A stretch of DNA of 64,000 bases, taken from a virus. Below are positions 1 through 64,000 of this stretch, piece by piece. Both the position numbers and the translations under genes were made by a program. The stretch is from positions 48,297 to 112,296 of IMG/VR virus record IMGVR_UViG_3300047321_000238; one strand, given 5' to 3'. Within the stretch, counting starts at the first letter, position 1. Each line of letters opens with the position of its first letter. The notes beneath the pieces are model-generated. The model had not been told where the DNA came from. It did no database searches and saw only the letters and a list, made by a program, of their open reading frames with translations.

Positions 1-413
1 GCTTTTTCAATTCTATCTTGCATAGTTTTTTCAAACAATTCACATTTAAGTTCTGCTACTTTTAAAGCAGGTAATACAGTTGCTACGTCAAATTGAACTT
101 GAGCTTCTAATTTGCCATCACATTTGAACACTAAAGAACTAGTCTTAGTAAGTTGTACAACATTAGTAGGAGTAGCAAATTTAAATGCAATTGTATCTAC
201 GCCAACTACTCCAGTTAAAGATGCAGAGAAATCTCCACTAACGTCTTTAGTTATAAAACCTGAAAATAAACTTCCTGTATCTACTGATACTGCACCGAAA
301 TCATTTTCCAAACCAGCTTCTATAATATCGTCTGGATCATCTTGTACAAATTTTCTAACAACAGTAGAAGTAAAAGCTTTATTAGTTAAATCTCTTAATA
401 CATCAAATTTCAT
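1..413 (-). CDS. putative virion structural protein, N-terminal 137 aa (gene runs off left window edge)
   Basis: Reverse complement of 1..413 is an uninterrupted frame from ATG at 413..411 (MKFDVLRDLTNKAFTSTVVRKFVQDDPDD...) with an AAAGGA RBS about 11 nt upstream. It is missing from the ORF track because its stop lies off-window. It displaces the +strand ORF 112..531. Confidence 0.5.
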   Translation of the reverse strand, partial: MKFDVLRDLTNKAFTSTVVRKFVQDDPDDIIEAGLENDFGAVSVDTGSLFSGFITKDVSGDFSASLTGVVGVDTIAFKFATPTNVVQLTKTSSLVFKCDGKLEAQVQFDVATVLPALKVAELKCELFEKTMQDRIEK

Positions 414-527
414 TATTAGTCACGTCCTTTATATATATTTCACCATCATCAAGTGCAATCTACACATAATCATTACTTCATATTTTTCTGTTTTTAACAT
501 AGTACTGAAAACGTTAATTACTTTTTT

Positions 528-1097
528 TTAGTTATACATTATATTGTATGTCTCTATGCCTGCTAGGAAGAAATGTACATGAGTAGGAAAAGTAGAAGTT
601 ACTACATTAAGCATCTCATCATTAGTAGAATCATTTGTGTTATAATCATCAAAGAACACTTCTGGATTCATTCTAAATCCTAATAAGTTTTGTGAGTTGT
701 TATTATAGAAGTATATAATTGTACCAAAATTAAATTCGATACTATATCTATTATGTCTAACAACTTGTCCCATAAGATCTGAACGATTTAATAGTTCTAT
801 CATTGCTTCTTTCATATAACGACATTGATTATTTGTTCTACTTATAATAAGCTTAGTGTTATGTGTTTGATTTAAGAATATGCTTTGATATACTTTTAAG
901 AGCAAGGCAGTAGATGTACCACTTTGTCTTGGTTGAGCCGCATACATTGTTTGTGAATTACTAGCAGTCTCAGCTATCAAAACATCTAATTGATAATCAT
1001 TTAAATAATACCCACATAAACGTCTTAGGTTTTCCCTTCTTCTGTTATATCTATATTCCTCAGTTTGCATATCTTGTACTAATTTTAATATCTCCAT
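528..1097 (-). CDS. hypothetical protein (189 aa from second ATG; N-terminus MEILKLVQD)
   Basis: Track ORF 528..1118. The internal ATG at 1097 is preceded by GGAGGA, so it is the likelier start. Contains AAQPRQSGTST, a degenerate P-loop-like string. Confidence 0.5.
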   Translation of the reverse strand: MEILKLVQDMQTEEYRYNRRRENLRRLCGYYLNDYQLDVLIAETASNSQTMYAAQPRQSGTSTALLLKVYQSIFLNQTHNTKLIISRTNNQCRYMKEAMIELLNRSDLMGQVVRHNRYSIEFNFGTIIYFYNNNSQNLLGFRMNPEVFFDDYNTNDSTNDEMLNVVTSTFPTHVHFFLAGIETYNIMYN

Positions 1098-1133
1098 AAC
1101 GTAACATCCTCCAAACATTTAATTAATAGCTAT

Positions 1134-1961
1134 TTATTGACCATATGCTTTTTGTTGACCATATAATTCTGAGTTACTCATTTGGCCGCCTCTACCAAAC
1201 ATCGAGAATATTAATCCCCCACCAACTGCTATAGGTATAGCTTGTTTCAAGAACGAATCCATTTTACCTTGAGTCTGTTTTTGCTCTTCCTTTTTTGTAC
1301 TTTTTATTTGATTCTTTAATTGATCGTTATTTTCTGCATACATTTTTCTTAAAACTTCAGGATCTTTTATATTTACAGGACCATGATCTGGTATTTTTGG
1401 GCCAAAATGCTCTTTTGGAATTGTATTATTAAATTCATTCATAAAATTAACTCTGCCAGTTCTCATAGTGTCAGCAATATTTTCTGAAGATCTTCCATTT
1501 AAATAACTTAATGCATTACCTAATTTAGTATCAGTAGCTGCAACGTTGTTTCTTGTTTTATTAGCTCTTAACTTACTAATTTGATAATCTAAATCAGGAT
1601 CTGCCTTACTAACTTTTAAAGTTTGTCCCATATCAGCAGCTCTTTGATTCCACATTTTTTCGTTATTTATAGTTTTTTGTTTTTTCATTGCATCATCATA
1701 AAAAGCATTTGGTCCTTTTGAATTCCTAAAAATACTTAAATCAGGTTCTTCAGTAACATTATCTAGAACATTTTTAACATACTTACTTTCATTTTGTTCA
1801 AATTTTCTTCCTTGTGACATTATAGTATGTTCTAAAGAATTTGCTTCGAATTTTTTACCCTGATTAAGTATTAATTCGCGAACTGATTTTGCTGTTCCTC
1901 TTTTTAATTCAAGATTTATTCCTTTAGTTGCAAGTTGTTCTGCAATATTTCCAAAACCCAT
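1134..1961 (-). CDS. hypothetical protein, 275 aa, Gly-rich C-terminal tail
   Basis: Track ORF with AAAGGAAG RBS. Lys/Asn-rich with a GGGLIFSMFGRGG tail. Lies in the minus-strand operon. Confidence 0.55.
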   Translation of the reverse strand: MGFGNIAEQLATKGINLELKRGTAKSVRELILNQGKKFEANSLEHTIMSQGRKFEQNESKYVKNVLDNVTEEPDLSIFRNSKGPNAFYDDAMKKQKTINNEKMWNQRAADMGQTLKVSKADPDLDYQISKLRANKTRNNVAATDTKLGNALSYLNGRSSENIADTMRTGRVNFMNEFNNTIPKEHFGPKIPDHGPVNIKDPEVLRKMYAENNDQLKNQIKSTKKEEQKQTQGKMDSFLKQAIPIAVGGGLIFSMFGRGGQMSNSELYGQQKAYGQ

Positions 1962-1990
1962 TATATTTCACTTCCTTTCTTAGCTATTAA

Positions 1991-2425
1991 TTACCTATTT
2001 AAATAAGCAGCTTCATTTCCCATTAATGTTTGTTGTAAATTGTATTGACTTGCTTTAGCCATTTGCATTCCTGCTTGTCTCATTGTGAAAGCTTGATTGT
2101 AATCATTAAAGCTAGAATTAACAAAAGGAACTTGTTTTCCTTGTTGATTCATTTGTCTTGTTAATTTACCTAATGATTCATATCCTTCTACGGCCATCTT
2201 AGGAAGTGCTGGTAGTAATTGCATTGCCATCGTTGGTACAAAACCTAATGATTGATACAATGCGAAATTTCCTACACCAGCAACTGTTGCTCCTAATCTA
2301 CTTGAACCACCTTCTCTTGCAGTCTTGTAGTCAGATGCAGCAAAAGCAACGTCCATACCAACACCAATCATTGAACCAAGACCTATCTTTTCTAAAGCAC
2401 CTTTTGCAAAAGGGATCTTCGCCAT
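1991..2425 (-). CDS. hypothetical Gly/Ala/Met/Gln-rich protein, 144 aa
   Basis: Track ORF with AGGAGG RBS 8 nt upstream. Composition resembles small virion or internal proteins. Confidence 0.55.
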   Translation of the reverse strand: MAKIPFAKGALEKIGLGSMIGVGMDVAFAASDYKTAREGGSSRLGATVAGVGNFALYQSLGFVPTMAMQLLPALPKMAVEGYESLGKLTRQMNQQGKQVPFVNSSFNDYNQAFTMRQAGMQMAKASQYNLQQTLMGNEAAYLNR

Positions 2426-2436
2426 ATTATTTCCTC

Positions 2437-3066
2437 CTATCTATTTTTGAACATAGAGAATACTAAGTCTCCAGTTGCACCTGCATTGTTTGAATAACTT
2501 CCTCCACTAGATTGTTGTTGTACTGGAACTATTGGTGTAGCATTTCTTATTATTCCATCATTAGTTCCCATTCTACTTTTCTCAAAAGCACTTACTCCAT
2601 CAGCAAGACCTTTAAATGCAGATGCTCCAAGTATTAATGGAATAGCAGTTGCTTTATTTAATTTAAATTCTCCTAAGTCTCCTAAGCCAACTGGACCTTT
2701 TGGAGCTTTTATCATTCCTCTACCAACAGTGCCTAATGCGTTTACACCAATCATTGCAGCACCAGCTACACCCAAAGCAGCACCTGAAGCTACAGTTGCT
2801 CCACCAAATGCTGCAAGTCCTGCTCCCCATGCTGCTCCTCTACCAGCAGCTTTTCTTGGATCAACTTGACCATCTTGATCTGCAAGTACTGCACCAGCAG
2901 TAGCTCCAGCTAACACTGTTCCTACTACGGCAGCAGCACGATTATCAAATTGATGCATTAGAGATTTTCCTGGTACTTTAGCTATATCCATACTAATCTC
3001 TCCAACAGCACGAGCAGAACCTAAACCTAATTTACCTATACCTTTTAATATACCACCTAAGCCCAT
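2437..3066 (-). CDS. hypothetical Gly/Ala-rich protein, 209 aa
   Basis: Track ORF with AAGGAG RBS. Long Ala/Gly stretches (AVVGTVLAGATAGAVLA...GAALGVAGAAMIG), possibly membrane-active or structural. Confidence 0.55.
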   Translation of the reverse strand: MGLGGILKGIGKLGLGSARAVGEISMDIAKVPGKSLMHQFDNRAAAVVGTVLAGATAGAVLADQDGQVDPRKAAGRGAAWGAGLAAFGGATVASGAALGVAGAAMIGVNALGTVGRGMIKAPKGPVGLGDLGEFKLNKATAIPLILGASAFKGLADGVSAFEKSRMGTNDGIIRNATPIVPVQQQSSGGSYSNNAGATGDLVFSMFKNR

Positions 3067-3082
3067 AAGCTATTTCATCTCC

Positions 3083-3427
3083 TTATACAAATGGAACTCC
3101 TACTAAATTAGTACTACCGTTACCATCTTTATATATTCCACCACCAGTTAATACTCGTCCTGCGGCAGCTGCTCCTAAATAAGATCCAGCTATTTTACCA
3201 GCATCCCACTTAGTAACTTTACCTTCTGTATCGAAATTTTTACCGAAGGTCTTTGTTAATGATTCCATTCCTTCTCCTCGTAAGGCTCTGCCTGCAGCTT
3301 CTAATCCACCAAAGCCATTGTTAGCTATAGCATTAATAGCTTTATTAGATCCATTTCTTTTTGTACCATTATATGCTGCTTTAACTAGTGCGGCAGCTTC
3401 TTTAGCAGCATCATCGTATAAACCCAT
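3083..3427 (-). CDS. hypothetical Gly/Ala-rich protein, 114 aa
   Basis: Track ORF with AAGGAG RBS. Composition similar to 2437..3066. Confidence 0.55.
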   Translation of the reverse strand: MGLYDDAAKEAAALVKAAYNGTKRNGSNKAINAIANNGFGGLEAAGRALRGEGMESLTKTFGKNFDTEGKVTKWDAGKIAGSYLGAAAAGRVLTGGGIYKDGNGSTNLVGVPFV

Positions 3428-3447
3428 ATTAATTCACTCCTTCTTTA

Positions 3448-4149
3448 TTAATTTTGTTCTTTGACATCTACAAACTCTGCAGGAGCTTCATCGATTATGA
3501 ATTCTGCATTACCTGACATAACTGTATTAATCATATCAGTTAACGAATCCTTATCACTAATCTCACCTTTCTTATTCTTTCTAGTAGCAAGCATTAAATC
3601 ATATATCTCATTTCTTTTTCTTTCTGTTCTTTCTAATGCTTCCCAATGTTTTGATATCTCAGGTTTGAAATAAACCTCACCTTGTTCACTAACACCAGCA
3701 AATACATCTTCTACTAGAACGCCTGCTTTATTAAGTAAGGCTTTGCATCTCTCAATCATAATGTCGTGATTAATTAATGATATAACTAAATTCTTATCAG
3801 TGAAACTTGCATCTTCTAGATCAAAGTCATTTTCATATCCAGCATATCGTAACTCAATTTGGGCCGTCTCTACTGGACACGGTTCACCAAGTGGTGCCAA
3901 ATTATATGGAAGCAAACTACAAGTTTCTGCATACGGACATCCGTCAGCTTTACAACTAAGCGGTATTCTAGCATACATTCCCGTTTTTGTAGATAACATA
4001 CTCATAGCAGCTCTTTTAGCTTCAACTCCTACAGCAGAGTAACCCCACATATTTTCTAAGTTCTTTTCAAAGTTTTCTCTATTTATCATAGCCTCACACT
4101 GAGTATCATCTACAGCTAAATCAGATTGTAATACTTCTTCTTCATCCAT
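3448..4149 (-). CDS. hypothetical acidic protein with Cys4 cluster, 233 aa
   Basis: Track ORF. Its ATG overlaps the stop of the upstream gene (ATGA at 4149). Contains CKADGCPYAETC...CPVE, a putative Zn-binding cluster. Confidence 0.55.
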   Translation of the reverse strand: MDEEEVLQSDLAVDDTQCEAMINRENFEKNLENMWGYSAVGVEAKRAAMSMLSTKTGMYARIPLSCKADGCPYAETCSLLPYNLAPLGEPCPVETAQIELRYAGYENDFDLEDASFTDKNLVISLINHDIMIERCKALLNKAGVLVEDVFAGVSEQGEVYFKPEISKHWEALERTERKRNEIYDLMLATRKNKKGEISDKDSLTDMINTVMSGNAEFIIDEAPAEFVDVKEQN

Positions 4150-4565
4150 TATTTATCACCACCAGTCTCTTCTTCTATTTCCTCTACCTTGACCATACCC
4201 TTATACTGTGGTCCGATATCTCCCATAATAGGATGTTCATCTTTATACATTTCATCTTCGATCATTTTCATCTCAGAAGGATATAGTATAAATTTAGCAC
4301 CATCTTCTTCAATTCCTAAGATTTCTAATTTAGTACAAGTGAAATAATATCCTATATTATAATCATCACTTCCGAAACTTTCTTGATATACTTCTACTCC
4401 AGTCAATTTAAATCTCTTTGTTTGTATTGAAGTAATGTCATCAAAGTACAGATGTGTCAAAATAATACCTTGAATCTTAAATCCTGATCTATCCTCATTA
4501 GGTACTCTATCAAATGTCACTTTTCCATTTACAGAAAGATCATTGTTTATTATTATGTTTGCCAT
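4149..4565 (-). CDS. hypothetical acidic protein, 138 aa
   Basis: Track ORF with AAGGGGGA RBS. First gene of the minus-strand operon. Confidence 0.55.
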   Translation of the reverse strand: MANIIINNDLSVNGKVTFDRVPNEDRSGFKIQGIILTHLYFDDITSIQTKRFKLTGVEVYQESFGSDDYNIGYYFTCTKLEILGIEEDGAKFILYPSEMKMIEDEMYKDEHPIMGDIGPQYKGMVKVEEIEEETGGDK

Positions 4566-5098
4566 GTTAAATTCCCCCTTGTTCTTTTCTTTTCTCTATA
4601 TATTACTATCTATATCTCATATATTAATAACGTCTTGCCATATATTACTTATTCTAAATATTCTATTTAATTTCCAAATATTACCTTATATAGAGATGAA
4701 AAATTTATAAAAAATAATTTTAAAAAATAGAAAAGTTGAACTTTTAAAAAAAGCCTATAGGGAAAAACGAAAAATATAAAAAATTTCTAGGGGAAGTAGG
4801 TATATATATATATGTATATATGTTGAAAATGTAGCCCCATGGGTATCATTATCATTATCAAGTTGAACTGTTTCAGTAACCGAGTTGAATGGAATAACAT
4901 GCAACGTCATGCCACAACTCATGGAGGATCATGAAAAACTTATCTCTATCTGTCAAGATAACCTTAACTTTAAAAGACTTATTAATAACTAGTACAGTAA
5001 AGGCTTATATATGTGCATACATATATAGGTCTTATAGTGTACTAGATACACAAGCAATAGACTACATATAGTAGGTGAGCATAAGGAGGACAACTAGT
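4566..5098. promoter_or_regulatory. divergent AT-rich control region between the minus-strand and plus-strand gene blocks
   Basis: 533 bp with no ORFs. Contains ATATATTAC direct repeats and a (TA)n tract at about 4800-4830. Genes diverge from it on both strands. Confidence 0.4.
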
Positions 5099-5554
5099 AT
5101 GACAACTTTATCAATGGAGGCTTTAATGAGCTTAAGCAAAGAAGAATTAGCAAGAATGGTTATGGACTTACACAAAGACACATTAACAGGATGTTATAAA
5201 AGAGAAGTATTAGATACAGTGAAACAAGACTTATACACTGTAGCGTTTGTTGATGTTAATGGATTAAAGGCTATTAATGATACACAAGGTCATGAGTATG
5301 GAGATAAGCACATACTAAGTGTAGTAGATAGTATCAATGCTAATGTAAGGAAACAAGATACTGTAGTTAGGTATGGTGGAGATGAATTCATAATCATATT
5401 CAATGACTGTAGTATAGACAATGCTAAAGGTGCTATATCTAGGATAACATCTGCATCAGTGGGTATAGCACAACATACAGACTTAGATATGGCAATTAAA
5501 CTAGCTGATATGGACATGTATAAGAACAAAAGAAACTACTATGATGTAGTATAG
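5099..5554 (+). CDS. GGDEF-domain diguanylate cyclase-like protein (no sensor domain)
   Basis: Start taken at the ATG 9 nt after AAGGAGG. Motifs FVDVNGLKAINDTQGHEYGDKHIL and RYGGDEFIIIF match the GGDEF active-site region. Confidence 0.7.
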   Translation: MTTLSMEALMSLSKEELARMVMDLHKDTLTGCYKREVLDTVKQDLYTVAFVDVNGLKAINDTQGHEYGDKHILSVVDSINANVRKQDTVVRYGGDEFIIIFNDCSIDNAKGAISRITSASVGIAQHTDLDMAIKLADMDMYKNKRNYYDVV

Positions 5555-5582
5555 ATACTCATATACGAAAGGATGAATAAAC

Positions 5583-5840
5583 ATGAAAACAACAAAGAAT
5601 GAAGCATTACTTATACTAGCACAAAGGATAATGGATCAACGTATTAAGCCTATGATAGATAAGGCTATTAGTATGGACCATGATAGTAAGCCTATAGCAT
5701 ATAGACCTGAATTAGACAATAACGATTATGCTGAATACATAGCATCTAAGGACAAGACATTAGTACACATAAATAAACACACACGAAAGGATGATGAAAC
5801 ATGCATTACTACGAATACAACGATACAGAGGACAAGATAA
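5583..5840 (+). CDS. hypothetical protein, 85 aa
   Basis: Track ORF with AGGATG RBS-like sequence upstream. Confidence 0.4.
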   Translation: MKTTKNEALLILAQRIMDQRIKPMIDKAISMDHDSKPIAYRPELDNNDYAEYIASKDKTLVHINKHTRKDDETCITTNTTIQRTR

Positions 5841-5992
5841 TCCACTTACTAGTAGCAGCAATAGGAGAAGGCTTATATAAACAAGCTATATCAGAATGTG
5901 CTATAGAGTATGGACAAGCAACAACAGATAAAGCAGTAACAGTATTTAATGAACAATACGCTAACTTAATCAGATTAATAGGAGGAAGATAA
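5801..5992 (+). CDS. hypothetical protein, 63 aa
   Basis: Track ORF with AAAGGATGA upstream. Overlaps the previous ORF by 40 nt, so one of the two starts is probably misplaced. Confidence 0.35.
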   Translation: MHYYEYNDTEDKIIHLLVAAIGEGLYKQAISECAIEYGQATTDKAVTVFNEQYANLIRLIGGR

Positions 5993-5993
5993 C

Positions 5994-6263
5994 ATGGAAA
6001 ACAGAAGAATAGAGGCAATCATGTATATGAAATTCAACAATAACGATAAAAGAGGTGCTTTATTACAAGCTAATAAGAAAGGGGTAGTAGTAGTGGACAA
6101 GCCATTTAAAGAAGTACTAAAACAAGTAGTTATAGAAAGTGCCCATATAGTAGAGGTAGCACCTATAGTAACTCATACAGAAGAAGTAGAAATAACGTTA
6201 TTATGGCAATCTCAAATACATGCTAATTACCTAAAACAAAGAGGAGGAAAACAAAATGATTAG
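5994..6263 (+). CDS. hypothetical protein, 89 aa
   Basis: Track ORF with GGAGGAAG RBS at 5982. Confidence 0.45.
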   Translation: MENRRIEAIMYMKFNNNDKRGALLQANKKGVVVVDKPFKEVLKQVVIESAHIVEVAPIVTHTEEVEITLLWQSQIHANYLKQRGGKQND

Positions 6264-6576
6264 GAAGAGCAAAACAATATTCAAATTCTTTATGAACAAG
6301 TACAATTTAGACTTATCAACTACAAAAATCTATATAATTGATCTTGTAGGAAAGAATGGTGCTTATGATTATATAGAAGATGAAGTCTATATAGATCATA
6401 CTTTAAATGCAATAACTAGAGAACTAACATTAGTACATGAACTTACTCATAAGATTGTTTATGTACTAGAGTTAGATGTTATAGATGAAGAAGCATATTG
6501 TAAAGAAGTTACATTAGAATACGTCAAACAAGAATTTAATGAAGTAGCTGTAACTTTAGTAAAAAATGAAATATAG
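6256..6576 (+). CDS. small HExxH zinc-metallopeptidase-like protein (ImmA/IrrE-like motif)
   Basis: GAGGAGG RBS. HELTH at LTLVHELTHKIV. Confidence 0.4.
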   Translation: MIRKSKTIFKFFMNKYNLDLSTTKIYIIDLVGKNGAYDYIEDEVYIDHTLNAITRELTLVHELTHKIVYVLELDVIDEEAYCKEVTLEYVKQEFNEVAVTLVKNEI

Positions 6577-6588
6577 GAGGAATTAATA

Positions 6589-6789
6589 ATGATGAAAGTA
6601 AAAGAAATAAAAACAGAACGCGTATCAAGAGAATATGTAGTTGAACAATTTGGTGAAGAAGAAGTAGCCAGAATGGAAAGAGATTGGATGTTAGGTGTCA
6701 AAAGAAAATTAGTTAAACATTCTCTTAGCACAAGAATAAAAAGAAAAGTAGTTGATTTAATTAATAGCTTATTAAACAAATTAATTTAA
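6589..6789 (+). CDS. hypothetical protein, 66 aa
   Basis: Track ORF with AGGAGG RBS. Confidence 0.4.
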   Translation: MMKVKEIKTERVSREYVVEQFGEEEVARMERDWMLGVKRKLVKHSLSTRIKRKVVDLINSLLNKLI

Positions 6790-6892
6790 TGTAGGGAATA
6801 AGGAATATGGAGAGATCTGTATTCCTTTTATCGTGCATTAAAGCACATTGGTTAGCTGTAATCCTTAATATAGCAAGAAAAGGAGAACAATT

Positions 6893-7183
6893 ATGATAAA
6901 GTACAAGGACCTAGATTCATTGGAAGGAGTTGAACTTGAGAAGGCTATTTTTGAAGTAAATCTAAATAGCATTAATGAGTTAACTCAAGAACAAAAAGCA
7001 ATCTTGTGTAAAATCAATTACAAGAAAGCAGAAGCTCAAGAACCAGAATCAGAAGTAATGTCATTGGTTGATCTAATCAGCAGTAAGTTATTCAAAAAGA
7101 AAAAGTTCAATCAAAAGAAAACAGACCTTAAAGACAGGTTACAAGGTTGTATTAAACCAATAAAAAAAGAAGGAGAGATGTAA
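6893..7183 (+). CDS. hypothetical protein, 96 aa
   Basis: Track ORF with AAAGGAG RBS. Confidence 0.45.
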   Translation: MIKYKDLDSLEGVELEKAIFEVNLNSINELTQEQKAILCKINYKKAEAQEPESEVMSLVDLISSKLFKKKKFNQKKTDLKDRLQGCIKPIKKEGEM

Positions 7184-7184
7184 T

Positions 7185-7721
7185 ATGTCAATATTAATCG
7201 TGCTAGCTATGATATGCATTATTATGGCTACAAAAGAAATCAGGAAAGAAAAAGCTCATAATAAAAAAAGAAAGGAAATCAGAAGTAAAAAACAATTAAC
7301 TTCAGTTCCAGTAGATGCTGTAGATAAGTTAAATGCATTCTTAGAAGTAGATAAGTCTAAGGATAAAGAATTTAAATTAGCTGCACTGTTTATAGAAGAC
7401 GAATCAGGACACATATCTATTGAAGATGTAGATCTTAGAGGAGATTCAGCTGAAAACATTAAGTTATCAGATTATGCTATTAATAAAAAGAAATATATAG
7501 CTGATCAAATACTATTTAATAGTAATGCTGTTAAGTTAATAGCTAATAAAGTTAATAGTATGGTAGCTGACACTGAAAGATACTATGCATTCGAAATAAC
7601 TAAAGAGAATGTGGAAGCAGGAAGACATGGAAAAACAAAGAAGAAGATAGTAAATGATTTTGTTATGTTATTAGATTTAAATGAAAAGGAACTTAAGAGA
7701 ATTGCTAATCTAAGTTTCTAA
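7185..7721 (+). CDS. hypothetical membrane-anchored protein, 178 aa
   Basis: N-terminal hydrophobic helix ILIVLAMICIIMA. GGAGAG RBS. Confidence 0.5.
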   Translation: MSILIVLAMICIIMATKEIRKEKAHNKKRKEIRSKKQLTSVPVDAVDKLNAFLEVDKSKDKEFKLAALFIEDESGHISIEDVDLRGDSAENIKLSDYAINKKKYIADQILFNSNAVKLIANKVNSMVADTERYYAFEITKENVEAGRHGKTKKKIVNDFVMLLDLNEKELKRIANLSF

Positions 7722-7749
7722 TGTAAAAGGTGAAAGGTGGATAAACAAA

Positions 7750-8367
7750 ATGGAAAACATCAATAAGAATTTAGACTTCATGGACTTAACAGGAAACGTA
7801 AAGGATATGAGAATTATCAATAATACACAAGTTGGTATATTCTCTGTTGTGCAAAAGCATTTAACAGAATCATATTTTCACACATCAAGAGGATATATCA
7901 AAGTTGATCCTGTTGTATCTATAATATGTGTTGAACATGCTAAAGGTAAAATGGAACTATTAGCTGGAATCAAGATGTTAGAAACAGTCCAAATGATTAA
8001 CTATTTGATTGAAAAGAATTTCACAATTGCTGAACTTCCTACAGAAGTTGCAAAGATCAGAAACTACAGAGCTATTATAAGAACTGTAGAAAATAAGTTG
8101 AAGTTCGAAGCTAAACAATTATTAGTAGCTAAAGAAGCAGAGAATAAAGAAATAGAGAATAAAGAAATAGAAACTACTGTAGTTGTTGAACCAATCAAAA
8201 AACAACTTCCTAAGATGAAGACTCTTTCTGATATACCTTCATATAGAGAAGTTGCTTTAACAGTTGAAGAAAAGAAGATAATGCAAAGCATTGTTCACAC
8301 TAAAGATATAGCATCATCTTTCTTCAACAAAAGTAAAATAATCAATATCTTTAGCAAAACTAAATGA
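7750..8367 (+). CDS. hypothetical protein, 205 aa
   Basis: Track ORF with GGTGAAAGGTGG RBS. Internal ENKEIENKEIE repeat. Confidence 0.5.
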   Translation: MENINKNLDFMDLTGNVKDMRIINNTQVGIFSVVQKHLTESYFHTSRGYIKVDPVVSIICVEHAKGKMELLAGIKMLETVQMINYLIEKNFTIAELPTEVAKIRNYRAIIRTVENKLKFEAKQLLVAKEAENKEIENKEIETTVVVEPIKKQLPKMKTLSDIPSYREVALTVEEKKIMQSIVHTKDIASSFFNKSKIINIFSKTK

Positions 8368-8419
8368 TAGATTATATACGTACTAAAGACAAATAAACTC
8401 CACCAGACCTTAGCAAGCA

Positions 8420-8900
8420 AATTCGCTTGAAAGGAGGTGATGCCTGGCAAGATATACGAACTTGGGTAGGCTGCTTGAACATGTTGTGCTTTTGATGCAG
8501 CAACAGTTGGTTGGGTGGGACAGAAACACAACAATGGGGGATGAAATAAACAGATTTCACTAACGAAAGGAAGAAACAAACAGAATGATATTTTCAAAAC
8601 TAAAGACGCTAAAGGAAGACTCGGCAAATTACCAACAACTATTCAGCCTGGAGGTTGATGAATTAAATTTTCTTCAATCTCTAGAAAGGAGGTTGATAAT
8701 CTAAATTTTTATCAGCCACCGAAAAGGAGGTTGGTAAGGATTATGACGTAACTTTACACATATCATTTAAGGAGGTTGATACTCACACATGGACTAATAT
8801 TAAAGGAGATGATGCTTGGCAAGAAATAGAAATGACTATAAATATGAAAGGAGGTGATGCTAAATCTAAGACTAATAAGACTACTGAAGGATTGTTCGTA
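8420..8900 (+). repeat. cluster of seven Shine-Dalgarno-like repeats (AAAGGAGGTGATGC x3, AAGGAGGTTGAT x4) with mini-ORFs
   Basis: Direct reading: 8431, 8800 and 8845 carry the GGAGGTGATGC type. 8645, 8686, 8721 and 8768 carry the GGAGGTTGR type. No ORF longer than 30 codons on the + strand. Local GC is elevated. Confidence 0.5.
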
Positions 8901-8927
8901 ATCTTTCAATGCATGGGCCTATAGTAT

Positions 8928-11900
8928 TTGAACTTAGGCACTATGAGTGACAGGGATAATGGGGTACAAATAAAAATATATGATGAAAAGGATGGATACA
9001 AAATGATAAACACAAACACATTAACTAATGGAACTACTACAACAAACACAAATGAAGGGATGGATGTACAAATGGTAAATATCAATGTAACAAACGTAGC
9101 TAAAATAGTAGGGGTATCAAATGAAGAAGTTGTAGCATTAGCTATAAGATTAGGTTTAGAAGTTTCAACATCAGGTAAGAAAATAAACAATGTTATTTCT
9201 ACTGCAATTGTAGTTGAAGCTGTTAATGATTTAATAGCTAAAGATGAAGTTGCAGTTACAAATATAGTAAACAATAATGAAGGGATGGATGTAAAAATGG
9301 TTAACAAGATTAAAGAGGAAATAATGGAAATGGTTTATTCTGAAATGAACAAGGAAATAGCTAAACAAGAAATTAGAGACGAATACTTAAACAGAGTTGC
9401 AACTGTTGCAGCTATAGTTGATGAATCTAATAAAAAGTACAAAAGAAATACTTTAAGCAAAGTAGAATTAGTTGATTATGTAGTAGCTAACAATATCGAA
9501 GTTAATGACAAAGAATTAAGAGCACTATATTCTCAATTAAATGCTGCAAGAGATAAAGAAGCTAAATCAGAATTAGTTCACAAGATCATAGATCAAATGA
9601 ATGAAGGTAAATTCACTTATAAAATGTATGCAACTGCTAATAAGTACAAGCACCTTTTATCTGAAGATGATACAATTACTTTTGAATTAGCATTAGATGT
9701 AGCTCTTAATAAGGCTTCTATGAAGAACTACAAGAACCTATTAGCTGTTAAAAGATGGACTAAAGATATCACTGTTGCATTATTAAGAAGAGTTGTTTGC
9801 TATACTGGTAATCAATATGAAACAGAAGTAGCTCCTCAAATGTTCAGTTCTCTAATCAGAGCTTGTGATGTTACAGTTAAAGATGTTGCAGATTCTAAGA
9901 TGACTTTAAATGGATACACTACTGATGAGTTACTATTATTCTCATTCGATAAAGATGTATTAAAATTAACTGGAAATAATGACAGAGAAGTATTAGCTAA
10001 AAAAGATTACCTAGCTAAAGTATTCTATATCATTGCTGGATTATCTGAACAAAAGGTTTATATAGTTGAAAGAAAATCAGGTATTGCAGATGTTTATACT
10101 AATATCAACAAGATCAAATTAAATGAAGGTGAAGTTATAAAACAATATGAATTCTTAGGAATAACTCCATCTGGTTTAAGATCTGGAACTATGACATTAG
10201 CTATCACTAAAGAAATTCACGCTGATGGAACTGTTGTTGAAAGAGATAGAAGAGTTGAAATCATGGACAAAGCTTCTGATAATTCATTCAGCATTAACTT
10301 TATCGTAGGTGCGAATGAAAATGGACAAGCTATATTCAAAGATTGCGAATCAGTACTTGATGCATTTAAAGAAATGTCTAGAATGATGTTATGTGCTACA
10401 TCTTCAAAAGTGCTTGGTAAATTAGACTCTTATGTTGTATTAGATAATTTATCTTTTGGTGCAGGATATAATGCTAAAGATACTAACTCTCCTGCTAAAA
10501 TGGGTGAAGAAAATTTCGTAGATTGTCAAGATACTACTGATGGTTTAGGATTAATATCTAATGATATGTTAAAAGAAAATCTTCAAGCTATGAACATTCC
10601 ATGCTCAATTAAAGACTTATTAGGAATGACATTCCAAGCTAGAGGTGGCGGATTAAAGATTGCTGCAATGTCAAGATCTAAAGAAGCTATTAGACTAGAA
10701 GCAAAAGCATCATTAAGCAGAGGAGCATCTGTATTAAGAGCTGTATTCAAAGGACAAGAAGTTAAAGCTAAAGATCTAACTGATGAAATGTTAGATAACA
10801 TGCAAGGATTGTTTGATGGTAATGGTATGAAGTTAATCGATCACAATGCTGAAATCGAATTAGTAATGCTTAAGAAAGCTTATTCATCTGACTCTAAATT
10901 ATCTGATGTTGTTAATATTATAATGATGGTTAATGATGAACAAGCTACTACAGCATTATTATCTTCTAAAATAAAAAGTCAAATCTTAGACAAATTAAAA
11001 GACATTGGTATAAACGTAGATTACAATGCAGAAACTGATGAAGTTATCAGCGTAAAATGTGATCTTAAGAACTTAAAAAGAATCAACAATGACAGTCAAA
11101 CAGTTGAATGGATGTTTAGATCTCTTCCTGAAACTATGATTGCATTAGCTCCTGGTGTTCAAAAGACAAACTTTAATAGCTTATTGAAAGGTTTAGCTAA
11201 CCTAATCAACGAGCTTAATGTTGAAGTTAATTGTGAATATACTGTTGTTCAATCAGATCCAGCAGTTAGATTTGGTGTAAGAATAATAAAAGAAGATGAA
11301 GTATTCTGCCCAAGCTTAATAGAAGTAAATAAAGTATCAGGTGTTAGACATCCAGTATCAAACTTATTTGCTGTTTCTACATTCAAGACACTTACTCTAA
11401 AAACTATCTTAAAGAGAATTGATAAATTGAATGTATCTCTTGAAGTTAAAAACATGTTATTTGAATTCTACAAAGGAGTAGAAGGTTATGCTATAATACC
11501 AGCATCTCACTACTACATGGAAAAACATGATGGAATGGATTTCGATATCGATGCTATGCAATTTTTCTTAGATCAAGAAGTAGTAGCAATACTTGAAAAG
11601 ACTTCTGATATAGGAACAATAATTGATAGATCTATTGATGAAGAAATGGATTGTTCTATTAAGGAATCTAATGATGACCATGCTATCAAAGCTTTCTACA
11701 AAGATATTAACAAGAAAGATTTCCACCCTATAGCTTATGATGTAAAAGTATCTGAAGAAAAGATAGCACCAGTTAAAGCATTAAAAGGAATGGTTATGCC
11801 TAAGAAGATTAATGTTGCTTCTACTGAAGATAATCATTACAAGAAAAATGCAAATGGAAGATACTCATTAGACTTCTCTTCAGTTGCTATGATGGTATTA

Positions 11901-13946
11901 GATTATTTCTTAAACCCAATAGATTCAGTTGGTATCATGGCAACAAACTTCTATAATAATGCTAAAATACTTATGGCATTAAAATCAATTAACACTGAAA
12001 TCACTAAAGAAATGAAACAATTCATAGTTCAAGGAATGAGAACAATGTTTTCTTGTAGTGGTTTAAAGAAGTATTCTTCTCCAATCAGAAAGAACAATGA
12101 CGGAACAAAATTTAACTACAACGATAGAAATAAAGTTGTTCTATGCAAAGATGTTTGTCACAAAATAATCAAAACATTTATCAACTCTAAAGGAGATTTT
12201 GCAGATTGTATTCAATTCTTAATTGATGTATGTATTTGTAGTAGATATCCAGCTGAAACTTCTATTGATAGTGCTAAGAAAATGTATAAAGTTATAAACA
12301 TGTTTGCATTATCTGGTTGTATTAAAGCTATGGGTTGTAAAAATGCTGTTAAATTCTTAAACTTTGATCCATATATGTTAGATGACCAAGGTAACTCTAT
12401 TGAAGAAGTAGAAACTACAAAAGCATTCACTAACATTATTGACATCTTTAATGCAGCTCAACCAAAAAATGCTCTACAATATTCAACAAACAATTTCTTT
12501 GGATTAAAATTAATAAAAGAAGAAATGTCATGTGTTGGTTGGGAAGATGCTGATAAGGCTATGTTAGCTTTCAATACAGAGAAAAAAGTAGCAGGTATTA
12601 AAGATCCTACTTATCTATTAAAAGAAAGACTAATGAACTTTGCTAATTCAGTTATAGTATTTGCAGCTAAAGAATTAGAAGCATTTGTTAAATCAGATGA
12701 AGCTAATGCTATCAGAAAAGAATTCAAAGGTTTCTACAATTCAGAAGATAATTATTTCAGAGTTGATAAAGTAGTATCTAACATCGTTGGTACTTATATC
12801 ACATTAACTGAATCAATCAAAGCTTCAGAAAATGATGAAATAGATGATATAACTGCAAAGAAATATCTTAAGACAAATGCATTACAAGCTCTAATGAACA
12901 CAGCTAAACTTTCATTTAAAACAGCTAGAAAACCAGTATCTGATGAAGAAATTGGAGCAGGTGTGTTCTATTATATGATTACTTCTTTTGAAAAAGAAAA
13001 AGACAATGTATGTACTTCAGTTAACTCTAAGATTCTTGATATCTTCCAAAAAGAGATATTAGCATTCTTAAAATCTAAAGGATATGATATGCTTGCTGCT
13101 GAAGAAATATTATATGCTGTTAATCCTGTAACTAACAGACAAGTTAAATTAAATACAACAGAAGGATTAACATGTTCTGCATATAATGGTCATGGTACAA
13201 TTGAATTAGAAGATGGTTCAATCTATTTATTAACTCTAAAGAATAAGAAAGCATCTTTTGATAATGGTACTATTTCTATAGTAGATGATAAGTATGTTGT
13301 TGTTCAACAAAGAAAAACTTTAGAAGAAAATATACAATCAGGATTCTACTTTGGTGCTAAAATGGAAAAAGGAATATTCAACAAAGCTAATCTTCTAATG
13401 CAAGATATTAAAAAGACTACTGGTGATTACAATGAATACAAAGCAGCATTAGCAGAAATAAATCCTAATAACATTTTAGCTGAGACACAATATGATGAAA
13501 TTCTTTTCAGAACAAGAAGAGAAATGGACGAAAGAGGAAAATCATATACAGCTAATCTTTTAATTGGTATGAAAGATGATCAAGAATGTTTAATAGCTGA
13601 GTTATACCTTAATACAATCGTTGCTCAATTATTACAAACTGCTGAGTTATCTGAAAGCAATGTAAGATTATTCATGACTGAAAATAGTTGTACTGTTAAC
13701 ATTATTGAAGACTCTCTATTAGCTGAAGTTGAATCAGTTAGCACTCCTGACACTATAAGTGATTCATTTGGATTAGATGACTTAGAAGGATTCAGTAACT
13801 CAATAATAGATTATTCTTGTTATGATGTTACTCCAGTTCAAGAAAACTATGATGAAAAACAATTCGTTGCAATTACAACAAACTACGATATTCCTCAAGT
13901 TGACATGTGCAATGACGAAAACTATTTAAATGGTTTAACTCAATAA
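8928..13946 (+). CDS. giant protein, 1672 aa, with a DFDID (DxDxD) motif; candidate two-barrel RNA polymerase-like enzyme
   Basis: Single uninterrupted ORF, track start TTG at 8928 (alternative ATGs at 8943 and 9004). Motif HDGMDFDIDAMQ resembles the beta-prime NADFDGDQM Mg-binding loop. Direct repeat NEGMDV[QK]MVN near the N-terminus. Confidence 0.8.
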   Translation: MNLGTMSDRDNGVQIKIYDEKDGYKMINTNTLTNGTTTTNTNEGMDVQMVNINVTNVAKIVGVSNEEVVALAIRLGLEVSTSGKKINNVISTAIVVEAVNDLIAKDEVAVTNIVNNNEGMDVKMVNKIKEEIMEMVYSEMNKEIAKQEIRDEYLNRVATVAAIVDESNKKYKRNTLSKVELVDYVVANNIEVNDKELRALYSQLNAARDKEAKSELVHKIIDQMNEGKFTYKMYATANKYKHLLSEDDTITFELALDVALNKASMKNYKNLLAVKRWTKDITVALLRRVVCYTGNQYETEVAPQMFSSLIRACDVTVKDVADSKMTLNGYTTDELLLFSFDKDVLKLTGNNDREVLAKKDYLAKVFYIIAGLSEQKVYIVERKSGIADVYTNINKIKLNEGEVIKQYEFLGITPSGLRSGTMTLAITKEIHADGTVVERDRRVEIMDKASDNSFSINFIVGANENGQAIFKDCESVLDAFKEMSRMMLCATSSKVLGKLDSYVVLDNLSFGAGYNAKDTNSPAKMGEENFVDCQDTTDGLGLISNDMLKENLQAMNIPCSIKDLLGMTFQARGGGLKIAAMSRSKEAIRLEAKASLSRGASVLRAVFKGQEVKAKDLTDEMLDNMQGLFDGNGMKLIDHNAEIELVMLKKAYSSDSKLSDVVNIIMMVNDEQATTALLSSKIKSQILDKLKDIGINVDYNAETDEVISVKCDLKNLKRINNDSQTVEWMFRSLPETMIALAPGVQKTNFNSLLKGLANLINELNVEVNCEYTVVQSDPAVRFGVRIIKEDEVFCPSLIEVNKVSGVRHPVSNLFAVSTFKTLTLKTILKRIDKLNVSLEVKNMLFEFYKGVEGYAIIPASHYYMEKHDGMDFDIDAMQFFLDQEVVAILEKTSDIGTIIDRSIDEEMDCSIKESNDDHAIKAFYKDINKKDFHPIAYDVKVSEEKIAPVKALKGMVMPKKINVASTEDNHYKKNANGRYSLDFSSVAMMVLDYFLNPIDSVGIMATNFYNNAKILMALKSINTEITKEMKQFIVQGMRTMFSCSGLKKYSSPIRKNNDGTKFNYNDRNKVVLCKDVCHKIIKTFINSKGDFADCIQFLIDVCICSRYPAETSIDSAKKMYKVINMFALSGCIKAMGCKNAVKFLNFDPYMLDDQGNSIEEVETTKAFTNIIDIFNAAQPKNALQYSTNNFFGLKLIKEEMSCVGWEDADKAMLAFNTEKKVAGIKDPTYLLKERLMNFANSVIVFAAKELEAFVKSDEANAIRKEFKGFYNSEDNYFRVDKVVSNIVGTYITLTESIKASENDEIDDITAKKYLKTNALQALMNTAKLSFKTARKPVSDEEIGAGVFYYMITSFEKEKDNVCTSVNSKILDIFQKEILAFLKSKGYDMLAAEEILYAVNPVTNRQVKLNTTEGLTCSAYNGHGTIELEDGSIYLLTLKNKKASFDNGTISIVDDKYVVVQQRKTLEENIQSGFYFGAKMEKGIFNKANLLMQDIKKTTGDYNEYKAALAEINPNNILAETQYDEILFRTRREMDERGKSYTANLLIGMKDDQECLIAELYLNTIVAQLLQTAELSESNVRLFMTENSCTVNIIEDSLLAEVESVSTPDTISDSFGLDDLEGFSNSIIDYSCYDVTPVQENYDEKQFVAITTNYDIPQVDMCNDENYLNGLTQ

Positions 13947-13956
13947 TATCAACATT

Positions 13957-13993
13957 AGAGTCTCATTAATTTGAGGCTCTTTTTATTTTAAAT
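13957..13993 (+). terminator. rho-independent terminator downstream of the giant gene
   Basis: AGAGUCUCA-UUAAUU-UGAGGCUCU forms a 9-bp stem (one G-U pair) followed by UUUUUAUUUU. Confidence 0.55.
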
Positions 13994-14010
13994 TTGAAAG
14001 GATGATTATA

Positions 14011-15102
14011 ATGAAAACAATTAATAACAAACAATTAGAAACAGGAAAGAAAATAGTAAATCAATTAGGAGTTAACAAAACTGCTATAGCACTAACTCAT
14101 TATAATGTAGAAAAGAACAATATTGATATCAGAATGTTTTTGTACTCAGATGAAGACATTACAATATATACAACTGGTAGATTGTTTTTAGGAACATATA
14201 AAAAGGAAGATAAAAAGTTCTCATTCGATCCTGCTACTAAACTACCTTATGTTGTAGGATGCAATAACATTAAGACTCGTAGAGAAGTTAAGGATGCTAT
14301 TAAGAAAGTATTATCTACTCATGCAGATGTATTAAAAATGAGTAATGGATACAAAAACTTAATTAATGATGTAGAGGATGTTTTACTTTATGTTATCAAG
14401 AGTGGAATTATTAAAGGCAGCTACTTACCACTTGAGGCACAACTAAAACATAATTGGATCATGAATCCAGACACAATAATTGTAGAGGGTGAGTCAGTAG
14501 CTAAACATGAAATAGCAGTAACAACAGATACTAATACAAAAACAGAAGGAGAAGTCAAAATGAATATAATGAGTGCGGCACATAAACTAAGAAAAGAAAT
14601 GGAAATAGAAGATAAAGAATATGCATCTTACAGCTATAAACTTAAAATGAAGATTGCATTAAAGTATGCATGGGATACATGTCATATTAATAAAGTAGTA
14701 GCTATTAAAGAAGTAGCTATTACTGTAGATAAAGTGATAAACATAAATACACGTAGACCAGAGCCAACAGCTAAGGATGAAGTTATGGCAAGTAAGCTTG
14801 AACCATTAACAGCTAAGTGCGACAATGGCAAGAAAAGAATCAAAGGAGAAACTTATATTGTATCCACACCAGGACACGTTAATATAGAAGATCACATTGG
14901 AACAGTGATTAAGGCTTTTGATATATCCACTCAAATATTAGGCAGAAAAACATTAGCTGAGTTAAATGTGAAATTCACTGAAAGAAAGTTTGCAGAGAGC
15001 AGATTTTACAGAGAGAATGCACATAAGTTAATTATTGTTACTAGCCATAAAGATGAATATGAACAAATTAAAAACCCAAGAGGATTTATACTTGTTAAAT
15101 AG
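14011..15102 (+). CDS. hypothetical protein, 363 aa
   Basis: Track ORF 14002. The ATG at 14011 follows AAAGGA, so it is the likelier start. Confidence 0.55.
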   Translation: MKTINNKQLETGKKIVNQLGVNKTAIALTHYNVEKNNIDIRMFLYSDEDITIYTTGRLFLGTYKKEDKKFSFDPATKLPYVVGCNNIKTRREVKDAIKKVLSTHADVLKMSNGYKNLINDVEDVLLYVIKSGIIKGSYLPLEAQLKHNWIMNPDTIIVEGESVAKHEIAVTTDTNTKTEGEVKMNIMSAAHKLRKEMEIEDKEYASYSYKLKMKIALKYAWDTCHINKVVAIKEVAITVDKVININTRRPEPTAKDEVMASKLEPLTAKCDNGKKRIKGETYIVSTPGHVNIEDHIGTVIKAFDISTQILGRKTLAELNVKFTERKFAESRFYRENAHKLIIVTSHKDEYEQIKNPRGFILVK

Positions 15103-15104
15103 TA

Positions 15105-15190
15105 TTGCCCCCTTCGGGGATAGATCAGTGCCATTCCTTCGGATAAATATAAATAAGCTCCCTCCGCTCGCAGTCCCTTCGGGAACAAAT
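15105..15190 (+). ncRNA. three C-rich UUCG-loop mini-hairpins (CC-UUCG-GG x3) in non-coding DNA
   Basis: cccccttcgggg, tccttcgga and tcccttcggga fall within 80 nt in a 28% GC genome. No long ORF fits here. Confidence 0.25.
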
Positions 15191-15213
15191 AAACTAACTT
15201 CGTTAGTAGAAAT

Positions 15214-15240
15214 AAGCTTCGCAGACTAATCGTGCGGATT
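15214..15240 (+). promoter_or_regulatory. conserved intergenic motif copy a (AAGCTTCGCAGACTAATCGTGCGGATT)
   Basis: Member of a 5-copy motif family with core TAATCATGCG flanked by CGCA/TGCG inverted repeats. Confidence 0.35.
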
Positions 15241-15296
15241 CTATGAGAGCTATATTGAAACTAAGTTCTTATTGAACTATTTAGTTCTCATAATAA

Positions 15297-15336
15297 ATTC
15301 GCTACACTCATAGTCTTAGTCATGCGTGTTATCTGA
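15297..15336 (+). promoter_or_regulatory. conserved intergenic motif copy b (degenerate)
   Basis: CGCTACACTCATAGTCTTAGTCATGCGTGTTATCTGAG. Confidence 0.3.
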
Positions 15337-15374
15337 GATTATCCTTAATCCCAAATCTCATCTTATCCCAATAA

Positions 15375-15415
15375 ACTCACTACGTTCGTAGTTTTAATCA
15401 TGCGGATATCTTGAG
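15375..15415 (+). promoter_or_regulatory. conserved intergenic motif copy c
   Basis: CACTACGTTCGTAGTTTTAATCATGCGGATATCTTGAG. Confidence 0.35.
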
Positions 15416-15580
15416 ACATTTATATGCTTACTCATAGTTATAAACTTACTTACGAGTGACATTATAAATTCAATTAGCTATTAATTAGCTACTACATACA
15501 TACAACAAGGGGGAAATAATAGGAGACTTGCGTTTAATCCATTTCTCAGGTTAAATCTATATGCTCTGTATGTATAAAAT

Positions 15581-15620
15581 AAGCTACGCAGTTTAATCAT
15601 GCGTATTATTCGTGTAACTC
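15581..15620 (+). promoter_or_regulatory. conserved intergenic motif copy d
   Basis: AAGCTACGCAGTTTAATCATGCGTATTATTCGTGTAACTC. About 90% identical to copy e at 19029. Lies 265 bp upstream of gene 15885. Confidence 0.4.
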
Positions 15621-15884
15621 TAATGCTGAAAATAGAGTGTAGACTTAGCAGGTTCTTCTATTGCTTGCTATATGTTGAACGTATAAATGGAATCCTTATA
15701 TATTATTTATGTCTGTAATAATATAAGAAGTTAGCCCAAGACATGTTGTATATATATGAGAGTGCACGCTTATGTATATATTCCTAATTAAATTATTAAA
15801 TATGTATACATCCCTACTTACGAGTGAATGTATATATATAAGAATGATTTAAGCGAAAACGAAAAAATCAAAATTTGAAAGGAA

Positions 15885-16445
15885 ATGATTAAAATGGAAA
15901 AGAGAATATTTTTAGCAACAAAGAAAGAACACACAGTAGGAGTAGTGTTTAATGTAACAGAGAATAAATGTAACAGAATTCCTACAATCGTATATGAACA
16001 CGCTGGACAAATGAATGGCTTCAGTGACACAAGACTTAGTGCAATGAGTGCATTAATAAAAGTAATTGAAGAAAATAATAGTACTGAACTTACAAATGTA
16101 GTACCAGTATTTGTTAATGAAGCATTAGCAAAGTTTATAACTGATGAAACATATAAGTTCTGGATTAAGACTGGTGCAAAAAGTACTGGTGAAGTAATTA
16201 GTGAAAATGAAATGACAATACTAAAGAAGTTCGTAGAAGTTTGGAAAGAAAAAGGAGATGACTTTGTAATCAGAGATATATTTACTTGTCGTATTAATGA
16301 TAAAGTAAAAGCTGACCCTGCAAAGATATCTAAATTCAAACCATACAGCAGACAAAATGACGCATACTGCAGATACTGTTGGGACGAAATTGCTAAACTA
16401 TATAATGAAACAGTTGAAGCATCTATAGCATCAGTTGCAGTTTAA
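15885..16445 (+). CDS. hypothetical protein, 186 aa
   Basis: Track ORF with AAAGGAAATGA RBS-like sequence. C-terminal CRYCWDE. Confidence 0.55.
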   Translation: MIKMEKRIFLATKKEHTVGVVFNVTENKCNRIPTIVYEHAGQMNGFSDTRLSAMSALIKVIEENNSTELTNVVPVFVNEALAKFITDETYKFWIKTGAKSTGEVISENEMTILKKFVEVWKEKGDDFVIRDIFTCRINDKVKADPAKISKFKPYSRQNDAYCRYCWDEIAKLYNETVEASIASVAV

Positions 16446-16547
16446 ATAAATAGATATATGAGATTGATTACTTATCGTAGTCTTTCTCATATTTTTTATG
16501 TTATTTATGTGAAAATAATAAAACAATAAGAGGAGAGAATAAATAAA

Positions 16548-16742
16548 ATGAAAATTAATCAATCAAGAAAGTCAACACATTCAATCATGGCTCATCAAAG
16601 TTTCGAAGGAGTATTACTAATTAAAGATGGTATCAAAATGTATATACCTAAAGAATGGATTACTCAAAAAGGTAAGATAAAGAAGTATGCATTAAAAGCA
16701 TTTGATAAGTTACAAAAGGAAGAACTAAGAAAGGCAATTTAA
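16548..16742 (+). CDS. hypothetical protein, 64 aa
   Basis: Track ORF with AGAGGAGAG RBS. Confidence 0.45.
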   Translation: MKINQSRKSTHSIMAHQSFEGVLLIKDGIKMYIPKEWITQKGKIKKYALKAFDKLQKEELRKAI

Positions 16743-16906
16743 ATTATGTTCAGAATAAAATATGTAGTAAGTGGTTTGGTTAAAGAACAATTATATGAAG
16801 ACACATTCTATGCAGTCAGTTTAAGACAAGCATGGTATTACTTTGGTAAGAAGTACGGCTTCAATATTAGGGACTTTAAGAGACTGAATAGTGGGGGAAT
16901 AGCATC

Positions 16907-17389
16907 ATGAAGAAACTTAATGTGTTCATAGATGGAGCATGTAAAGATGTAAAGAACAAAGAAAAAGCAATTGGTGGTTGGGGATACATAATCACTGATG
17001 AATATTTTAATGTTATCAAACAAGATAATGGCAAAATAAGAGAAGGCATCCAAGATAGTAATCGTGCAGAACTTGAAGGACTGTATCAAGCATTACTTAA
17101 GATGAAGACGTTTAAAGGAAATAATAAGTTCCATATCTATACTGATTGTGAAAGCATAGCAGATAGTTTAAATGGATATTCAGAACGTAGAGCCAATAGA
17201 GATTATTGGGATAATATAGAACCTATATGTAAAAGGTTAGCAGGACACTTTAGAATATCTCACATCGTAAGTCATCAAGTAAATGATAACGATGATAAAT
17301 TTATTGAGTATAATAATAAAGTAGACAAGCTAGCAAGAATTGGAGCAAATAGTCTAACTAAAGCACCAGTAACAAACATAGCAATATAA
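16907..17389 (+). CDS. rnh: ribonuclease H (RNase HI-like)
   Basis: VFIDGAC...IGGWGYII...SNRAELEGLYQAL...IYTDCESIA...DYW match the RNase H catalytic D-E-D-D layout. Confidence 0.75.
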   Translation: MKKLNVFIDGACKDVKNKEKAIGGWGYIITDEYFNVIKQDNGKIREGIQDSNRAELEGLYQALLKMKTFKGNNKFHIYTDCESIADSLNGYSERRANRDYWDNIEPICKRLAGHFRISHIVSHQVNDNDDKFIEYNNKVDKLARIGANSLTKAPVTNIAI

Positions 17390-17418
17390 AAATTTATGAG
17401 ATGAAAGAGGTAATCATT

Positions 17419-17724
17419 ATGAAACTAGGATTTAAATTAGGAAATATAGAATATAACGAAATCAAATTAAGCAATGTAGAATTAAACGTACAATTCTCAG
17501 CAGAAGAATTAGTAGCAGAATATGATTTATTAAAAAGAATAGCTAAAGAACTTCCAGAGATATGTACAGATTTAGCTAATGGAGCAGTAGCATTTGCAGA
17601 AATAGATAAAGCATTTACTAAGTATACAACTGCAGTAGTAGCAGAAGATTCAACAGAAGAAACAAAAACAACTGCAATGGATCTAGTTAAGTCAGCTATT
17701 AATAAAATCAATCAAGCAGTATAA
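17419..17724 (+). CDS. hypothetical protein, 101 aa
   Basis: Track ORF 17401. The ATG at 17419 follows AAAGAGG, so it is the likelier start. Confidence 0.5.
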   Translation: MKLGFKLGNIEYNEIKLSNVELNVQFSAEELVAEYDLLKRIAKELPEICTDLANGAVAFAEIDKAFTKYTTAVVAEDSTEETKTTAMDLVKSAINKINQAV

Positions 17725-17754
17725 TTAAAACAATAAGAAGGAAGTGTAATTAAT

Positions 17755-18579
17755 ATGTCAAAAATAGATATAGATATGAATTCAACAGTAAAAATAAACG
17801 GTGGAAAGTCTTTAAATATGGCAGAGTTTGCAGATAAGTTTGGAGTAGATTTAGCTAATCCTCAATTAGTAGTATCAACAGCTAATATATTAGAGAAACA
17901 AGGCAAGTTAATAGTAGTTGAAACTAAATCTAAAGAAGAACAAATCGTAGACCAAGCAATGGGACAAGAAGTATTCCAAAGTGTTGTAGAAAATTTAGAT
18001 AATGAAGAACAAGCTTATAAAGAACAACTAAGAGAAGCTAAGAAAGCAGAATCAGATGTATTAAAAATAACATTAGCATTTATAACAACATTAGATGCAA
18101 CAAAGTTTAATATGTGGTTAACTAGCTTAGGAGTAACTGAAGTATCTCAAATAATAAAGAATGGTTGTATTAAACTATTAATAGAAGATATAACTCCGCA
18201 AGAATATACTAAGATATCAGCTAAGTATAAAGCAGAGAAAGCTATTAATGCAACAGTTAATACAACAAGTAAAGTAATGAATGGAACTACTAATGCTGTA
18301 AACTATGGTTTAAGTGAAGTAGTCGCACCTGTAGCTAAAATAGCAGGAGAAGCTGGTATGAATTTAGGTAAAGGATTATTCCATACTCTAATTAAAACAG
18401 GAGCAGGTTTAATCAATAGTGGAGCTAAAGCAGTTACAGATACTAAAATAGCTTTAATGACAGATCCTGAATGTTTAAGAGCAACTAGTCAATTAATCGA
18501 TGCAAAGAATAATATAACTAGAGGCGTTAATAAACAAATGAATAATAGAGGATTTGGATCAGGAATCGAAATACTATAA
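17755..18579 (+). CDS. hypothetical protein, 274 aa, Gly/Ala-rich C-terminal third
   Basis: Track ORF with AGAAGGAAG RBS. Confidence 0.55.
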   Translation: MSKIDIDMNSTVKINGGKSLNMAEFADKFGVDLANPQLVVSTANILEKQGKLIVVETKSKEEQIVDQAMGQEVFQSVVENLDNEEQAYKEQLREAKKAESDVLKITLAFITTLDATKFNMWLTSLGVTEVSQIIKNGCIKLLIEDITPQEYTKISAKYKAEKAINATVNTTSKVMNGTTNAVNYGLSEVVAPVAKIAGEAGMNLGKGLFHTLIKTGAGLINSGAKAVTDTKIALMTDPECLRATSQLIDAKNNITRGVNKQMNNRGFGSGIEIL

Positions 18580-18726
18580 TAGATAGGAGTTGTTGTAATG
18601 GGACAATTAATAGCTAAAGTACTATTTAATCAGAAGGTGATGAGCAGTATTGTTCCGCCTTCTCTACTTAGTAATTTAGGAAACATAATAACAAAAGCAG
18701 TATTAAAATAATAGGAGTGATATATA

Positions 18727-18963
18727 ATGTTAGAACATCAACCAATCTTGAGAGCATTAATAGAACAAGGATATAGTAGCAAGATGTTAGGTGCAGTTAT
18801 TAATGAGAAGACTCAAAGAGGAACTGCATTAATCAAACTAGACTCTATAGAAAAACCATTTAATATATACTGGAATAAACATAAATCACAATGGCAAGAC
18901 GTAAAACCAGCAGAAGAAGTATCACCTGCAATAGTAGAAAGATACTACGCATCAGCAATATAA
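18727..18963 (+). CDS. hypothetical protein, 78 aa
   Basis: Track ORF with AGGAGTGA RBS. Confidence 0.45.
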   Translation: MLEHQPILRALIEQGYSSKMLGAVINEKTQRGTALIKLDSIEKPFNIYWNKHKSQWQDVKPAEEVSPAIVERYYASAI

Positions 18964-19028
18964 GATTAAAATAGCTATTGGTAATCTACTTAATCTAATA
19001 TATAAATAATAAAATCCTATATATAAAT

Positions 19029-19065
19029 AAGCTTCGCAGTTTTAATCATGCGTATTATTTGTATA
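19029..19065 (+). promoter_or_regulatory. conserved intergenic motif copy e
   Basis: AAGCTTCGCAGTTTTAATCATGCGTATTATTTGTATA, immediately after gene 18727..18963. Confidence 0.4.
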
Positions 19066-19511
19066 TAGGTTGGACCCTTAATCCATGAAAAGACGATTGG
19101 AGCATCTACGTATGTTGGGTATCGCAAAGTTTTCATTAATCCATCCCGTTCCTTATAGTATTATGCAGGATTTAGAATTCATTCTTGCATTCCTACTATA
19201 GGGAATACCCCTAAAAAGACTCAATCTTGCAAGAAAAAGAAAACCAACTTTCAGAATTACTATTATTGTGGAATAGATTATAATATATGCAAATATATTT
19301 TTAAGCTATCTTAACACAATTATGGTTAATTTTTTTCAGAGTTGGACACTAGTGTAATATATATAACACCAATTAACAGCTAACGCAGTTATGGAAATAA
19401 CACTTTGATATAGCTTAAAGTATATTTGCTGTTAATACACAATTCGTACTTACGAGTGCCGTAGATGCATATGCGACATAAAGTTAAGATGGATTTGTGC
19501 TTCCGAGTGCG

Positions 19512-19693
19512 AGCGTTAGCGAGCACGTATAATTAAATAGCGTTAGCGTCAATTATATAATAGCGTTAGCGTCAAAATTAAATAAAGCGTTAGCGTAGAT
19601 TTATAAATAGATATAATCTTCTATAGTATACCCATACTATTATGAAGTATATCGTCCTACAATTCCATTCAGTGACAGTTATAGCGTTAGCGT
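19512..19693 (+). repeat. iteron-like array: 5 direct copies of AGCGTTAGCG(T/A) spaced 13-26 bp apart, with a more distant fifth copy
   Basis: Copies at 19512, 19539, 19562, 19586 and 19683, embedded in AT-rich DNA inside a 1.1-kb ORF-free region (18964..20055). Confidence 0.5.
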
Positions 19694-20055
19694 TTAATAA
19701 CAAGCGTAGAATCGATTGTATCATCTATTAAGAGTAGCCATGTGTATACATACTACTAAACTTTAATAGATGCAACGTTGAACACGTAGTGCGAAACACA
19801 ATAAAATTATAATAATTTCTCTATACCTACCTAGCAGAATGTAAGTGATGTGGTAGTAGAGGATTAGGAGTCATATCTCCGTTTTAAAGAAATGGCACTC
19901 GTAGACCTGAACCAAGACGGTTTTGGGACGTAATCGGTGCTTTCACGTTATAATGGATATAAGCGTAGTGAGTAGTCTAAAAACGAACGGATTACTATTA
20001 CAGTAGTATATATACTTATATACACACATGGAATAAAAATAAAGGAGATTATAAT

Positions 20056-20286
20056 ATGCCTAATTATAATAGAATAAAACAAGAATTAATTAATAAAAGA
20101 ATTGAAGAAAGATATGATGGAGTAGATATGTTAACATCACGTCTTACTAATGGAGATATAGCTATTAAATGTAATGATATAGATAATAAGTGTAACCATC
20201 CTAATGGTTGTTGTATATTAAGTTTACAAGAATTTCAAGAATGGAATTGTAAATGTGCATATCAAAATAAGTATTACTTTAGGTAA
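20056..20286 (+). CDS. small Cys-rich protein, 76 aa
   Basis: Track ORF with AAAGGAG RBS. Contains CNHPNGCC and CKC cysteine clusters. Confidence 0.5.
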   Translation: MPNYNRIKQELINKRIEERYDGVDMLTSRLTNGDIAIKCNDIDNKCNHPNGCCILSLQEFQEWNCKCAYQNKYYFR

Positions 20287-20303
20287 GAAAGGATATATAA
20301 TAG

Positions 20304-20636
20304 ATGGAAGTATTAAAGTATATTAATGATACGTTAGTATCATATACATTAGCTGAACTATATGATAATAGAATAGGAATATCTGTAAGTAACGTAGAAG
20401 AGTTTATAGACATAATCGATAAATTAGATGCAACAGGTTTAGTGTATATGCCTACCGATGTAAAACGAGATAAGGTAGCATTGTACAATAGAGGTACAAG
20501 TAAAAATAGTTGTATATTAATAGAAAGAAGACCTGACCTAGGTAAATGTGAATATATATTAAGGTATTATTCAGAAGACTATGTAACTATGTATGCTGGC
20601 ACTATAAAGAAGTATAGTGAGGTGACATTAGTATAA
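20304..20636 (+). CDS. MELLKYIN-leader family small protein (MEVLKYIND)
   Basis: Conserved N-terminus. AAAGGA RBS. Tandem with the following family members. Confidence 0.65.
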   Translation: MEVLKYINDTLVSYTLAELYDNRIGISVSNVEEFIDIIDKLDATGLVYMPTDVKRDKVALYNRGTSKNSCILIERRPDLGKCEYILRYYSEDYVTMYAGTIKKYSEVTLV

Positions 20637-20956
20637 TGGAGTTGTTAAAGCATATTAATGATATGGCAAATACGTATACTATAAGTAAGCTGTTAAATAC
20701 AAACGCTATAGTACAGTGTGATAGTAAAGAAGAGTTTATGCAGTTAATATATAAGATAAACTGTACATCGTATCTACATACAACCCTTAGTGGTAGTACA
20801 TGGGATATTTATAATAACCAGGATAGATATAATGGAAGTATGGCAATATACTTTAACAGTAGACATCTAGAGTTTTGTTACGTAGATTATTATAAAACAT
20901 ATAGACGTAAGAACCCTAAGTATAAGTATAGTGAAGTAAATATAGTAACTATATAG
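20636..20956 (+). CDS. MELLKYIN-leader family small protein (MELLKHIND)
   Basis: Conserved N-terminus. TAATG overlap with the upstream gene. Confidence 0.65.
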   Translation: MELLKHINDMANTYTISKLLNTNAIVQCDSKEEFMQLIYKINCTSYLHTTLSGSTWDIYNNQDRYNGSMAIYFNSRHLEFCYVDYYKTYRRKNPKYKYSEVNIVTI

Positions 20957-20965
20957 AGTATGCAG

Positions 20966-20996
20966 AGTTTTTCTTCTGCACGCGAACATATGTTTA
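20966..20996 (+). promoter_or_regulatory. palindrome-containing intergenic element copy 1 (GTTTTTCTTCTGCACGCGAACATATGTTTAT)
   Basis: Contains the perfect palindrome AAACATATGTTT. Repeats at 23149 and 23498. Confidence 0.4.
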
Positions 20997-21023
20997 TTAT
21001 ATGAAAGGAGATTAAGCAAGTCT

Positions 21024-21371
21024 ATGAGTATAGAGTTATTAGATTATATAAATAAGAATAGTAAAAAGTCTTATACTATACAACAGATGATAGATGATAA
21101 GATAGCAATTCAAGTATGTAGTAGAGAAGAGTTGCAAAATCTTATAGATATAAGAAGTAGTCATGGTTGTATTGGGTGTACAGTAGAATCATGGGATACG
21201 TATGTAATAAAATATAACAAAAAGAGATATAATGGTCGGATGTGTTTAGCATTTCAAAGACCAGGATTTCTTGATTTCTGTGATACAGGATATTATCTAA
21301 ACCAAGGATATACTATAGTGCCTTATACAAGTCTAGTTATAATAGATAGTGATAAGGTGGTGTTAATATAA
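21024..21371 (+). CDS. MELLKYIN-leader family small protein (MSIELLDYINK)
   Basis: Family N-terminus shifted by 2 aa. C-terminal Y-L-N-Q-G-Y-T-I motif shared with other members. Confidence 0.6.
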   Translation: MSIELLDYINKNSKKSYTIQQMIDDKIAIQVCSREELQNLIDIRSSHGCIGCTVESWDTYVIKYNKKRYNGRMCLAFQRPGFLDFCDTGYYLNQGYTIVPYTSLVIIDSDKVVLI

Positions 21372-21688
21372 TGGAAGTATTAAGTCATATTAATAATATA
21401 CAAAGGTTTAGTATGTCAGACTTTATAGATAAAGGATATGTAATAAAGGTATGTCATAGAGCTGGACTAGAAGCTATAGTAGAGTATTTAGATAATCATG
21501 GTGTAGAAGTTAACGATGATATACGTGGAGCTGATGATAGAAGATGTGAATACTTATGTTTAAGACTAGGAGGATGGACAGATAAGAGTGGTAACATAAC
21601 AGGTTATTGTGCATGGCAAGCAAACTATGAACACTATAAGAGTAGAGGATGTACTATGTACGATTATGATGAGGTGGTGTTAGTATAA
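21371..21688 (+). CDS. MELLKYIN-leader family small protein (MEVLSHINN)
   Basis: Conserved N-terminus. TAATG overlap with the upstream gene. Confidence 0.65.
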   Translation: MEVLSHINNIQRFSMSDFIDKGYVIKVCHRAGLEAIVEYLDNHGVEVNDDIRGADDRRCEYLCLRLGGWTDKSGNITGYCAWQANYEHYKSRGCTMYDYDEVVLV

Positions 21689-21689
21689 T

Positions 21690-22022
21690 ATGGAGTTATT
21701 AAAAGAAGTAAATGAATTTAATAAGTATAGAATACGAGATATAATACGTAATAGCATGGATATATTAATACATACACCTAAGGAAGAAGACTTAATTATA
21801 TTATATAACAAGTTAATTGAATTAGGATATATAATAAGTGATCACATGTTGCATATATATAGTTCGTATAAAGAAGAGACATGTATAAGATTCTATAAGT
21901 ATACTAGTCAAAGTAGTGTAGCAAATGAATTAGGAATGAGTTATGCTGATAAACCATGGTATATCGAGAATGAAAAACAAATGAAGATAATAAACATGGG
22001 GGACATAGTATGGAAGTATTAA
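21690..22022 (+). CDS. MELLKYIN-leader family small protein (MELLKEVNE)
   Basis: Conserved N-terminus. Confidence 0.6.
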   Translation: MELLKEVNEFNKYRIRDIIRNSMDILIHTPKEEDLIILYNKLIELGYIISDHMLHIYSSYKEETCIRFYKYTSQSSVANELGMSYADKPWYIENEKQMKIINMGDIVWKY

Positions 22023-22324
22023 GATATATTAATGATGTAGTATATGGTATGTATACTATAGAAGAATTAATAAATAAGAAGATAGCAGTACATGTACCTA
22101 CAAAAGAAAAATTTAATAATATGCAAGATATGCTTATATTATTATATGGCAATAAAATAAAAACATTATCTTATGATAAAATAGGTAGGTATGCAAAGTT
22201 AATGTGTATTAACGTAGAGAGTAGTACAGGACCATATCAATATGACATGGTTATAAGTTATTGCGATAAACAATGGTATCTGGATAATGGTTATACTGTT
22301 ATAAGTATGGATAGTATAAGATGA
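22010..22324 (+). CDS. MELLKYIN-leader family small protein (MEVLRYIND), CDKQWYLDNGY C-terminus
   Basis: Conserved N- and C-terminal motifs. Confidence 0.65.
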   Translation: MEVLRYINDVVYGMYTIEELINKKIAVHVPTKEKFNNMQDMLILLYGNKIKTLSYDKIGRYAKLMCINVESSTGPYQYDMVISYCDKQWYLDNGYTVISMDSIR

Positions 22325-22512
22325 GTAAAGAATTATTAAGTTATATAATAGTAATGTTTATTACGGGTTTCTTAATAGGAATAATGGGAAACCTAATGGG
22401 CTCACCAAGTAAAAATAATATATTTATAGATGCTATATTATTTGGAATATTCATGATATTTTATCCATTTTATATTATTATATATGAAATAAGAAACAAT
22501 AGAAAGAAGTGA
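22321..22512 (+). CDS. small membrane protein with related N-terminus (MSKELLSYI), 63 aa
   Basis: Two predicted TM helices. ATGA overlap with the upstream gene. Confidence 0.5.
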   Translation: MSKELLSYIIVMFITGFLIGIMGNLMGSPSKNNIFIDAILFGIFMIFYPFYIIIYEIRNNRKK

Positions 22513-22519
22513 AAATATC

Positions 22520-22831
22520 ATGGAGATATTAAGTTATATAAATGATATAGCCTTTAACACGTATACTATAAAACAGTTAATAGGTAATAAGATAGCAGTG
22601 CATGTACCCACGCTTAAAGAATTCAAAGATATGCAAGAGATAGTTAAAGCACACAATAAAGATGTATATATAATGGATGATAGTATATATAATTGTATGA
22701 AAGAGGAGACATGTCTTAATATAGAAAATTGGAGCGGAGATTGTATATGTGATATACAAATAGAATATTGCGATAAACAATGGTATATAGATAATGGTTA
22801 TAAGATTATAAGTATGGAGGATATAAGATGA
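22520..22831 (+). CDS. MELLKYIN-leader family small protein (MEILSYIND), CDKQWYIDNGY C-terminus
   Basis: Conserved N- and C-terminal motifs. Confidence 0.65.
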   Translation: MEILSYINDIAFNTYTIKQLIGNKIAVHVPTLKEFKDMQEIVKAHNKDVYIMDDSIYNCMKEETCLNIENWSGDCICDIQIEYCDKQWYIDNGYKIISMEDIR

Positions 22832-23142
22832 GTGTAGAACTATTAAATTATATAAACAAAGAAATGTTTAAGATTATAATAACAGTAGATGAACTAGTTA
22901 ATAATGGAGTAGTTATACATGTAAATAATAGAGAAGAACAGGAAGAGTTTTTCACCGCAGTATGTAATGTGGATATACATGTACCTGCTGATACTAGAAT
23001 ACATTCATATAAAACACATGGAGATAAGCTGTTACACTTAATACAAAATCATAATGGTTTATATAGAGTAATGTATGGCACTAAGATGTCATTAGGTAAG
23101 TATAGAGTATTAGAGTATAAAGATATAAGTATAGTTAAGTAA
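22828..23142 (+). CDS. MELLKYIN-leader family small protein (MSVELLNYINK)
   Basis: Family N-terminus shifted by 2 aa. ATGA overlap with the upstream gene. Confidence 0.6.
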   Translation: MSVELLNYINKEMFKIIITVDELVNNGVVIHVNNREEQEEFFTAVCNVDIHVPADTRIHSYKTHGDKLLHLIQNHNGLYRVMYGTKMSLGKYRVLEYKDISIVK

Positions 23143-23148
23143 ACAACG

Positions 23149-23170
23149 GTTTTTTCTTTGCACGCGTAAT
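23149..23170 (+). promoter_or_regulatory. intergenic element copy 2 (GTTTTTTCTTTGCACGCGTAAT)
   Basis: Shares TTTTTCTTTGCACGCG with copies 1 and 3. The palindrome half is missing. Confidence 0.35.
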
Positions 23171-23187
23171 AAGAAGGAGTGAACGTA

Positions 23188-23487
23188 GTGATTGAGTTAT
23201 TAAAGTATATTAACAATGACTTCGTAAAAGAAGAAACTGTTGAAGCTATTAATAAAAGAAATAAGTTATTCAACGAACATGTATTAACATTAAGAAAAGA
23301 TATAGAAGAACTTAATGATAGAATAGAACTAGATAATAAAAGAAAAAGTAAAGCATTATTTATTATAGTATCTTCTACTATAGTTAATCTTATAATACAA
23401 TTAATATCTATAAGTCTTTATATTAAAGTATCATCAGCTATAGTATATGTATTGCTATTACAATTAGTTATATGGAAGAAAGATTAA
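23188..23487 (+). CDS. MELLKYIN-leader family protein with membrane C-terminus (V/MIELLKYINND)
   Basis: GTG start 8 nt after AAGGAG. The track ORF starts 9 nt earlier, inside the RBS. C-terminal hydrophobic helices. Confidence 0.55.
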   Translation: MIELLKYINNDFVKEETVEAINKRNKLFNEHVLTLRKDIEELNDRIELDNKRKSKALFIIVSSTIVNLIIQLISISLYIKVSSAIVYVLLLQLVIWKKD

Positions 23488-23497
23488 GTAGAAAAAG

Positions 23498-23528
23498 GTT
23501 TTTCTTTGCACGCAAACATATGTTTATA
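23498..23528 (+). promoter_or_regulatory. palindrome-containing intergenic element copy 3 (GGTTTTTCTTTGCACGCAAACATATGTTTAT)
   Basis: Near-identical to copy 1 and includes AAACATATGTTT. Confidence 0.4.
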
Positions 23529-23548
23529 TTAAGAAGGAGTGATAAGTC

Positions 23549-24016
23549 ATGGAAGAATTGTTAGAATTATTGGGAGATAGAAGAATACCTAAGTATGAGG
23601 AGACGACAGCATTTAATAACATACCTATTACAGATGAGTATGTAAAACATCAAATTATAAGTGAAGATAAAAAAGAAGTGAAGGCAATATTAAAAAGAAT
23701 AAGGACTAGCGGATTTCATTGCAATAGTACGAACAATTTAATAACTGTCATATTAGAGAACAAAGCTCTCTTAGATAAAATTAGTTTAGTAAAGGATGGT
23801 AGTTATTTAAATACAAAGATACTTTTAAAACGTAATAGCAAACCATATATACTTATATATAGTGGAATTAAAACTGTATTAGGTGATAAAGTATTCGATT
23901 TGAAATTTGATTATAGTGAAATAGAAATGTTAAATCTTATTACTGATAGAAGTGAAAGAGTATATATTAATATAAGAGATTATATAGATAGAGATAGATA
24001 TAGATGGAACTATTAA
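23549..24016 (+). CDS. hypothetical protein, 155 aa (N-terminus MEELLELL)
   Basis: Track ORF with AAGGAGTGA RBS. Loosely related leader. Confidence 0.55.
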   Translation: MEELLELLGDRRIPKYEETTAFNNIPITDEYVKHQIISEDKKEVKAILKRIRTSGFHCNSTNNLITVILENKALLDKISLVKDGSYLNTKILLKRNSKPYILIYSGIKTVLGDKVFDLKFDYSEIEMLNLITDRSERVYINIRDYIDRDRYRWNY

Positions 24017-24333
24017 ATTATATAAACAACGTGTTAAATAAGTATAACTTTGATTATCTATATGATAATAAAGTAGCAATAAGAGTACCAACAGCAGACG
24101 ATTATTATATATTAGAGAAGATGATAAATGATTATTGTAAGAGAAAATATATATCAGTAAGATTATTACCATTCTTAAGGAATAGTAATTATATAAAAAT
24201 ACATGCTACATGTATTAATATAGGACCAGAAACTATAACAAATCATTATGATATAAATATAAACTATTGTGATCAAGAATATTATATACAACAAGGATAT
24301 ACTATAGTTAATATATCTGACTGTTGTATATAG
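24004..24333 (+). CDS. MELLKYIN-leader family small protein (MELLNYINN), CDQEYYIQQGY C-terminus
   Basis: Conserved N- and C-terminal motifs. Confidence 0.65.
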   Translation: MELLNYINNVLNKYNFDYLYDNKVAIRVPTADDYYILEKMINDYCKRKYISVRLLPFLRNSNYIKIHATCINIGPETITNHYDININYCDQEYYIQQGYTIVNISDCCI

Positions 24334-24345
24334 GAGAGTAGTATA

Positions 24346-24558
24346 ATGGAACTATTAAAGTATATAAACAATTATAAACACAAGATGATGTGTGGCAGTA
24401 CTAGTAGACAAAAAAGAGGATGTGACAATATCGATATAAAAGCATGTTGTATAACATGTAATAAGAGAGACGATTGTTACTTTGAATGTGCAGGCTCACA
24501 GACAGAAAGACATTATCGAAATATAGATGAGCCATGTGATAAAGGAGTAGTACTATGA
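24346..24558 (+). CDS. MELLKYIN-leader family, short Cys-rich form (10 Cys in 70 aa)
   Basis: MELLKYINN leader followed by a CxxxxxCC...C..C...C Cys-rich body. Confidence 0.6.
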   Translation: MELLKYINNYKHKMMCGSTSRQKRGCDNIDIKACCITCNKRDDCYFECAGSQTERHYRNIDEPCDKGVVL

Positions 24559-24686
24559 TGGAATTATTACAAGCAGTTAATAAAATGAATATGTATACTT
24601 TAACAGATGTAGTCTATGCATTTACAAGAGGAAAGAAAATAGCAATAGAAATAAAAGATATTATAATAAAGAAGGAGTATTTATGA
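24555..24686 (+). CDS. MELLKYIN-leader family mini-protein, 43 aa (MMELLQAVNK)
   Basis: Not in track (under 60 aa). ATGA overlaps on both sides. Related leader. Confidence 0.4.
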   Translation: MMELLQAVNKMNMYTLTDVVYAFTRGKKIAIEIKDIIIKKEYL

Positions 24687-25051
24687 CCGAACTATTAAGT
24701 ATGATTAATAATTATTCTATAGGATATAGTTTAAACGATTTATATAATAAACATATAATAATTAGAATATTAAACAAAAAAGATTTATGTGATTTCATTG
24801 AAATTTCTAATTATAATAATACAGTTAGAACCTTTAATGCAGAAAAAGTATGGAATAAATATGTAGAACCACTTAATAATTGTAATAAAATTATATGCAT
24901 AGAATTAGAAGTAAATGACGAAGAAGATAATTATGATTTTATGTTTACATTTGGAAGTATAAGTTATTATACTGATCCAATACTACATCGTGAAAATAAA
25001 TATGAAATAGTAGATTATCATAAAGATATAATAAATAATTGGGAGATATAA
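24683..25051 (+). CDS. MELLKYIN-leader family small protein (MTELLSMINN)
   Basis: Conserved N-terminus. Confidence 0.6.
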   Translation: MTELLSMINNYSIGYSLNDLYNKHIIIRILNKKDLCDFIEISNYNNTVRTFNAEKVWNKYVEPLNNCNKIICIELEVNDEEDNYDFMFTFGSISYYTDPILHRENKYEIVDYHKDIINNWEI

Positions 25052-25054
25052 TTT

Positions 25055-25402
25055 ATGATTGAATTATTAAGTTTTGTTAATGATGAAACAAACATAAAAG
25101 AAACAGTATATGTAGACGACATAGCTGGAAACAAAATAACATTAGAATTTTCTACTAAAGAAAGTTATATGATATTTTGTAAAGCTATGGACGAAACATA
25201 TGATACTTATACTGAATATACAAAGAATGATGCATGGGAAGACTATATAGAAGATGAAGAGCAGAACAAAGATTTTAAAGGTAAGCTTGGTTTGAATCTA
25301 CATGATAATAAAAAAGGTTGGAACTATTGTGAAATTGATTGGTATAAAGATAATGGCTATAAAGTATATAAGTACGATGATATTATATTAAAGTACAATT
25401 AA
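25055..25402 (+). CDS. MELLKYIN-leader family small protein (MIELLSFVND), CEIDWYKDNGY C-terminus
   Basis: Conserved N- and C-terminal motifs. Confidence 0.65.
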   Translation: MIELLSFVNDETNIKETVYVDDIAGNKITLEFSTKESYMIFCKAMDETYDTYTEYTKNDAWEDYIEDEEQNKDFKGKLGLNLHDNKKGWNYCEIDWYKDNGYKVYKYDDIILKYN

Positions 25403-25419
25403 AAAGGAAATGAAGAATA

Positions 25420-25746
25420 ATGAGGGAATTATTAAAACATATACAAGAGAATCAATATAAAATAGAAGATATTATAAAAGATAATGTAGCGTTGTATATT
25501 GATAATAGAAAAGATTTAGATACTATAATAGAAGTAGCAAATAGACATAATATATTTATTGGGCCATTTATAAGAACATCATTAACGGATTCATATTGTA
25601 AAAAAGGAATCTTTATAAAGATAATACACATTAAAGAAAATGATTATTATGTGAAAGGATATAAATATAGATTAGGATGGAATTTCGATGATAATGATAA
25701 ATCACTCTTAACTGTATATAGTAGAGAGGATTATATATTAGTATAA
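25420..25746 (+). CDS. MELLKYIN-leader family small protein (MRELLKHIQE)
   Basis: Conserved N-terminus. Confidence 0.6.
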   Translation: MRELLKHIQENQYKIEDIIKDNVALYIDNRKDLDTIIEVANRHNIFIGPFIRTSLTDSYCKKGIFIKIIHIKENDYYVKGYKYRLGWNFDDNDKSLLTVYSREDYILV

Positions 25747-25758
25747 GGAGAGATTAAT

Positions 25759-26070
25759 ATGGCCGAGCTATTAAAATATGTAAATGAAAATATTAAAGAC
25801 AAATATACCGTAAAGATGATTATAGACAAAAGATTAGTAGTTAATGTAAAAACTAAAGAAGCGTTTAATGATATGCAGGATAAAATATGGGATTATAATC
25901 ATAAAGTATGCTTTATAGATAATGATGTTTATTCCATACACAAATCACAAACATGCATTAAAGTAGAAAGAATAAATACATCGGAATATGATTTAAATAT
26001 AGAATTTTGTGACAAACAATGGTATATAGATGAAGGCTATCAAATAATTGATATAGGAAAAGTAATATAA
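25759..26070 (+). CDS. MELLKYIN-leader family small protein (MAELLKYVNE), CDKQWYIDEGY C-terminus
   Basis: Conserved N- and C-terminal motifs. Confidence 0.65.
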   Translation: MAELLKYVNENIKDKYTVKMIIDKRLVVNVKTKEAFNDMQDKIWDYNHKVCFIDNDVYSIHKSQTCIKVERINTSEYDLNIEFCDKQWYIDEGYQIIDIGKVI

Positions 26071-26249
26071 TGGAGCTATTAAAATACATTAATACTCACA
26101 TATATAAAAGAAAATGTAAGTATGGATGTAGATATAAAGAAGATGAAGATGAACATATATGTTGTCATGATTGTGATCGTATAGATATATGTGACGCAGT
26201 CTGTTTCTCTTTAGATGAAAAGGAATGTGACTTCACTATTAAGGAATAA
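26070..26249 (+). CDS. MELLKYIN-leader family, short Cys-rich form, 59 aa
   Basis: Not in track. TAATG overlap with the upstream gene. MELLKYINTHIYKRKCKYGCRYK...CCHDCDRIDICDAVC. Confidence 0.5.
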   Translation: MELLKYINTHIYKRKCKYGCRYKEDEDEHICCHDCDRIDICDAVCFSLDEKECDFTIKE

Positions 26250-26263
26250 GAAGGAGATGTATT

Positions 26264-26788
26264 ATGAGCGTTAAAGATGATTTACTACAAGAATTAAATA
26301 AAGTTTTAGCATTACAAGAAGAAATGGCTAAAAGAGTAGAAATAGTAAAAACTAAAATATTAGAGGAAGAAAATAAGAAAGTATTTTGGACACCAACTCA
26401 TGGGCAACAATATTACTATATAAATAACGAAGTGATCGTTCTAGGCTGTCCTTATGACAATAACTGGCGTAGTGATAAAGTAAGAATAAAAAATCTTAAC
26501 TATTACGAAACAGAAAAAAAATGTGAAAGAGCCATATTTGAACAAATTTTAAACAGAAAATTGAATAAATTTGCTCATGAAAACAATGAAGAAGAAATTG
26601 ATTGGAGTAATCCAGTGCAAGCTAAATATATGATAATATATGACAATGATTCAAAAAAGCTTGAAGCTAGTATCTATAGTCATATTCAATCTTTTGGACA
26701 AGTATATTTCACATCAAAAGAAATAGCAGAACGAGCAATTAAAAATTTTAAAGATGATTTAATAAGATCTTTTACTACTAAGGAGTAA
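26264..26788 (+). CDS. hypothetical protein, 174 aa
   Basis: Track ORF with AAGGAGATG RBS. Confidence 0.55.
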   Translation: MSVKDDLLQELNKVLALQEEMAKRVEIVKTKILEEENKKVFWTPTHGQQYYYINNEVIVLGCPYDNNWRSDKVRIKNLNYYETEKKCERAIFEQILNRKLNKFAHENNEEEIDWSNPVQAKYMIIYDNDSKKLEASIYSHIQSFGQVYFTSKEIAERAIKNFKDDLIRSFTTKE

Positions 26789-26794
26789 TAATCT

Positions 26795-27421
26795 ATGGAA
26801 ATATTAAAACATATAAATGAATTAAAAACTAAAGGAATAGCATATATATGTTACGATACTGGAGGTAGTGGAGAAGATGGTAGAAGATTATACGCACGCA
26901 ATATATATGATTATTATAAAGAATTATACTTCGATGTAGTAGTATTAAGCTATAGTACTCACGCAAAATATAATAATATAGATAATATTCTACCACAAGG
27001 AACTGGTGGCACTTATATGTCATCGCCATTAACTTTATTAATGCAAGATGCAGAGAGAGTTAAAAACGATAAAGAACTATGTCATTATGCTTACAACTTC
27101 AATCCTAATAATATAATTGTATTAGTAGGGGATGGAGATAACTGGAGTGAAGATAATGATAGATTCTGTAGATGTATAGAAGAGATAACAAAAACTAATA
27201 GTGTTGTATATCATGAAATATTAGGAGGTTCACATCATGATAATACAATGTACAAGCGGTTAAAAGCTAAAAGATATTCAAAGGTTCATCTCTATAAAGT
27301 AGAGAAAGAACAAGATATATTTGGCAATAAGAAAAAACAAATAAAAGGTGCCGATTATTATACTGCTATAACTGAAGATTTAGTAGATAGTATATTTGAT
27401 TGGGATGTATCATATGAATAA
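26795..27421 (+). CDS. MELLKYIN-leader family, long member, 208 aa (MEILKHINE)
   Basis: Conserved N-terminus on a larger body that is unrelated to the other members. Confidence 0.6.
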   Translation: MEILKHINELKTKGIAYICYDTGGSGEDGRRLYARNIYDYYKELYFDVVVLSYSTHAKYNNIDNILPQGTGGTYMSSPLTLLMQDAERVKNDKELCHYAYNFNPNNIIVLVGDGDNWSEDNDRFCRCIEEITKTNSVVYHEILGGSHHDNTMYKRLKAKRYSKVHLYKVEKEQDIFGNKKKQIKGADYYTAITEDLVDSIFDWDVSYE

Positions 27422-27454
27422 TAAAGAATAAATAATATAAAGGAGATGATTGCC

Positions 27455-27529
27455 ATGAGTATATTACCGATGATATTAGTATTAGTAATTGGTTATATTT
27501 TAGGCAAAAATAACGCACACTTAAAATAA
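27455..27529 (+). CDS. hydrophobic micro-protein, 24 aa (MSILPMILVLVIGYILGKNNAHLK)
   Basis: AAAGGAG RBS 7 nt upstream. Single TM helix. Not in track. Confidence 0.35.
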   Translation: MSILPMILVLVIGYILGKNNAHLK

Positions 27530-27554
27530 GAAAGGAGTATAAAGATTAAATGTC

Positions 27555-27731
27555 ATGAAACTCAATTTGAAAACAGACTTAATAAAAGCATTTATATTAA
27601 TAGGGATTTTTACCGCTATATATTTAGTATGGTGGTTTTTTGAATTGTTTATTAATTATAAAATAATGGAGATGGTAGTAAATGGAGGTTTAACTTATTG
27701 TATATACTACATATTAAGAAGTAATAAGTAG
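27555..27731 (+). CDS. small membrane protein, 58 aa
   Basis: AAAGGAG RBS. Two hydrophobic segments. Not in track. Confidence 0.4.
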   Translation: MKLNLKTDLIKAFILIGIFTAIYLVWWFFELFINYKIMEMVVNGGLTYCIYYILRSNK

Positions 27732-27758
27732 GAATAAGCAAGAAAGGAGTAAATTATT

Positions 27759-27950
27759 ATGGCTGATGCAACTTTAATAAATACACCACCAACAGGAACA
27801 CCACCGCCAGGACCAACAGGTATGCCACCAAATCCTGCACAAGGACTAGGAATGGGATCATGTTTAAATTCTCATATGAATGGTTATTTTATAAATTCAT
27901 TTGGCAGTGGACATAAAACTACTGCAAAGAAAAAGAAGAAGAAAAAATAA
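27759..27950 (+). CDS. hypothetical Pro/Gly-rich protein with poly-Lys tail, 63 aa
   Basis: AAAGGAG RBS. PPTGTPPPGPTGMPPNP followed by a KKKKKKK tail. Confidence 0.4.
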   Translation: MADATLINTPPTGTPPPGPTGMPPNPAQGLGMGSCLNSHMNGYFINSFGSGHKTTAKKKKKKK

Positions 27951-27962
27951 GGAGGATTTTAT

Positions 27963-28109
27963 ATGGATTCAAATATGTACAATTACTTATATGGAATTGG
28001 AGATAGAACCTCCTTATCTAGTCAAAATAAGAAAAGTACTAAAAAATCTACTAAGAAAACGGCAGTTAAAAAAACAACAGCTAAGAAGACTGCAACTAAA
28101 AAGAAATAA
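27963..28109 (+). CDS. small basic KKT-repeat protein, 48 aa (histone-H1-tail-like composition)
   Basis: AAGGAGG RBS 7 nt upstream. STKKSTKKTAVKKTTAKKTATKKK. Preferred over the track ORF 27901..28119, which is in another frame. Confidence 0.45.
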   Translation: MDSNMYNYLYGIGDRTSLSSQNKKSTKKSTKKTAVKKTTAKKTATKKK

Positions 28110-28295
28110 CATATCGTGAAAGAATGTATTTGTTTAATATAGATACATTCTTTTTTGTTATATACAAATAATAAGGAGAAATGAATATGTATATAAGCAC
28201 AGGAGCAAGTATTGCAATAATTATTTTTTTATCTACATCACTTATTTGTAATGTAGTGTCATTAATTATTCAAATAAACCAACATAATAAAGGAA

Positions 28296-28571
28296 ATGAA
28301 AATTATGATAAGAAAGAATGAGAAGAAAAAAGCTTTAAAAGTTAATTTAATCTGTATAACATATTGTATTGTAATGGGAATACCTATAGGTATTTTACTT
28401 GAACATGTTAACAATGAAAATATAGCAACTGCAATATTTATGTTTTTTAGTATTAGTGTAGTATTATTATCTATTTATTTAGACAATAAAGGCAAAACTA
28501 CTATCTATAAAAGTATTCCTTATAATGAAGAGTATGAAAAATTTATGAAACAAATAGAAATGATACATTAA
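28296..28571 (+). CDS. small membrane protein, 91 aa
   Basis: Track ORF. Two TM helices. Confidence 0.5.
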   Translation: MKIMIRKNEKKKALKVNLICITYCIVMGIPIGILLEHVNNENIATAIFMFFSISVVLLSIYLDNKGKTTIYKSIPYNEEYEKFMKQIEMIH

Positions 28572-28572
28572 T

Positions 28573-28836
28573 ATGGAGATATTAAATCATATCAATAATG
28601 CTATGAGTATAAACTTTCATGAAGATTCATTGCTTATAGCTAATATATTAGTAAACTACACGCTTGAATATCAAGATTATAGTGAGAATAAAAAAGCTGC
28701 AGACTATATGGTAAAGGGAGTAAGTTATGTTATGGGAGATAGTCATTGGTCAATCAAAAATGTATATAACTTAGCAGAAACCGTTAAAGGATTGTATGTA
28801 GCAGGAGTTCCACTACATCAATATAGGAAGGGATAA
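28573..28836 (+). CDS. MELLKYIN-leader family small protein (MEILNHINN)
   Basis: Conserved N-terminus. TAATATG junction with the upstream gene. Confidence 0.6.
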   Translation: MEILNHINNAMSINFHEDSLLIANILVNYTLEYQDYSENKKAADYMVKGVSYVMGDSHWSIKNVYNLAETVKGLYVAGVPLHQYRKG

Positions 28837-28840
28837 TTGT

Positions 28841-29338
28841 ATGGAATATCATGTATTTGGAAAAGTAGTTCAAAGAAATTATGTATTAGAAGTAGATAAC
28901 TTCTTTTTGTGTGACACAGTTAAATTACCAATAACAGTAGAGCAATATTTAAAAAAGAATTTAGCATGGGAGAAATATAATGAATCAAATGCATATATAG
29001 GCGGCAGCCATCCTAATAACAAATTCTTAAATGATTGCATATTAATACACAAAGATACTATTATTGAGCATAAAGAATTATTTGTAATAGATGTATGCAG
29101 AACGTTTATGGATGGAGATATATACGTATATAAGAATAAAGAATACAAAGCAAAATATAAATACAATGGCGATTTGAATCGACATGAATTATATATAGAC
29201 TATATATTAAAGTTACGTGAGAATGACTTGCAAAAAGCATCTAGCGAAATAATATTAAACTATATTAAGGAATACAATAAATCAATTAAGAATAAAAAAG
29301 AAACTAAAAAAAAGAAACCCTGGTATAAAATATTTTGA
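28841..29338 (+). CDS. hypothetical protein, 165 aa
   Basis: Track ORF with AGGAAGGGA RBS. Confidence 0.5.
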   Translation: MEYHVFGKVVQRNYVLEVDNFFLCDTVKLPITVEQYLKKNLAWEKYNESNAYIGGSHPNNKFLNDCILIHKDTIIEHKELFVIDVCRTFMDGDIYVYKNKEYKAKYKYNGDLNRHELYIDYILKLRENDLQKASSEIILNYIKEYNKSIKNKKETKKKKPWYKIF

Positions 29339-29368
29339 AAATAACGAACAAGGAAAGGAGATGACAAT

Positions 29369-29473
29369 ATGTTAGCAATAATTGGAGCATTTTTATTAAA
29401 AGCAATAGGTGTATTTAATATGGTATGTTCAACAGTTTCAAACTTAAGAATGATAGCATGCATAGGATACTAA
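29369..29473 (+). CDS. hydrophobic micro-protein, 34 aa
   Basis: AAGGAAAGGAG RBS. MLAIIGAFLLKAIGVFNMVCSTVSNLRMIACIGY. Not in track. Confidence 0.35.
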   Translation: MLAIIGAFLLKAIGVFNMVCSTVSNLRMIACIGY

Positions 29474-29499
29474 TATAAATAAAAAGAGAGGCAATATAT

Positions 29500-29706
29500 A
29501 TGAAAGTAACAACAGGATTAAAACCAATTATAAAAGCATTAAAACCAGTAACAAAAAATGTTACAAAAAAGGTGACAACAACTGTAACACAAATAGCTGG
29601 AACAGTTAATAAGAAATCAATAGATAGAGTAAAAGCACAAGTATCTTTAGTAGTAGCTCAAAAAGCAGTCGAAATTGCGAAAGTTGCATTAAAAGGATTT
29701 CTATAA
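29500..29706 (+). CDS. small basic protein, 68 aa
   Basis: Track ORF with AGAGAGG RBS. Lys/Val/Thr-rich. Confidence 0.45.
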   Translation: MKVTTGLKPIIKALKPVTKNVTKKVTTTVTQIAGTVNKKSIDRVKAQVSLVVAQKAVEIAKVALKGFL

Positions 29707-29729
29707 AATAATCTAAGGGGTGATTAAAT

Positions 29730-30074
29730 ATGTTAAAAAGATATTATCAAAATAAAGAAAAAAGTTTCAGAATACAAAGTGAAGAAATACATGCATTTTT
29801 AGAAGATTATCGATATATATGTAAAGGAATAAGAGAAGGCAAAAAGATTTCAAAAGCAATGGAGGAACGTATGGATAGTACATTTAAAACCATAGCTTGT
29901 AAAATAAGAAATGATGCAAAGATTAAAAACGTTATGTCGTTAATACCTATGTACAATGATATGGTATTAGTAGAAGTTTATGATTATGAATTACCAGATC
30001 CAAATTGGAATGCATTTTGCGAACCAAAATTAGATGAAGATAAAGAGTTATGGTATTTTGAAATAGAAGAGTAA
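29730..30074 (+). CDS. hypothetical protein, 114 aa
   Basis: Track ORF with AAGGGGTGA RBS. Confidence 0.5.
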   Translation: MLKRYYQNKEKSFRIQSEEIHAFLEDYRYICKGIREGKKISKAMEERMDSTFKTIACKIRNDAKIKNVMSLIPMYNDMVLVEVYDYELPDPNWNAFCEPKLDEDKELWYFEIEE

Positions 30075-30096
30075 AAATAATCTTAGGGGGATTATT

Positions 30097-30336
30097 ATGG
30101 AATACAGACGCAAAAGAGACGAAGAAACAAAGAAAATGCTTAAGAGTATAATACGTGAGATGGCTACAGTTGGAATTGTATTTATCTTATTGGGACTAAT
30201 AGGTTTTGTAGTGTTTCATTACACTGGTAAATATCTAATACATCCTGCAGTATATTTTGTAGCAGTAGCTGGAGGTACTTTTACATCATTAACAGCTGGT
30301 ATTATGTATTTAAATTTAGTAGTAAGGAAAAGGTAA
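30097..30336 (+). CDS. small membrane protein, 79 aa
   Basis: Track ORF with AGGGGGA RBS. Two TM helices. Confidence 0.5.
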   Translation: MEYRRKRDEETKKMLKSIIREMATVGIVFILLGLIGFVVFHYTGKYLIHPAVYFVAVAGGTFTSLTAGIMYLNLVVRKR

Positions 30337-30341
30337 ATAAT

Positions 30342-30536
30342 ATGAAGAAGATACAAGCTTTTAATCAAATGATAAATGGCAATAGAATTAGACACGAATA
30401 TTTCGGATCATCAGAGTATTTGTATATGGAGTATGGTATAATATATTCCGAAGAAGGATACAACTTCGAAGACGCATGGGATAATAGAAATGGCCCAGAA
30501 TGGGAAGAAGGTTGGAGCTTATATGGAGCTGCTTAG
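30342..30536 (+). CDS. hypothetical protein, 64 aa
   Basis: Track ORF. Trp-rich C-terminus. Confidence 0.4.
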   Translation: MKKIQAFNQMINGNRIRHEYFGSSEYLYMEYGIIYSEEGYNFEDAWDNRNGPEWEEGWSLYGAA

Positions 30537-30765
30537 TTTTATTAATAAATTAAGTGAAAGATATACTGAATATAGTATGGTATGTTCAAGAATAGATAAT
30601 CTTGCTGACAATAAATACTATCCATTATTATTAGTTAGTGATAAAGATAATATAAAAGAAGCAATTAAAAAATGGTTTAATATTTATTGTTATGTAGATG
30701 AAACTCAAATACTACAAGCTATAGATATTTATCTTGAAGTAAGAAAAGAAATAACAGGAGATTAA
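30523..30765 (+). CDS. MELLKYIN-leader family small protein (MELLSFINK)
   Basis: Internal ATG of track ORF 30490. Chosen because it restores the family leader. GGAG 6 nt upstream. Confidence 0.5.
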   Translation: MELLSFINKLSERYTEYSMVCSRIDNLADNKYYPLLLVSDKDNIKEAIKKWFNIYCYVDETQILQAIDIYLEVRKEITGD

Positions 30766-30787
30766 TTTTATCGGGGGATAGATATAT

Positions 30788-31222
30788 ATGAGTAAACATG
30801 AGAAAGAAATAGCAAATAAAATTGCATTATATGTTAGTTCAACATATGAAATAATAGACAAGGAAATAATGAAAATGGGCAAAGGACTTTTTAATCGAAA
30901 ATGCCACTTGAATTCAGTTCAATGTCTTAAAGATGAATATAACAATGCAACAGAGGTTTATGCTTGTATAACATTAGATGCAGGTTGTATCTCTAATCCT
31001 GTACTTCACTTCATAAATAAAACAAGTGAAGGATTCTATGTAGATAATACATTAGGATGGGAATATGCTTTATATGATTATTACATTATAAAGAAATTAA
31101 ATGAAGATGAATGTAATCATGTGTGGGATTCATTACAAAACATAAGAGACTCGTTAGTTAACTTACAATGTGGTAAGTTATATCAAAAGATATTTTGTAT
31201 CCAAAGTTATAATGTATTATAA
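30788..31222 (+). CDS. hypothetical protein, 144 aa
   Basis: Track ORF with GGGGGATAG upstream. Confidence 0.5.
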   Translation: MSKHEKEIANKIALYVSSTYEIIDKEIMKMGKGLFNRKCHLNSVQCLKDEYNNATEVYACITLDAGCISNPVLHFINKTSEGFYVDNTLGWEYALYDYYIIKKLNEDECNHVWDSLQNIRDSLVNLQCGKLYQKIFCIQSYNVL

Positions 31223-31255
31223 ATATGTACAAGCCTAAACAATGGGAGGAAAGAT

Positions 31256-31531
31256 ATGAAGACAGTATTAAAAATCGTTGCTGTATGTACTTTAGGTATG
31301 TTTGATAGTTTTTTAGCACGAACTTATGAAGCTATACAAACCTTAATTAACAGTCGTTCAGCTGTACAAGCTTTAAAGAACTCCAATGAAGGATATGTAG
31401 TAAGTCAAGTATTTCAATTTGATGGAACTGTATTCTATGGAGTAATGATATTAATAAATGTATTAATCCTTTATTTGATGTTTAGAACATCATTTAAAGT
31501 TAATAAAGATAAAAATGAAGAAACAAAATAA
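31256..31531 (+). CDS. small membrane protein, 91 aa
   Basis: Track ORF with GGGAGGAAAG RBS. Confidence 0.5.
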   Translation: MKTVLKIVAVCTLGMFDSFLARTYEAIQTLINSRSAVQALKNSNEGYVVSQVFQFDGTVFYGVMILINVLILYLMFRTSFKVNKDKNEETK

Positions 31532-31556
31532 TAAATATGATGGGGGAAAAATAATT

Positions 31557-32525
31557 ATGAAAAACGTAAATAAAAAAGTGTTAGCAGCAATCTTACTAGT
31601 AGGAATATCTTCAACAGGACTTATGGCATGTAAGCCATATAACACTCCTGAATTTGTAGATATATCACCATCTCAAACAGCATTTGCTATTCCATTAAAG
31701 GGAAATGGAGCAGATCAAGTTAAGTTAGATTCAGAAGAAGCTGTTAAAGCAAACTTAGTTACATCTAAAAGAGTACCAATCAGTAAAGAATGGTTACAAA
31801 CAGGTAGAGCATTTATATTTGAAGAAGGTAAATGGATTGCAAATGAAGTAGTTATAGTAGTTGAGCGTAAGCCAGAAACTAGAGCTTGGACAGAAGCATC
31901 AGGAACTGGAACTTCTGTAACAAATGAAGGAATAGAAGCAGAGACTAAAGGCTCAATAGCTTTTATAGCTGGCATGAATTGTACAGCTAGTATTCAAGAG
32001 TCTGATGCTGCTAAGTATTTATTTAACTATAATGAAAAACCTTTAAAAGATGTAATGGATACAGAAATTAGAGCAGCAGTAGAATCTAAGTTTGGCGAAG
32101 AAATAGCTAAACGTGATTTAGAAGTAGTTCTTGTTGAGAAAGAACAAATTATGACTGCAGTTAGAACTTATGTTGATGACATGTTTTCTAAGAAAGGAAT
32201 CACTATAAACCAATTAGGTTTAAAAGGTGAGTTCACATATAAAGATCCTAAAGTTCAAGCATCTTTAAATGCTAAATTTACAGCAGCTAAAGACCAAGAA
32301 TCTCAAACAATTGTAAATGAAACAAATAAAGCTAAAGCAATTGCTGATGCAGAAGTTATTAGAACTCAAGCATCTACAATGTCTGACACTATTAAACTTA
32401 AACAAGCAGAAGCAGCAATCATTGAAGCAAATGCTAAATTAGAAATGGCTAAATCTATAGGTAACATGAAAGATGTAAAAGTATTAGGAAACAATCCTTT
32501 GTTTGGATCAGACATGTTAAAATAA
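31557..32525 (+). CDS. lipoprotein with SPFH/band-7-like C-terminal domain
   Basis: Signal peptide with lipobox LMAC. C-terminal Ala/Glu-rich coiled region (AKAIADAEVIRTQA...AEAAIIEANAK) typical of SPFH proteins. Start taken at the ATG after GGGGGAAAA. Confidence 0.45.
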   Translation: MKNVNKKVLAAILLVGISSTGLMACKPYNTPEFVDISPSQTAFAIPLKGNGADQVKLDSEEAVKANLVTSKRVPISKEWLQTGRAFIFEEGKWIANEVVIVVERKPETRAWTEASGTGTSVTNEGIEAETKGSIAFIAGMNCTASIQESDAAKYLFNYNEKPLKDVMDTEIRAAVESKFGEEIAKRDLEVVLVEKEQIMTAVRTYVDDMFSKKGITINQLGLKGEFTYKDPKVQASLNAKFTAAKDQESQTIVNETNKAKAIADAEVIRTQASTMSDTIKLKQAEAAIIEANAKLEMAKSIGNMKDVKVLGNNPLFGSDMLK

Positions 32526-32667
32526 TAAATACATGCCAGTGTGAATACTTTTCACTCTGGTATTTTAAAACACATAAACACATAAATACAGTAAATACTT
32601 TAAGGAAACATATAGCAGCAAAATTAAGCTCAGTAAGAACTAGACGAAAGAAACGAGGTGTAGCTTA

Positions 32668-33084
32668 GTGCTTAAAAACAAAGAAAGAAGAGACTATACA
32701 AAAAAACATAATAAAGCATATACGATTGTAGAAGGAATGTTATTAGGTAAAAATACAATACATGGTCTTCTTCATGATGTAGATAAAATAATTTTATATT
32801 GTTTTTTTAATTATAAAACAGTGCATGAATTTCATAGGAAACATTCGAAGCATCATGAGAAAGCTAAGACATTTGAAGATTATTTATCAATGGTAATAGA
32901 TTGGGAATGTGCCCGATTTACTAAGCCAGATAAAGGTCTAAATGCATATGATACATTGTATAAATATTATCCAGAACTTGAAAGCAGGATCTTACCTATA
33001 TTAGACGCATTTAATTTAGCTAAGAGTGAAAGCAACTGGTTAGATCATTATAAAGACTATATAGAAGAAAGGTTGGCTGTCTAG
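32668..33084 (+). CDS. hypothetical His-rich protein, 138 aa
   Basis: GTG start (track). LLHDVDK and HRKHSKHHEK motifs suggest possible metal binding. Confidence 0.45.
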   Translation: MLKNKERRDYTKKHNKAYTIVEGMLLGKNTIHGLLHDVDKIILYCFFNYKTVHEFHRKHSKHHEKAKTFEDYLSMVIDWECARFTKPDKGLNAYDTLYKYYPELESRILPILDAFNLAKSESNWLDHYKDYIEERLAV

Positions 33085-33299
33085 TGAGATGGAAAAAGAT
33101 AATCAAGAAATTTCCTAAGATAGGAGATACAAGAGTAATTAGTTATTTCGCATTACTTTTAGTAGAAATAGATAAAGAAGTAAGATGGCTTGAAAAAGTA
33201 ACAGTAAAACAAATAAGAGCATATAAGTACTATGGTCCTTGTGGTCAATACGGTCCACATTGGAAGAATATAAAATTTATAGATGAAGAGGTGAAATAA
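33084..33299 (+). CDS. hypothetical protein, 71 aa
   Basis: Track ORF. Overlapping start and stop with neighbours. Confidence 0.45.
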   Translation: MRWKKIIKKFPKIGDTRVISYFALLLVEIDKEVRWLEKVTVKQIRAYKYYGPCGQYGPHWKNIKFIDEEVK

Positions 33300-34075
33300 T
33301 GTTAAAGTTTATTGGAAGAGGATCTTGTTTTAATTCAAAAGAAGGAAACAATTCAGCTTATATAAAAAAAGGTGAAAGTTTCTTATTAATAGATTGTGGT
33401 TGTCTAACTGCAAATAAGATAATTGAATCAAATTTATTAGATGGAGTAAAGAAAGTTCATATATTAATAACGCATTTCCACGATGATCATGTTGGTAGCT
33501 TGGGAAGCTTACTATTATATTGTCGTTATGCATTAGATATAATACCAGATATATATTTTGAAGACAAACAGTATTTAGTTGATTTCTTAGCTATGCAAGG
33601 ACTATTAGAACATGAAGTTTATACGTATATGACAAATAGATATGTTGACGATATGAAATTAACTTATTCTCCAGTTCCAACAAAACATTATGAATTTTAT
33701 AAGCCAATTCAAGAGACTGTTTATTCAAGTGAAATAACAAAGACTGTAGTCATGACAAATTACTTTAAATGCTATGGATATTATCTTGTAAAAAATAATA
33801 TTGAAAGAACAAATCAACATGCATATTATTCTGGAGACAGCAATTCAATTCCAAAAAATATGTTAGATATATTAGAATTTTATGATTCAGCAATTTTATA
33901 TCAAGATGTATGCTTATCAGATGAACATGGATATGCTCATTTACCTCTAAGTAAGTTATGTGAATTAATACCTAAAGAATTAAGACATAAAGTATATTGT
34001 ATGCATTTGAACTCAGATGAATTAATAACTAAATGTAAAGAAGAAGGATTCAACGTTGTTGAAGTGGAGGTTTAA
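33299..34075 (+). CDS. metallo-beta-lactamase-fold hydrolase
   Basis: HxHxDH motif at ITHFHDDHVGSLGS. Confidence 0.6.
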   Translation: MLKFIGRGSCFNSKEGNNSAYIKKGESFLLIDCGCLTANKIIESNLLDGVKKVHILITHFHDDHVGSLGSLLLYCRYALDIIPDIYFEDKQYLVDFLAMQGLLEHEVYTYMTNRYVDDMKLTYSPVPTKHYEFYKPIQETVYSSEITKTVVMTNYFKCYGYYLVKNNIERTNQHAYYSGDSNSIPKNMLDILEFYDSAILYQDVCLSDEHGYAHLPLSKLCELIPKELRHKVYCMHLNSDELITKCKEEGFNVVEVEV

Positions 34076-34077
34076 AA

Positions 34078-34308
34078 ATGGAACATGAACATTTATGTAC
34101 AATACAAATTGTAGAAAAATTTCAAGCACTGATTTCAGAAGTAAAAGATTTTGAATCAGCACTTAAAAGCCTTAGAGGAAACGGACCAGATTGGAACGTT
34201 GGTATAGAAAAAGACGAAAGACCAGCTGTTAAAACTTTATATTTAGCTTATAAAGAAGCAAAAGAAAGAGCTAATGATTTCAATCAAATTATTTGGAAAG
34301 AGGCGTAA
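34078..34308 (+). CDS. hypothetical protein, 76 aa
   Basis: Track ORF. Confidence 0.45.
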   Translation: MEHEHLCTIQIVEKFQALISEVKDFESALKSLRGNGPDWNVGIEKDERPAVKTLYLAYKEAKERANDFNQIIWKEA

Positions 34309-34309
34309 G

Positions 34310-35071
34310 ATGAATAAGATATTAAAAAACAGTATAGTAATTATTGTTCTTCTTATGGCATATTCTTTTATAAGTAATTTTGCAAATATAAATGCTTTGT
34401 TTATGCCAAAAGTAGATACAATATTCGAAGACTTTAAAACATTATTTGCTAATGGAATGCTAACAGAATCTATATTAAAATCATTTTTAAGGATAACAAT
34501 AGCTACAAGTATATCTTGTGCAATAAGTGTTCCTTTAGCATTACTTATATATAGTTCTAAAACATTAGATGATATTATATCACCTATAGCAAATATGTTT
34601 AGATATGTACCAATAACTGCTTTCGGCCCATTATTAATATTATGGGTTGGAATAGGCGAAGATATGAAGATAACATTCTTATTTTGTGCAACATTCTTTT
34701 ATTTCTTACCAACATTGGTAATGAACATGAAAGAAATAGACATAAGACTTATAGAAACAGGTTACACAATGGGAATGAGTAAGTTCCAAGTAATAACTAA
34801 AATTGTAGTACCTTATACGTTACCAAGTATATGCCAAAGCATTCTTATGATGTATGGAATAGGTTGGTCGTATATAGTTGTAGCAGAAGCTACAAATGCA
34901 ACAAGAGGCTTAGGGTATTTAATCAATATAGGTTCTGCAAGAGGTAGAACTGATATGGTATTTATGTCTATGATAACTATAATGGCAATAAGCTTTATAG
35001 TAGACACAATTGGTAATAAATTAATAGCTAAATGTTTTAGCTGGAAGTTTAAAAAAATAGAGGAAAATTAA
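34310..35071 (+). CDS. ABC transporter permease-like protein (NitT/TauT-type)
   Basis: Six predicted TM segments. EATNATRGLGYLIN occupies the position of the EAA loop. Start taken at the ATG after AAAGAGG. Confidence 0.5.
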   Translation: MNKILKNSIVIIVLLMAYSFISNFANINALFMPKVDTIFEDFKTLFANGMLTESILKSFLRITIATSISCAISVPLALLIYSSKTLDDIISPIANMFRYVPITAFGPLLILWVGIGEDMKITFLFCATFFYFLPTLVMNMKEIDIRLIETGYTMGMSKFQVITKIVVPYTLPSICQSILMMYGIGWSYIVVAEATNATRGLGYLINIGSARGRTDMVFMSMITIMAISFIVDTIGNKLIAKCFSWKFKKIEEN

Positions 35072-35072
35072 T

Positions 35073-35336
35073 ATGGATTCAAATAAATTTAGTAAAATAT
35101 TATTAGAAAAAAACGATAAAGATTATGGCTTATGCCCACCACCTATAAATGCTCAAGAAGGATTAAATATCTTAATTGAGCATTTTTTAGGAGAAGATTG
35201 GTTTGTAACAATGCCAATGTGTCAAGAACAGGTAAATACAGCAGCCATTTATACAATATTAAATAAATATCAAAAAAAAGAATCATTAATCGAAATCGTT
35301 AAGAACATGATAATAAGTAGAGGAAAAATGATATAA
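35073..35336 (+). CDS. hypothetical protein, 87 aa
   Basis: Track ORF. Confidence 0.45.
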   Translation: MDSNKFSKILLEKNDKDYGLCPPPINAQEGLNILIEHFLGEDWFVTMPMCQEQVNTAAIYTILNKYQKKESLIEIVKNMIISRGKMI

Positions 35337-35367
35337 TAAATAATATAATTTGAGGAGGAAATAACAA

Positions 35368-37422
35368 ATGGGATTAGCATTTAGAAATTTTAAAAAAATA
35401 TTTCAAGGAAATTTTGAGGGACTAGTAAAAGATGAAAGTAAATTATTTGAGGTAACAGTAGATAAAGATGAATTATGGTATTTATATCTTAATTCATTCC
35501 CAGCTGGCACTAATGAAATGTATAGAAACAGAAGAGAATTTGATTGTTCTTGCTGTAGACAATTCATGAGAGCTGTAGCTAGTGCCGTTACTATAAAAAA
35601 TAATAAAATAGTTACTATGTGGGACTTTGACGCACAAAGTACTACGTTCCAACCAGTAATTGATGCATTAGATGCTTATATCAAATCTAAAGCTATCAAT
35701 AGTGTTTATGTTAGTAAGCTTAAGAAAATAGGTACTGACAGCAATAGAGAATTAGTAGATGGAAATGCAAACACTTGGGAACATTTCTTTTTAGAACTTC
35801 CAGATAAGTTTGTTGATAGAAGTGATAAGTCTGAAGGAGATATCCAAGGAACTTATAGATCTACTAAAGATGTATTTAAAAGATCTTTAGAAGAATTAAC
35901 AGTAGAATCAGTTGAAACATTATTGGAATTAATTGCTTCTAATTCTTTGTATAAAGGTGAAGAATGGAAAGCTGCATTAACAGAATTCTTAAAGCTTAAA
36001 AAAGAATATGAAAAATTACCAGAAGAAGAAAAAGATTTATACGCTTGGGTTAAATCAGTTGATGTCAATATGGCTGTTGGTAGAATAAGAAATCATTCTA
36101 TCGGAGTACTTCTTGTTGATCTAAGTGAAGGTATGGATCTAGAAAAAGCTATTAATAAATATGAAACTGTAATTGTAGCACCAGAAAACTTCAAGAGAAA
36201 GAGAGTGTTATATACTTCTAGACAATTAGAAGAAGGTAAAACAAAATTAACTGAAGGAGGATATATGCCAGCACTTCCAAGAAGACATGCTAATCTTGAT
36301 GATATAAGTGTTAACAACATTTTATTTAGCAACAAAGATTCAGCTAAAAGAATGAAAGGAACTGACATATTTGATGAAATGGCAAGTGCTGTTCCAGTTA
36401 ATCCTAAGAAGTTCAATAAAGTTGAAGAAATTGCTATAGAAGACTTTGTTAAAAATGTGCTTCCATTAACAAGAGAAGTTGAAGTATATTTAGAAAATAA
36501 ACATTCTAATAACATGATGTCATTGATAACTGCACAAGATGCAGAAGCACCATCTATGTTTAAATGGAATAATCCTTTCTCATGGGCATACTCAGGTAAT
36601 ATCACTGACTCTTCTATGAAAGAAAGAGTAAAAGCAGCTGGTGGTGGTGTAGACGGTGTATTAAGATTTAGTATACAATGGAATTCAGGAACTGCCCATG
36701 ATAGAAATGATTTAGATGCACATTGTAAAGAACCAGAAAATTATGAAATTTATTTCAACAATAGACACAAGATTAGTCCAACTGGAGGAAAATTAGATGT
36801 AGATATTACTAATCCTAGAATTGGAATTCCTGCAGTAGAAAATATAACATGGGCAAATACAAGCAGTATGAAAGAAGGAACTTATAGATTCTTCGTTGAT
36901 GGTTTTGCTAATAGAGGAGGTCGTGATGGCTTTACTGCTGAAATAGAATTCAACGGTCAAATCTTCTCATTCGAATACAATAAAGAAGTAAGAGATAAAG
37001 AAAAAGTCATGGTTGCTGAAGTCACTTATAGCAAAGAAAATGGATTCAGTATTAAAGAATTATTACCATCTACTGTGTCTTCGAAAGAAGTATGGGGATT
37101 AAATACTAATCAATTTGTACCAGCAAGTGTTGTTATGTTCTCACCAAATTTTTGGGATGAACAAGAAGGAATTGGACATAAGCACTATTTCTTCATGTTG
37201 AAGAATTGCGTTAACCCAGAGAAACCAAACGGTTTCTATAACGAATTCTTAAACAATGATTTAACACCTATTGCAAGAGTTACTGAATTCTTAGGAAGTA
37301 AAATGGCTGTGCAAGATGTTAAGGATCAATTATCAGGAGTAGGATTCTCTTCTACTAAGAGGAACAATCTTATAGTAAAAGTAAAAGGTCAAACTGAAAG
37401 AGTATTAAAAATAATATTTTAA
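35368..37422 (+). CDS. large hypothetical protein, 684 aa
   Basis: Track ORF with GAGGAGGAAA RBS. N-terminal CSCC cluster. No recognised motif. Confidence 0.6.
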
Positions 37423-37443
37423 TTAAGAGAGGAAAGATGTAAA

Positions 37444-37824
37444 ATGGAAAAAAATTTATTTGAATTAGCAACAAGAATGAGATTGAGGTTCCCACACAAT
37501 GGGATTGTAGATGTTGAAGGATTGTGGCAATTACCAGTCACTAAATTAGATGCAATATACAAGGTTTTAAATTCTGAAGCAAAGCAAACAAAAGAAGAAA
37601 GTCTTCTTGATACAAAAACAGCTAAAGATGAAGAACTTGAACTTAAAATTGAAATAGTAAAACACATTGTAAAGACAAAGCAAGATGAAGCTAAAACTTT
37701 AAAAAATGCTGCGGCTAAGAAAGAAGAAAAGGAAAAGCTTCTTAGTGTATTAGATAGAAAAGAAAATGAAGCTTTAGAATCTTTATCAGCTGAAGAACTT
37801 AAGAAAAGAATAGCAGAACTATAA
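37444..37824 (+). CDS. coiled-coil protein, 126 aa
   Basis: Track ORF. Lys/Glu-rich heptad character. Confidence 0.5.
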   Translation: MEKNLFELATRMRLRFPHNGIVDVEGLWQLPVTKLDAIYKVLNSEAKQTKEESLLDTKTAKDEELELKIEIVKHIVKTKQDEAKTLKNAAAKKEEKEKLLSVLDRKENEALESLSAEELKKRIAEL

Positions 37825-37901
37825 TTTTAACGAATTCATTATTTGATATGTAATGTATTGAATAATGAATTCATATTAATGAAAACTAGGAGGAATTTAG
37901 T

Positions 37902-38084
37902 ATGAAGAAAATAGTATCAAGTGATTTAATAGTATATGATGACATGCAAGAGTTTATGGATGAATATCAAAAACTAATAGATATTAAACAACTAAATGGA
38001 GAAGAAGTCGAAACACATTATGCTCATACCCCACAAGGTAATTTCTTTTCAGCATTAGTATTAGGTAGAAAGGATAGATATTAA
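37902..38084 (+). CDS. hypothetical protein, 60 aa
   Basis: Track ORF with AGGAGGAA RBS. Confidence 0.45.
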   Translation: MKKIVSSDLIVYDDMQEFMDEYQKLIDIKQLNGEEVETHYAHTPQGNFFSALVLGRKDRY

Positions 38085-38190
38085 TATGGAACAGAGCAAA
38101 ACGTTAGACCAAATATGTACAAAAAAAGGCTTTAAGCCTAATAAAATATATCTATTCAATACTAAATTAATTAAATAGAAGGGTGATAAT

Positions 38191-38409
38191 ATGGATTTGT
38201 ATATAAACATAATAAAAGCTCAGTTAGATAACATAATACAATCTAATAAACATTATGTCGCAGCTAAGGGCGATAAAGGTAAGAAACAGTCAGCTTTAGT
38301 ACTGGCTACTAATATATGCAAACTAGAAAAAATTATAGAAGAATCATTAAAAGAGATTGAAAAAGCAGGAGTAGATGTAGATAGAGTAAGAATGAGGTTA
38401 GATTTATGA
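38191..38409 (+). CDS. hypothetical protein, 72 aa
   Basis: Track ORF with AAGGGTGA RBS. Confidence 0.45.
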   Translation: MDLYINIIKAQLDNIIQSNKHYVAAKGDKGKKQSALVLATNICKLEKIIEESLKEIEKAGVDVDRVRMRLDL

Positions 38410-39035
38410 TAGAATGTACTGGTTTATCTATGAAATATGGAAAACAAGAAATCTTTAAAAACTTTAATCATACCTTTAAAGATAACTCAATAACAGCAAT
38501 TATGGGTGAGTCAGGTAAAGGCAAGACTACATTAATTAAATGTATAGCAGGGCTTAATAAAGCTTATGAAGGACAGATTCTATATAAGAAGTCAAAGGAG
38601 GATGCCGCAGGAGATACCATCACTAAACCACATAAGGATATATTTATGATGCATCAAAGCTATACTAATTTTCCTTGGAAAAATTGTTTAGAAAATGTAT
38701 TGTTTCCATTAGAAATTAATGGTAAGATAAGTGAAGCAGATATACTAGAAGCAAAAGAGATTTTGGCTTCTGTTAATCTAAATGGATATGAAGATAAACA
38801 TCCTAGTGAATTATCTGGAGGAATGAATCAAAGGTTAGCAATGGCAAGAATGCTAATGGCCAAGCCTAGAGTTCTTTTGATGGACGAGCCTATGAGTGCG
38901 TTAGATAGCGTAACTAGAGGTAAAGTACAGGATTTATTGATGAATTTCCAAAGGAAACTAAAAAATACAATCATATTAATAACACATGATGAAAGCGAAG
39001 CTAAGAGAATATCAAGTGAGATAATAAATTTTTAG
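38406..39035 (+). CDS. ABC transporter ATP-binding protein
   Basis: Walker A GESGKGKTTL, ABC signature LSGGMNQR, Walker B VLLMDEP, H-loop ITHD. Confidence 0.8.
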   Translation: MIECTGLSMKYGKQEIFKNFNHTFKDNSITAIMGESGKGKTTLIKCIAGLNKAYEGQILYKKSKEDAAGDTITKPHKDIFMMHQSYTNFPWKNCLENVLFPLEINGKISEADILEAKEILASVNLNGYEDKHPSELSGGMNQRLAMARMLMAKPRVLLMDEPMSALDSVTRGKVQDLLMNFQRKLKNTIILITHDESEAKRISSEIINF

Positions 39036-39047
39036 GAGGAAAAAATT

Positions 39048-39584
39048 ATGGGATTTATGGACAAAATTAAAAACGCATTAATAGAAGAGGACGTTACTTC
39101 GGTAAACGTAGGGCCTGCAGGGAGAGTAAATGTAACTCCAGTAGCAACGTATGAACCAATTATAGAAGTAGATACTACAAATGTATTAAGTATTGACAAT
39201 ATCTATGAAGCTGGCTGTATTACAGACAGAGAAAGATCAATCTATAAAGTAGAAGAAATTAGAAAGATACTTCCAGATAGTCTTACAAAAGAAGCAAAGA
39301 AAGCTTCAGTTGTTGGAATGTTAAGTGTTTCAAAGATAACTGTAGAAGAAGTATGTTTAGATGCAGATAAGAGAACTGAATTGCTATTAAATACATTAGA
39401 ACAATTCACTCAAGAAACTGTAGCTATTAGACAACAAGCTCAAGTAGAAATTGATGAGTTAGAAGCTCAAGTTGAAGCAAAGAAAGCAGAAGTAACTGCA
39501 AGAAACTTAGAACAAGAAAAACAAGGTGAAATTATAACTACAGAATTAGAAGCAATTAGAACAATAAATGAATTTATTAAATAA
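39048..39584 (+). CDS. hypothetical protein with C-terminal coiled coil, 178 aa
   Basis: Track ORF with AGGAGGAAAA RBS. Confidence 0.5.
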   Translation: MGFMDKIKNALIEEDVTSVNVGPAGRVNVTPVATYEPIIEVDTTNVLSIDNIYEAGCITDRERSIYKVEEIRKILPDSLTKEAKKASVVGMLSVSKITVEEVCLDADKRTELLLNTLEQFTQETVAIRQQAQVEIDELEAQVEAKKAEVTARNLEQEKQGEIITTELEAIRTINEFIK

Positions 39585-39600
39585 GAGAGGATGATGTAAA

Positions 39601-40329
39601 ATGATAACTTTAATCGTTGGAGCATTAATTGTATTCGGAGGTATTTTAGTAGTATTTCCAAAGTCTAGAGTATTGTTAAAAGGAATGGTCAATGTCTTCA
39701 TAGAAGATGCAGCTAAAACTCCTGAAGGAGCTAAAGCAGTATATAATGAAGCTATTGATCAAAAGAAGAAAGATTATACTAGAGCAGCTGATACATTACA
39801 AAAGTTCACGGGAGCTCTTGAAACAGCTAAGAATAATCAAATTAGAGCAGAAAAAGATTTAAAGAATGCTGAACATCAATGTGATGTATTAATGAGTCAA
39901 AACAATGAAGCTGATGCACAAATCATGGTGCAAGAAGTAATGCTTCATAGAAAAGAAATCGAAACTTATTCAGCTCAAGTTGCTAAGTTAACACCAGCAG
40001 TTGAAGAAGCTAGAAATATAGCTACAACATTCCAAAAAGATGTTAAAGAACTTCAAGTCAAGAGAGAAATGAATGTTAAAGATCTTGAACTTAATATTCA
40101 AAATAAAGAGTTATATGATAGTTTAGATGAGTTAAGACATTCTAAACCAATCAATAATCTTCTTAAATCAGTTGAAGAAGGTATTGTTGAAAAGAGAGAA
40201 ATAGCTGTTGGAGCTAGAGAAGTTCATGAAAACAAACTTACAACAAAGATCGATAGAATTAACACTAAAGTAGCTGATGTCGAAAGTGATAATTATTTAG
40301 CTAGTTTAAGAGATAAATATAAGAAATAA
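39601..40329 (+). CDS. PspA/IM30 (ESCRT-III-like)-family-like coiled-coil protein with N-terminal TM helix
   Basis: After the TM helix, MVNVFIEDAAKTPEGAKAVYNEAIDQ resembles the PspA N-terminal helix (LLDKAEDPEKMLRQ...). The rest is a long coiled coil. Confidence 0.35.
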   Translation: MITLIVGALIVFGGILVVFPKSRVLLKGMVNVFIEDAAKTPEGAKAVYNEAIDQKKKDYTRAADTLQKFTGALETAKNNQIRAEKDLKNAEHQCDVLMSQNNEADAQIMVQEVMLHRKEIETYSAQVAKLTPAVEEARNIATTFQKDVKELQVKREMNVKDLELNIQNKELYDSLDELRHSKPINNLLKSVEEGIVEKREIAVGAREVHENKLTTKIDRINTKVADVESDNYLASLRDKYKK

Positions 40330-40359
40330 TTGTAACAAATATGAGGAGGATGTAATAAA

Positions 40360-41928
40360 ATGAAAAGATTTAAATTTACAAAAACAGCGAGGATTTTATT
40401 AGTAATACTAGCTTTAGCTATAATAGGTGTGTTAGGTTGGAAAACTGGAGCAGCTAAAAAAGTAGTAACATTTGCAAAGAACGATGTATCTTCAGTATTT
40501 AGTAAAAATGATAGTACTGATGAAATGTATGCAAAAGCAGAAGCAATTAAAAAAGAAGATGGAGCTATTAATATATCATTAGATGAATGGGTTGGTTGGA
40601 AACCTATTATAGATGCTAACGGTGGTTTACAAACTGCTAAAGGAAGTATCTTAGATAAAAAAGGAATTAAATTAAACATTTCAGTAATTAATGATTATAC
40701 TCAATCAAGTAATGCTTTAATCAAAGGTGATCTTAATGCCGCTGGTTATACAGTAAATAGATATGCTTTTCTTTATGACAAATTTAAATCAGCTAATGTT
40801 GAAACTAATATGGGTATCATAATTGATAACTCCAATGGTGGTAACGGAATTATAGCTAAAAAAGGTATTAATAGTTTAAGAGATTTAATAGGTAAGAAGA
40901 TTGGTATTCCAAGATTCTCTGAATGTCAAGCAATGGTAGAATTCTTAATCCAAAAATCAGATTTAACAGCTGATGAAGCTACAAAATTAAGAGCAGGATT
41001 CGTTCCATTTGACTCTCCAGATGATACAGCTAAAGCATTCTATGCTGGAGAATTAGATGCAGCATCAACTTGGCAACCATATCTAACACAAGCAACATCT
41101 ACAGTAGATGCACATATATTGTTCTCTACAAAAGATGCTCCAAACTTAATTATGGATGGTCTTGTGTTTAGAAAAGATTTCGCAGATAAGAATAAAGAAA
41201 CTATCGAAAAATTATTAGAAGGTATTTTAGAAGCACAAGCAATATATTCTACAGATGCAAAAGCTATATCTCAATCTTTCCCAATGTTTGCAACTCAAAC
41301 AGATAAAGAAACTTTAGATATGACTGGTGATTCACAACCAACTAATAGTGCAAGTATGTTAAATTATATGGATAAAAACGGAGCTGCTGTCAACTTATTC
41401 AGAGATATGGCTAACATATGGTCTGGATTAGGAGAAAAATCAGATCCAGCAAATGCAGCAGTTGCATTTGATAACACTTATATTAAAGATGTTGCACCTA
41501 AATATACTGATGCTAAGGTAGCAAAGCCAACATTTACTGCAGAACAAAAACAAACTGCACAATCTCAAGATAATAAACAAGCTTTATTAAGTCAAAAATT
41601 ATCTATTAGTTTTGATGTTGGTAGTGCAAGTATATCTTCAGATAGTTATGCATCATTAAAAGAATTCTTTAACACAGCGAATATATTAAACGGTACTGTT
41701 ATCCAAATTGAGGGTAACACAGATAATACTGGAGATGCAACAGCTAACCAAGCATTATCTGAAAAGAGAGCACAAAGTATTGCAAAATACTTACAAGCTC
41801 AAGGTTTAGATGCAAGTAGATTCGTAGTTATTGGTAATGGACCTAATAAACCAGTTGCAGATAATAATTCTGCCGAAGGTCAAGCTGCTAATAGAAGAAC
41901 AGATATGTACTTCAAAGTAGTTAAATAA
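40360..41928 (+). CDS. membrane-anchored substrate-binding-like protein with C-terminal OmpA/MotB peptidoglycan-binding domain
   Basis: N-terminal TM or signal segment. C-terminal GNTDNTGDATANQALSEKRAQSIAKYL...GNGPNKPVADNNSAEGQAANRRTDM matches the OmpA-C pattern. Confidence 0.6.
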   Translation: MKRFKFTKTARILLVILALAIIGVLGWKTGAAKKVVTFAKNDVSSVFSKNDSTDEMYAKAEAIKKEDGAINISLDEWVGWKPIIDANGGLQTAKGSILDKKGIKLNISVINDYTQSSNALIKGDLNAAGYTVNRYAFLYDKFKSANVETNMGIIIDNSNGGNGIIAKKGINSLRDLIGKKIGIPRFSECQAMVEFLIQKSDLTADEATKLRAGFVPFDSPDDTAKAFYAGELDAASTWQPYLTQATSTVDAHILFSTKDAPNLIMDGLVFRKDFADKNKETIEKLLEGILEAQAIYSTDAKAISQSFPMFATQTDKETLDMTGDSQPTNSASMLNYMDKNGAAVNLFRDMANIWSGLGEKSDPANAAVAFDNTYIKDVAPKYTDAKVAKPTFTAEQKQTAQSQDNKQALLSQKLSISFDVGSASISSDSYASLKEFFNTANILNGTVIQIEGNTDNTGDATANQALSEKRAQSIAKYLQAQGLDASRFVVIGNGPNKPVADNNSAEGQAANRRTDMYFKVVK

Positions 41929-41940
41929 TAAAGATAATTG

Positions 41941-41975
41941 GGCTCATATAAATGGGCCCTTTGTTTTATTAATAT
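41941..41975 (+). terminator. rho-independent terminator
   Basis: GGGCUCAUAUAAAUGGGCCC stem-loop followed by UUUGUUUUAUU. Confidence 0.5.
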
Positions 41976-42029
41976 ATGTATTCAGTAATATGAATATAAA
42001 TATTAGTAAAAATAAAAGGAGTTATTATT

Positions 42030-42293
42030 ATGATATTGTTAAATATTTTTATCACTTTTTGCGTTTGGGCAATTGGTTGTTATGTTGTTCAAGAATATGA
42101 GTTTTTTAATGAATTTGCTGAAAAATTTCCAAGACCGATAGAATTATTCATTAAAATTTTGTATATGACTCCCTATGTAGGTCTTATAATAGTTGTTACT
42201 ACTATTTGTCTTTTGTTATGTGGATGTATAATTGGAATAATTATATTATATCCTATAAGTTGTATTACAAGTATATTTGAAAAAGATAAATAA
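42030..42293 (+). CDS. small membrane protein, 87 aa
   Basis: Track ORF with AAAGGAG RBS. Cys-rich TM segments. Confidence 0.5.
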   Translation: MILLNIFITFCVWAIGCYVVQEYEFFNEFAEKFPRPIELFIKILYMTPYVGLIIVVTTICLLLCGCIIGIIILYPISCITSIFEKDK

Positions 42294-42308
42294 TAAGGTG
42301 GATGATAG

Positions 42309-42650
42309 ATGGAATTATTAAAGTATATCAATAATCTAAATAACATTAGTAAACCTCGAACAGTTATAAAAATTAAAAGAGGAGTAATAAATAACTTACC
42401 TAATAGATTAGAACCAAATGAAATATTTTATGTAACAGATGCCCATATATTAGGAGTAGCTGATAGCACAGGAAATCCTAATTTATTAGTAGCAGTCGAA
42501 GAACTACCTTATATAGAAGATTTTCCTGTATATCCCGATAGAAATAAATTATACTATTCAATATTGAATGAGCAAGTATATTATTATGATTATCAGACTC
42601 AGAGATATGAACCTGTTAGATTAAATACATTTAATTTAGATATTAGATAA
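42309..42650 (+). CDS. MELLKYIN-leader family small protein (MELLKYINNL), isolated copy
   Basis: Perfect family N-terminus 16 kb away from the main array. Confidence 0.6.
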   Translation: MELLKYINNLNNISKPRTVIKIKRGVINNLPNRLEPNEIFYVTDAHILGVADSTGNPNLLVAVEELPYIEDFPVYPDRNKLYYSILNEQVYYYDYQTQRYEPVRLNTFNLDIR

Positions 42651-42661
42651 GGAGGAGTATT

Positions 42662-42871
42662 ATGGTAGAAAAGAAAATAGTTAATGTAAATTACTATAGA
42701 AGTTGGTTTGGTATAATTCATAAATGCACAATCATAGGACATGAAACCTTTTATCCTATAATATGTGATACGTATACAAGATATCTTATAAAAATAGAAA
42801 GTAACGGCAAATTAAAATATGTTCATGAGAAAAGAATAGTCAGTGGAAAGGAAGAAGTTTATGATATCTAA
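42662..42871 (+). CDS. hypothetical protein, 69 aa
   Basis: Track ORF with AAGGAGGAG RBS. Confidence 0.45.
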   Translation: MVEKKIVNVNYYRSWFGIIHKCTIIGHETFYPIICDTYTRYLIKIESNGKLKYVHEKRIVSGKEEVYDI

Positions 42872-43176
42872 ATTGATATAGCAACTTCTCCAGTTCCTAC
42901 TATTACAATTGTATCACCAACATGAATAATCCCTAAATTTATAACTTCATCTTTATTATCAAATTTTTTTTGTACCCTTTCATTTCCATTAGAATCAAAT
43001 ATTGATAAATACATAGTATTTGAAGACATTAGTTTGGCGGTAGCATTATATTCTTTTACAGCATCTATAGTATAGATGCCTTGTTTATATGTATTTGATA
43101 TAAAAACTGCTTTTGCAGGACAAGCTAAAAAGAATACTGATAATGTAAGAATTATTAAAGGAATTTTAAATTTCAT
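42868..43176 (-). CDS. secreted small protein (signal peptide), lone minus-strand gene
   Basis: Start at MKFKIPLIILTLSVFFLACPAKA after a GAGGTG RBS. The track ORF is 3 codons longer. Confidence 0.5.
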   Translation of the reverse strand: MKFKIPLIILTLSVFFLACPAKAVFISNTYKQGIYTIDAVKEYNATAKLMSSNTMYLSIFDSNGNERVQKKFDNKDEVINLGIIHVGDTIVIVGTGEVAISI

Positions 43177-43261
43177 AGTATGCACCTCATTTCATTATAT
43201 TTTGTTTAATTTTAATAAGATGTATACATTTAAAATTATATGAGTTAAGGAGAAACAACTT

Positions 43262-43417
43262 ATGAATAAATTTAAAGAAGGATCTATTAAAACATATGGG
43301 TGGGAATTATCTTACTCTAATGAACTAGGTAAGAATAAATTACCTAAAGACGAAAAGAAATATATTAGAAGATTATCAAGAAATAAATTGAAAAGAATTA
43401 AAAATGAGGAGGAATAA
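43262..43417 (+). CDS. small basic protein, 51 aa
   Basis: AAGGAGAAA RBS. Not in track. Confidence 0.35.
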   Translation: MNKFKEGSIKTYGWELSYSNELGKNKLPKDEKKYIRRLSRNKLKRIKNEEE

Positions 43418-43420
43418 ATC

Positions 43421-43831
43421 ATGGCCATTAAAAAAGATTACTATTGTAAAGACTGCGGACATAACAATAATGGATGGTGTCCTAAGAAAAAGAAGAATGG
43501 ATTAAAAGACATTACAGCAAAAGATTGTAATGAAAAGACATTAGAGAAGAACATAGACGGAATAGAAATAGAAATAGAAGTAGAAGACGACATATTAAGT
43601 AAAGCAAATAAAGAAATGGCTTGTACTAAACAATCTCTTTGTGATGACATAGACAAAGTAAACGATGTAGCTCAATCATTAAAAAATAAAGAGATGCTTG
43701 ATTTCTTAAAAGAACATTTACGTTTAGACAGCGATACTAGATCAGGATTAATTCCAGGAAGTAAAATAGTAACGGTCACTTTAATGATTGACGATGAGCC
43801 AATCAGTGATATAGATTTTTTAACAAGATAA
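43421..43831 (+). CDS. hypothetical protein with N-terminal CxxC...C Zn-ribbon-like motif, 136 aa
   Basis: Track ORF with GAGGAGGAA RBS. Confidence 0.5.
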   Translation: MAIKKDYYCKDCGHNNNGWCPKKKKNGLKDITAKDCNEKTLEKNIDGIEIEIEVEDDILSKANKEMACTKQSLCDDIDKVNDVAQSLKNKEMLDFLKEHLRLDSDTRSGLIPGSKIVTVTLMIDDEPISDIDFLTR

Positions 43832-43875
43832 TACGTAATATGTAGATATGGCGACTTAACTAAAAGGGGAATATC

Positions 43876-44133
43876 GTGATGAAAATTAACACAATAGCAG
43901 AGATTGTCTTAAAATACAAAGAAAAGGAATATAAATTTAATTTTGATTTTGGGAGTTATATTCCAAGTGAAAATGCAGAATATTTGTTTGAAGATGGTAA
44001 TTATGCTTGTGATTGTAATAGGTCAATGTTTATAAAGAAATATTGTAATAAGGATTTTTTGGAATTACAATGCGGTGGAGATGAAATAGATTTAATAAGC
44101 TTCACAATAATACAAGAGGGGCAAAAAGAATAA
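43876..44133 (+). CDS. hypothetical protein, 85 aa
   Basis: Track ORF with AAAGGGGAA RBS. Confidence 0.45.
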   Translation: MMKINTIAEIVLKYKEKEYKFNFDFGSYIPSENAEYLFEDGNYACDCNRSMFIKKYCNKDFLELQCGGDEIDLISFTIIQEGQKE

Positions 44134-44186
44134 TGAGACGCAATACTAAAATATTACGCATAAAAAATAAGGAGGAAATTATTATG

Positions 44187-44861
44187 AAAATTATCGCATT
44201 TATAGGGCCTACAGGCACAGGAAAGAGTTCTATACAAAAAGGAGTACAAGAATACTACAGAGATAGAGCAAGCTATACAAATGACAGCATGAATGACTAC
44301 TTGCGAGTTAAAACAGTTGTTACAACTACAGACAGAGCAATAAGACATGGAGAAAAGAATGGAAAGGATTATCACTTCGTTATACCTGAAACATTTAAAA
44401 CTGGAGTAGTCAATGACCACTTTATTGAAGTAAAGACAGTTAAAGATTATGAAGAGAAAGAAATTCATTATGGATTAAAAAAAGATGCTTTAGGTATCTT
44501 AAGTAATAATAATGACATATTATTGTTATCACTAGATATTGGTGGATTAATTAATCTACAACAGTATCTACAAGAACAAGAATTAGATTCAAATGAAATA
44601 TTATTCCCAATCTTCATTGAAACATCTGCTGAAAGAAGAATGAGAAGATGTATGATTAGAGCTACAGGAGATACTGGACAAGGGCCTCATATAAAATGTC
44701 CAGATGAAACTGTATATAAGATTTGTGAAAGAATGATTCATGATGCAGAAGAAAACGAAGAAGCTAAAGATTATTGTATTTTAACAATTAAAAATGAAAT
44801 GGATTGTGATAAGCAAGAATGTGTTAGCTTTGTTATTAAGTTAATTCAAGGCATGCTTTAA
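44187..44861 (+). CDS. guanylate kinase-like P-loop nucleotide kinase
   Basis: Start after AAGGAGG. Walker A IGPTGTGKSS. TTTDRAIRHGEKNGKDYHFV matches the guanylate kinase TTRxxRxGExxGxDYxFV motif. Confidence 0.6.
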   Translation, partial: KIIAFIGPTGTGKSSIQKGVQEYYRDRASYTNDSMNDYLRVKTVVTTTDRAIRHGEKNGKDYHFVIPETFKTGVVNDHFIEVKTVKDYEEKEIHYGLKKDALGILSNNNDILLLSLDIGGLINLQQYLQEQELDSNEILFPIFIETSAERRMRRCMIRATGDTGQGPHIKCPDETVYKICERMIHDAEENEEAKDYCILTIKNEMDCDKQECVSFVIKLIQGML

Positions 44862-44868
44862 TTAGGAG

Positions 44869-45081
44869 GTGCAAACCATGAAAAAAATAACAGAAGAACA
44901 GTTAACAGAAATATCAGCACAAATATGCGACATATTTGAAGATGTTCTTGAAGAAAATGATGTTACTATTCCAGATGATGAAAGAGATGATAATCAAGAA
45001 GATCAAGCAAGATTATTTGGAGCTACTTATTATGAAGTAGAAGACAAAGTAAAAGAAATATTAAGAAAATTAGGGGAGTAA
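44869..45081 (+). CDS. hypothetical acidic protein, 70 aa
   Basis: Track ORF with AGGAGGTG RBS. Confidence 0.45.
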   Translation: MQTMKKITEEQLTEISAQICDIFEDVLEENDVTIPDDERDDNQEDQARLFGATYYEVEDKVKEILRKLGE

Positions 45082-45084
45082 ACT

Positions 45085-45726
45085 ATGAAAAAATTTAAAA
45101 GTTCACTACTTATAGCTATAGTATTATGTTTTTTAATGTCAATGCCAGCGATTAGTGCACAAGCAGTAGGCACTTCGGTAGGAAGTAGTAGCAAGACTAC
45201 AACAACTACTAAGACACCTACAACAACGACTAAGACGCCACAAACAAGTACAAACAGTACAGGATTTAAAAGTGGTAGTTATTCAGGTACAGGTAGTCAG
45301 ACTCAAACAAGTAAAACTGCTCCTGCACCAACTACACCTAAAACACAAACAGGTAGTACAGGAAGTACATCTACTAAAACACAAACAAGTGGAACTAGTG
45401 GTACTCAAACAGGAAGTGTTAGTAAGAAGTCAATAGACACTAGCAGTCCTGCTTTAAAGAGTATTCCTTCAGATTATAGTGGTCATTCTACAAGCAACAA
45501 TTATTATTATCATGATAGCAGTAGTGGCTTTTATAATGCAATGAGTAGCTATTATTTCTGGAGAGCATTACATCCACAAGATAGAGTATATTATGTAGAT
45601 GGACATGAGCAAATTGCACCAGCTAGCACTGGAGTAAGATCTATGTTTGCTGATATCTTTACGCTTATATTTTTAATAGCTTTAGGTTATGGAATATATT
45701 ATTTTGGATTTAAAAAAAGGAGGTAA
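45085..45726 (+). CDS. secreted Thr/Ser-rich (mucin-like) protein with C-terminal membrane anchor
   Basis: Signal peptide. Long T/S/K/Q low-complexity region. C-terminal hydrophobic helix followed by basic residues. Confidence 0.55.
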   Translation: MKKFKSSLLIAIVLCFLMSMPAISAQAVGTSVGSSSKTTTTTKTPTTTTKTPQTSTNSTGFKSGSYSGTGSQTQTSKTAPAPTTPKTQTGSTGSTSTKTQTSGTSGTQTGSVSKKSIDTSSPALKSIPSDYSGHSTSNNYYYHDSSSGFYNAMSSYYFWRALHPQDRVYYVDGHEQIAPASTGVRSMFADIFTLIFLIALGYGIYYFGFKKRR

Positions 45727-45728
45727 TT

Positions 45729-45893
45729 ATGAAAAGATTAATTGATTTTTTTGTTGGAGCAGGTATCCTGTTTATGATTAGTTATTCTGCATTTGAATGG
45801 AAGAGTCCAATATTAGTAATGGCTTTCTCATTAATCTTTGGAGTAAGAGGTTATTGGGAAGGATATTCAAAAGGAATGAATAATAGAAAATGA
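45729..45893 (+). CDS. small membrane protein, 54 aa
   Basis: AGGAGG RBS. Not in track. ATGA overlap with the next gene. Confidence 0.4.
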   Translation: MKRLIDFFVGAGILFMISYSAFEWKSPILVMAFSLIFGVRGYWEGYSKGMNNRK

Positions 45894-46312
45894 ATTTAGA
45901 ATGTAGTTCTAAGGGTGATACTGATTATTCCGCTCTATTTGCAAAAGTAGACGGGGTATCCATTGAACATAGATATCAGTTATCTAAACGATTTCTATTT
46001 AATCAATGCATAGTTCACCCTGAGACATATAAACAAGCAAAGTATTGGCAAAGAAGAAATGAGTACTTCTTATTAGATTTTGTAGTAGACTCACATATAT
46101 ACTCATTAGAATACCTTAGTATGTTTTATAACAGTCTATGGTATAAATACTTAATCAAGAATTCTAAGCTTATAAAGAACTTAGAGAAGTATGACACATT
46201 CACTGACTGCTTTAAAAACAGTAACACAATCAATAGTCAATGTGATATAATTGCTTTAGTAGCAAACAAAGGCATTGATGAATTAAAAAGACAAAGTGGA
46301 ATATTTATATAA
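45890..46312 (+). CDS. hypothetical protein, 140 aa
   Basis: Track ORF. Confidence 0.5.
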   Translation: MNLECSSKGDTDYSALFAKVDGVSIEHRYQLSKRFLFNQCIVHPETYKQAKYWQRRNEYFLLDFVVDSHIYSLEYLSMFYNSLWYKYLIKNSKLIKNLEKYDTFTDCFKNSNTINSQCDIIALVANKGIDELKRQSGIFI

Positions 46313-46323
46313 GGAGGAATCAC

Positions 46324-46785
46324 ATGGTAAAACAAGTTGAATCTAAATCAATGATTGATGCAATAGCAGCTGTTAAAGATGATGAAATAACTTTTGCTAA
46401 ATTGAATAACTTCATAATTAAAAAGAATTCAAGTGGCGAAGTTAGAATATATCATGGAAAGCCAGCTCCAGTATCATTTCCTGTAGATCATGACTTTGCA
46501 TGTTTTATTGAAACATTTGAAAAGAGTGATTTAAAAACAGGAATGATTGTTAGAACTAGAGATGGTTACAAATATATAGTTATAGATAATCGTTTAATGC
46601 ATGATACTGAAAATTTAGACTTAAGATATTATAAAGATGATTTAACTCATTCAGATATCAATAATAAAAAGATGGATATTATTAAAATATATAAATCAAA
46701 GCCAGACGAAGTGGAAGGTTTGGATGATTATTTTGATACTAAAAATCTTAATATTATAGCTTCAATAAATGTAATTAAAGACTAA
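46324..46785 (+). CDS. hypothetical protein, 153 aa
   Basis: Track ORF with AGGAGGAA RBS. Confidence 0.5.
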   Translation: MVKQVESKSMIDAIAAVKDDEITFAKLNNFIIKKNSSGEVRIYHGKPAPVSFPVDHDFACFIETFEKSDLKTGMIVRTRDGYKYIVIDNRLMHDTENLDLRYYKDDLTHSDINNKKMDIIKIYKSKPDEVEGLDDYFDTKNLNIIASINVIKD

Positions 46786-46806
46786 ACACTAAAGGTGGGA
46801 AGAGAG

Positions 46807-47787
46807 ATGAACTTAAAAAATATACTGGATAAGTATACGAAAGCAAGCTTAGTTGAGGCTTTTTTACACTTGTATCCACATCAGAAAACTTCAATATCTG
46901 GTTACGAATATATAATAGATGAATTAAAAGATAAAGTTCAAGAAGAAACTGATACTATACTTCATATAGATATGTATATGAAAGATGGTAAAGATTCTTA
47001 TGAAGTTTATGGACTTAACCAGAATAAAAGAATAGATCTTTCTTTTATGCCATGGAATAAATGGGTAACCATGGAGATAGATCCCGAAATACTTGAATAT
47101 ATAGATGAGAAGGTTATATTTGGACATGCTCTATATGAAATATCATTTAATAGTTGCACCGAAGATATGGTACATGGATTAGGAATAGATATATCAGATG
47201 TAATTGAAACTTTATTATCTAATCCTAACACTAAAGTTACTGCAGTTTCTTCTATGGAAGACTTATTTAAAGAAATGGATAAGTGGAAAGAAGAGTTAAT
47301 GAATAGCTTTACAATAGAAGAGCTAGGAACTTTTGAACTTCAATCTGATGAATTAGTATTAAGTGATGCAAATTGTTTTGATGATAAAATAATATTAGGC
47401 AATATGAAACAAGGGACCTGGCATGCTTCTGTAGTTAATTGTAGTGCAAGTGATGAAATAGAAAATGATTATATTGAATTGGCAATTAAACATGAAGATA
47501 TAAAAGATGTTGATATCTATGATTTATATTATACTGGACCTGTAGATCTGCATGAAGATAAATTAATTACAGACAATAAAAAAATTGTAGTTATGGATGC
47601 AAGCAAGTTGGATGAGAATAAAACGTTTAACATAGAAGACTTTGAGCCTTGTATATTAGAAAGTGGAGTTCTAGCAATTGCTGGCGTAGAGGAAGGGCCT
47701 TATGAAATCTATTTATTTAAAGATGAAGAAGGTAAAATAGTAGGCTTAAGAATAGCATTCATGCAAGAAGAAGATGATGAATATTAG
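46807..47787 (+). CDS. hypothetical acidic protein, 326 aa
   Basis: Start taken at the ATG after AAAGGTGGGAAGAGAG. Track start is 46795. Confidence 0.55.
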   Translation: MNLKNILDKYTKASLVEAFLHLYPHQKTSISGYEYIIDELKDKVQEETDTILHIDMYMKDGKDSYEVYGLNQNKRIDLSFMPWNKWVTMEIDPEILEYIDEKVIFGHALYEISFNSCTEDMVHGLGIDISDVIETLLSNPNTKVTAVSSMEDLFKEMDKWKEELMNSFTIEELGTFELQSDELVLSDANCFDDKIILGNMKQGTWHASVVNCSASDEIENDYIELAIKHEDIKDVDIYDLYYTGPVDLHEDKLITDNKKIVVMDASKLDENKTFNIEDFEPCILESGVLAIAGVEEGPYEIYLFKDEEGKIVGLRIAFMQEEDDEY

Positions 47788-48134
47788 AAATAATATAGCT
47801 TTGAGAATTTATTTTTCAAGGCTTCATTTTTGTATGGACAAGTACTAAATATTATTGTAAAATGTAAACAAGCATTAAATTTATACTGCATTGAGAAGTG
47901 CTCAATATGGAGCATTGTTGTACAGGTACGAAGTGAGAAGAGAAGAATATACAGCAGTATTAAGATTAGTGCTTTTTTGACCAAAAAATTAAATATATTA
48001 ATATAAGAGTTGACATGGACAATCTCTATAAAATAACCTGTCGTAAAAGGCGTACCTCCCCACGTATTGAAAAAAGTATACAAAGGGCTAGGGATTATTC
48101 TATACTTTTTGACTATATCCAAGAAGTATAAACC

Positions 48135-48171
48135 CCTCGTGTGAATAGTAGGGTGAGACTCCCAGACGAGG
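48135..48171 (+). other. nested GC-rich hairpin in a 760-bp ORF-free region (47790..48549)
   Basis: CCTCGT...ACGAGG outer stem enclosing an inner GGG-TGAGACT-CCC hairpin. No U-tract follows. Confidence 0.25.
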
Positions 48172-48549
48172 TTAAATAATAATATTAGGCGATAAGAACT
48201 GACGAACTTATCAATTGGATGTCCTAGTGATTGATTTCACGGCATTGTTATAGTAATACATTTATGTAGTTGTTTTAGGGTTAGGAATGGAACAATTAAA
48301 GCTATAATGCTGATATAGATATGAAGACACAATTCAGAATATACTTAGCGTATATTTCATATGAAAACCTTTTTTGCTGATTATGCATTAAGGGTTTTTA
48401 TATTCATCTGTGTCCACAGGAATTCCTTAGCATATATTCTGAAGAGCAACACGCAAGCAATATGACTTATAAATTTAGATATAAGCTATTAAATAAACGT
48501 TTAATGGTTGATATGTAAATTTTATATTTTATAAGGGAGGATTATTAAG

Positions 48550-48828
48550 ATGAGTAATAATAACAGTAGTAGTTCCAGTTCTTCTGGACTAGGTTTCTTA
48601 GGAGCGTTAACATTACTATTCGTAGGGCTAAAGCTAACACACTTCATTGATTGGAGCTGGTGGTGGATAACTGTACCTATATGGGGACCAGTATTAGCAG
48701 TTATAGCTTTCCTAGTTATAACATTCGTTTGTGCAATTCTTAAGAGCATGTATGATGATCATCGTCATGAAAAAAGAATGAAGATACTAAAAGAACAAAT
48801 GGAAAAGTTAAAAGAAAAGACAAGATAG
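48550..48828 (+). CDS. membrane protein with poly-Ser N-terminus and Trp-rich TM helices, 92 aa (holin-like topology)
   Basis: Track ORF with GGGAGGA RBS. Two TM helices and a charged C-terminal tail. Confidence 0.5.
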   Translation: MSNNNSSSSSSSGLGFLGALTLLFVGLKLTHFIDWSWWWITVPIWGPVLAVIAFLVITFVCAILKSMYDDHRHEKRMKILKEQMEKLKEKTR

Positions 48829-48841
48829 GGGAAACATACGA

Positions 48842-48997
48842 ATGACAAATTACAGAGTAATGAAAGTAAAAGTAAAATGTTCTTGTTGTGAAACACCAAC
48901 GATATTATATCATTATTTAGATAAAGTAAGAAAGAAAGAACCATTAAAGCCTATGTACTGTTTTGTATGTAGAAAAAAGAAAGTATATATTTACTAA
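48842..48997 (+). CDS. Zn-ribbon-like small protein, 51 aa
   Basis: CSCC...CFVC. Not in track. Confidence 0.35.
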   Translation: MTNYRVMKVKVKCSCCETPTILYHYLDKVRKKEPLKPMYCFVCRKKKVYIY

Positions 48998-49020
48998 AAC
49001 ATAATAAGGAGGAATATGGC

Positions 49021-49521
49021 ATGAGAACATATGATAGATTTATAAAGGACGAGAAAGATATACACGTACAATGTTATGATGATTTCGGAGGTTCCATGTC
49101 ATCATTCAAAATAGGAGAAAAAGTACCACAAGCTAAAATGAATAATGACTTTCAAATTTCAGCAACTTACGGTGAACATTATAATATATTTGACTACATG
49201 ACATCAGATACCATAATCTTAATTAGATATGGTATTTTTGTTGGCCTAAAATCGACTAAAACCATTGTAGAAACTGAAGTTAAAGATATTTTATGTATTG
49301 ATAAATATGGTAGTGAATTAGAATTAAATACCCAATCCGAGTATATTGAATTTAGAAATGAACAAAATTTAGAGCAACATATAAGAGTAGACTTTTATAA
49401 AAGAATATGTGATAATTTTGATTCATCTGTAGACAAACCAAATACAAAACTTAATCGCCAAGGCATCTTAGATAGTATCGTAGCTAAACTTAGTGGTTTT
49501 AAGCATGGGAGGACTAAATAG
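49021..49521 (+). CDS. hypothetical protein, 166 aa
   Basis: Track ORF with AAGGAGGAA RBS. Confidence 0.5.
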   Translation: MRTYDRFIKDEKDIHVQCYDDFGGSMSSFKIGEKVPQAKMNNDFQISATYGEHYNIFDYMTSDTIILIRYGIFVGLKSTKTIVETEVKDILCIDKYGSELELNTQSEYIEFRNEQNLEQHIRVDFYKRICDNFDSSVDKPNTKLNRQGILDSIVAKLSGFKHGRTK

Positions 49522-49539
49522 TAAAAGAAGGTGATAATA

Positions 49540-49758
49540 ATGGAAGAATTCAAACAAGAATTAAAAAATGCTTTAAAAATTAATAGTTCAGACAGTGTAG
49601 ATGTTATAATAGATACTGAAAAGAAAACTGTATATGGAAGTTTTCATAGCAGGCATGATTCACATCCAGTTACAGAAACTTATACATTAACTGAAGAAGA
49701 ATTAGAAGAATTAATTAGTTATTGCGAAACAAATGACATATGCTATTGTGAAGATTAA
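49540..49758 (+). CDS. hypothetical acidic protein, about 72 aa
   Basis: Track ORF 49531 (GTG). ATG at 49540 after AAGGTGA. Confidence 0.45.
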   Translation: MEEFKQELKNALKINSSDSVDVIIDTEKKTVYGSFHSRHDSHPVTETYTLTEEELEELISYCETNDICYCED

Positions 49759-49783
49759 ATAAATAAATAAATAAATAAATAAA
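49756..49783 (+). repeat. (TAAA)7 microsatellite
   Basis: Seven perfect tandem TAAA units. The first unit contains the stop of the upstream gene. Confidence 0.9.
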
Positions 49784-49797
49784 AAGGTGGAGATATT

Positions 49798-51228
49798 ATG
49801 TTAAAAGATATTAGAAAAAATCCAATTAAGTTAACTGATTGCTATAACTTATCACATGAGGAATTAAAATGTAATACAGACTTTGAAGTTTCTCATATGT
49901 ATAATAGAGCAGACGGAATGTTATTATATGGCTTTAAAGAAATTGCATTAGGTATTCTTAGTATAAAGATTACAGAAGAAATGGTTGAAGATGCAGCAGT
50001 TGATGCTGAAGAATTAAACTTAACTTTCCCTAAAGATTTATGGATGAGAGTAGTTACAGAATGTAGAGGATATGTTCCATTAGAAGTTCAATCAGTTCCA
50101 GAAGGAACATGGTGCCCTAAAGGAACTCCATTTGCTCAAGTAAGAAATACCGTAGAAGGTTTCGGAGAAATGGTTACATGGTTTGAAGGCGTGTTTATGA
50201 TGGCGTATTTCCCATCTACATGTGCAACTAGAGCATTTGAAATGAGAAACTATTTAGAAGAAAAGAAAGAACAATACGGATACGATGATAGCTTTCTATG
50301 GAGATTTCATAGTTTTGGATTCAGAGGACATAAAAGCTTGGAAGATGCGTACTTCGCAGGAACTGCATGGTCAACATTCTTATTAGGAACAGATGATTTC
50401 CATATAAGACAACACATGTCAGAAGATACTGTTATGGGAAGTATTGCAGCGTTAGCTCATAAAGTTACGCAACAATATGATAATGAATATGATTGTTTCA
50501 TTCGTTCAATAGATTATGCAGCTGCAAGCGGTAAGAATATCGTAGCTTTAGTTATAGATACTTACAATGCATATAGAGTTATTCAAGAATATGTGTTAAA
50601 ATTAGCTGAGTATGCTAAAGGAAAAGGAGTTCATATTGTATTTAGACCAGATAGTGGAGACATTTTTGGACAAGCAATGGCTATATATACAAGAGTTTCA
50701 ACTGCAGGTTATAAAAATGTAAGTGTAATAATTGGAGAAGGTATGAGTTTTAATAATGCTAAATCAATGGATAAAAAATTTGAGTTAATGGGAGTGCCAT
50801 TAACATTTATTGCTTATGGTATAGGAGCAGGATTCTATAAAGATATAGAAAGAGATACTTTAGGATGGGCAATGAAGACTGGTTATTCTAATGGAGCTCC
50901 AAGAATGAAAGTAGTTAAGTCGGATCCATTTAAGCAATCAATACCTGGGATTGTAGATTTAATGTACGATGAAGATGATTTAATGACAGTATATATAGAA
51001 AAAGAAGATAATGCTGCTGATTCAATATATGAATGTATATATAGATATGATCTTGATCAAAATACAACACCTTCTATGAAAGACTTATCTTATATTCCTG
51101 CACAAGCTATTAAGGATAGAGCATACAATACTACAGGATATAGAGTTGGAGAAAAAATACAAGAAAGAATAATCATATCTAATGAAATTAAAGAACTTAT
51201 AAATGTAATAACAAAAAAATATGAATAA
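49798..51228 (+). CDS. nadV: nicotinamide phosphoribosyltransferase (NadV/NAMPT family)
   Basis: Blocks EVQSVPEGTWCPKGTPF, FHSFGFRGHKS...GTDDFH, FRPDSGD, IIGEGM, IAYGIGAG align with the NAMPT conserved regions (EIKAVPEG, HDFGYRG, RPDSG, IQGDG, IAFGSGGG). Confidence 0.8.
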   Translation: MLKDIRKNPIKLTDCYNLSHEELKCNTDFEVSHMYNRADGMLLYGFKEIALGILSIKITEEMVEDAAVDAEELNLTFPKDLWMRVVTECRGYVPLEVQSVPEGTWCPKGTPFAQVRNTVEGFGEMVTWFEGVFMMAYFPSTCATRAFEMRNYLEEKKEQYGYDDSFLWRFHSFGFRGHKSLEDAYFAGTAWSTFLLGTDDFHIRQHMSEDTVMGSIAALAHKVTQQYDNEYDCFIRSIDYAAASGKNIVALVIDTYNAYRVIQEYVLKLAEYAKGKGVHIVFRPDSGDIFGQAMAIYTRVSTAGYKNVSVIIGEGMSFNNAKSMDKKFELMGVPLTFIAYGIGAGFYKDIERDTLGWAMKTGYSNGAPRMKVVKSDPFKQSIPGIVDLMYDEDDLMTVYIEKEDNAADSIYECIYRYDLDQNTTPSMKDLSYIPAQAIKDRAYNTTGYRVGEKIQERIIISNEIKELINVITKKYE

Positions 51229-51949
51229 AACAGGAGATAAAACAATGGACATATATTTAATCTGTGAAAATAACAAAGACGTTGAAGATTACTTAACGGT
51301 TGGTAAAGAATATAAAGTAATAAGCATGTTTCCTAAAACTGGACTAATTCTAGTAAAAAGCGATACAGGATTAGTTGAACATGTAAAAGAAAGTAGATTC
51401 AAAGTAAGAAAGGATGATAGTATGAAAACATGTTATAAACCATTTATTATCGAGATAAACGTAGAAGGTAAAGAAGCTTCAGGACATATATCATATGTAG
51501 ATGAAAATTTACCAACAATGGATTCAATGAATGAATTCTTAAATATACCATCACCATTTGGAATAGATTTAAAATTAACAAAAACAGGTAGAGGTACTAG
51601 AGTATTCTTCTTTGATAAAGATGGATCAGATAAAGCTTTAGCTAACAATATGGAAGCTTTAGAGTTTGCTTATTTAATTAAGAAGACAATAGTATTGTAT
51701 AATATATTGCTACAAAACAAAGAATATGTAGTAAAGACAGTTTATGATGTACAATTTCAACCTGAAGGAAAACTATATACATTCAGAAGTACTGATAGCC
51801 CAATAATTGGACAACTTGTAGTATGCAATAGTTGTAATGGTAAAGATTATGGTATGGTAGTAGCAATTAAAGAAGAATCAGAACATGAATATAATTCAAG
51901 AGCATATTGTACAACATCTAATATTCTGTCACGAAGAGCACCATTTTAA
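51221..51949 (+). CDS. hypothetical protein, 242 aa
   Basis: Track ORF. Confidence 0.5.
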   Translation: MNKTGDKTMDIYLICENNKDVEDYLTVGKEYKVISMFPKTGLILVKSDTGLVEHVKESRFKVRKDDSMKTCYKPFIIEINVEGKEASGHISYVDENLPTMDSMNEFLNIPSPFGIDLKLTKTGRGTRVFFFDKDGSDKALANNMEALEFAYLIKKTIVLYNILLQNKEYVVKTVYDVQFQPEGKLYTFRSTDSPIIGQLVVCNSCNGKDYGMVVAIKEESEHEYNSRAYCTTSNILSRRAPF

Positions 51950-51964
51950 TTTAAATAGAATAGC

Positions 51965-51995
51965 TGGAGACTTAAAACCTCTGGCTTTTTTATAA
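51965..51995 (+). terminator. putative rho-independent terminator
   Basis: GCUGGAGACUUAAAACCUCUGGC (7-bp stem with G-U pairs) followed by UUUUUUAU. Confidence 0.4.
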
Positions 51996-52025
51996 AATAA
52001 ATAGATGAATAGGAGTGAATGTAAA

Positions 52026-52328
52026 ATGAATAAAAAGAAAAAATTTAGAGAAAACATAATAGTAAGAGCACAGGATTGTGGCAAACATATAACAGAGACA
52101 GGCGATACTTTAAGAACAACAGCGAAATTATTTGGTTGTTCAAAATCAACAGTACACAAAGACATAAATGATAGATTATTATTCATCAATAAAAGATTGT
52201 ATAATAAAGCTAGAAAGGTACTAGAAAAGAATTTAGCTGAGAGAAATTTAAGAGGAGGATTAGCTACTAAGAATAAATATGCTAATTCAGGCAAAGACAA
52301 TAACATATTAGATAAAAGCAAAAGCTAA
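52026..52328 (+). CDS. spoIIID: SpoIIID-like sporulation transcriptional regulator
   Basis: AKLFGCSKSTVHKDINDRL and RNLRGGLATKNKY match B. subtilis SpoIIID (AKEFGVSKSTVHKDLTERL...RHLRGGEATKLKY) along the whole length. Start after AGGAGTG. Confidence 0.75.
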   Translation: MNKKKKFRENIIVRAQDCGKHITETGDTLRTTAKLFGCSKSTVHKDINDRLLFINKRLYNKARKVLEKNLAERNLRGGLATKNKYANSGKDNNILDKSKS

Positions 52329-52654
52329 TGGAACTATTGGCATACGTAAGGAAAATTTGGTTAAGAAAACATTCTAAAGGAAAGTGGGAGACTAAAGATG
52401 GATCAGAACAGTATGTTGAAGAACTTACTGATGACCATCTAATGAGGATCCCACATTTCATTTGGAAACAATATCGTAGCTATTCAAAAACAATGATTTC
52501 AGATGTGATCAAAGAAGAAATAGAAGAAAGAAATATGTATATTGACTATGATAACGAATGTAAAGTAAGACGTAATCATCCAGCTCTTAAAGCAATTTCC
52601 TCTAAATCTAATGTCGCTAAAAAGAAAACACATAATAAAATATTTTATAAATAA
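52328..52654 (+). CDS. hypothetical protein, 108 aa
   Basis: Track ORF. TAATG overlap with the upstream gene. Confidence 0.5.
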   Translation: MELLAYVRKIWLRKHSKGKWETKDGSEQYVEELTDDHLMRIPHFIWKQYRSYSKTMISDVIKEEIEERNMYIDYDNECKVRRNHPALKAISSKSNVAKKKTHNKIFYK

Positions 52655-52675
52655 GAAATTAAATGAGGAAGCAAT

Positions 52676-53224
52676 ATGACAAAAGAAGAGTTTAAAGCGA
52701 TGATAATAGAAAACTATATAAAAGGGAAAAAAATAGTTTTTGTTAACATTGGAACAGAAAAATATATAGGAGATAGTTTTGCACCATTATTAGGTTCTAT
52801 GCTACAATGTAAACTAGATATTATTAAGATATATGGAACATTAGATGAAACAATTAATGGCAGAAACATGATAGAAGAATTAGAACATATTAATAAGAAA
52901 TATAAGAATGATTTTATAATAGGAGTTGACGCAGCGTTTTCTGATGATTACGATAATTGTAATGAAGATTTTATAATACGTAAAGAATCTTTTAAGCCAG
53001 GCGAAGGAGTTGGTAAAAACCATCTACCACACATTGGAAATGCATGTATTAAATTTTGTATCAGAAATGACGAAGAAGATCATTTTGATTCATTAAAAAA
53101 ACCAAACATCAAAGAAATATATAATAGAACAAAGAAAGCAGCAGACTTCATATTTGAAATAGATGAAGAACTAAAAGCGTTGGAGGTGCAATATGAAGAC
53201 AGAGATAGTCATTACACTGAGTAA
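52676..53224 (+). CDS. YyaC-like putative sporulation protease (DUF1256/GPR-like)
   Basis: VFVNIGTEKYIGDSFAPLLGSML parallels the YyaC signature CIGTDRSTGDSLGPLVG. Confidence 0.55.
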   Translation: MTKEEFKAMIIENYIKGKKIVFVNIGTEKYIGDSFAPLLGSMLQCKLDIIKIYGTLDETINGRNMIEELEHINKKYKNDFIIGVDAAFSDDYDNCNEDFIIRKESFKPGEGVGKNHLPHIGNACIKFCIRNDEEDHFDSLKKPNIKEIYNRTKKAADFIFEIDEELKALEVQYEDRDSHYTE

Positions 53225-53396
53225 AGATGAATATGATCAAAAAATAGCAGAGCTTGAAGCATTAATAGCTGATCTTGATGTGCAGTATAATTTTATATTA
53301 AATCACACAAACGATAGTGAAATCATACATGCTTTAATAAATATCAAGAAGGCTTTTATTAAGATGCGTGAAGAATTAATTATTTATGAAATTTAA
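53193..53396 (+). CDS. hypothetical protein, 67 aa
   Basis: Track ORF. Overlaps the previous gene by 32 nt. Confidence 0.4.
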   Translation: MKTEIVITLSKDEYDQKIAELEALIADLDVQYNFILNHTNDSEIIHALINIKKAFIKMREELIIYEI

Positions 53397-53763
53397 AGTA
53401 ATAGTAGCTGGAGGTAGACTTTTTGATGACTATGAGCTATTAAAAGAATGTTTGGACATGTTACTTACTTTATACGTAATGTACGGGTATGAAATAGTTA
53501 TAGTATCTGGCACAGCAAAAGGTGCAGATACACTAGGTGAAAGATATGCTAAAGAAAGAGGCTACGAAATTATACGAATGCCTGCAGACTGGAGTATCGG
53601 TAAAAGTGCTGGTTATAGACGCAATGCGGATATGGCTGACATAGCTGATGCTTCAGTTTGTTTTTGGTCAGGTTCTAAAGGAACGGGCCATATGATAGAT
53701 TTATCAAAAAGTAAAGGATTAGATTATAGAATAATAGAGTACGAGGAGGAAGAGTATGAATAG
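53386..53763 (+). CDS. SLOG/DUF2493 (DprA-like Rossmann) family protein
   Basis: IVSGTAKGADTLGERYA...ADWSIGKSAGYRRNADMADIADASVCFWSGSKGTGHMI fits the SLOG nucleotide-binding pattern. Confidence 0.5.
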   Translation: MKFKVIVAGGRLFDDYELLKECLDMLLTLYVMYGYEIVIVSGTAKGADTLGERYAKERGYEIIRMPADWSIGKSAGYRRNADMADIADASVCFWSGSKGTGHMIDLSKSKGLDYRIIEYEEEEYE

Positions 53764-53974
53764 CATGGATATATATAGCGAAGAAGGAACTAAAGTAAGA
53801 TTTAGAAATAAAGGTGGATATGATAGTGAACCAAAAAATGCAGTTAAAGCAAGATTAGTTGAAGGAGAAATATATACTGTAAATTTTACTAATGTTGGTG
53901 GTTGGTCAAGTGACGTTATATTAAAAGAATTTCCAGGTAGAAGATTTAATACTGTAATGTTTGAGGAGGTATAA
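53756..53974 (+). CDS. hypothetical protein, 72 aa
   Basis: Track ORF. Confidence 0.45.
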   Translation: MNSMDIYSEEGTKVRFRNKGGYDSEPKNAVKARLVEGEIYTVNFTNVGGWSSDVILKEFPGRRFNTVMFEEV

Positions 53975-53975
53975 T

Positions 53976-54266
53976 ATGCAATATGAATTATCTGATGAAG
54001 AAAAACTAGAAGTAGTAAAAAAAAGATTAAATGCTCTTAATTTAAATGTAACCAGAAGTGGATCTAATTTAACTTTATTTAACATGGACAATGGAGAAAT
54101 CAATCTAAGTATCTTTGATGAAGTAAACGATAGAGCTTATGCTATGTCATTAAATGATGAAGCTTTAGATGAAATGTATAAATATTTAAAACAAAGACAT
54201 GAATTAAAAAAAGAATTAGATTACTTAGAAAAACCTAGAGTAACAAGAAAAAGAGGACCTTTTTAA
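53976..54266 (+). CDS. hypothetical protein, 96 aa
   Basis: ATG after GAGGAGG. Track start is 53961. Confidence 0.5.
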   Translation: MQYELSDEEKLEVVKKRLNALNLNVTRSGSNLTLFNMDNGEINLSIFDEVNDRAYAMSLNDEALDEMYKYLKQRHELKKELDYLEKPRVTRKRGPF

Positions 54267-54292
54267 ATAAAATAATTATGGGGGAAAATAAA

Positions 54293-54760
54293 ATGAATCA
54301 CTTGATTGTATATTTAGATGAAAACAAAAATATGATAAATGAGATACATGATAGTGCAGCAATAAGCCTATCAATAATACACGCAAATCTAATAGCATAT
54401 AGGAATAATAGACAAGTCTTAAATGTTAAGATGTTTAATGCAAAAGAACTTATACTTAAAGCAATTAAAGAAGAAAAAATAGATACTGTAATAAACACGA
54501 TTATAGCGTATAATGAAGATAATAAGTATATATTAAACAAGGTAGCAGATTTAGCTGTTAATGATGGAATAATATTTAAACAAGAAGAATTCGAAAATAG
54601 CGTGATACAATTTTTAGAACTTGATGAGTATCTTATAGCTTTGTATGGAATATATAATGCGTATGGAATTATTGATTTCAAAAGTATCCATGTTAAGAAT
54701 AAAAATTTAGTAATAATAATGGACAAGGAGATAGATAATGGAGAGAAAAGAGCTGTTTAG
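54293..54760 (+). CDS. hypothetical protein, 155 aa
   Basis: ATG after GGGGGAAAA. Track start is 54278. Confidence 0.5.
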   Translation: MNHLIVYLDENKNMINEIHDSAAISLSIIHANLIAYRNNRQVLNVKMFNAKELILKAIKEEKIDTVINTIIAYNEDNKYILNKVADLAVNDGIIFKQEEFENSVIQFLELDEYLIALYGIYNAYGIIDFKSIHVKNKNLVIIMDKEIDNGEKRAV

Positions 54761-55499
54761 AGCATTGTTTGGTTCAGATAATTATGATCTTTCAATGAAA
54801 GCAAATGAAAAGTTAAAGATACCAGCTAGCGATAAAGACTATAAGGTATTCTTAGTGCCATCATTTGATGACCTATATACAAAAAAGGAATATTCTTTTG
54901 ATGAAATTACCGAGACTGTAGATCTTGTATATAGTGATATAAGAAAGTTAGAAAGAGTTTCTACAAATCTTAATTGGTTAGAAATATTCTTTAGTAAAGA
55001 GATAATATATAATCCAACTTTATCTATAAGAGAAAGACAATTATTAAATTTAATATTTAATATGAGACATGATATAGTACGTATGAATTTAGCATATTTC
55101 TTTGATTCATGTATGGGAATGCATATAGAACGTGTAAAAAGATTACACAAATATTCTGCTTCATGTTTATATATGAAAGACTTATACGGATATAATATCA
55201 AAGAAGCATTACATGCTTATAGGGTGCCAGATACTGCAATTAGATTTGCAGATGGTGGATTTAAAGATTTAGGTGCTGCGTTGAGATATGAAGGTGAATC
55301 AAAAGACTTTATGATGAAGATCAGACACGGAGAGATATCTGAAGAAGTAATGATTAAAACATTAGATGGTATAAAAAATTATGCTAATGAAAAATATCAA
55401 GAAGCATATCATGCATTTGCTAAAAATGAAGAAGTTGAAGTAAAATTAAAAGCAATAATATATGAGTTAGTTAAAATAAATGTAGTTAAGGGGGAATAA
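54738..55499 (+). CDS. hypothetical protein, 253 aa
   Basis: Track ORF. Confidence 0.55.
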   Translation: MERKELFRALFGSDNYDLSMKANEKLKIPASDKDYKVFLVPSFDDLYTKKEYSFDEITETVDLVYSDIRKLERVSTNLNWLEIFFSKEIIYNPTLSIRERQLLNLIFNMRHDIVRMNLAYFFDSCMGMHIERVKRLHKYSASCLYMKDLYGYNIKEALHAYRVPDTAIRFADGGFKDLGAALRYEGESKDFMMKIRHGEISEEVMIKTLDGIKNYANEKYQEAYHAFAKNEEVEVKLKAIIYELVKINVVKGE

Positions 55500-55501
55500 C
55501 A

Positions 55502-56068
55502 TTGAGAGAATGTAATATATGCAAAAAGGAATTAAAAGAATCAGAGTACCAATTATGTGAAGGTTGTAAGACTGTTGGCAATGAATTTTTTAAAGTAAAA
55601 GGATCTGTAAGTAAACCTACAAAGAAATTAAATAGAGAAGAATATTACTTAGGAATAGCTAAAGCTGTTTCAGTAGGTGGTACATGCCTTAGACGTAACT
55701 ATGGTGCCATTATAGTAAACAACGATGAGATTATATCTACTGGTTATACAGGAGCTCCTAGAGGTAACGCTAACTGTTGTGACTTAGGAGTTTGTGAAAG
55801 GCAAAGATTAAAGATTGCTCCTGGAGAAAGATATGAATTATGCAAATCAGTTCATGCTGAACAAAATGCAATAATATCAGCATCTAGACAAGAAATGCTT
55901 GGAGCTACATTATATCTATATGGATATGATAAAGAAAAGGATTGTGAAATACTTGTAGCTCAACCGTGTGATTTATGTAGTAGAATGATTATAAATGCTG
56001 GAATATCTAAAGTAGTAGCAGCAAATTATATATGGTATCCATCAGCTAATAGAAAGTATATAGAATAG
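55502..56068 (+). CDS. dCMP/cytidine deaminase-family protein with N-terminal Zn-ribbon
   Basis: TTG start after AAGGGGGAA. HAEQNAI and PCDLC zinc-ligand motifs. Confidence 0.75.
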   Translation: MRECNICKKELKESEYQLCEGCKTVGNEFFKVKGSVSKPTKKLNREEYYLGIAKAVSVGGTCLRRNYGAIIVNNDEIISTGYTGAPRGNANCCDLGVCERQRLKIAPGERYELCKSVHAEQNAIISASRQEMLGATLYLYGYDKEKDCEILVAQPCDLCSRMIINAGISKVVAANYIWYPSANRKYIE

Positions 56069-56078
56069 AGGTGATTGC

Positions 56079-56327
56079 ATGGATATAGAAATGAGAAGTC
56101 CTTATCTTGAAGTAATTGAAATTAAAAGAAAGATTACTGCAGAATTATTTAAAGATTTAAAAGTCGGACATAAAATTAGATTATCTCAAATAATCGAAAA
56201 AGGAAGATCAGGATATGTAGCAAAAATAACAGTTACTAACGATGAAAACGGTAAAAAAATAACTAAAACTATGCATGAATTGTGCAATATTTTAGATAGT
56301 TTTAGATTAGTATCAGTAAATAGATAG
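56079..56327 (+). CDS. hypothetical protein, 82 aa
   Basis: Track ORF with GAGGTGA RBS. Confidence 0.45.
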   Translation: MDIEMRSPYLEVIEIKRKITAELFKDLKVGHKIRLSQIIEKGRSGYVAKITVTNDENGKKITKTMHELCNILDSFRLVSVNR

Positions 56328-56339
56328 GAGATGTTTATA

Positions 56340-56510
56340 ATGAGTAATAAATTTCAAAGAGCTGTGAGTAAAGAAGTATTAAGAAGAGTGAGTAAAGAAC
56401 TTGATGTTGAAGGTTATGGTGTTAATAAGATTAGATCAATAATTAATCTTGATATTGGAAAAATTCAAAGAGAAGTTCGTAAAGAAATTAGAAAAGGTCC
56501 AAGGTTATAA
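56340..56510 (+). CDS. small basic protein, 56 aa (MSNKFQR N-terminus)
   Basis: AGGAGATG upstream. Shares its N-terminus with 58180..58368. Not in track. Confidence 0.4.
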   Translation: MSNKFQRAVSKEVLRRVSKELDVEGYGVNKIRSIINLDIGKIQREVRKEIRKGPRL

Positions 56511-56530
56511 AATATTAGGGGGAAATAATA

Positions 56531-56824
56531 TTGAACAAATATCAAAATAATATTAAGAAATTAACATTAAAAAAAATGGCAGATATATATAAAAATTTTA
56601 TTAAAGAGCATGGAACTTATAGAGAAATGTTAAATAGTGTTACTACTGAAAAAGAATATGTATTTCATATTGATATGAAAAATCCAGTAGTAAGTAAATA
56701 TTGTGACGCTGCTGATATTGCATTTAAATCTTTTGAAGTAACAAGAAAAGAAGTTCGTAAAGGTCTAAAAGATAACAAAAAGGCATTAAATTTATTAAAA
56801 AAAATGGAGCCTGTAAATTATTAA
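56531..56824 (+). CDS. hypothetical basic protein, 97 aa
   Basis: TTG start after GGGGGAAA. EVRKGLKDN motif related to 56340..56510. Confidence 0.45.
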   Translation: MNKYQNNIKKLTLKKMADIYKNFIKEHGTYREMLNSVTTEKEYVFHIDMKNPVVSKYCDAADIAFKSFEVTRKEVRKGLKDNKKALNLLKKMEPVNY

Positions 56825-56845
56825 TAAATAAGACATTAGGGGGAA

Positions 56846-57535
56846 ATGATATTGAATAAAATAAATGATTTTTTTAAAGGATGGACAAAGCTAGATTTTG
56901 CTTGGCTATTAATAGCTAATGCAATCATGTTAGGATTATCTATCAGAAATGGTGATACAGTAGTATCTATGATATGTGCTGTAACAGGAATAGTTAGTGT
57001 TATATTTGCAAGTAAGCAAATGACAGCTAATTATGTAGTAGGACTTATAAATGTAGCGTTATATGCTTATCTTTCATATCAAGCCAAATTATATGGAGAT
57101 TTTCAATTAAATGCTTTCTTCTATGTACCAATGCAATTCATAGGATATTATATGTGGAATAAAGCTAAAAACAAATCATCAGAACATAAAGTTGAAGCTA
57201 AAAGACTAACTGGAGAGCAAGCTATATTTATATCAGTAGGAACAATAGGAACTATATTGGTATACGCTAAAATATTAGATATGCTTAGAGGAAATATAAC
57301 TTTAATCGATTCAGCCTCTACAGTACTATCAGTGATAGCTATGATATTAATGGTTAAACAATATACTGAACAATGGTATATGTGGGTTCTTGTTAATATA
57401 GTATCTATAGTAATGTGGGTAGTATCTTTATCACAAGGCACAGGAGATTTGGCTACATTATTAATGTGGGTAGTTTTCTTAATTAATTCTATATTTGGAT
57501 TAGTTAATTGGAGAAAGGCTAGTAAGAAGGCTTAA
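56846..57535 (+). CDS. pnuC: nicotinamide riboside transporter PnuC
   Basis: Seven TM helices. LSVIAMILMVKQYTEQWYMWVLVNIVSIV aligns closely with PnuC (LSIVAMILMTRKYVENWLLWVIINVISVV). GLINVALYAYL matches GLINVTLFG. Confidence 0.8.
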   Translation: MILNKINDFFKGWTKLDFAWLLIANAIMLGLSIRNGDTVVSMICAVTGIVSVIFASKQMTANYVVGLINVALYAYLSYQAKLYGDFQLNAFFYVPMQFIGYYMWNKAKNKSSEHKVEAKRLTGEQAIFISVGTIGTILVYAKILDMLRGNITLIDSASTVLSVIAMILMVKQYTEQWYMWVLVNIVSIVMWVVSLSQGTGDLATLLMWVVFLINSIFGLVNWRKASKKA

Positions 57536-57782
57536 ATGATAATTATTAAGATTATAGTAGCTGTCTTTATTGTTTCTTGGATATTAGCTAAGGATTCTGT
57601 AGAGAAATAGGAAGAAGGTTAAATTATGATCAAATTAATAATTGTAATATTTATTGTATTGTATGTAGTAAGTATTATGAATGAATAAGATGGAGCTCTA
57701 ATAGGCTCCTACTTTATATGAGCTATTAATAATATAATGGTTGATATAAAGTATTACGTAATAAAGAAAGGGTGGAGTAATT

Positions 57783-57863
57783 ATGGCATATGAAATTAAG
57801 TGTCTTCATTGTGGACAGGAATATGATGGCCTGGATTATGTTGAAACAGGAGGTATGATATGA
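57783..57863 (+). CDS. micro-ORF, 26 aa, CxxC-containing
   Basis: GGTGGAG RBS. MAYEIKCLHCGQEYDGLDYVETGGMI. Confidence 0.3.
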   Translation: MAYEIKCLHCGQEYDGLDYVETGGMI

Positions 57864-58036
57864 ATAATAAAAATGAGATATATGTTTGTAATGCTAATTG
57901 TCCCGAATTAGATAGTGATAATAGTAAGCACTGTACCTGTACCGTTAAAAATGAAGAAGATAAGTTTAATATGTTAAATAATGAATGTCCATGTGGAAAT
58001 AATTCAAAATGGGCATTAAAAGAAAAGTTACAATAA
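57860..58036 (+). CDS. small Cys-rich protein, 58 aa (8 Cys)
   Basis: AGGAGG RBS. CNANCP, CTC and CPCG motifs. Not in track. Confidence 0.4.
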   Translation: MNNKNEIYVCNANCPELDSDNSKHCTCTVKNEEDKFNMLNNECPCGNNSKWALKEKLQ

Positions 58037-58054
58037 ACATGGAGGAATAAAATT

Positions 58055-58168
58055 ATGAAGCTTGAATTAGCAATATGTAAAGAATGTAAACACAAATCCT
58101 TCTGTAAAAAGAAAAAAGTTCAATGTGAAGAGTATTCAATTTTAATAAGAGCATTAGAAAGCAAATAA
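58055..58168 (+). CDS. small Cys-rich protein, 37 aa
   Basis: GGAGGAATAA RBS. CKECKHKSFC...C. Confidence 0.35.
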   Translation: MKLELAICKECKHKSFCKKKKVQCEEYSILIRALESK

Positions 58169-58179
58169 GGAGGTTTAAT

Positions 58180-58368
58180 ATGTCAAATAAATTTCAAAGA
58201 TTAGCTATTCAAGTGGCTAAAGATGATTCTAAAAAGGAGTATTATATAAATAGAAAGTTTAATATTAGAGAAACTAAGTCTTTAGTATTGGCAGGATTTA
58301 GAGAAGAACTAAGAACATATGAAGATGCAAGAAGATATAAAAATTGGAATAAAAATATAGAATTTTAA
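58180..58368 (+). CDS. small basic protein, 62 aa (MSNKFQR N-terminus)
   Basis: Track ORF with AAGGAGG RBS. Confidence 0.5.
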   Translation: MSNKFQRLAIQVAKDDSKKEYYINRKFNIRETKSLVLAGFREELRTYEDARRYKNWNKNIEF

Positions 58369-58379
58369 GGAGGATTAAT

Positions 58380-58646
58380 ATGGACGAAGATAATAGAGTT
58401 TATTACAAGATTTTTAAGTCTCCAGGGATAAACAATAAATTAACTATTATTACTATGCAATGGTTTGACGAAAATCAATATGAACAAAAGAGATTTTTTA
58501 AAGATAAGCAAGGAAATCAATTAGAATTCGAAGACAAAGAGAAAGCAGTTGAATGGTTATTAGACAATATTAAAGAAGAACTTATAGATGAAGAGTATCT
58601 AAAATGCAAAATAATGAAAGACGAAGATTATTTATTAAGTAAATAA
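58380..58646 (+). CDS. hypothetical protein, 88 aa
   Basis: Track ORF with AAGGAGGA RBS. Confidence 0.5.
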   Translation: MDEDNRVYYKIFKSPGINNKLTIITMQWFDENQYEQKRFFKDKQGNQLEFEDKEKAVEWLLDNIKEELIDEEYLKCKIMKDEDYLLSK

Positions 58647-58673
58647 ATTATATTAAAGATGGGGGAATAAGAA

Positions 58674-59552
58674 ATGAAAGTTCAAAGTTTAAGTATTAGT
58701 GTACCAGCAAAGTGTACAAATAATTGCTATTTTTGTGTAGCACACATGCACAGGGAGGACTATTGTAATCAAATAGAAAACAATACAAGATTTATCGATT
58801 TATATACTAAGGATTATAAAAAGAGATTAATGTTTGCAAGAGACAATGGATGCAATACAGTTATGTTAACTGGAAATGGTGAACCATTATTAAATAAAAG
58901 ATTCTTAGAAAGATTTGCATTATGGAATGAATCATTGCCAAAGCCTTTTGTATGGATTGAAATTCAAACTTCAGGAACATTGTTAGATGATGAATATCTA
59001 AGATACTTAAGAAATACAGTAGGAGTTAATACTATTAGTTTATCATTATCGAATATTTTTGATTCAGATAAAAATGCAGAATATAATAGAACTCAAGCAG
59101 GAGTTAAAATTGATATCGATAAATTATGTGATGAAATAAAGAAATATGATTTCAATTTAAGATTATCACTTAATATGACAGACTATTATAATGACACTGA
59201 AATTAAGAGTATTTTTGAAAGAGCAAAACAATTAGGAGCAGATCAAATCACATTTAGAAAGCTATATACTAGTAGTATAAATGGAGAGAATGAACAAAAT
59301 AAGTGGATTGAAAAGCATGCTTGTGCGTCTTCTAAGTATGAAGAATTAACACAGTATGTTAAAAAGAATAGTACACCTTTAGAAGTATTACCTTTTGGAG
59401 CAATCAAGTATTCATTAGGCTCTTTTGCAGTAGTAGTTGATGATGATTCAATGAGTACTCAAATAAAAGATGATACAGTTAAATATTTAATACTTAGAGA
59501 AAATTGCAAATTATATTCAAAATGGGAAGATAAAAATTCATTAATATTCTAG
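58674..59552 (+). CDS. radical SAM superfamily enzyme
   Basis: CTNNCYFC (CxxxCxxC) cluster at residues 14-21. GNGEPLL glycine-rich SAM-binding motif. No SPASM-type C-terminal Cys cluster. Confidence 0.65.
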   Translation: MKVQSLSISVPAKCTNNCYFCVAHMHREDYCNQIENNTRFIDLYTKDYKKRLMFARDNGCNTVMLTGNGEPLLNKRFLERFALWNESLPKPFVWIEIQTSGTLLDDEYLRYLRNTVGVNTISLSLSNIFDSDKNAEYNRTQAGVKIDIDKLCDEIKKYDFNLRLSLNMTDYYNDTEIKSIFERAKQLGADQITFRKLYTSSINGENEQNKWIEKHACASSKYEELTQYVKKNSTPLEVLPFGAIKYSLGSFAVVVDDDSMSTQIKDDTVKYLILRENCKLYSKWEDKNSLIF

Positions 59553-59564
59553 GAGGAATAATAA

Positions 59565-60005
59565 ATGAAAAGAGTACAATTTCTAAAAACAGAAGAAGAT
59601 TTTAAGACATTAAAAATTGGAGATAATATCTTATTAAAATATAAAGATGGAAAGATATTTATGTTAAAAATAACTAAAATAGAGGAAAATCAATTAATTG
59701 TAAAAGAAGATGTTAGTTTTCTTCAAGAAACATACATAAATATTTCTTCTGTGATTAATAACGGATTAAATAAATATTTAGAATACATCATTGTAGAAAG
59801 AAATATAAAAAGTCCATATAGTACTCAACTTGATGGACTTATAAAGAGTATGAAAGAGCTTAGAGTAAGGTTAATGAAAGCTTATTATAGTAAGCAATTT
59901 TGTGATAATAAAACAATATTACTTGATTTAAAGGCGATGTCAAAAGGAATTGCAACAATGATGAATGATAAGCTATTATATAACATATTAAAAGGAGCTA
60001 AATGA
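59565..60005 (+). CDS. hypothetical protein, 146 aa
   Basis: Track ORF with AGGAGGAA RBS. Confidence 0.5.
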   Translation: MKRVQFLKTEEDFKTLKIGDNILLKYKDGKIFMLKITKIEENQLIVKEDVSFLQETYINISSVINNGLNKYLEYIIVERNIKSPYSTQLDGLIKSMKELRVRLMKAYYSKQFCDNKTILLDLKAMSKGIATMMNDKLLYNILKGAK

Positions 60006-60006
60006 T

Positions 60007-60177
60007 ATGGTAGATAATAAAAAAGATAATGCATTTATTGAAAAAATTGCTAAAGAAATTGATGAAAATAAAATACACATAGGAATTGAAAATATATTAG
60101 AACTAGTTTATGATATGGGAGTTAAAGAAGGAAAAGCATTGGTAGTAAAAAATGCTGTTGAATTCATAAGTAAGTAA
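60007..60177 (+). CDS. hypothetical protein, 56 aa
   Basis: Not in track. Starts 1 nt after the upstream stop. Confidence 0.3.
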   Translation: MVDNKKDNAFIEKIAKEIDENKIHIGIENILELVYDMGVKEGKALVVKNAVEFISK

Positions 60178-60198
60178 ATAATCTTGAGGGGGATTAAA

Positions 60199-61257
60199 AT
60201 GAATAAAATATCAGACATGCCAAAGAAAGGTGTATGGTTTGCTAAAGCATTACCACCACATAGAGGTCATTTAAGTACAATATTACAAGCTGCTACACAA
60301 GTACAACAATTAGATGTAATTGTATCAGAGCATGAAGAAGGAAATGGTAAACTGTGTAGAAATGTCGGAATACCATATATGCCAGGAGCAAAAAGAGTAC
60401 AATGGCTTAGTCAGGAATTAATGGACATGCCTCATATTACCGTTAAGTTACTTAATGAAAATAATATGCCTGTATATCCTAATGGATGGGATATGTGGAC
60501 TCAAGAATTACAAAAAGTTGCAGGAGAAAAAATAGATATGTTTTTCTGCGGTAAAAAAGATATAGATGTATATGGACCAAAATTAAAGAGTTATTTTCCA
60601 GGAGTTAAAGTTACAGCGTATGATACAGATACTTGTTACTTTAATATATCAGCTACAGAGATCAGAAGTAATCCAATTAAGCATTGGGACTATATATTAG
60701 GACCAGCAAGACCATTCTTTGCTAAGAAAATATTAATAGCTGGAACTGAAAGCACAGGTAAGACTACTTTAACTAAAACTTTAGCTAAGATGTATCATAC
60801 ATCATGGAGTGAAGAAGTAGGAAGATATTATGCAACGCAATATCTAGGAGGTAATGAAAATTACTTTACTGATGAAGACTTTACAAGAATAGCTCATTTG
60901 CAAGTTGAACAAGATCATCAAGCATTAAGAAACTGTAATAGAGTTTGTTTCTTTGATACAGACGCTACAGCAACAGATTACTTCAGTCAATTATATATGG
61001 GACATAGCAATAGCATAGTTAGAAGCTATATAGATCCTGATAAGTATGACATAGTGTTCATGTTGAAGCCTGATGTTGAATGGGTAGATGATGGCATGAG
61101 ATTAAATGGATCACAAGAGCAAAGAATTAAACTTCATAATAAATTAAAAGATATGTATGATAATTTAGGATTTAAAGTAGTTGAAGTAGGTGGAACATAC
61201 CAAGAAAGACTTAAATTTATATTATCAAAAATAGATGAAATGATTGGGGGAAAATAA
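60199..61257 (+). CDS. nadR: NadR-like bifunctional NMN adenylyltransferase / ribosylnicotinamide kinase (no HTH domain)
   Basis: HxGH-type motif PPHRGH in the N-terminal nucleotidyltransferase half. Walker A GTESTGKTTL in the C-terminal kinase half, as in NadR GGESSGKS. Start after GAGGGGGA. Confidence 0.75.
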   Translation: MNKISDMPKKGVWFAKALPPHRGHLSTILQAATQVQQLDVIVSEHEEGNGKLCRNVGIPYMPGAKRVQWLSQELMDMPHITVKLLNENNMPVYPNGWDMWTQELQKVAGEKIDMFFCGKKDIDVYGPKLKSYFPGVKVTAYDTDTCYFNISATEIRSNPIKHWDYILGPARPFFAKKILIAGTESTGKTTLTKTLAKMYHTSWSEEVGRYYATQYLGGNENYFTDEDFTRIAHLQVEQDHQALRNCNRVCFFDTDATATDYFSQLYMGHSNSIVRSYIDPDKYDIVFMLKPDVEWVDDGMRLNGSQEQRIKLHNKLKDMYDNLGFKVVEVGGTYQERLKFILSKIDEMIGGK

Positions 61258-61836
61258 ATGAGAAAGCTATTAAGCGTAGATAAACAAACGGATAATAAAT
61301 TCTTAAACATGTTTGTAGCAAACTATGAAGAAGACGGTGAAGAGTCTAAATACTTTATTGCATCAAGAAAAAAGAATGCAGAAGATTTAGATTGTATGAC
61401 TGGTAAGATGGTAGCTGATGCAGTAATAATCGTTCCTGTATATACTAATGGAGATATATTATTTATTAAGCAATTTAGAAAACCTATAAATGATTATATA
61501 TATGAATTTCCAGCAGGATTAATCGATGCAGGTGAAACTAGTAAACAAGCTGCAATAAGAGAGCTTCATGAAGAAACTGGATTAAGTGTAGTAAGTGCTA
61601 GAGAATTAATCAAGCCTACGTATACATCAGTTGGAATGTCAGATGAAGCTGTAGGAATATATATAGCTGAAGTTCAAGGAGAACTATCTCAAGAATATCA
61701 AGAAAAAAGCGAGGATATAAATTTTGAAATAGTAAAAATAGATGACTTAGCAAAGTTCATTAAAGAAAACAAAGTAGCAATGCAAGCATCAATACTTTCT
61801 TTATTCTTATATAGCATAGAAAAAGGAGAATATTAA
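61258..61836 (+). CDS. Nudix hydrolase (ADP-ribose pyrophosphatase-like)
   Basis: Nudix box GLIDAGETSKQAAIRELHEETGL. Start overlaps the NadR stop (TAAATG). Confidence 0.75.
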   Translation: MRKLLSVDKQTDNKFLNMFVANYEEDGEESKYFIASRKKNAEDLDCMTGKMVADAVIIVPVYTNGDILFIKQFRKPINDYIYEFPAGLIDAGETSKQAAIRELHEETGLSVVSARELIKPTYTSVGMSDEAVGIYIAEVQGELSQEYQEKSEDINFEIVKIDDLAKFIKENKVAMQASILSLFLYSIEKGEY

Positions 61837-62042
61837 TGGATATAGAAAATATTCCTGATGATATTTTTTATACTGAATATGAGAGAAGAAAATCAGAAAG
61901 AAAATCAAACCAAGAAGCCAAAGAAAAACAAGAAGAGCGACAAAGAATTAGATGGTTAGAATCTAATGGAGGAACGTGTGGTAATGATCAATGTGCTACA
62001 TCTTATTGTAGAATAAATTGTTATGGTTGTGATGGTTTTTAA
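61836..62042 (+). CDS. small protein with C-terminal Cys cluster, 68 aa
   Basis: Track ORF. CGNDQC...CRINCYGC. Confidence 0.45.
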   Translation: MDIENIPDDIFYTEYERRKSERKSNQEAKEKQEERQRIRWLESNGGTCGNDQCATSYCRINCYGCDGF

Positions 62043-62060
62043 TTTAAGGAGTGATATACA

Positions 62061-62366
62061 ATGTCATCTAATGTAATAAAATTTAATTTAAAAAAAGAAG
62101 TAGAATTGGATAAAGAATTTCAACCAATAAATGAAGAAAAAATATCTCTTTATGCTAATTGTGATGCAGTATCTTCATGGGTAGCCTATGTTGAAAATTA
62201 TGAACAAGCAAAAGAACTTATTTTACCAGAAAATATAGATGATTTATTTAATAGTTCATTAAGTTGTGATGAATTAGAAATATTTGTTGCAGTTTTAAAT
62301 AATCATTCAGAATATTATTTTTTTAATGAAGTATTTGATTATGAAGATTACAAAAATAAGGAGTGA
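62061..62366 (+). CDS. hypothetical acidic protein, 101 aa
   Basis: Track ORF with AAGGAGTGA RBS. Confidence 0.5.
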   Translation: MSSNVIKFNLKKEVELDKEFQPINEEKISLYANCDAVSSWVAYVENYEQAKELILPENIDDLFNSSLSCDELEIFVAVLNNHSEYYFFNEVFDYEDYKNKE

Positions 62367-62371
62367 TGTAA

Positions 62372-62824
62372 ATGGAAATAAAAGAAGTGAAAGGCAATTT
62401 ATTAGAAGCAAGTGAAGATCTAATATGTCATCAAGTAAACTGCCAAGGTAGAATGGGTAGTGGAGTAGCTTTAGCTATTAAAGAAAAGTATCCACAAGTA
62501 TATAAGCAATATAAAACTATGTGTAAATTAACGAATCCTTTAGGAGAAGCACAAGCAATCCAAGTATCAGAAAAACAAATAGTAATTAATATGTATGCAC
62601 AAGAATTCTATGGATATGATAAAAAGCAATATACTAGTTACGAAGCGTTTGAGAAGTGTTGTAAGAAGATTCGAGATATTGCAATTCAATTTAACTTAAG
62701 TGTAGCAATGCCATATAAGATTGGTAGTGTACGCGGAGGAGCTGAATGGGACGAGATATACAAGATATTAGTAAAGTATTTTGGACCACTAAGTAAAGTA
62801 AATTTAACGCTGTATAAATTATAA
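62372..62824 (+). CDS. macrodomain protein (DarG/TARG1-like)
   Basis: ICHQVNCQGRMGSGVALAIKEKYP parallels DarG VNTVNCVGVMGKGIALQFKRRYP and TARG1 CISEDCRMGAGIA. Confidence 0.65.
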   Translation: MEIKEVKGNLLEASEDLICHQVNCQGRMGSGVALAIKEKYPQVYKQYKTMCKLTNPLGEAQAIQVSEKQIVINMYAQEFYGYDKKQYTSYEAFEKCCKKIRDIAIQFNLSVAMPYKIGSVRGGAEWDEIYKILVKYFGPLSKVNLTLYKL

Positions 62825-62866
62825 AAGAATGAGTTAAGAGAGGAGCATTATATAAACTTAAATAAT

Positions 62867-63154
62867 ATGGATGTATTAAAGCATATAAATCGAATTAGTA
62901 GTAAAAAAATTGCTGTAGTAATGTTCAGTCGTGGTACTATGTGTTATTTTAAAACTACATTAGATGATCTAGAAGAAAATGATATGGTCTTAGTTCACAC
63001 TAAGCAGGGATATGAAATAGCACATTTTTATGAATATACAACCTATGAATTTGATGTTGAAAAAGCTATTCATTGGATAGTACAAAAAATAGATACAACA
63101 GAATATGAAGAAAATAAAAAATTATTTGAGGAGGATAACAATGTTAATAACTAG
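62867..63154 (+). CDS. MELLKYIN-leader family small protein (MDVLKHINR), distal copy
   Basis: Family N-terminus. About 36 kb from the main array. Confidence 0.5.
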   Translation: MDVLKHINRISSKKIAVVMFSRGTMCYFKTTLDDLEENDMVLVHTKQGYEIAHFYEYTTYEFDVEKAIHWIVQKIDTTEYEENKKLFEEDNNVNN

Positions 63155-63404
63155 AATAGGAAATGAAGATATAACAGTTGAAATAACAAACTCTAGCTAT
63201 TGTTCTATACCAAAATATACGATTGCATTAGGAGAAGCTGATGATTTAAGTGCAGTTCCTGAAATTAAATATGAAGATATAGATAAAACTGTAGCTATAA
63301 TGCTAGAAGCTAAAAAAATGATAGAAGATGAAATGGAATTAGACGCTAAAAATAAAGCTGAAGCAGAAAAAGCTAAGGAATTAGCAAACAAAACAATAGA
63401 TTAG
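63141..63404 (+). CDS. hypothetical protein, 87 aa
   Basis: ATG after GAGGAGGA. Track start is 63105. Confidence 0.5.
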   Translation: MLITRIGNEDITVEITNSSYCSIPKYTIALGEADDLSAVPEIKYEDIDKTVAIMLEAKKMIEDEMELDAKNKAEAEKAKELANKTID

Positions 63405-63413
63405 GGGGAATAC

Positions 63414-63908
63414 ATGTTAATAGAAATCGTACAAGCATTCATGACAAAAATTATGGATAATGGCTTAGGGACGTTTAAAAGTATTTATATTAATAAAGAA
63501 CAATACGTTAGAGGATCCTTATTTGCATCAGCTTCTACATTCTTTTATCTTGTAGGAGTCAAACAGGTTGCTACAAGTGGTTGGTTAGTCATTGGAGTAA
63601 TGACATTTGCCACTTTTATAGGGACATTGTTCCCTGGAATTTTCATGAAGAAAATAGAAAAAGATAAAACATGGACTTTTAATGTAATGGCAACATCTTT
63701 TGAAGAAGGTATTGAATTTGCAGATAAAATAAGAGAGCTTGATAATAGTTACAATATAGATATTAATACAACTATAAGTTATGATATTAATTTAAATAAA
63801 GTAGTTAGTTGTTCAATAGATTGTCCAACGAAAGAATCAAGTAAAATAGTATTAAATTTATTACCAGAAGATTTCAGTAAAAAGGTTAATATACCATTAG
63901 AAATATAA
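63414..63908 (+). CDS. membrane protein, 164 aa
   Basis: Track ORF with GGGGGAA RBS. Several hydrophobic segments. Confidence 0.55.
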   Translation: MLIEIVQAFMTKIMDNGLGTFKSIYINKEQYVRGSLFASASTFFYLVGVKQVATSGWLVIGVMTFATFIGTLFPGIFMKKIEKDKTWTFNVMATSFEEGIEFADKIRELDNSYNIDINTTISYDINLNKVVSCSIDCPTKESSKIVLNLLPEDFSKKVNIPLEI

Positions 63909-63922
63909 CAGGAGGAATGTTT

Positions 63923-64000
63923 ATGGGAATTATACACGGAATATATACAAAGTTTATGGATTTATATTGGTGGCAAATGTTATTGTGTGGAGCATATTTT
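63923..64000 (+). CDS. hypothetical protein, N-terminal fragment (runs off right window edge)
   Basis: ATG 8 nt after AGGAGG. Open to the end of the window. Confidence 0.4.
   Translation, partial: MGIIHGIYTKFMDLYWWQMLLCGAYF

Follow-up and report, generated by a model that had tools for sequence, protein, structure and literature searches.

The 64,000-nucleotide stretch of viral DNA that we analyzed (the window) is divided by an AT-rich intergenic region from which two blocks of genes diverge. All of the genes 5' of this region (528 to 4565) lie on the minus strand and, in a longer copy of the contig (L001), run on into the genes for the large terminase and Cpn10, whereas from 5099 to 64000 nearly every large open reading frame (ORF) lies on the plus strand. 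With minus-strand genes upstream and plus-strand ORFs onward, the gene that starts at 5099, here called P0001, is thus the first of the nonstructural block, the place that a preliminary description of this DNA had given it. Its product has 151 amino acids (16.9 kDa, pI 5.1) rather than the 152 stated in that description, a figure that counts the stop codon. We took the ATG at 5099, and not the GTG at 5075, as the start codon because a Shine-Dalgarno sequence is found at the appropriate distance from the former and because the homologues begin at the equivalent point. The nine genes 3' of P0001 (5583 to 15102) had essentially no matches in Pfam or PHROGs. An identical P0001 protein is on record in a 247,883-bp JGI contig and in a 108-kb Logan contig, and no near-identical phage genomes were found in INPHARED.

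The terminase is closest to that of Moorella phage MTATph1 (43%) and to those of the Bacillus jumbo phages vB_BceM_WH1 and 0305phi8-36, and on sequence grounds the DNA comes from a jumbo phage whose host belongs to the Bacillota. The window also encodes homologues of SpoIIID and YyaC and a YhbH-like protein (Table 1). Together with the Moorella and Bacillus relatives of the terminase, these genes make it very probable that the host is one of the endospore-forming Bacillota, in keeping with the Firmicutes setting assumed in the preliminary description, and their presence suggests that the phage meddles with sporulation. The YyaC homologues are metagenome proteins. No tRNA genes were found in the window.

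Table 1. Features of the P0001 locus and of the window (positions are those of the window)
Feature	Position	Strand	Basis or remark
Divergent intergenic region, AT-rich, 533 bp, between the structural (minus) and nonstructural (plus) blocks	4566..5098	.	Gene calls on either side
Imperfect palindrome/hairpin of 63 nt, ~50 nt 5' of the ATG	4986..5048	+	Inverted repeats I5 and I8
Shine-Dalgarno sequence AGGAGG	5085..5090	+	8 nt 5' of the ATG at 5099; read from the sequence
P0001, 151-aa trimmed GGDEF-only protein, putative diguanylate cyclase	5099..5554	+	ORF, RBS, Pfam, AF2, Foldseek
N-terminal helices (aa 6-10 and 14-24), putative stalk/dimerization helix	5114..5170	+	DSSP on the AF2 model
Strand β1 to helix α2: D52 (metal), K57, N60 and D69 (guanine recognition)	5252..5305	+	Invariant in 12/12; aligns with DgcZ, TM1788 and DosC
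I-site R84-K-Q-D87 (RxxD)	5348..5359	+	Aligns with RRSD of TM1788
A-site hairpin R91-Y-G-G-D-E-F97	5369..5389	+	Read from the sequence; family invariant
Motif RYGGDEFIIIF (aa 91-101)	5369..5401		
K144, phosphate-binding Lys of helix α4	5528..5530	+	Invariant; aligns with E. coli DgcZ
Giant 1,647-aa ORF with a single DxDxD motif (GMDFDID, aa 846-850)	9003..13946	+	Motif and synteny with the mini-GGDEF gene
YhbH/DUF444-like protein	26795..27421		
SpoIIID homologue	52005..52328		96 bits
YyaC/DUF1256 homologue	52676..53224		113 bits

Upstream of P0001, sigma-70-like sites were no commoner than in shuffled sequence. No promoter or leader motif was shared 5' of the GGDEF genes, the candidate GCCCCAYSSSTAT occurring once in the window and once in a related locus (L002), which is the chance level. 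No Rfam family, including the c-di-GMP riboswitches, matched anywhere in the 64-kb window or in the P0001 leader. The leader fold has a z score of −3.2, and the palindrome in front of the gene is a candidate operator or a candidate leader hairpin; it is not conserved in the related loci L002, L007, and L009. The position of P0001 at the head of the nonstructural block of a spore-former's jumbo phage makes early expression probable.

Profile searches matched P0001 to the GGDEF domain far beyond chance, through Pfam PF00990 (74.5 bits against a cutoff of 23.8, E value of 1.1e-20), TIGR00254 (71.7 bits against a cutoff of 37.4, E value of 5.7e-20), and phrog_5594 (E value of 5.9e-29). An AlphaFold2 (AF2) model based on 33 homologues reached a pLDDT of 94.4 and a pTM of 0.84, and the best 50 Foldseek matches of this model in the PDB were all GGDEF domains of diguanylate cyclases (E values of 4e-11 to 2e-8), among them TM1788, SiaD, DosC, SadC, WspR, PleD, and DgcB. 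The TM-scores against solved cyclase GGDEF domains ranged from 0.66 to 0.79. By sequence, the closest solved structure was the Thermotoga maritima cyclase domain TM1788 (4urg/4urs). In the AF2 model, the domain, which opens with D-x-LTG, is preceded by only ~25 residues, folded into two short helices, and an input domain is absent. The protein is therefore sensorless, as first described, and the active-site motif RYGGDEFIIIF given in that description is indeed intact. The same description had spoken of little more than a GGDEF domain, which is right as to the missing input but not as to the domain, which is trimmed rather than full.

Because of this trimming, the Pfam match extends only from position 29 to position 104 of a profile of 161. 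Compared with E. coli DgcZ, P0001 lacks ~8 residues of α1, the ~17-residue β4-β5 hairpin (in the α3-β4-β5 segment), 3 residues after β6, and the C-terminal GRN strand, and the AF2 model has four main strands rather than the complete GGDEF fold. TM1788 (4urg/4urs), DosC (4zvf), DgcZ, PleD, and WspR share with P0001 the fold, the A-site, the metal, guanine, and phosphate residues, and the position of the I-site, but the domain of P0001 is ~40 residues shorter than theirs, has a Tyr in place of the Arg equivalent to PleD R446, and comes without a sensor or receiver domain. The missing parts presumably sit away from the active site, so that catalysis need not be lost through their removal. A PDB sequence search and Foldseek found no solved or characterized cyclase with deletions of the P0001 type.

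In front of the domain, an N-terminal motif, L..(L/M)(S/T)K(E/D)EL..(M/L)V..L.KD, is conserved in the family and recognizable in gp44 of Pseudomonas phage YuA. TM-scores were highest against stalk-containing cyclases (SiaD, GCN4-WspR, and DgcB), which makes a dimerizing stalk the natural reading of the N-terminal helix. From the model, we infer that this segment (aa 6 to 24, the only one available for the purpose) dimerizes P0001.

To look at conservation within the subfamily, we used an alignment of 12 members that are 34 to 51% identical to P0001. Twenty-four columns were invariant, and the residues identical in all 12 members included D52, K57, N60, D69, D87, R91, the whole of G93-G94-D95-E96-F97, and, in helix α4, D137, Y141, and K144. 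The catalytic and substrate residues of P0001 align with those of E. coli DgcZ and, except for the first Gly of GGDEF, are kept in YuA gp44 as well. A degenerate GGDEF protein acting as a receptor or ATPase, of the PelD, CsrD, or GdpP type, was ruled out by the intact A-site. We take D52, N60, and D69 to be the counterparts of PleD D327, N335, and D344, and K144 and Y148 to be those of PleD K442 and R446. R35, in the D-x-LTG-x-x-x-R motif, is nearly invariant and lines up with the Arg that reaches across the dimer to stack on guanine. Careful alignment thus found the metal- and substrate-binding residues D52, N60, D69, K144, and R35 in place, with one departure from canonical cyclases, a Tyr (Y148, four residues after K144) where PleD has R446. 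A basic residue directly follows K144 in 11 of the 12 members (R145 in P0001, Lys elsewhere; Val in P0039) and might substitute for the second phosphate-binding Arg.

The fourth-position Glu of the GGDEF motif is the general base of these enzymes, and an Asp at the position facing the Watson-Crick edge, together with an Arg at the cross-dimer position, specifies GTP and guanine, whereas the Hypr GGDEF enzymes that make cGAMP carry Ser or Thr at the former position and a non-Arg residue at the latter (PMC6456294). D69 and R35 of P0001 are of the guanine type, and the product is therefore very probably c-di-GMP rather than another cyclic dinucleotide. The same two residues ruled out a Hypr-like enzyme with an alternative product and leave little room for the variant cyclic dinucleotide that the preliminary description had allowed for.

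That description had also judged the inhibitory RxxD site to be apparently absent and had envisaged a constitutive enzyme flooding the host with c-di-GMP. We found instead that R84-K-Q-D87 is present with canonical spacing, exactly 5 residues ahead of the GG. In an HMMER alignment, RKQD falls on the RRSD of 4urg, and the I-site mutant structure 4urq has ARSD at that place. Eight of the 12 aligned members have the canonical RxxD; in three of the others, the Arg is replaced by Gly, Ser, or His, and in the fourth, a one-residue insertion gives RxxxD. With a canonical I-site, the output of P0001 is probably limited by product inhibition, contrary to the idea of a flood.

An intact I-site would also serve a protein of quite another kind, one that is catalytically dead in practice and whose RxxD sequesters host c-di-GMP and so lowers the signal. 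Catalysis could be disabled by the trimming of the fold and the loss of the R446 equivalent, and YuA gp44 has a degenerate SGDEF, which would be in line with such a sponge. Across the 12 members, however, it is the catalytic residues that are invariant and the I-site Arg that varies, the opposite of the conservation expected of a sponge, and we think this explanation unlikely. On balance, we favor, as somewhat probable, the reading of P0001 as an active c-di-GMP synthase of minimal form that works without an input domain; any specific physiological target is much less certain. The trimmed domain, the Tyr at the second phosphate-binding position, and dimerization through a helix of only 11 to 19 residues count against activity.

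As a c-di-GMP synthase, P0001 could work as follows. The short N-terminal helix would probably pair two copies, each binding one GTP, with the guanine read by N60 and D69, Mg2+ held by D52 and D95, and the phosphates held by K144 and R91. E96 of one copy would then activate the 3'-OH of its partner's GTP, giving pppGpG and then c-di-GMP, and binding of the product at R84-x-x-D87 would cap the output.

Close relatives of P0001 are few. Among 1.84 billion cluster representatives, only 7 proteins matched it below 1e-30, mostly proteins of 144 to 156 amino acids plus two long multi-GGDEF proteins. When the family profile was run against 185,579 bacterial and archaeal genomes, the best matches were 30 to 44% identical, some over as few as 68 residues, and apparently represent ordinary GGDEF proteins. 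Members at least 44% identical to P0001 were seen only on viral or metagenomic contigs, which indicates that the subfamily has long been kept in phages under purifying selection. This subfamily has so far turned up only on large uncultured phage contigs, where it usually adjoins a giant ORF with a DxDxD motif.

More distant relatives are found in cultured phages. A tblastn search with P0001 matched 155 of 50,697 phage records, and two groups are among these, namely, gp61 of Clostridium perfringens phage Clo-PEP-1 (146 aa, with relatives in CP3, CPD4, P21, and A2-H1) and gp44 of Pseudomonas phage YuA (156 aa, with homologues in Yuavirus and Vojvodinavirus). Both are GGDEF-only proteins of a size similar to that of P0001, encoded among nonstructural genes, without an input domain, with the same three deletions and with a similar N-terminal helix motif directly before D-x-LTG. 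They differ from P0001 in being only 30 to 36% identical to it and in their motifs: in YuA gp44, the motif reads SGDEF and an RxxD is absent, and Clo-PEP-1 gp61 carries HxxxD, whereas P0001 has a perfect GGDEF and RxxD. By its architecture, P0001 is an addition to this already known trimmed phage GGDEF family. Short GGDEF-only phage proteins have been annotated since 2008, and our literature search turned up none that had been examined by biochemistry or genetics. The YuA record describes gp44 with the words [quoted passage not shown] and a paper on a Bordetella phage speculates on biofilm.

A gene that is shorter than any canonical GGDEF domain and that is accessory, being missing from the nearest syntenic phages, might be the decaying, functionless remnant of a captured host gene. 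The trimmed architecture and the N-terminal motif are nevertheless kept across phages of 27 to 44% G+C and in Pseudomonas phages, and P0001 itself has a high-confidence predicted fold, a strong RBS, and a G+C content adapted to that of the phage (33% versus 29%). A remnant is accordingly an extremely unlikely identity for it. The closest syntenic phages (L089 to L091) have the same gene order at the divergent junction and no GGDEF gene, and the simplest reading is that the mini-GGDEF gene is accessory and moves among the early regions of phages in this lineage.

If P0001 does make c-di-GMP, its effect would have to be sought in the host cell. A Pfam search of the plus-strand ORFs of at least 120 aa, plus 18 smaller ones, found no PilZ, EAL, or HD-GYP domain in the 64-kb window. 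With no c-di-GMP effector, phosphodiesterase, or riboswitch in the window, any c-di-GMP target would lie in the host. In Firmicutes generally, c-di-GMP represses motility. [quoted passage not shown] P0001 would probably be made early, from promoters recognized by the host, and, limited by feedback, could raise host c-di-GMP to a set level early in infection. The raised level would favor a sessile, nonmotile cell and steer it away from entry into sporulation, as in C. difficile, to the advantage of productive infection. Such control of sporulation or motility by P0001 is plausible but unproven, and two circumstances count against a role in c-di-GMP signaling, in that the closest syntenic phages manage without the gene and the window encodes no effector.

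There is a functional analogy in the YIP peptide, a phage product that activates the Pseudomonas aeruginosa cyclase YfiN and so raises host c-di-GMP early (PMC8085984; PMC11461919). YIP, however, is a small peptide that acts on a host enzyme, and phage tampering with c-di-GMP has so far been known in such indirect forms, whereas with P0001 the phage would bring the enzyme itself. With its perfect A-site, its intact I-site, and a mass of only 17 kDa, P0001 is a clean candidate for testing the phage GGDEF proteins, and the jumbo phage whose nonstructural block it heads encodes sporulation regulators as well. Should it be active, ~125 residues would be enough for a diguanylate cyclase, and a lytic phage could set the c-di-GMP level of a spore former; motility, surface structures, and the sporulation decision would then probably be affected. 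The finding is useful but incremental, extending a known family without adding a new kind of system.

Genes of the counterdefense type (NAPRTase, PnuC, NadR-like, NUDIX, Macro, and NADAR) are numerous in the window, which also encodes an MBL-fold protein with subthreshold similarity to Apyc1 (35 bits against a cutoff of 50). One might therefore suppose that P0001 is itself a counterdefense enzyme whose cyclic (di)nucleotide, possibly not 3',3'-c-di-GMP, jams, decoys, or preempts CBASS, type III CRISPR, or Panoptes-like immunity. The many such genes around it, with the Apyc1-like protein and those for NAD and ADP-ribose, would suit this role, and conflicts between phage and host do involve minimal palm-domain cyclases, such as mCpol of Panoptes (PMC12657218). 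The Hypr GGDEF enzymes (GacA and Bd0367) and mCpol/OptS are, like P0001, palm-domain synthases of cyclic dinucleotides, and OptS is likewise minimal and without input domains, but the GGDEF motif is largely missing from the mCpol proteins of Panoptes, whose products have 2',3' linkages. P0001 has a perfect GGDEF, its D69, N60, and R35 are the canonical guanine set, its structural neighbors are all GGDEF cyclases and not Cas10 or mCpol, and PADLOC gave no match. A minimal polymerase of the mCpol/Cas10 type (Panoptes OptS) was ruled out by the motif, the neighbors, and the PADLOC result, and the last of these also gives no footing to the earlier suggestion of interference with cyclic-nucleotide-based immunity. 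Our literature search found no immune system that is blocked by c-di-GMP. Bacterial STING effectors are activated by this nucleotide. A counterdefense role is thus improbable in our estimation. The genes adjoining P0001 match no known family; the mCpol type would be expected to show a link to an effector of the 2TM-SAVED type.

The most conspicuous neighbor of P0001 is a giant ORF. In the window and in L002, L007, and L009, a giant DxDxD ORF lies within 3.4 kb of the mini-GGDEF gene on the same strand. These giants have 1,203 to 1,647 amino acids (at least 785 aa in L007, where the contig ends, and split into 660 and 685 aa in L009), are mutually homologous, and contain one DxDxD motif each (GMDFDID, GMDIDFD, GLDFDFD, and GLDFDYD). 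In L175, the closest relative of P0001 (P0036, 50% identity) starts 64 bp after a 1,393-aa protein that matches the Pfam RdRP family PF05183 at 3.6e-37 and carries GGADCDGD. A giant DxDxD protein thus adjoins the mini-GGDEF gene in five of the six loci with flanking DNA. The exception is L178, in which no giant was found in the 8 kb downstream, 0.9 kb upstream being covered, and none stands beside the mini-GGDEF genes of YuA and Clo-PEP-1.

The giant of the window had no match in Pfam, PHROG, or a PDB sequence search, a tblastn search against phages was uninformative, and its AF2 model (pLDDT of 44) found nothing in Foldseek. When the profile of the window-type giants was compared with the RdRP-type giant of L175 by hhalign, the two aligned in register at R-x-P and at DxDxD, with an E value (0.16) that is not significant. 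It is probable that the giant is a diverged polymerase of the two-barrel YonO/RdRP-like kind.

With such a neighbor, the mini-GGDEF protein could be conceived of as a partner that provides the giant polymerase with pppGpG, pGpG, or c-di-GMP, either to prime synthesis or to act as an allosteric cofactor, and not as a signal to the host. GGDEF enzymes make pppGpG as an intermediate, and the short same-strand distance between the two genes in the window, L002, L007, and L009, the 64-bp spacing after the RdRP homologue in L175, and the overall count of loci would all agree with a partnership, which, if true, would explain why a mini-GGDEF gene stands beside a giant gene so often. Yet the three closest relatives of the window giant (56%, 34%, and 31% identity) occur in the same gene order with no GGDEF gene, the mini-GGDEF genes of Clo-PEP-1, YuA, and L178 do without the giant, the shared early-region architecture of one phage lineage can explain the association, and the polymerase identity of the giant is itself only putative. 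We regard the partnership as quite unlikely and prefer to see in P0001 a putative c-di-GMP synthase acting on the host. The idea of an obligatory coupling between the GGDEF gene and the giant was weakened by the absence of a GGDEF gene from L089 to L091. A comparative study of jumbo phages has reported that 0305phi8-36 and Clostridium phage c-st encode YonO-like RNA polymerases of the single-subunit two-barrel type, an occurrence that fits the lineage of the phage described here.

In the window and in related contigs, the gene for mini-GGDEF, the GGDEF-only putative diguanylate cyclase, is syntenic with a giant ORF of 1,203 to 1,647 aa that carries one DxDxD motif. Searches of Pfam, PHROG and the PDB found no match for this single-motif family, and the AF2 model of the window member reached a pLDDT of only 44. 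On relative L175, the giant neighbour of mini-GGDEF gave a clear match to the PF05183 RdRP family (3.6e-37); an hhalign comparison of the window-type giants with this RdRP-type giant was not significant (E 0.16). The giant DxDxD ORFs probably encode two-barrel polymerases of YonO/RdRP-like type that have diverged very far, and they are described here as putative. On L009, a 238-kb IMG/VR relative, the giant gene is interrupted by an inserted ORF, leaving ORFs of 660 and 685 aa.

At 14 IMG/VR loci (L062, L064, L071, L072, L075, L076 and L080-L087; contigs of ~18 to 45 kb), we also observed a 183-aa protein that is 24 to 29% identical to mini-GGDEF and does not have the GGDEF motif. In most of them, an ORF of ~1,400 aa lies directly upstream of its gene, and the protein may be a degenerate cousin of mini-GGDEF with a similar giant-neighbour arrangement. 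The mini-GGDEF homologue P0039 (contigs L178 and L179) is 48% identical to the query; the next gene encodes a product that, judged by eye only, resembles IS605-type TnpB/OrfB, and a HicAB pair lies farther along.

The 284-nt leader of mini-GGDEF, which contains an imperfect palindrome, folds better than shuffled sequence (z -3.2). The palindrome had no conserved counterpart in relatives L002, L007 and L009, and neither it nor the leader matched an Rfam family.

Seven NAD+/ADP-ribose genes are clustered on the plus strand at 45890-62824, in what looks like an island for NAD+ reconstitution and ADP-ribose counter-defence. A metallo-beta-lactamase-fold protein, which scored 35 bits against the Apyc1 family PF23023 (below the cut-off of 50), is a possible counter-defence enzyme degrading cyclic nucleotides. 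The SpoIIID, YyaC/DUF1256 and YhbH/DUF444-like genes imply that the host is an endospore former and that the phage interferes with sporulation. The phage guanylate kinase would help to sustain the guanine-nucleotide supply on which a cyclase would draw, but a role in dNTP synthesis is the simpler explanation for it. The phage also carries an ABC transporter set, an odd cargo.

Features of the window and of related contigs
Feature	Contig	Position	Strand	Remark
Palindrome, imperfect, 63 nt	window	4986-5048		~50 nt upstream of mini-GGDEF start
Giant DxDxD ORF	window	9003-13946	+	
Giant DxDxD ORF	L002	6094-9705		
Giant DxDxD ORF	L007	5809-8163		785+ aa, contig end
Giant DxDxD ORF, two pieces	L009	5238-7220, 7863-9920		
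Inserted ORF	L009	7295-7756		153 aa, function not assigned
Giant neighbour	L175	5756-9937		PF05183 RdRP homologue
183-aa protein gene	14 loci	~9896-10447		
Candidate TnpB/OrfB	L178	1451-2932		493 aa
Candidate TnpB/OrfB	L179	1548-3029		493 aa
HExxH protein	window	6256-6576	+	
HExxH protein	L009	3688-4137	+	
MELL(K/N/S)YIN paralogues	window	20304-26070, 28573-28836, 42309-42650, 62867-63154	+	
YhbH/DUF444-like	window	26795-27421	+	
Metallo-beta-lactamase fold	window	33299-34075	+	sub-threshold similarity to anti-Pycsar nuclease Apyc1
ABC permease, BPD_transp_1	window	34274-35071	+	
ABC ATPase, ABC_tran	window	38406-39035	+	
Substrate-binding NMT1-like	window	40360-41928	+	fused to OmpA-type C-terminal domain
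Guanylate kinase	window	44133-44861	+	
NADAR	window	45890-46312	+	
NAPRTase	window	49798-51228	+	
SpoIIID homologue	window	52005-52328	+	96 bits
YyaC/DUF1256	window	52676-53224	+	113 bits
YAcAr SLOG	window	53386-53763	+	
dCMP deaminase	window	55502-56068	+	
PnuC NMN transporter	window	56846-57535	+	
NadR-like AAA_28	window	60184-61257	+	
NUDIX	window	61258-61836	+	
Macro	window	62372-62824	+	

Among the small plus-strand ORFs, at least 15 paralogues of ~100 to 115 aa, most of them in tandem, share the N terminus MELL(K/N/S)YIN; neither of the two checked matched Pfam. Small early-block proteins carry an HExxH metallopeptidase-like motif (LVHELTHK; LLHEIGHYECGH); their sole match was phrog_1233, to which no function is assigned, and on L009 the gene is the first past the divergent junction between the structural and non-structural blocks.

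Follow-up and report, generated by a model that had tools for sequence, protein, structure and literature searches.

Orphan Shine-Dalgarno motifs and an apparent -1 frameshift gene in a conserved, structured leader ahead of a probable phage RNA polymerase gene

The repeat-rich block at positions 8420-8927 of the window, the whole 64-kb stretch of viral DNA analysed here, is a conserved, structured composite leader, in effect a mini-operon, which precedes a giant gene whose product is probably a single-chain two-barrel RNA polymerase. The initial annotation had taken the block for non-coding DNA with seven perfect complements of the 16S rRNA 3' tail; it is instead a leader that includes a 39-codon ORF with its own Shine-Dalgarno (SD) sequence and a start-less -1 frame. 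Of the three explanations proposed at that time, a uORF-rich leader of the giant ORF came closest, although the tiny ORFs of 2-9 codons do not fit the part of uORFs. For the SD-like motifs we favour, at about even confidence, a role as cis-acting docking sites for the 16S tail, which would act as frameshift stimulators and mRNA stabilisers.

The SD-like repeats form a real cluster, far above chance. The sequence AAGGAGGT occurs eight times in the 64 kb against 1.3 expected, a count reached in 0/100 shuffles, and five of the eight copies lie within 8431-8855. Perfect matches of at least 10 nt to AGAAAGGAGGTGATCC, the complement of the 16S 3' tail, are present in the 64 kb only at 8429 (13 nt), 8683 (11 nt) and 8846 (13 nt), with shorter ones at 8723 (9 nt) and 8769 (8 nt); the SDs of real genes in the window match the tail over up to 8-9 nt. 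The sites first reported are genuine, their positions having been misplaced by 1-4 nt: the first motif starts at 8430, 8802 and 8847, and the second (AAGGAGG) at 8648, 8686, 8724 and 8769. Not all are perfect, the copies at 8648 (CTGGAGG) and 8802 (GGAGATG) being degenerate. Two further early observations were confirmed, namely the diverged duplicate units, which form a 27-nt pair (8430-8456 and 8802-8828, 89% identity, family D3), and the higher local GC content (up to 0.42 against about 0.29). Tandem repeat units are spaced by 38, 38 and 45 nt, and the seven copies of the window derive from tandem duplication of a heptamer-hairpin module and from duplication of an orphan-SD segment.

About 10 distinct loci have a leader of this kind, 400-640 nt long, before a homologue of the giant gene, and the giant proteins of these loci are 31-56% identical. 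The leader begins with an orphan SD (GAAAGGAGGUGAU), followed by a small hairpin and an H-type pseudoknot; next come a small ORF that includes a slippery heptamer, hairpin C and a -1 frame that holds another orphan SD. The corresponding features of the window are the following.

8401-8411, + strand: upstream mimic of the 16S tail (CACC..CCUU), predicted partner of the first orphan SD
8429-8447, + strand: orphan SD copy 1, GAAAGGAGGUGAU followed by GCCUGG; complementarity to the 16S 3' tail over 13 nt, start codons absent from the 4-9 nt range
8442-8471, + strand: predicted hairpin H0 (GCCUG-G-CAAG ... CUUG-GG-UAGGC), joining the orphan SD to the pseudoknot
8470-8533, + strand: predicted H-type pseudoknot; stem A 8470-8474/8497-8501, stem B 8482-8488/8527-8533, G-rich loop GGGUGGG
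8565-8704, + strand: ORF1; SD GAAAGGAAG at 8565-8573, ATG at 8585, 39 codons, stop at 8702-8704
8648-8659, + strand: SD-like copy CUGGAGGUUGAU; GGAGG at 8650-8654, 10 nt 5' of heptamer 1
8665-8671, + strand: slippery heptamer 1, A_AAU_UUU, in the ORF1 frame
8675-8696, + strand: hairpin after heptamer 1 (UCAAUC / GGUUGA, 6 bp), read from the sequence; paralogue of hairpin C
8683-8697, + strand: SD-like copy AGAAAGGAGGUUGAU, 11-nt match; GGAGG at 8688-8692, 10 nt 5' of heptamer 2
8700-8924, + strand: ORF2 (-1 frame); 75 open codons, 73 of them after heptamer 2, stop at 8922-8924
8703-8709, + strand: slippery heptamer 2, A_AAU_UUU, in the frame that a -1 shift at heptamer 1 would reach
8709-8737, + strand: hairpin C (UUAUCAGC / GUUGGUAA); its loop and 3' arm are the SD-like copy AAAAGGAGGUUGGUAA (8721-8737)
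8769-8780, + strand: extra SD-like copy AAGGAGGUUGAU, a tandem-duplication product with no heptamer 3' of it
8802-8828, + strand: degenerate orphan-SD copy AAAGGAGAUGAUGCUUGGCAAGAAAUA, K-G-D-D-A-W-Q-E-I in ORF2; 89% identical to 8430-8456
8846-8860, + strand: orphan SD copy 3, GAAAGGAGGUGAUGC, 13-nt match; K-G-G-D-A in ORF2
8887-8906, + strand: hairpin D (AAGGAUU / AAUCUUU), with compensatory variants
8933-8952, + strand: conserved block CUUAGGCACUAUGAGUGACA, from the alignment
8988-9005, + strand: ribosome binding site AAGGAUGGAU and ATG (9003) of the giant gene, conserved in L002, L003, L004 and L074
9003-13946, + strand: giant gene, 1647 aa, probable single-chain two-barrel RNA polymerase

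Comparison with related phages from among some 34 polymerase clusters, which had been suggested as a check, revealed that both the leader and its SD-like motifs are conserved, the motif being kept in 9 of 11 leaders with matches of 12-14 nt. Most relatives have one to three SD-like sites per leader. In L011 and L008 the leader and the polymerase gene are present and the motif is absent, and in L076 and L078 the polymerase gene lacks any leader. The pattern AARGGRGGTGR gives 13 hits in 5.6 kb of leaders against five in 181 kb outside them, and all five of the latter are real SDs with an ATG 7-9 nt past GGAGG; real genes of these phages use the same GAAAGGAGGTGAT, followed by ATG 7 nt on. Every leader copy is carried by the coding strand. 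Searches of GenBank phages at the DNA and protein levels with the region and the giant protein returned no match, scans of IMG/VR with GGAGRTGATGCYTGGCAAGA, AAAGGAGGTGATGCCTGG and the pseudoknot pattern recovered only chance hits and the known L007 contig, a second word-index protein search with a profile found the same five proteins again, and a search with the downstream gene led to a contig ending before the leader. Within the region no tRNA or tmRNA was found, and a promoter and terminator scan gave no terminators and no convincing + strand promoter at the motifs.

The orphan SDs display 12-14 nt of complementarity to the 16S 3' tail and have no start codon at a working distance. Initiation uses an SD-to-start spacing of 4-9 nt; here an ATG or GTG follows GGAGG by just 2 nt, none occurs at 4-9 nt, and the adjacent ATG is not conserved, being lost in L074. 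Copy 1 lies 574 nt 5' of the polymerase ATG and has orthologues in L002, L073, L074 and L071, in the last of which an A->G change gives a G.U pair with the rRNA; in the window, L073, L074 and L071 this 5' copy is upstream of ORF1 and outside every ORF. Copy 3 is located 157 nt 5' of the same ATG, and orthologues of the internal orphan SD are found 136-184 nt 5' of it in L002, L003, L004, L074, L006 and L007. The alignments indicate that the motif is under selection at the nucleotide level, because it is invariant where codon usage predicts about 11% identity for K-G-G-D, because a rare GCC triplet is kept and because its variants, A->G changes seen in L071, L002 and L003, preserve G.U pairing with the rRNA. 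The GCC triplet makes up 3% of Ala codons, and the predicted hairpin H0 would account for its conservation.

The 5' domain is predicted to be structured. Minimum free energy folds of the window and L073 pair CACC with GGUG and CCUU(UC) with (GA)AAGG, and the CCACCA.ACCUU sequence is conserved between the two, while hairpin H0 is predicted in the window, L073, L071 and L074. The pseudoknot next to it shows strong covariation in a hand-assembled alignment of eight sequences, in which 93% of cells are paired and 9 of the 13 pairs changed on both sides, a level reached in 0/500 shuffles. For the helix of hairpin C, 98% of cells are paired in six sequences and four pairs changed on both sides (the helix alignments, of 6-8 sequences, were all assembled by hand). 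Compensatory variants of hairpin D occur in L002 (two copies), L004 and L003, and in the region of conserved block CUUAGGCACUAUGAGUGACA a 30-nt stretch is identical in L004 and L074. A search of Rfam 15, run with relaxed E-value limits, gave no match with E<1 in the window region and none whatever for the leaders of L007 and L073; at gathering score no family matched the leader in nine loci. As modelled, the pseudoknot is a new RNA motif, outside any Rfam family.

The claim that the block holds no ORF over 30 codons was not borne out, since it contains the 39-codon ATG ORF with an SD (ORF1, 8585-8704), a 33-codon TTG ORF and the 75-codon start-less frame at 8700-8924 (ORF2), whose first 43 codons include no ATG, GTG or TTG. 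The ORF1/heptamer/ORF2 layout is also present in L002, L004, L073, L074, L006 and L007, and in 7/7 loci an SD with an ATG or TTG start stands in the heptamer frame. In these loci the -1 frame opens 1-14 codons ahead of the heptamer, runs for 44-78 codons and lacks in-frame ATG, GTG or TTG for 35-62 codons; dinucleotide shuffles matched its openness in 0.1-1.7% of trials per locus, the stop density of the AT-rich leaders being about 6-9% per codon. Because this frame is open over such a length without a start codon in seven loci, the small gene appears to be decoded through -1 ribosomal frameshifting. The distance from heptamer to orphan SD is a multiple of three throughout.

In roniviruses, -1 frameshifting is documented at the heptamer sequence AAAUUUU, and a spacing of 10-14 nt has been reported as optimal for SD-stimulated -1 frameshifting. 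GGAGG is placed 10 nt 5' of both window heptamers; the single-module loci L002, L004, L073, L074, L006 and L007 have no upstream SD-like sequence. Heptamer 2 is the orthologue of the single heptamer of the relatives. The window would require two successive -1 shifts. Hairpin C starts 0-3 nt past the heptamer, nearer than the roughly 5-9 nt of a classical downstream -1 stimulator. At the protein level, a basic RIIK motif in ORF1 is common to L002, L074 and L006, and the fused ORF1-ORF2 product has a transmembrane-like segment in L002, L073, L006 and L007, with no hydrophobic segment in the window and L004. Fused products gave nothing significant against Pfam and PHROGs. Codon-level constraint on ORF2 was not found, substitutions by position being 10/11/14 between L006 and L007 and 10/12/12 between L004 and L074, and a 2-nt indel lies close to its 3' end. 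In L011, L071 and L008 a conventional small hydrophobic ORF occupies the place of ORF1/ORF2: that of L011 is continuous, with neither heptamer nor SD-like motifs; L071 has the 5' orphan SD and no heptamer, and BLASTP of its small ORF against the L002 fused product detected no similarity.

We infer 30S docking, mRNA stabilisation and frameshifting from what is observed, namely the conserved motifs, the helices and the arrangement of the frames. The SD-like motifs would be selected for pairing with the 16S rRNA 3' tail and not for starting the adjacent tiny ORFs, and they may be divided into two kinds, the orphan SD GAAAGGAGGUGAU(GCCUGG) and the hairpin-borne AAGGAGGUUGAUAA. Orphan SDs, placed at the 5' end of the leader before hairpin and pseudoknot, with one or two more about 140-180 nt before the polymerase start, most likely serve to hold 30S subunits in place or to make ribosomes pause, with no initiation; in this way the polymerase mRNA, which is long and AT-rich, would be protected or tuned, as happens with the STAB-SD of Bacillus cry3A. 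The AAGGAGGUUGAUAA kind forms the purine-rich loop and 3' arm of the conserved hairpin right after the in-frame A_AAU_UUU, at which ribosomes translating ORF1 would shift -1 into ORF2. After tandem duplication of this module in the window each heptamer also has a GGAGG 10 nt 5', a stimulator geometry of the dnaX type, and the duplicated module and orphan-SD segment together account for the seven repeats. The closeness of hairpin C to the heptamer, the lack of an upstream SD-like sequence in single-module relatives and the need for two shifts speak against the frameshift reading, and the unconstrained ORF2 codons, the 2-nt indel and the absence of a hydrophobic segment in the window and L004 products against a conserved protein product. 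The predicted partial pairing of the 5' orphan SD with its cis mimic speaks against free 30S docking, and the loci without motif (L011, L008) or without leader (L076, L078) speak against an obligatory role.

The conventional small ORFs of L011, L071 and L008 correspond in part to what the initial annotation had named as the sign of a decayed pseudogene. Functionless leftovers of a broken small membrane-protein gene and of gene starts would also agree with the window's fused product being devoid of a hydrophobic segment, with the unconstrained codons of ORF2 and with the window's extra copies, which come from tandem duplication and include the degenerate 8648 and 8802. Simple decay does not, however, account for a 13-nt motif that is invariant across giant proteins of 31-56% identity and whose substitutions keep G.U pairing, for a -1 frame that stays open in seven loci despite its expected stops, or for the covariation of the flanking helices, and we consider it unlikely. 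A purely frameshift-related apparatus, in which all the SD-like motifs pause ribosomes on ORF1 and ORF2 without any effect on the polymerase mRNA, would draw on the ability of internal SD-like sequences to slow translocation and on L011, where motifs and heptamer are missing together; the 5' orphan copy, located outside ORFs in four loci and retained in L071 without a heptamer, makes this rather unlikely. It is quite improbable that the 5' domain (cis mimic, orphan SD, H0 and pseudoknot) constitutes a ribosome-sensing switch, in which the orphan SD would be contested between its mimic and free 30S subunits, and the latter would remodel H0 and the pseudoknot, thereby setting small-ORF translation or frameshifting and polymerase mRNA stability. 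If true, polymerase production would be coupled to the host's spare translational capacity, and the domain would represent a cis-regulatory RNA of a new class, with the anti-SD tail of the ribosome as its ligand.

Two readings put forward at the outset fared worse. An abundant non-coding phage RNA that titrates 30S subunits and shuts down host translation, that is, a ribosome or anti-SD sponge, could make use of five sites of 8-13 nt complementarity within 430 nt, none with a usable start codon. This high copy number is specific to the window, though, with one to three sites in orthologous leaders and none in two; several sites lie in a frame that is kept open and presumably translated, the 5' copy is predicted to pair in cis, the element always occupies a fixed place in cis ahead of the polymerase gene, and phage translation would suffer too, all of which renders the sponge very unlikely. 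We assign a similarly very low probability to a further reading, DNA-level sites (operators, iterons or promoter elements) through which a phage protein would control how the polymerase gene is transcribed. Operators and iterons typically take the form of direct repeats within intergenic control regions, and TTGAAA at 8427-8432 resembles a -35 hexamer, but the 20-odd copies over all loci lie on one strand only, a protein-binding site would not be expected to match the complement of the 16S tail over 13 contiguous nt, A->G variants suit RNA wobble pairing, no sigma-70-like + strand promoter was found at the motifs, and parts of the motif are arms of covarying RNA helices. Minigenes of the lambda bar kind, in which ORFs of 2-9 codons would be translated and cause peptidyl-tRNA drop-off, are extremely unlikely: start-stop or tiny ORFs do exist at ATG 8440, 8658, 8743, 8789, 8809 and 8857, yet their GGAGG-to-ATG spacing is 2-3 or 12-13 nt instead of the required 4-9 nt, and they differ from relative to relative (MPGKIYELG*, MPGKISLS*, MPGTIGKTDVF*, MPG* in L071, ATG lost in L074) while the nucleotide motif is kept. 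Other candidates were rejected, namely a group I intron or its remnant (no exon continuity and no Rfam hit), a T-box (the likeness is confined to GGGUGGG), a pairing of tail chaperone with tape measure (the giant protein is polymerase-like, and ORF1 is not large enough), transcriptional slippage (a T run of just 4-5 nt) and initiation of ORF2 at a non-canonical codon past the hairpin SD (the 4-9 nt interval offers none).

The favoured reading of the motifs as docking sites finds a parallel in the STAB-SD of Bacillus thuringiensis cry3A (Agaisse and Lereclus, 1996), where processing of the long cry3Aa transcript leaves a stable mRNA, with an SD-like sequence around -125 that protects it. Polypurine 5' stabilisers are also known from SP82 early RNA (Hue et al., 1995), and a strong SD protects hbs mRNA from RNase J1. 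Both in cry3A and here a near-perfect SD (GAAAGGAGG...) is uncoupled from a start codon in a long Firmicute-type leader, roughly 125-180 nt 5' of the ORF, with extended 16S complementarity of at least 9 nt and no start at a functional distance. In cry3A it is 30S binding that protects the processed stable form, and by analogy the leader copies may be stabilising as well. The phage leader differs in having several copies, some within a frame kept open, and in the predicted partial pairing of one copy with a cis mimic of the 16S tail and the fusion of that copy to a hairpin-pseudoknot domain.

The window further resembles dnaX in its X_XXY_YYZ heptamer, in frame within a started ORF, with GGAGG 10 nt 5' and a hairpin 3', and in the combination of a short zero-frame tail with an open -1 extension that has no start codon of its own. 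It departs from dnaX in the heptamer itself (A_AAU_UUU, not A_AAA_AAG), in hairpin spacing (0-3 nt, not about 5-6 nt), in the need for two successive shifts, in the lack of an upstream SD in single-module relatives, and in an extension devoid of codon-level conservation. Like lambda bar, the block has phage tiny ORFs adjoining SD sequences; unlike it, the spacing is unfit for initiation, and the conserved unit is the SD-like sequence and not the ORFs. The T4 gene 32 mRNA has a structured autoregulatory leader with a 5' pseudoknot. An H-type pseudoknot near the 5' end of a key phage gene's long leader is common to both; there is no sequence relationship, and the pseudoknot modelled here has a G-rich loop 3 (GGGWGGG).

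To our knowledge, orphan SDs that act without a translation start come from few experimentally studied Firmicute mRNAs. To these the leader contributes a set that occurs naturally and has been conserved in evolution, every member being complementary to the 16S tail over 12-14 nt. An undescribed pseudoknot and what appears to be a -1 frameshift gene accompany them, and the whole precedes the gene for a probable RNA polymerase of an unusual, single-chain two-barrel type, in large AT-rich phages of a little-known group. If our interpretation holds, structural studies would gain a new RNA motif, Gram-positive expression systems would gain portable parts for stabilisation or frameshifting, and the locus would serve as a compact model for the combined control of a key phage enzyme by ribosome docking, mRNA decay and recoding.

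The 635-nt gap at 8368-9002, which separates a 205-aa ORF (7750-8367) from the 1647-aa giant ORF starting at ATG 9003, contains a real and highly non-random cluster of Shine-Dalgarno (SD)-like repeats. AAGGAGGT occurs 8 times in the 64 kb against 1.3 expected, and five of these eight copies lie inside 8431-8855, which bears out the repeat cluster of the initial annotation. Matches to the 16S tail were scored over the full window, on both strands, using AGAAAGGAGGTGATCC, which we take to be the complement of the Firmicute 16S 3' tail; this assignment is supported by the related contigs, since their real genes use GAAAGGAGGTGAT followed by ATG 7 nt on. Perfect matches of at least 10 nt occur only at 8429 (13 nt), 8683 (11 nt) and 8846 (13 nt), with shorter ones at 8723 (9 nt) and 8769 (8 nt), and the genuine gene starts of the window reach 8-9 nt at most. 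The repeats are of two kinds, type I and type II; type II copies form tandem units spaced by 38, 38 and 45 nt, and 45 nt also separate the copies at 8802 and 8847. The elements of the gap are:

8429 and 8846; degenerate at 8802: type I repeat, GAAAGGAGGTGATGC(C/T)TGG
8686, 8724 and 8769; degenerate at 8648: type II repeat, AAGGAGGTTGAT(A/G)
8470-8474/8497-8501 (stem A) and 8482-8488/8527-8533 (stem B): H-type pseudoknot, after hairpin H0
8585-8704: small ORF (ORF1), 39 codons

As a whole the earlier observation was largely confirmed, with corrections: its repeat coordinates were off by 1-4 nt, and ORF1 contradicts its claim that ORFs longer than 30 codons are absent.

The window comes from a 108-kb metagenomic contig, and among GenBank phages neither the region nor the giant protein has a DNA or protein match. 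Contigs encoding giant-protein homologues (31-56% identity) were examined, and an ORF-free gap of 400-640 nt was found before the giant gene in the loci of group A (L002, L004/L005, L073, L074/L075 and, partially, L003) and group B (L006, L007/L010, L011). Gene callers placed no genes in any of the gaps before the giant gene. In L071, a variant, the gap lies farther upstream and two genes are inserted; the L008 leader is of a different type, and L076/77 and L078/79 lack a leader. What had been described as a non-coding block with mini-ORFs is a conserved composite leader.

Several further features were observed in these contigs. A giant-protein homologue in L012 (JAQYAV010000095.1), whose contig was assigned to a Lachnospiraceae MAG, hints at Clostridia of gut-like habitats as hosts. 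L008, an IMG/VR phage contig, contains a hammerhead ribozyme of type III that reaches the Rfam gathering score (1428-1486; 48.5 bits, E 2e-07), with the giant-gene homologue following about 1.1 kb downstream. The motif CATACGTGCGAG(A/T)CAAAT, conserved in the group B leaders of L006 (5455-5500) and L011 (790-820) and absent from L007, has a terminator-like T-run on its upstream side and the pseudoknot on the other, and may be a phage-specific promoter. All groups, even L008 with its different leader, share a conserved block ..CTTA..(C)A(A/G)GTG(C/A)C.. (window 8933-8952, L004 about 3290-3320, L007 about 2443-2462) that precedes the polymerase ATG by 45-60 nt and of which L004 and L074 have 30 nt in common without a change; this block may act as a promoter for some other polymerase, or form a structure.

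The giant protein (ORF 9003-13946) is probably a single-chain two-barrel RNA polymerase, with an invariant HDGMDFDIDAMQ motif and weak structural matches to QDE-1/RDR2, the crAss-like gp66 virion RNA polymerase and P23-45 gp96; its family forms about 34 clusters at 50% identity in public data, none of them annotated. Two in-frame copies of AAGGGATGGATGTA(C/A)AAATG (9055-9074 and 9280-9299; peptide NEGMDV(Q/K)M), an element also present in L003, lie inside the 5' end of the gene, closely resemble its own ribosome-binding site and ATG (AAGGATGGATACAAAATG, 8988-9005), and may be internal starts giving N-terminally shorter isoforms. Elsewhere in the window, a GGDEF (diguanylate cyclase) domain is encoded by an ORF of 151-159 aa among small early-looking genes (5075-5554), and there are two auxiliary metabolic genes, for an OmpA-domain/NMT1-like lipoprotein (40360-41928) and a nicotinamide phosphoribosyltransferase (49798-51228).

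Nine of 11 leaders carry type I, in every case on the sense strand and complementary to 16S over 12-14 nt. In the DNA of all the contigs together, the pattern AARGGRGGTGR was counted 13 times in the leaders (5.6 kb) and 5 times in the remaining 181 kb, and all five outside copies are ordinary SDs with ATG 7-9 nt after GGAGG. Where it lies in an open frame, type I encodes K-G-G-D-A; codon usage predicts its exact nucleotides about 11% of the time, and the GCC that is kept is a 3% codon. Its variants, GGGGG (L071) and GGTGGT (L002, L003), all keep G.U pairing with the rRNA. The contiguous 13-nt identity to the 16S complement, the strand specificity and the wobble-compatible variation point to pairing with the anti-SD by an RNA element, and disfavour both a protein-binding DNA site and mere codons. 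We are confident that the SD-like motifs of the conserved leader are RNA elements under selection for pairing with 16S rRNA.

Directly 3' of the 5' type I copy lies hairpin H0 (window 8442-8471), predicted in four lineages and followed by the pseudoknot, whose stem B differs in sequence in almost every lineage. In a hand-assembled alignment of 8 sequences, 93% of cells pair and 9 of 13 pairs change on both sides; shuffles matched the observed values in 0/500 cases on four of five measures and 1/500 on the fifth, and slid controls dropped to 19-60% paired. Loop 3 holds a conserved GGGWGGG, and no Rfam family matches the structured leader RNA. Four tracts of G3 or longer (UGGG, GGGWGGG, GGGGGA) surround the pseudoknot at 8465-8540 and in orthologues, in a genome of about 30% GC, and could form tertiary contacts or a G-quadruplex. 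CCACCA.ACCUU, conserved upstream in the window and L073, is predicted to pair with the orphan SD (a type I copy lacking a start codon at working distance), as a cis mimic of the 16S tail. The pseudoknot domain might regulate access to the leader through some ligand or partner.

Downstream of the pseudoknot, all group A loci, L006 and L007 carry a small ORF with a plausible SD and ATG or TTG. Within it, 7 of 7 loci have an A_AAT_TTT heptamer in the X_XXY_YYZ register and a -1 frame that opens 1-14 codons before the heptamer, continues for 44-78 codons and is free of ATG/GTG/TTG for 35-62 codons. Stop density in these leaders is about 6-9% per codon, and an open stretch as long as the real one arises in just 0.1-1.7% of dinucleotide shuffles per locus. 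The spacing between the heptamer and the internal type I copy (78, 99, 48, 51, 78, 99, 144) is divisible by three in every case. In roniviruses, AAAUUUU has been documented as a site of -1 slippage. Hairpin C begins 0-3 nt after the heptamer, too near for a classical -1 stimulator; its loop is a purine-rich AAAGGRGG, its 3' arm the GUUGAUAA part of type II, and its helix shows 98% pairing and two-sided changes at four pairs. The fused ORF1/ORF2 product has a strongly hydrophobic segment in L002, L073, L006 and L007, and a conventional small hydrophobic ORF occupies the same place in L011, L071 and L008. A role at the protein level is disfavoured by the missing hydrophobic segment in the window and L004, the lack of a third-position excess of substitutions in ORF2 in the close-pair comparison, a 2-nt indel near the end of ORF2 and the proximity of hairpin C. 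We conclude that the -1 frame stays open because ribosomes pass through it; the product itself may be of little importance in some lineages.

In the window the heptamer-hairpin module is present twice in full, with heptamers at 8665 and 8703, alongside two internal copies of type I and two additional copies of type II. Relatives have a single module and a single internal type I copy, and this difference accounts for the seven repeats of the window. The duplication places a GGAGG 10 nt 5' of each heptamer (8650-8654 for the first, 8688-8692 for the second), a spacing that falls in the 10-14 nt optimum for stimulation of -1 frameshifting by an internal SD in dnaX. From ATG 8585, -1 shifts at 8665 and again at 8703 lead into a 73-codon frame ending at 8924. 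We somewhat favour decoding of the small ORF through a -1 shift at A_AAU_UUU, with the duplicated type II copies of the window as putative upstream stimulators. What the sequences themselves show is the motifs with their enrichment and conservation, the helices and the arrangement of the frames; the shift, the docking described below and the regulatory part of the pseudoknot domain are inferred from these.

The initial annotation had also offered three possible readings: a ribosome or anti-SD sponge, lambda bar-like minigenes, and a uORF-rich leader that controls translation of the giant ORF. Initiation uses a start codon about 4-9 nt after GGAGG. The tiny ORFs do exist in the sequence, but their starts lie 2-3 or 12-13 nt from GGAGG, outside that range. 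Bar-type minigenes are rejected because the ATG or GTG of type I is just 2 nt from GGAGG, the peptides differ per locus (MPGKIYELG*, MPGKISLS*, MPGTIGKTDVF*, MLTLILLYY*, MPTLLLYY* and, in L071, MPG*), and AGG replaces ATG in the internal copy of L074, which retains the K-G-G-E-A-W reading. The sponge found no support. The closest precedent for the orphan type I copies is the cry3A STAB-SD: trimming of the long primary RNA leaves a stable mRNA with a perfect SD in its 5' region, about 125 nt before the start codon; the internal type I copies lie 136-184 nt before the polymerase ATG, and other polypurine stabilisers related to STAB-SD are on record. Each component of the leader is of a known kind, but their combination and the pseudoknot are new. 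By analogy we tentatively suggest, as a possibility short of an even chance, that the 16S tail docks on orphan type I copies without starting translation, and that the AT-rich polymerase mRNA of 5 kb would be protected or tuned in this way.

Follow-up and report, generated by a model that had tools for sequence, protein, structure and literature searches.

Single-chain RNA polymerases (RNAPs) with two double-psi beta-barrels (DPBBs) are few, and each case studied so far explains how a phage escapes the transcription machinery of its host. According to published accounts, YonO of the Bacillus prophage SPbeta is a single chain carrying DxDGD and R-x-P motifs, as are the RdRP-like "putative RNA polymerases" encoded by phages of Faecalibacterium, Lactococcus and actinobacteria, all of them phages of Gram-positive bacteria; terminal DNA-binding modules were reported for the FP_oengus group. 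[quoted passage not shown] Eight invariant residues of two-barrel RNAPs were listed by Ruprich-Robert and Thuriaux (2010; PMC2919709), and in barrel B the acidic and the two basic residues are D837, K979 and K987 in Rpb2 and D709, R738 and K743 in QDE-1 (PMC2919709).

Here we analysed a stretch of 64 kb (the window) from an uncultivated large (jumbo) phage that probably infects a member of the Clostridia (Bacillota). A giant gene in this window was found to encode, with a probability that we put at about 85%, a single-chain two-barrel RNA polymerase of the phage. The enzyme type is already known; the sequence family is previously unannotated.

The giant gene and its surroundings

The open reading frame (ORF) at 8928-13946 of the plus strand, 1672 aa if read from TTG, was present as the first-pass annotation had described it. 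This ORF is the largest of the window, far exceeding the next one (684 aa), and surpasses the median length (about 110 aa by a crude gene call) about 15-fold, not 12-fold as had been stated. Among the three start codons that had been proposed, TTG 8928 and ATG 8943 were located correctly, whereas the third lies at 9003 and not at 9004. This ATG 9003 is the best-supported start codon, since the public gene call P0001 (1647 aa) starts there, the N-termini of the homologues line up with it, and it is preceded by AAAAGGATGG, a similar sequence being found before the start of the ORF at 6256 (repeat D13). ATG 8943 was chosen in a JGI gene call (P0154, 1667 aa). Residues are numbered from ATG 9003, and the features are collected in Table 1.

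Table 1. Features of the giant gene, its product and the adjoining downstream sequence
Feature	Position (nt)	Strand	Details
Giant gene	9003..13946 (including stop codon)	+	1,647 aa from the favoured ATG 9003
N-terminal extension, residues 1-269	9003..9809	+	Outside the modelled range
Polymerase core, residues 270-1440	9810..13322	+	AlphaFold model, pLDDT 86.8 / pTM 0.84
Predicted beta-like barrel DPBB-B, about residues 378-559 (approximate boundaries)	10134..10679	+	Model strand pattern, invariance, profile alignment to QDE-1/RDR
Marks of DPBB-B	D513, 10539-10541; R547, 10641-10643; K552, 10656-10658		Also TPSGLRS, residues 388-394
Putative inter-barrel connector, about residues 560-740 (about 180 residues)	10680..11222	+	Analogy with the QDE-1 and gp66 connector
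Predicted beta-prime-like barrel DPBB-A, about residues 741-855	11223..11567	+	Model, conservation, profile alignment
Marks of DPBB-A	R782-H-P784, 11346-11354; D846-F-D848-I-D850, 11538-11552
Variable insertion, residues 914-942	11742..11828	+	pLDDT <50; gapped and variable in the homologue alignment
Candidate bridge helix, residues 958-994, FSSVAMMVLDYFLNPIDSVGIMATNFYNNAKILMALK	11874..11984	+	Model helices 689-700 and 707-725 (model numbering), conservation
C-terminal tail, residues 1441-1647	13323..13943	+	Partly acidic; outside the modelled range; no family match
Terminator-like hairpin	13957..13990	+	9-bp stem, then T-run; 11 nt past the stop codon of the giant gene
Syntenic downstream gene, 366 aa	14002..15102	+	347-459 aa in relatives; always directly after the polymerase gene

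A 248-kb contig on record encodes the same protein, and relatives were carried by IMG/VR contigs of 154-247 kb as well as by contigs of 248 and 259 kb. A terminase is encoded upstream of the giant gene and was counted in favour of phage origin. Synteny around the polymerase gene was kept in five loci; the product of the 366-aa downstream gene, which matched no family, is possibly a partner of the polymerase. The neighbours of the giant gene gave no PHROG or Pfam match. A second RNAP paralogue was sought by six-frame HMM search in the window and in five related loci, without success; P0057, scanned against IMG/VR for the same purpose, gave no match, and a scan for the pattern GMDFDGD returned 96 matches, none of which fell on the three contigs carrying the giant-protein family.

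Sigma-70-like promoters were not enriched in 4400-16500 (54 found, 70.6 expected). Since the k-mer TATATAAATAAGCT showed no enrichment over chance, it was set aside as a possible general promoter. Just downstream of the giant gene, two long structured non-coding regions share a motif. Elements of the form AAATAAGCT..CGCAG..TTAATCATGCG lie at 15151-15606 and 19025-19055. Rfam at its gathering threshold gave no match in the whole window, and no gene was found by a tRNA scan.

Relatives and sequence searches

The searches were carried out with the giant protein itself and with its 5-sequence and 35-sequence profiles. In Pfam no match above threshold was obtained (MFE-2 appeared at sub-threshold level only), and the protein gave no match to the RdRP family PF05183 at E ≤ 1, thus lying below the gathering score of this cellular family. 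PHROGs returned nothing, INPHARED phages gave no match by tblastn or megablast, and PDB sequences searched by phmmer and hmmsearch yielded either nothing or insignificant matches to TAF4 and Rho. No DNA polymerase or T7-type RNAP family was detected in Pfam or PHROGs.

An exhaustive HMMER profile search recovered about 36 full-length relatives, none of which carries a name beyond "hypothetical", and with the family profile more than 100 distant relatives (113 listed) were reached, in which the motif takes the form D[FY]DxD. Among the first 60 of these 113, every relative spanning the region contained D-x-D-x-D, and seven short fragments (64-365 aa) were without it. The family and the distant relatives aligned by hhalign over 924 columns with a probability of 100% (E=2.6e-64). 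PF05183 was matched by 5 of 46 distant relatives (best 5.8e-10), and at both barrel motifs the distant-relative profile could be aligned with QDE-1 and plant RDR. As the giant protein itself stays below the Pfam, PHROG and PDB sequence thresholds, its homology rests on the predicted structure together with this transitive profile link.

Predicted fold

When AlphaFold was run with a 5-sequence alignment, the model was unusable (pLDDT 42); an alignment of 35 diverse homologues gave a pLDDT of 86.8 and a pTM of 0.84. In the latter model two double-psi beta-barrel domains, the criterion of the superfamily, form the predicted core. The combination of AlphaFold and Foldseek that had been recommended as a check thus returned a two-barrel polymerase fold, and neither the absence of double-psi barrels nor homology to a tail or tape-measure family, the two outcomes named beforehand as refuting the idea, was encountered. 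The first 25 Foldseek matches in the PDB were all QDE-1, RDR2, crAss gp66, P32 gp64 or P74 gp62 (E=8e-11 for QDE-1 and 5.7e-6 for gp66), and the top matches in BFVD (E=7.5e-15) were phage proteins that bear the name "RNA dependent RNA polymerase". The similarity to QDE-1/RDR was the strongest among all families compared. By its modelled structure, the protein probably belongs in one clade with QDE-1, RDR, SPbeta YonO, crAss-like gp66 and the P23-45-type phage RNAPs.

Catalytic residues and domain layout

The DFDID loop on which the original proposal had been built was found in HYYMEKHDGMDFDIDAMQFF. A lone DxDxD is not significant, since chance alone would give 0.59 for a protein with this size and composition. 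Through a chain of profile alignments via the distant relatives, however, DFDID falls on the catalytic GGDYDGD of QDE-1, and its three Asp are invariant, which supports its reading as the Mg2+ loop of a double-psi barrel. Candidate equivalents were obtained for all eight defining two-barrel residues: D513, K552, R782, P784, D846, D848 and D850 are invariant in 35/35 homologues (23-64% identity), and R547 is kept in 33/35. The fourth residue of the motif is Ile, again in 33 of the 35. With these invariant residues, the predicted fold and the profile link to QDE-1, the guess of a single-chain two-barrel RNAP is supported.

In DPBB-B, D513 and the basic residues R547 and K552 lie within TTDG...FQARGGGLK, which aligns via the distant-relative profile to 'DGIG..IS ... 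Q.R.G..KG' of QDE-1/RDR. The connector carries the invariant residues D605, N607 and K610. The alignments suggest an active site in which the three Asp would face K552 and R547. Residues 958-994, with G977 invariant and Y984-N985-N986 near-invariant, are a candidate bridge helix in the model.

The N-terminal direct repeat that had been noticed was confirmed, with NEGMDV at residues 17-22 (nt 9051-9068) and again at 92-97 (nt 9276-9293). Both copies, which lie in the N-terminal extension, belong to the motif NEGMDVxMVN, and the form N-E-G-[MV]-D/E-V-x-M is present in one to three N-terminal copies in the closest relatives P0002-P0008 except P0005. Residues of about 25-75 could possibly form a small helix-extension-helix or Rho_N-like DNA-binding module; a weak precomputed Rho_N match was seen in the homologue P0005 only, and neither IF2_N (E=0.074) nor Rho (E=1.6) was significant.

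Proposed function and alternatives

As judged from the predicted fold and the sequence, the N-proximal beta-like barrel would provide D513, R547 and K552, and after a 180-residue connector the beta-prime-like barrel would give R782-x-P784 and the D846/D848/D850 triad. This triad would hold the catalytic Mg2+, the basic residues may grip the RNA 3' end together with the incoming NTP, and helix 958-994 would serve as the bridge helix. By analogy with YonO, gp66 and P23-45 gp64/gp96, phage DNA would be copied into RNA without the host RNAP, and one temporal class of phage genes would be transcribed from phage-specific signals. The protein is thus, on this analogy, most likely a DNA-dependent RNAP that transcribes the genes of the phage without recourse to the host enzyme. 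QDE-1-like enzymes copy RNA and single-stranded DNA too, which counts against this reading.

We lean, at about even odds, towards the polymerase being a non-virion enzyme, made early and serving later genes, because its gene is the first in a plus-strand block of small genes of early and auxiliary type, lies opposite the terminase-containing block and has its own terminator-like hairpin, and because the structure is nearest to clamp-bearing enzymes. The Ile at the fourth motif position and the long N- and C-terminal extensions argue against this assignment. There is a smaller though appreciable chance that the same enzyme is packaged in the virion and injected with the DNA to transcribe the earliest genes, as are crAss-like gp66, N4 vRNAP and P23-45 gp96; the NEGMDV repeats would then be maturation-protease sites (cut after Glu) or a packaging signal. 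This would agree with the identity of DFDID to gp66 1361-1365 and the conserved non-Gly fourth residue, with a length of 1,647 aa including extensions of about 270 aa at the N-terminus and about 200 aa at the C-terminus, with the conserved short N-terminal motif and with the lack of sigma-70-like promoter enrichment in 4400-16500; characterised jumbo phages such as phiKZ and AR9 are reported to have virion RNAPs. However, the gene lies among small early-type genes on the strand opposite the terminase block, whereas the phi14:2 vRNAP gene is co-directional among tail and virion genes; moreover, the neighbours gave no PHROG or Pfam match to a gp65-like zincin protease, and the window did not yield a second RNAP paralogue.

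An RNA- or single-stranded-DNA-templated polymerase resembling QDE-1/RDR, which would make non-coding or double-stranded RNA and not act as a general transcriptase, is improbable. In its favour, the protein matches RNAi RdRPs best in structure, relatives match the Pfam RdRP family, the two structured non-coding regions with a common motif lie just downstream, gp66 prefers single-stranded DNA in vitro, and phi14:2 makes long non-coding RNAs in abundance; on the other hand, YonO, gp66 and P23-45 gp64/gp96, the phage members studied, are all reported to be DNA-dependent transcriptases of phage genes. We know of no dsRNA biology in tailed dsDNA phages. That the protein is a DNA polymerase or primase with two barrels like archaeal PolD DP2 is very improbable, DP2 not being the closest fold match. 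Least probable of all is a structural role, in the tail, as tape measure or as an internal virion protein, or a role in ejection, with a chance DxDxD; the giant ORF adjoins a structural block and the chance expectation given above would allow it, but no tail, tape-measure or other structural family was matched in Pfam or PHROGs, and the fold search, with a confident globular two-barrel polymerase fold and conserved catalytic residues, effectively refutes it.

The giant-protein family has no representation in Pfam, PHROG, UniProt or NCBI, the cluster members looked up being unnamed or "hypothetical protein", and apparently supplies the transcription enzyme for a clade of uncultivated phages of 100-260 kb. 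Its alignment is a profile usable to annotate such phages. The enzyme itself is compact, directly testable and predicted to be probably rifampicin-insensitive.

Comparison with known polymerases

The phi14:2 gp66 (PDB 6VR4) and the giant protein are both giant single-chain phage enzymes of the QDE-1-like clade, with an identical DFDID pentapeptide and R-x-P upstream of it. In gp66 the Ile at the fourth motif position, shared by the giant protein, goes with an inactive pre-packaging conformation. However, gp66 is longer (2,180 aa versus 1,647 aa), its gene lies among tail and virion genes with gp65 and gp67 as neighbours, unlike that of the giant protein, and no orthology was detected by INPHARED tblastn, PHROGs or hhalign (probability 0.3%), DFDID alone being shared.

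In the P23-45 family, which comprises RNAPs of thermophilic siphoviruses without sequence similarity to the giant protein, P74 gp62 and P32 gp64 are non-virion enzymes of only about 590 aa, and P23-45 gp96 is a virion RNAP which, unlike the giant protein, is fused to the tape-measure protein. YonO (839 aa) heads a late operon on the structural-gene strand, whereas the giant gene lies opposite the terminase block. The distant-relative profile aligned to YonO with the N-terminal/DPBB-B part and DNDGD in register; the hhalign probabilities against this single sequence were not significant (1.2% for the family, 7% for the distant relatives), and the HMM E-value of about 1e-3 applies to a 3-sequence database only. 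Two distant relatives used as tblastn queries found no match in INPHARED.

QDE-1 of Neurospora and Thielavia and plant RDR2 are, like the giant protein, single chains ordered DPBB-B, connector, DPBB-A. They have in common with it the DPBB-B signature DG..(I)S ... Q.R.G(G).K, with an R-to-K spacing of 5 (D513 to R547 spans 34 residues, against 29 in QDE-1), and R-x-P followed by DxDxD in DPBB-A. Identity is only 9-12%, the fourth motif residue is Ile and not Gly, about 45 more residues separate R-x-P from DxDxD, and the giant protein has additional N- and C-terminal regions. Since it is phage-encoded, unlike QDE-1 and RDR2, DNA-dependent transcription is expected of it. This unusually extensive structural likeness to QDE-1/RDR bears on the proposed phage origin of eukaryotic RNAi polymerases.

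Start codon and N-terminal motif of the giant ORF

The giant ORF recorded by the first-pass annotation was found in place (see the table) and was the single outsized ORF of the window, in which the second largest encodes 684 aa and the median gene, by a crude gene call, about 110 aa. The three start candidates proposed earlier were retained, except that the third lies at ATG 9003 and not at 9004. This start is the best supported, because the public gene call P0001 (a record of the same protein, 1647 aa) begins there, the N-termini of homologues align to it, and the preceding sequence (AAAAGGATGG...AAAATG) is similar to the stretch ahead of another ORF's start; ATG 8943 is the start in a JGI gene call. 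The reported N-terminal repeat was also recovered, as NEGMDV at residues 17-22 and 92-97, and the closest relatives carry one to three copies of this short motif in their own N-termini. The segment said to resemble the metal-binding loop, HYYMEKHDGMDFDIDAMQFF, was found as described. A protein of this kind would contain 0.59 DxDxD matches by chance alone, so the motif by itself means little, and the weight of DFDID rests on conservation and fold.

A gap of 635 nt precedes the polymerase gene and contains repeated Shine-Dalgarno-like words. Relatives also have a long gap at the matching position, with GC-rich conserved blocks common to those of two loci (L002 and L004). Possible readings of the gap are a leader, a region of small ORFs and an RNA element.

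Relatives and signature residues

The giant protein matched no entry of Pfam, PHROGs, the PDB sequences or the INPHARED phages, and only five relatives turned up when 5.8 billion proteins were searched through a word index. An exhaustive HMMER search, in which 1.84 billion cluster representatives were compared with a profile of residues 270-1440, gave 188 proteins in two tiers: about 36 full-length relatives of 1,350-1,700 aa, and more than 100 proteins of 600-1,800 aa matching the central 400 positions only. Profile comparison shows clear homology between the two tiers over 924 columns (hhalign probability 100%, E 2.6e-64), and D[FYW]D.D was present in every second-tier protein long enough to span the region among the first 60 checked. 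The Pfam RdRP family PF05183 was matched by 5 of 46 second-tier proteins (best E 5.8e-10). Two stretches of the second-tier profile aligned with QDE-1 and plant RDR chains, ...faDGmafis...alQaRpgsvKgf... against QDE-1 ...NDGIGRMS...IQGRMGSAKGM..., and ...PAs..l..laGmDfDgD... against ...PAKG..LADKLSGGDYDGD...; the corresponding segments in the window's protein are TTDGLGLIS...FQARGGGLK and PASHYYMEKHDGMDFDID.

The signature of two-barrel RNA polymerases comprises an Asp and two basic residues in barrel B, the beta-like barrel (QDE-1 D709, R738, K743), and R-x-P plus DxDxD in barrel A, the beta-prime-like barrel (QDE-1 R962, P964, D1007, D1009, D1011) (PMC2919709). The equivalents in the giant protein are D513, R547, K552, R782, P784, D846, D848 and D850, with the same R-to-K spacing of 5 in barrel B as in QDE-1. 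In the alignment of 35 family members, which are 23-64% identical to the query, seven of these eight residues were invariant; R547 is Arg in 33 of 35 homologues, and a 2-column shift of the alignment seems to explain the other two.

Predicted structure

AlphaFold gave a pLDDT of 42 with five sequences; a model of residues 270-1440 built with 35 homologues reached pLDDT 86.8 and pTM 0.84. When this model was searched against the PDB with Foldseek, the first 22 matches were QDE-1 or RDR2 chains (E 8e-11 to 1e-6), followed by crAss phi14:2 gp66 (5.7e-6) and then P32 gp64 and P74 gp62. Structure comparison scored ZmRDR2 at 12.9 and P74 gp62 at 12.0, followed by RPB1 (9.4), M. tuberculosis beta-prime (9.3), RPA1 (9.2), Vaccinia rpo147 (9.1), archaeal A' (9.0), AR9 beta-prime (8.8), phiKZ055 (8.3), P23-45 gp96 (7.5), designed DPBB domains (7.3), gp66 (7.0, 609 residues) and PolD DP2 (6.4). 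Among predicted viral structures, the best matches were uncultured gut phage proteins named 'RNA dependent RNA polymerase' in UniProt (E 7.5e-15, 1.1e-11), with phi14:2 gp66 and crAss-like proteins ranking lower. Neither of the outcomes that the first-pass annotation named as refuting, an absence of double-psi barrels or a structural family, came out. The reading as a single-chain two-barrel RNA polymerase is supported by signature residues, predicted fold and the profile link to QDE-1/RDR. On sequence and model, the protein very probably has a catalytically competent two-barrel polymerase fold.

Gene neighbourhood and role of the polymerase

The carrier is a phage: upstream of the polymerase gene lies a minus-strand block, with a terminase at its distal end. 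The IMG/VR viral contigs that carry relatives measure 154, 245 and 247 kb, a relative also lies on a 258,779-bp contig, and a 247,883-bp JGI contig holds an identical protein; the carriers are jumbo phages. The host is probably a Clostridia bacterium, because one relative's contig was binned with a Lachnospiraceae MAG and the window carries DUF444 and DUF1256. Both families are associated with sporulation in Bacillota, a hint that the host is a spore-forming member of that group. Five loci share one gene order, in which a minus-strand block and a divergent junction are followed by a few small genes on the plus strand, a gap of 0.4-1 kb, the polymerase gene and a 350-460-aa gene of unknown function. 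A terminator-like hairpin lies downstream of the polymerase stop codon. Sigma-70-like promoters were not enriched in the polymerase region (54 found against 70.6 expected), and no second RNAP paralogue turned up when the window and five related loci were searched.

The best explanation of the whole, at a probability of roughly 0.85, is a phage RNA polymerase transcribing phage DNA. In sequence and predicted fold, the single chain runs from barrel B through a connector to barrel A with all catalytic residues intact. By family resemblance, the Asp triad would perform two-metal catalysis, R547, K552 and R782 would contact the NTP and the RNA 3' end, and residues 958-994 (invariant G977, near-invariant Y984-N985-N986) would form the bridge helix. 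As in studied phage relatives, which include P23-45 gp64/gp96, it would carry out DNA-dependent transcription of one class of phage genes without host RNAP; gp66 transcribes early genes and is rifampicin-resistant, and YonO transcribes late genes.

Packaging of the polymerase in the virion would fit the protein's size and terminal extensions, its conserved N-terminal motif and the gp66-like Ile in DFDID (33 of 35 homologues). A non-virion enzyme, towards which we lean only slightly, would fit the position of the gene and the fold, which comes closer to that of clamp-bearing enzymes; packaging is the somewhat less likely reading.

Other features of the window

Features of the window with their positions
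Position	Feature	Remark
8368-9002	gap
8650, 8688, 8724, 8769	AAGGAGGTTGAT	in gap
8428, 8800, 8845	TGAAAGGAGGTGATGC	in gap
8928-13946 (+)	giant ORF	1672 codons from TTG
11538-11552	DFDID	residues 846-850
15103-15884	no ORF >=50 aa	782 nt
18964-20055	no ORF >=50 aa	1,092 nt
15100-15420	several UUCG-type hairpins	z = -3.9
15226, 15316, 15394, 15593, 19042 (+)	TTAATCATGCG[GT]AT
19512-19692	AGCGTTAGCG array	five exact copies
20304-26070 (+)	tandem paralogues	at least 13, ~105 aa
26795-27421	DUF444
52676-53224	DUF1256
33299-34075	metallo-beta-lactamase fold
34274-35071, 38406-39035, 40360-41928	ABC transporter parts	permease, ATPase, substrate-binding protein
35368-37422	684-aa ORF	no match
49798-51228, 56846-57535, 60184-61257, 61258-61836, 62372-62824	NAD-related cluster	NAPRTase-family enzyme, PnuC-type NMN transporter, NadR-like AAA_28 protein, NUDIX hydrolase, Macro domain
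5075-5554, 16907-17389, 44133-44861, 55502-56068, 58674-59552, 31515-32525	further genes, listed jointly with DUF444 and DUF1256	GGDEF domain, RNase H, guanylate kinase, dCMP/cytidine deaminase, radical SAM, SPFH/Band 7

The two non-coding regions, which closely follow the polymerase operon, may represent non-coding RNAs, phage promoters or both; Rfam and ARAGORN found nothing in them. The hairpin stretch folds better than 100 of 100 shuffles, and the TTAATCATGCG[GT]AT motif, often preceded by AAATAAGCT.CGCAG, is confined to these regions. The AGCGTTAGCG copies in the longer region (23-27-nt spacing, the fifth 97 nt further on; 0.43 matches expected by chance) look iteron-like and may mark a replication origin or an array of regulator-binding sites.

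The tandem paralogues (pairwise identity 25-47%, E down to 1e-12) had no family match. The NAD cluster, whose NadR-like protein has a weak cytidylyltransferase-like match at its N-terminus, resembles a set of phage genes for NAD+ salvage or reconstitution and may serve counter-defence. The metallo-beta-lactamase-fold protein matched the anti-Pycsar nuclease Apyc1 below threshold (E 1.2e-8, with 35 bits where 50 are required) and is a possible cyclic-nucleotide-degrading anti-defence gene. The 522-aa ABC substrate-binding protein is NMT1/THI5-like with an OmpA domain fused C-terminally, and the 684-aa ORF lies between the transporter parts.

Comparison with known systems

In kind the polymerase is already known, as a phage single-chain two-barrel RNAP of the QDE-1/YonO/crAss clade, the 'second clade' of Chaban et al. 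Among the sources searched, it represents an undescribed sequence family: no Pfam or PHROG model exists for it, none of ten cluster representatives checked showed an NCBI or UniProt accession, and significant similarity to YonO or gp66 was not found. The exact DFDID pentapeptide is shared with gp66; the giant protein fails the orthology test and its gene the gene-context test. Back-translated G-M-D-F-D-G-D occurred in 96 stretches of IMG/VR viral contigs (loci L010-L089, many 60-230 kb), none of them on the three contigs carrying this family; these motif matches hint that two-barrel polymerases of the RdRP/YonO type may be common in uncultivated phages. Within phages of Gram-positive bacteria, the closest analogues described are putative RdRP-like RNAPs with DNA-binding domains at their termini, previously noted in Faecalibacterium, Lactococcus and actinobacterial phages. 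The extensive resemblance to QDE-1 bears on the proposed phage origin of the RNAi polymerases.
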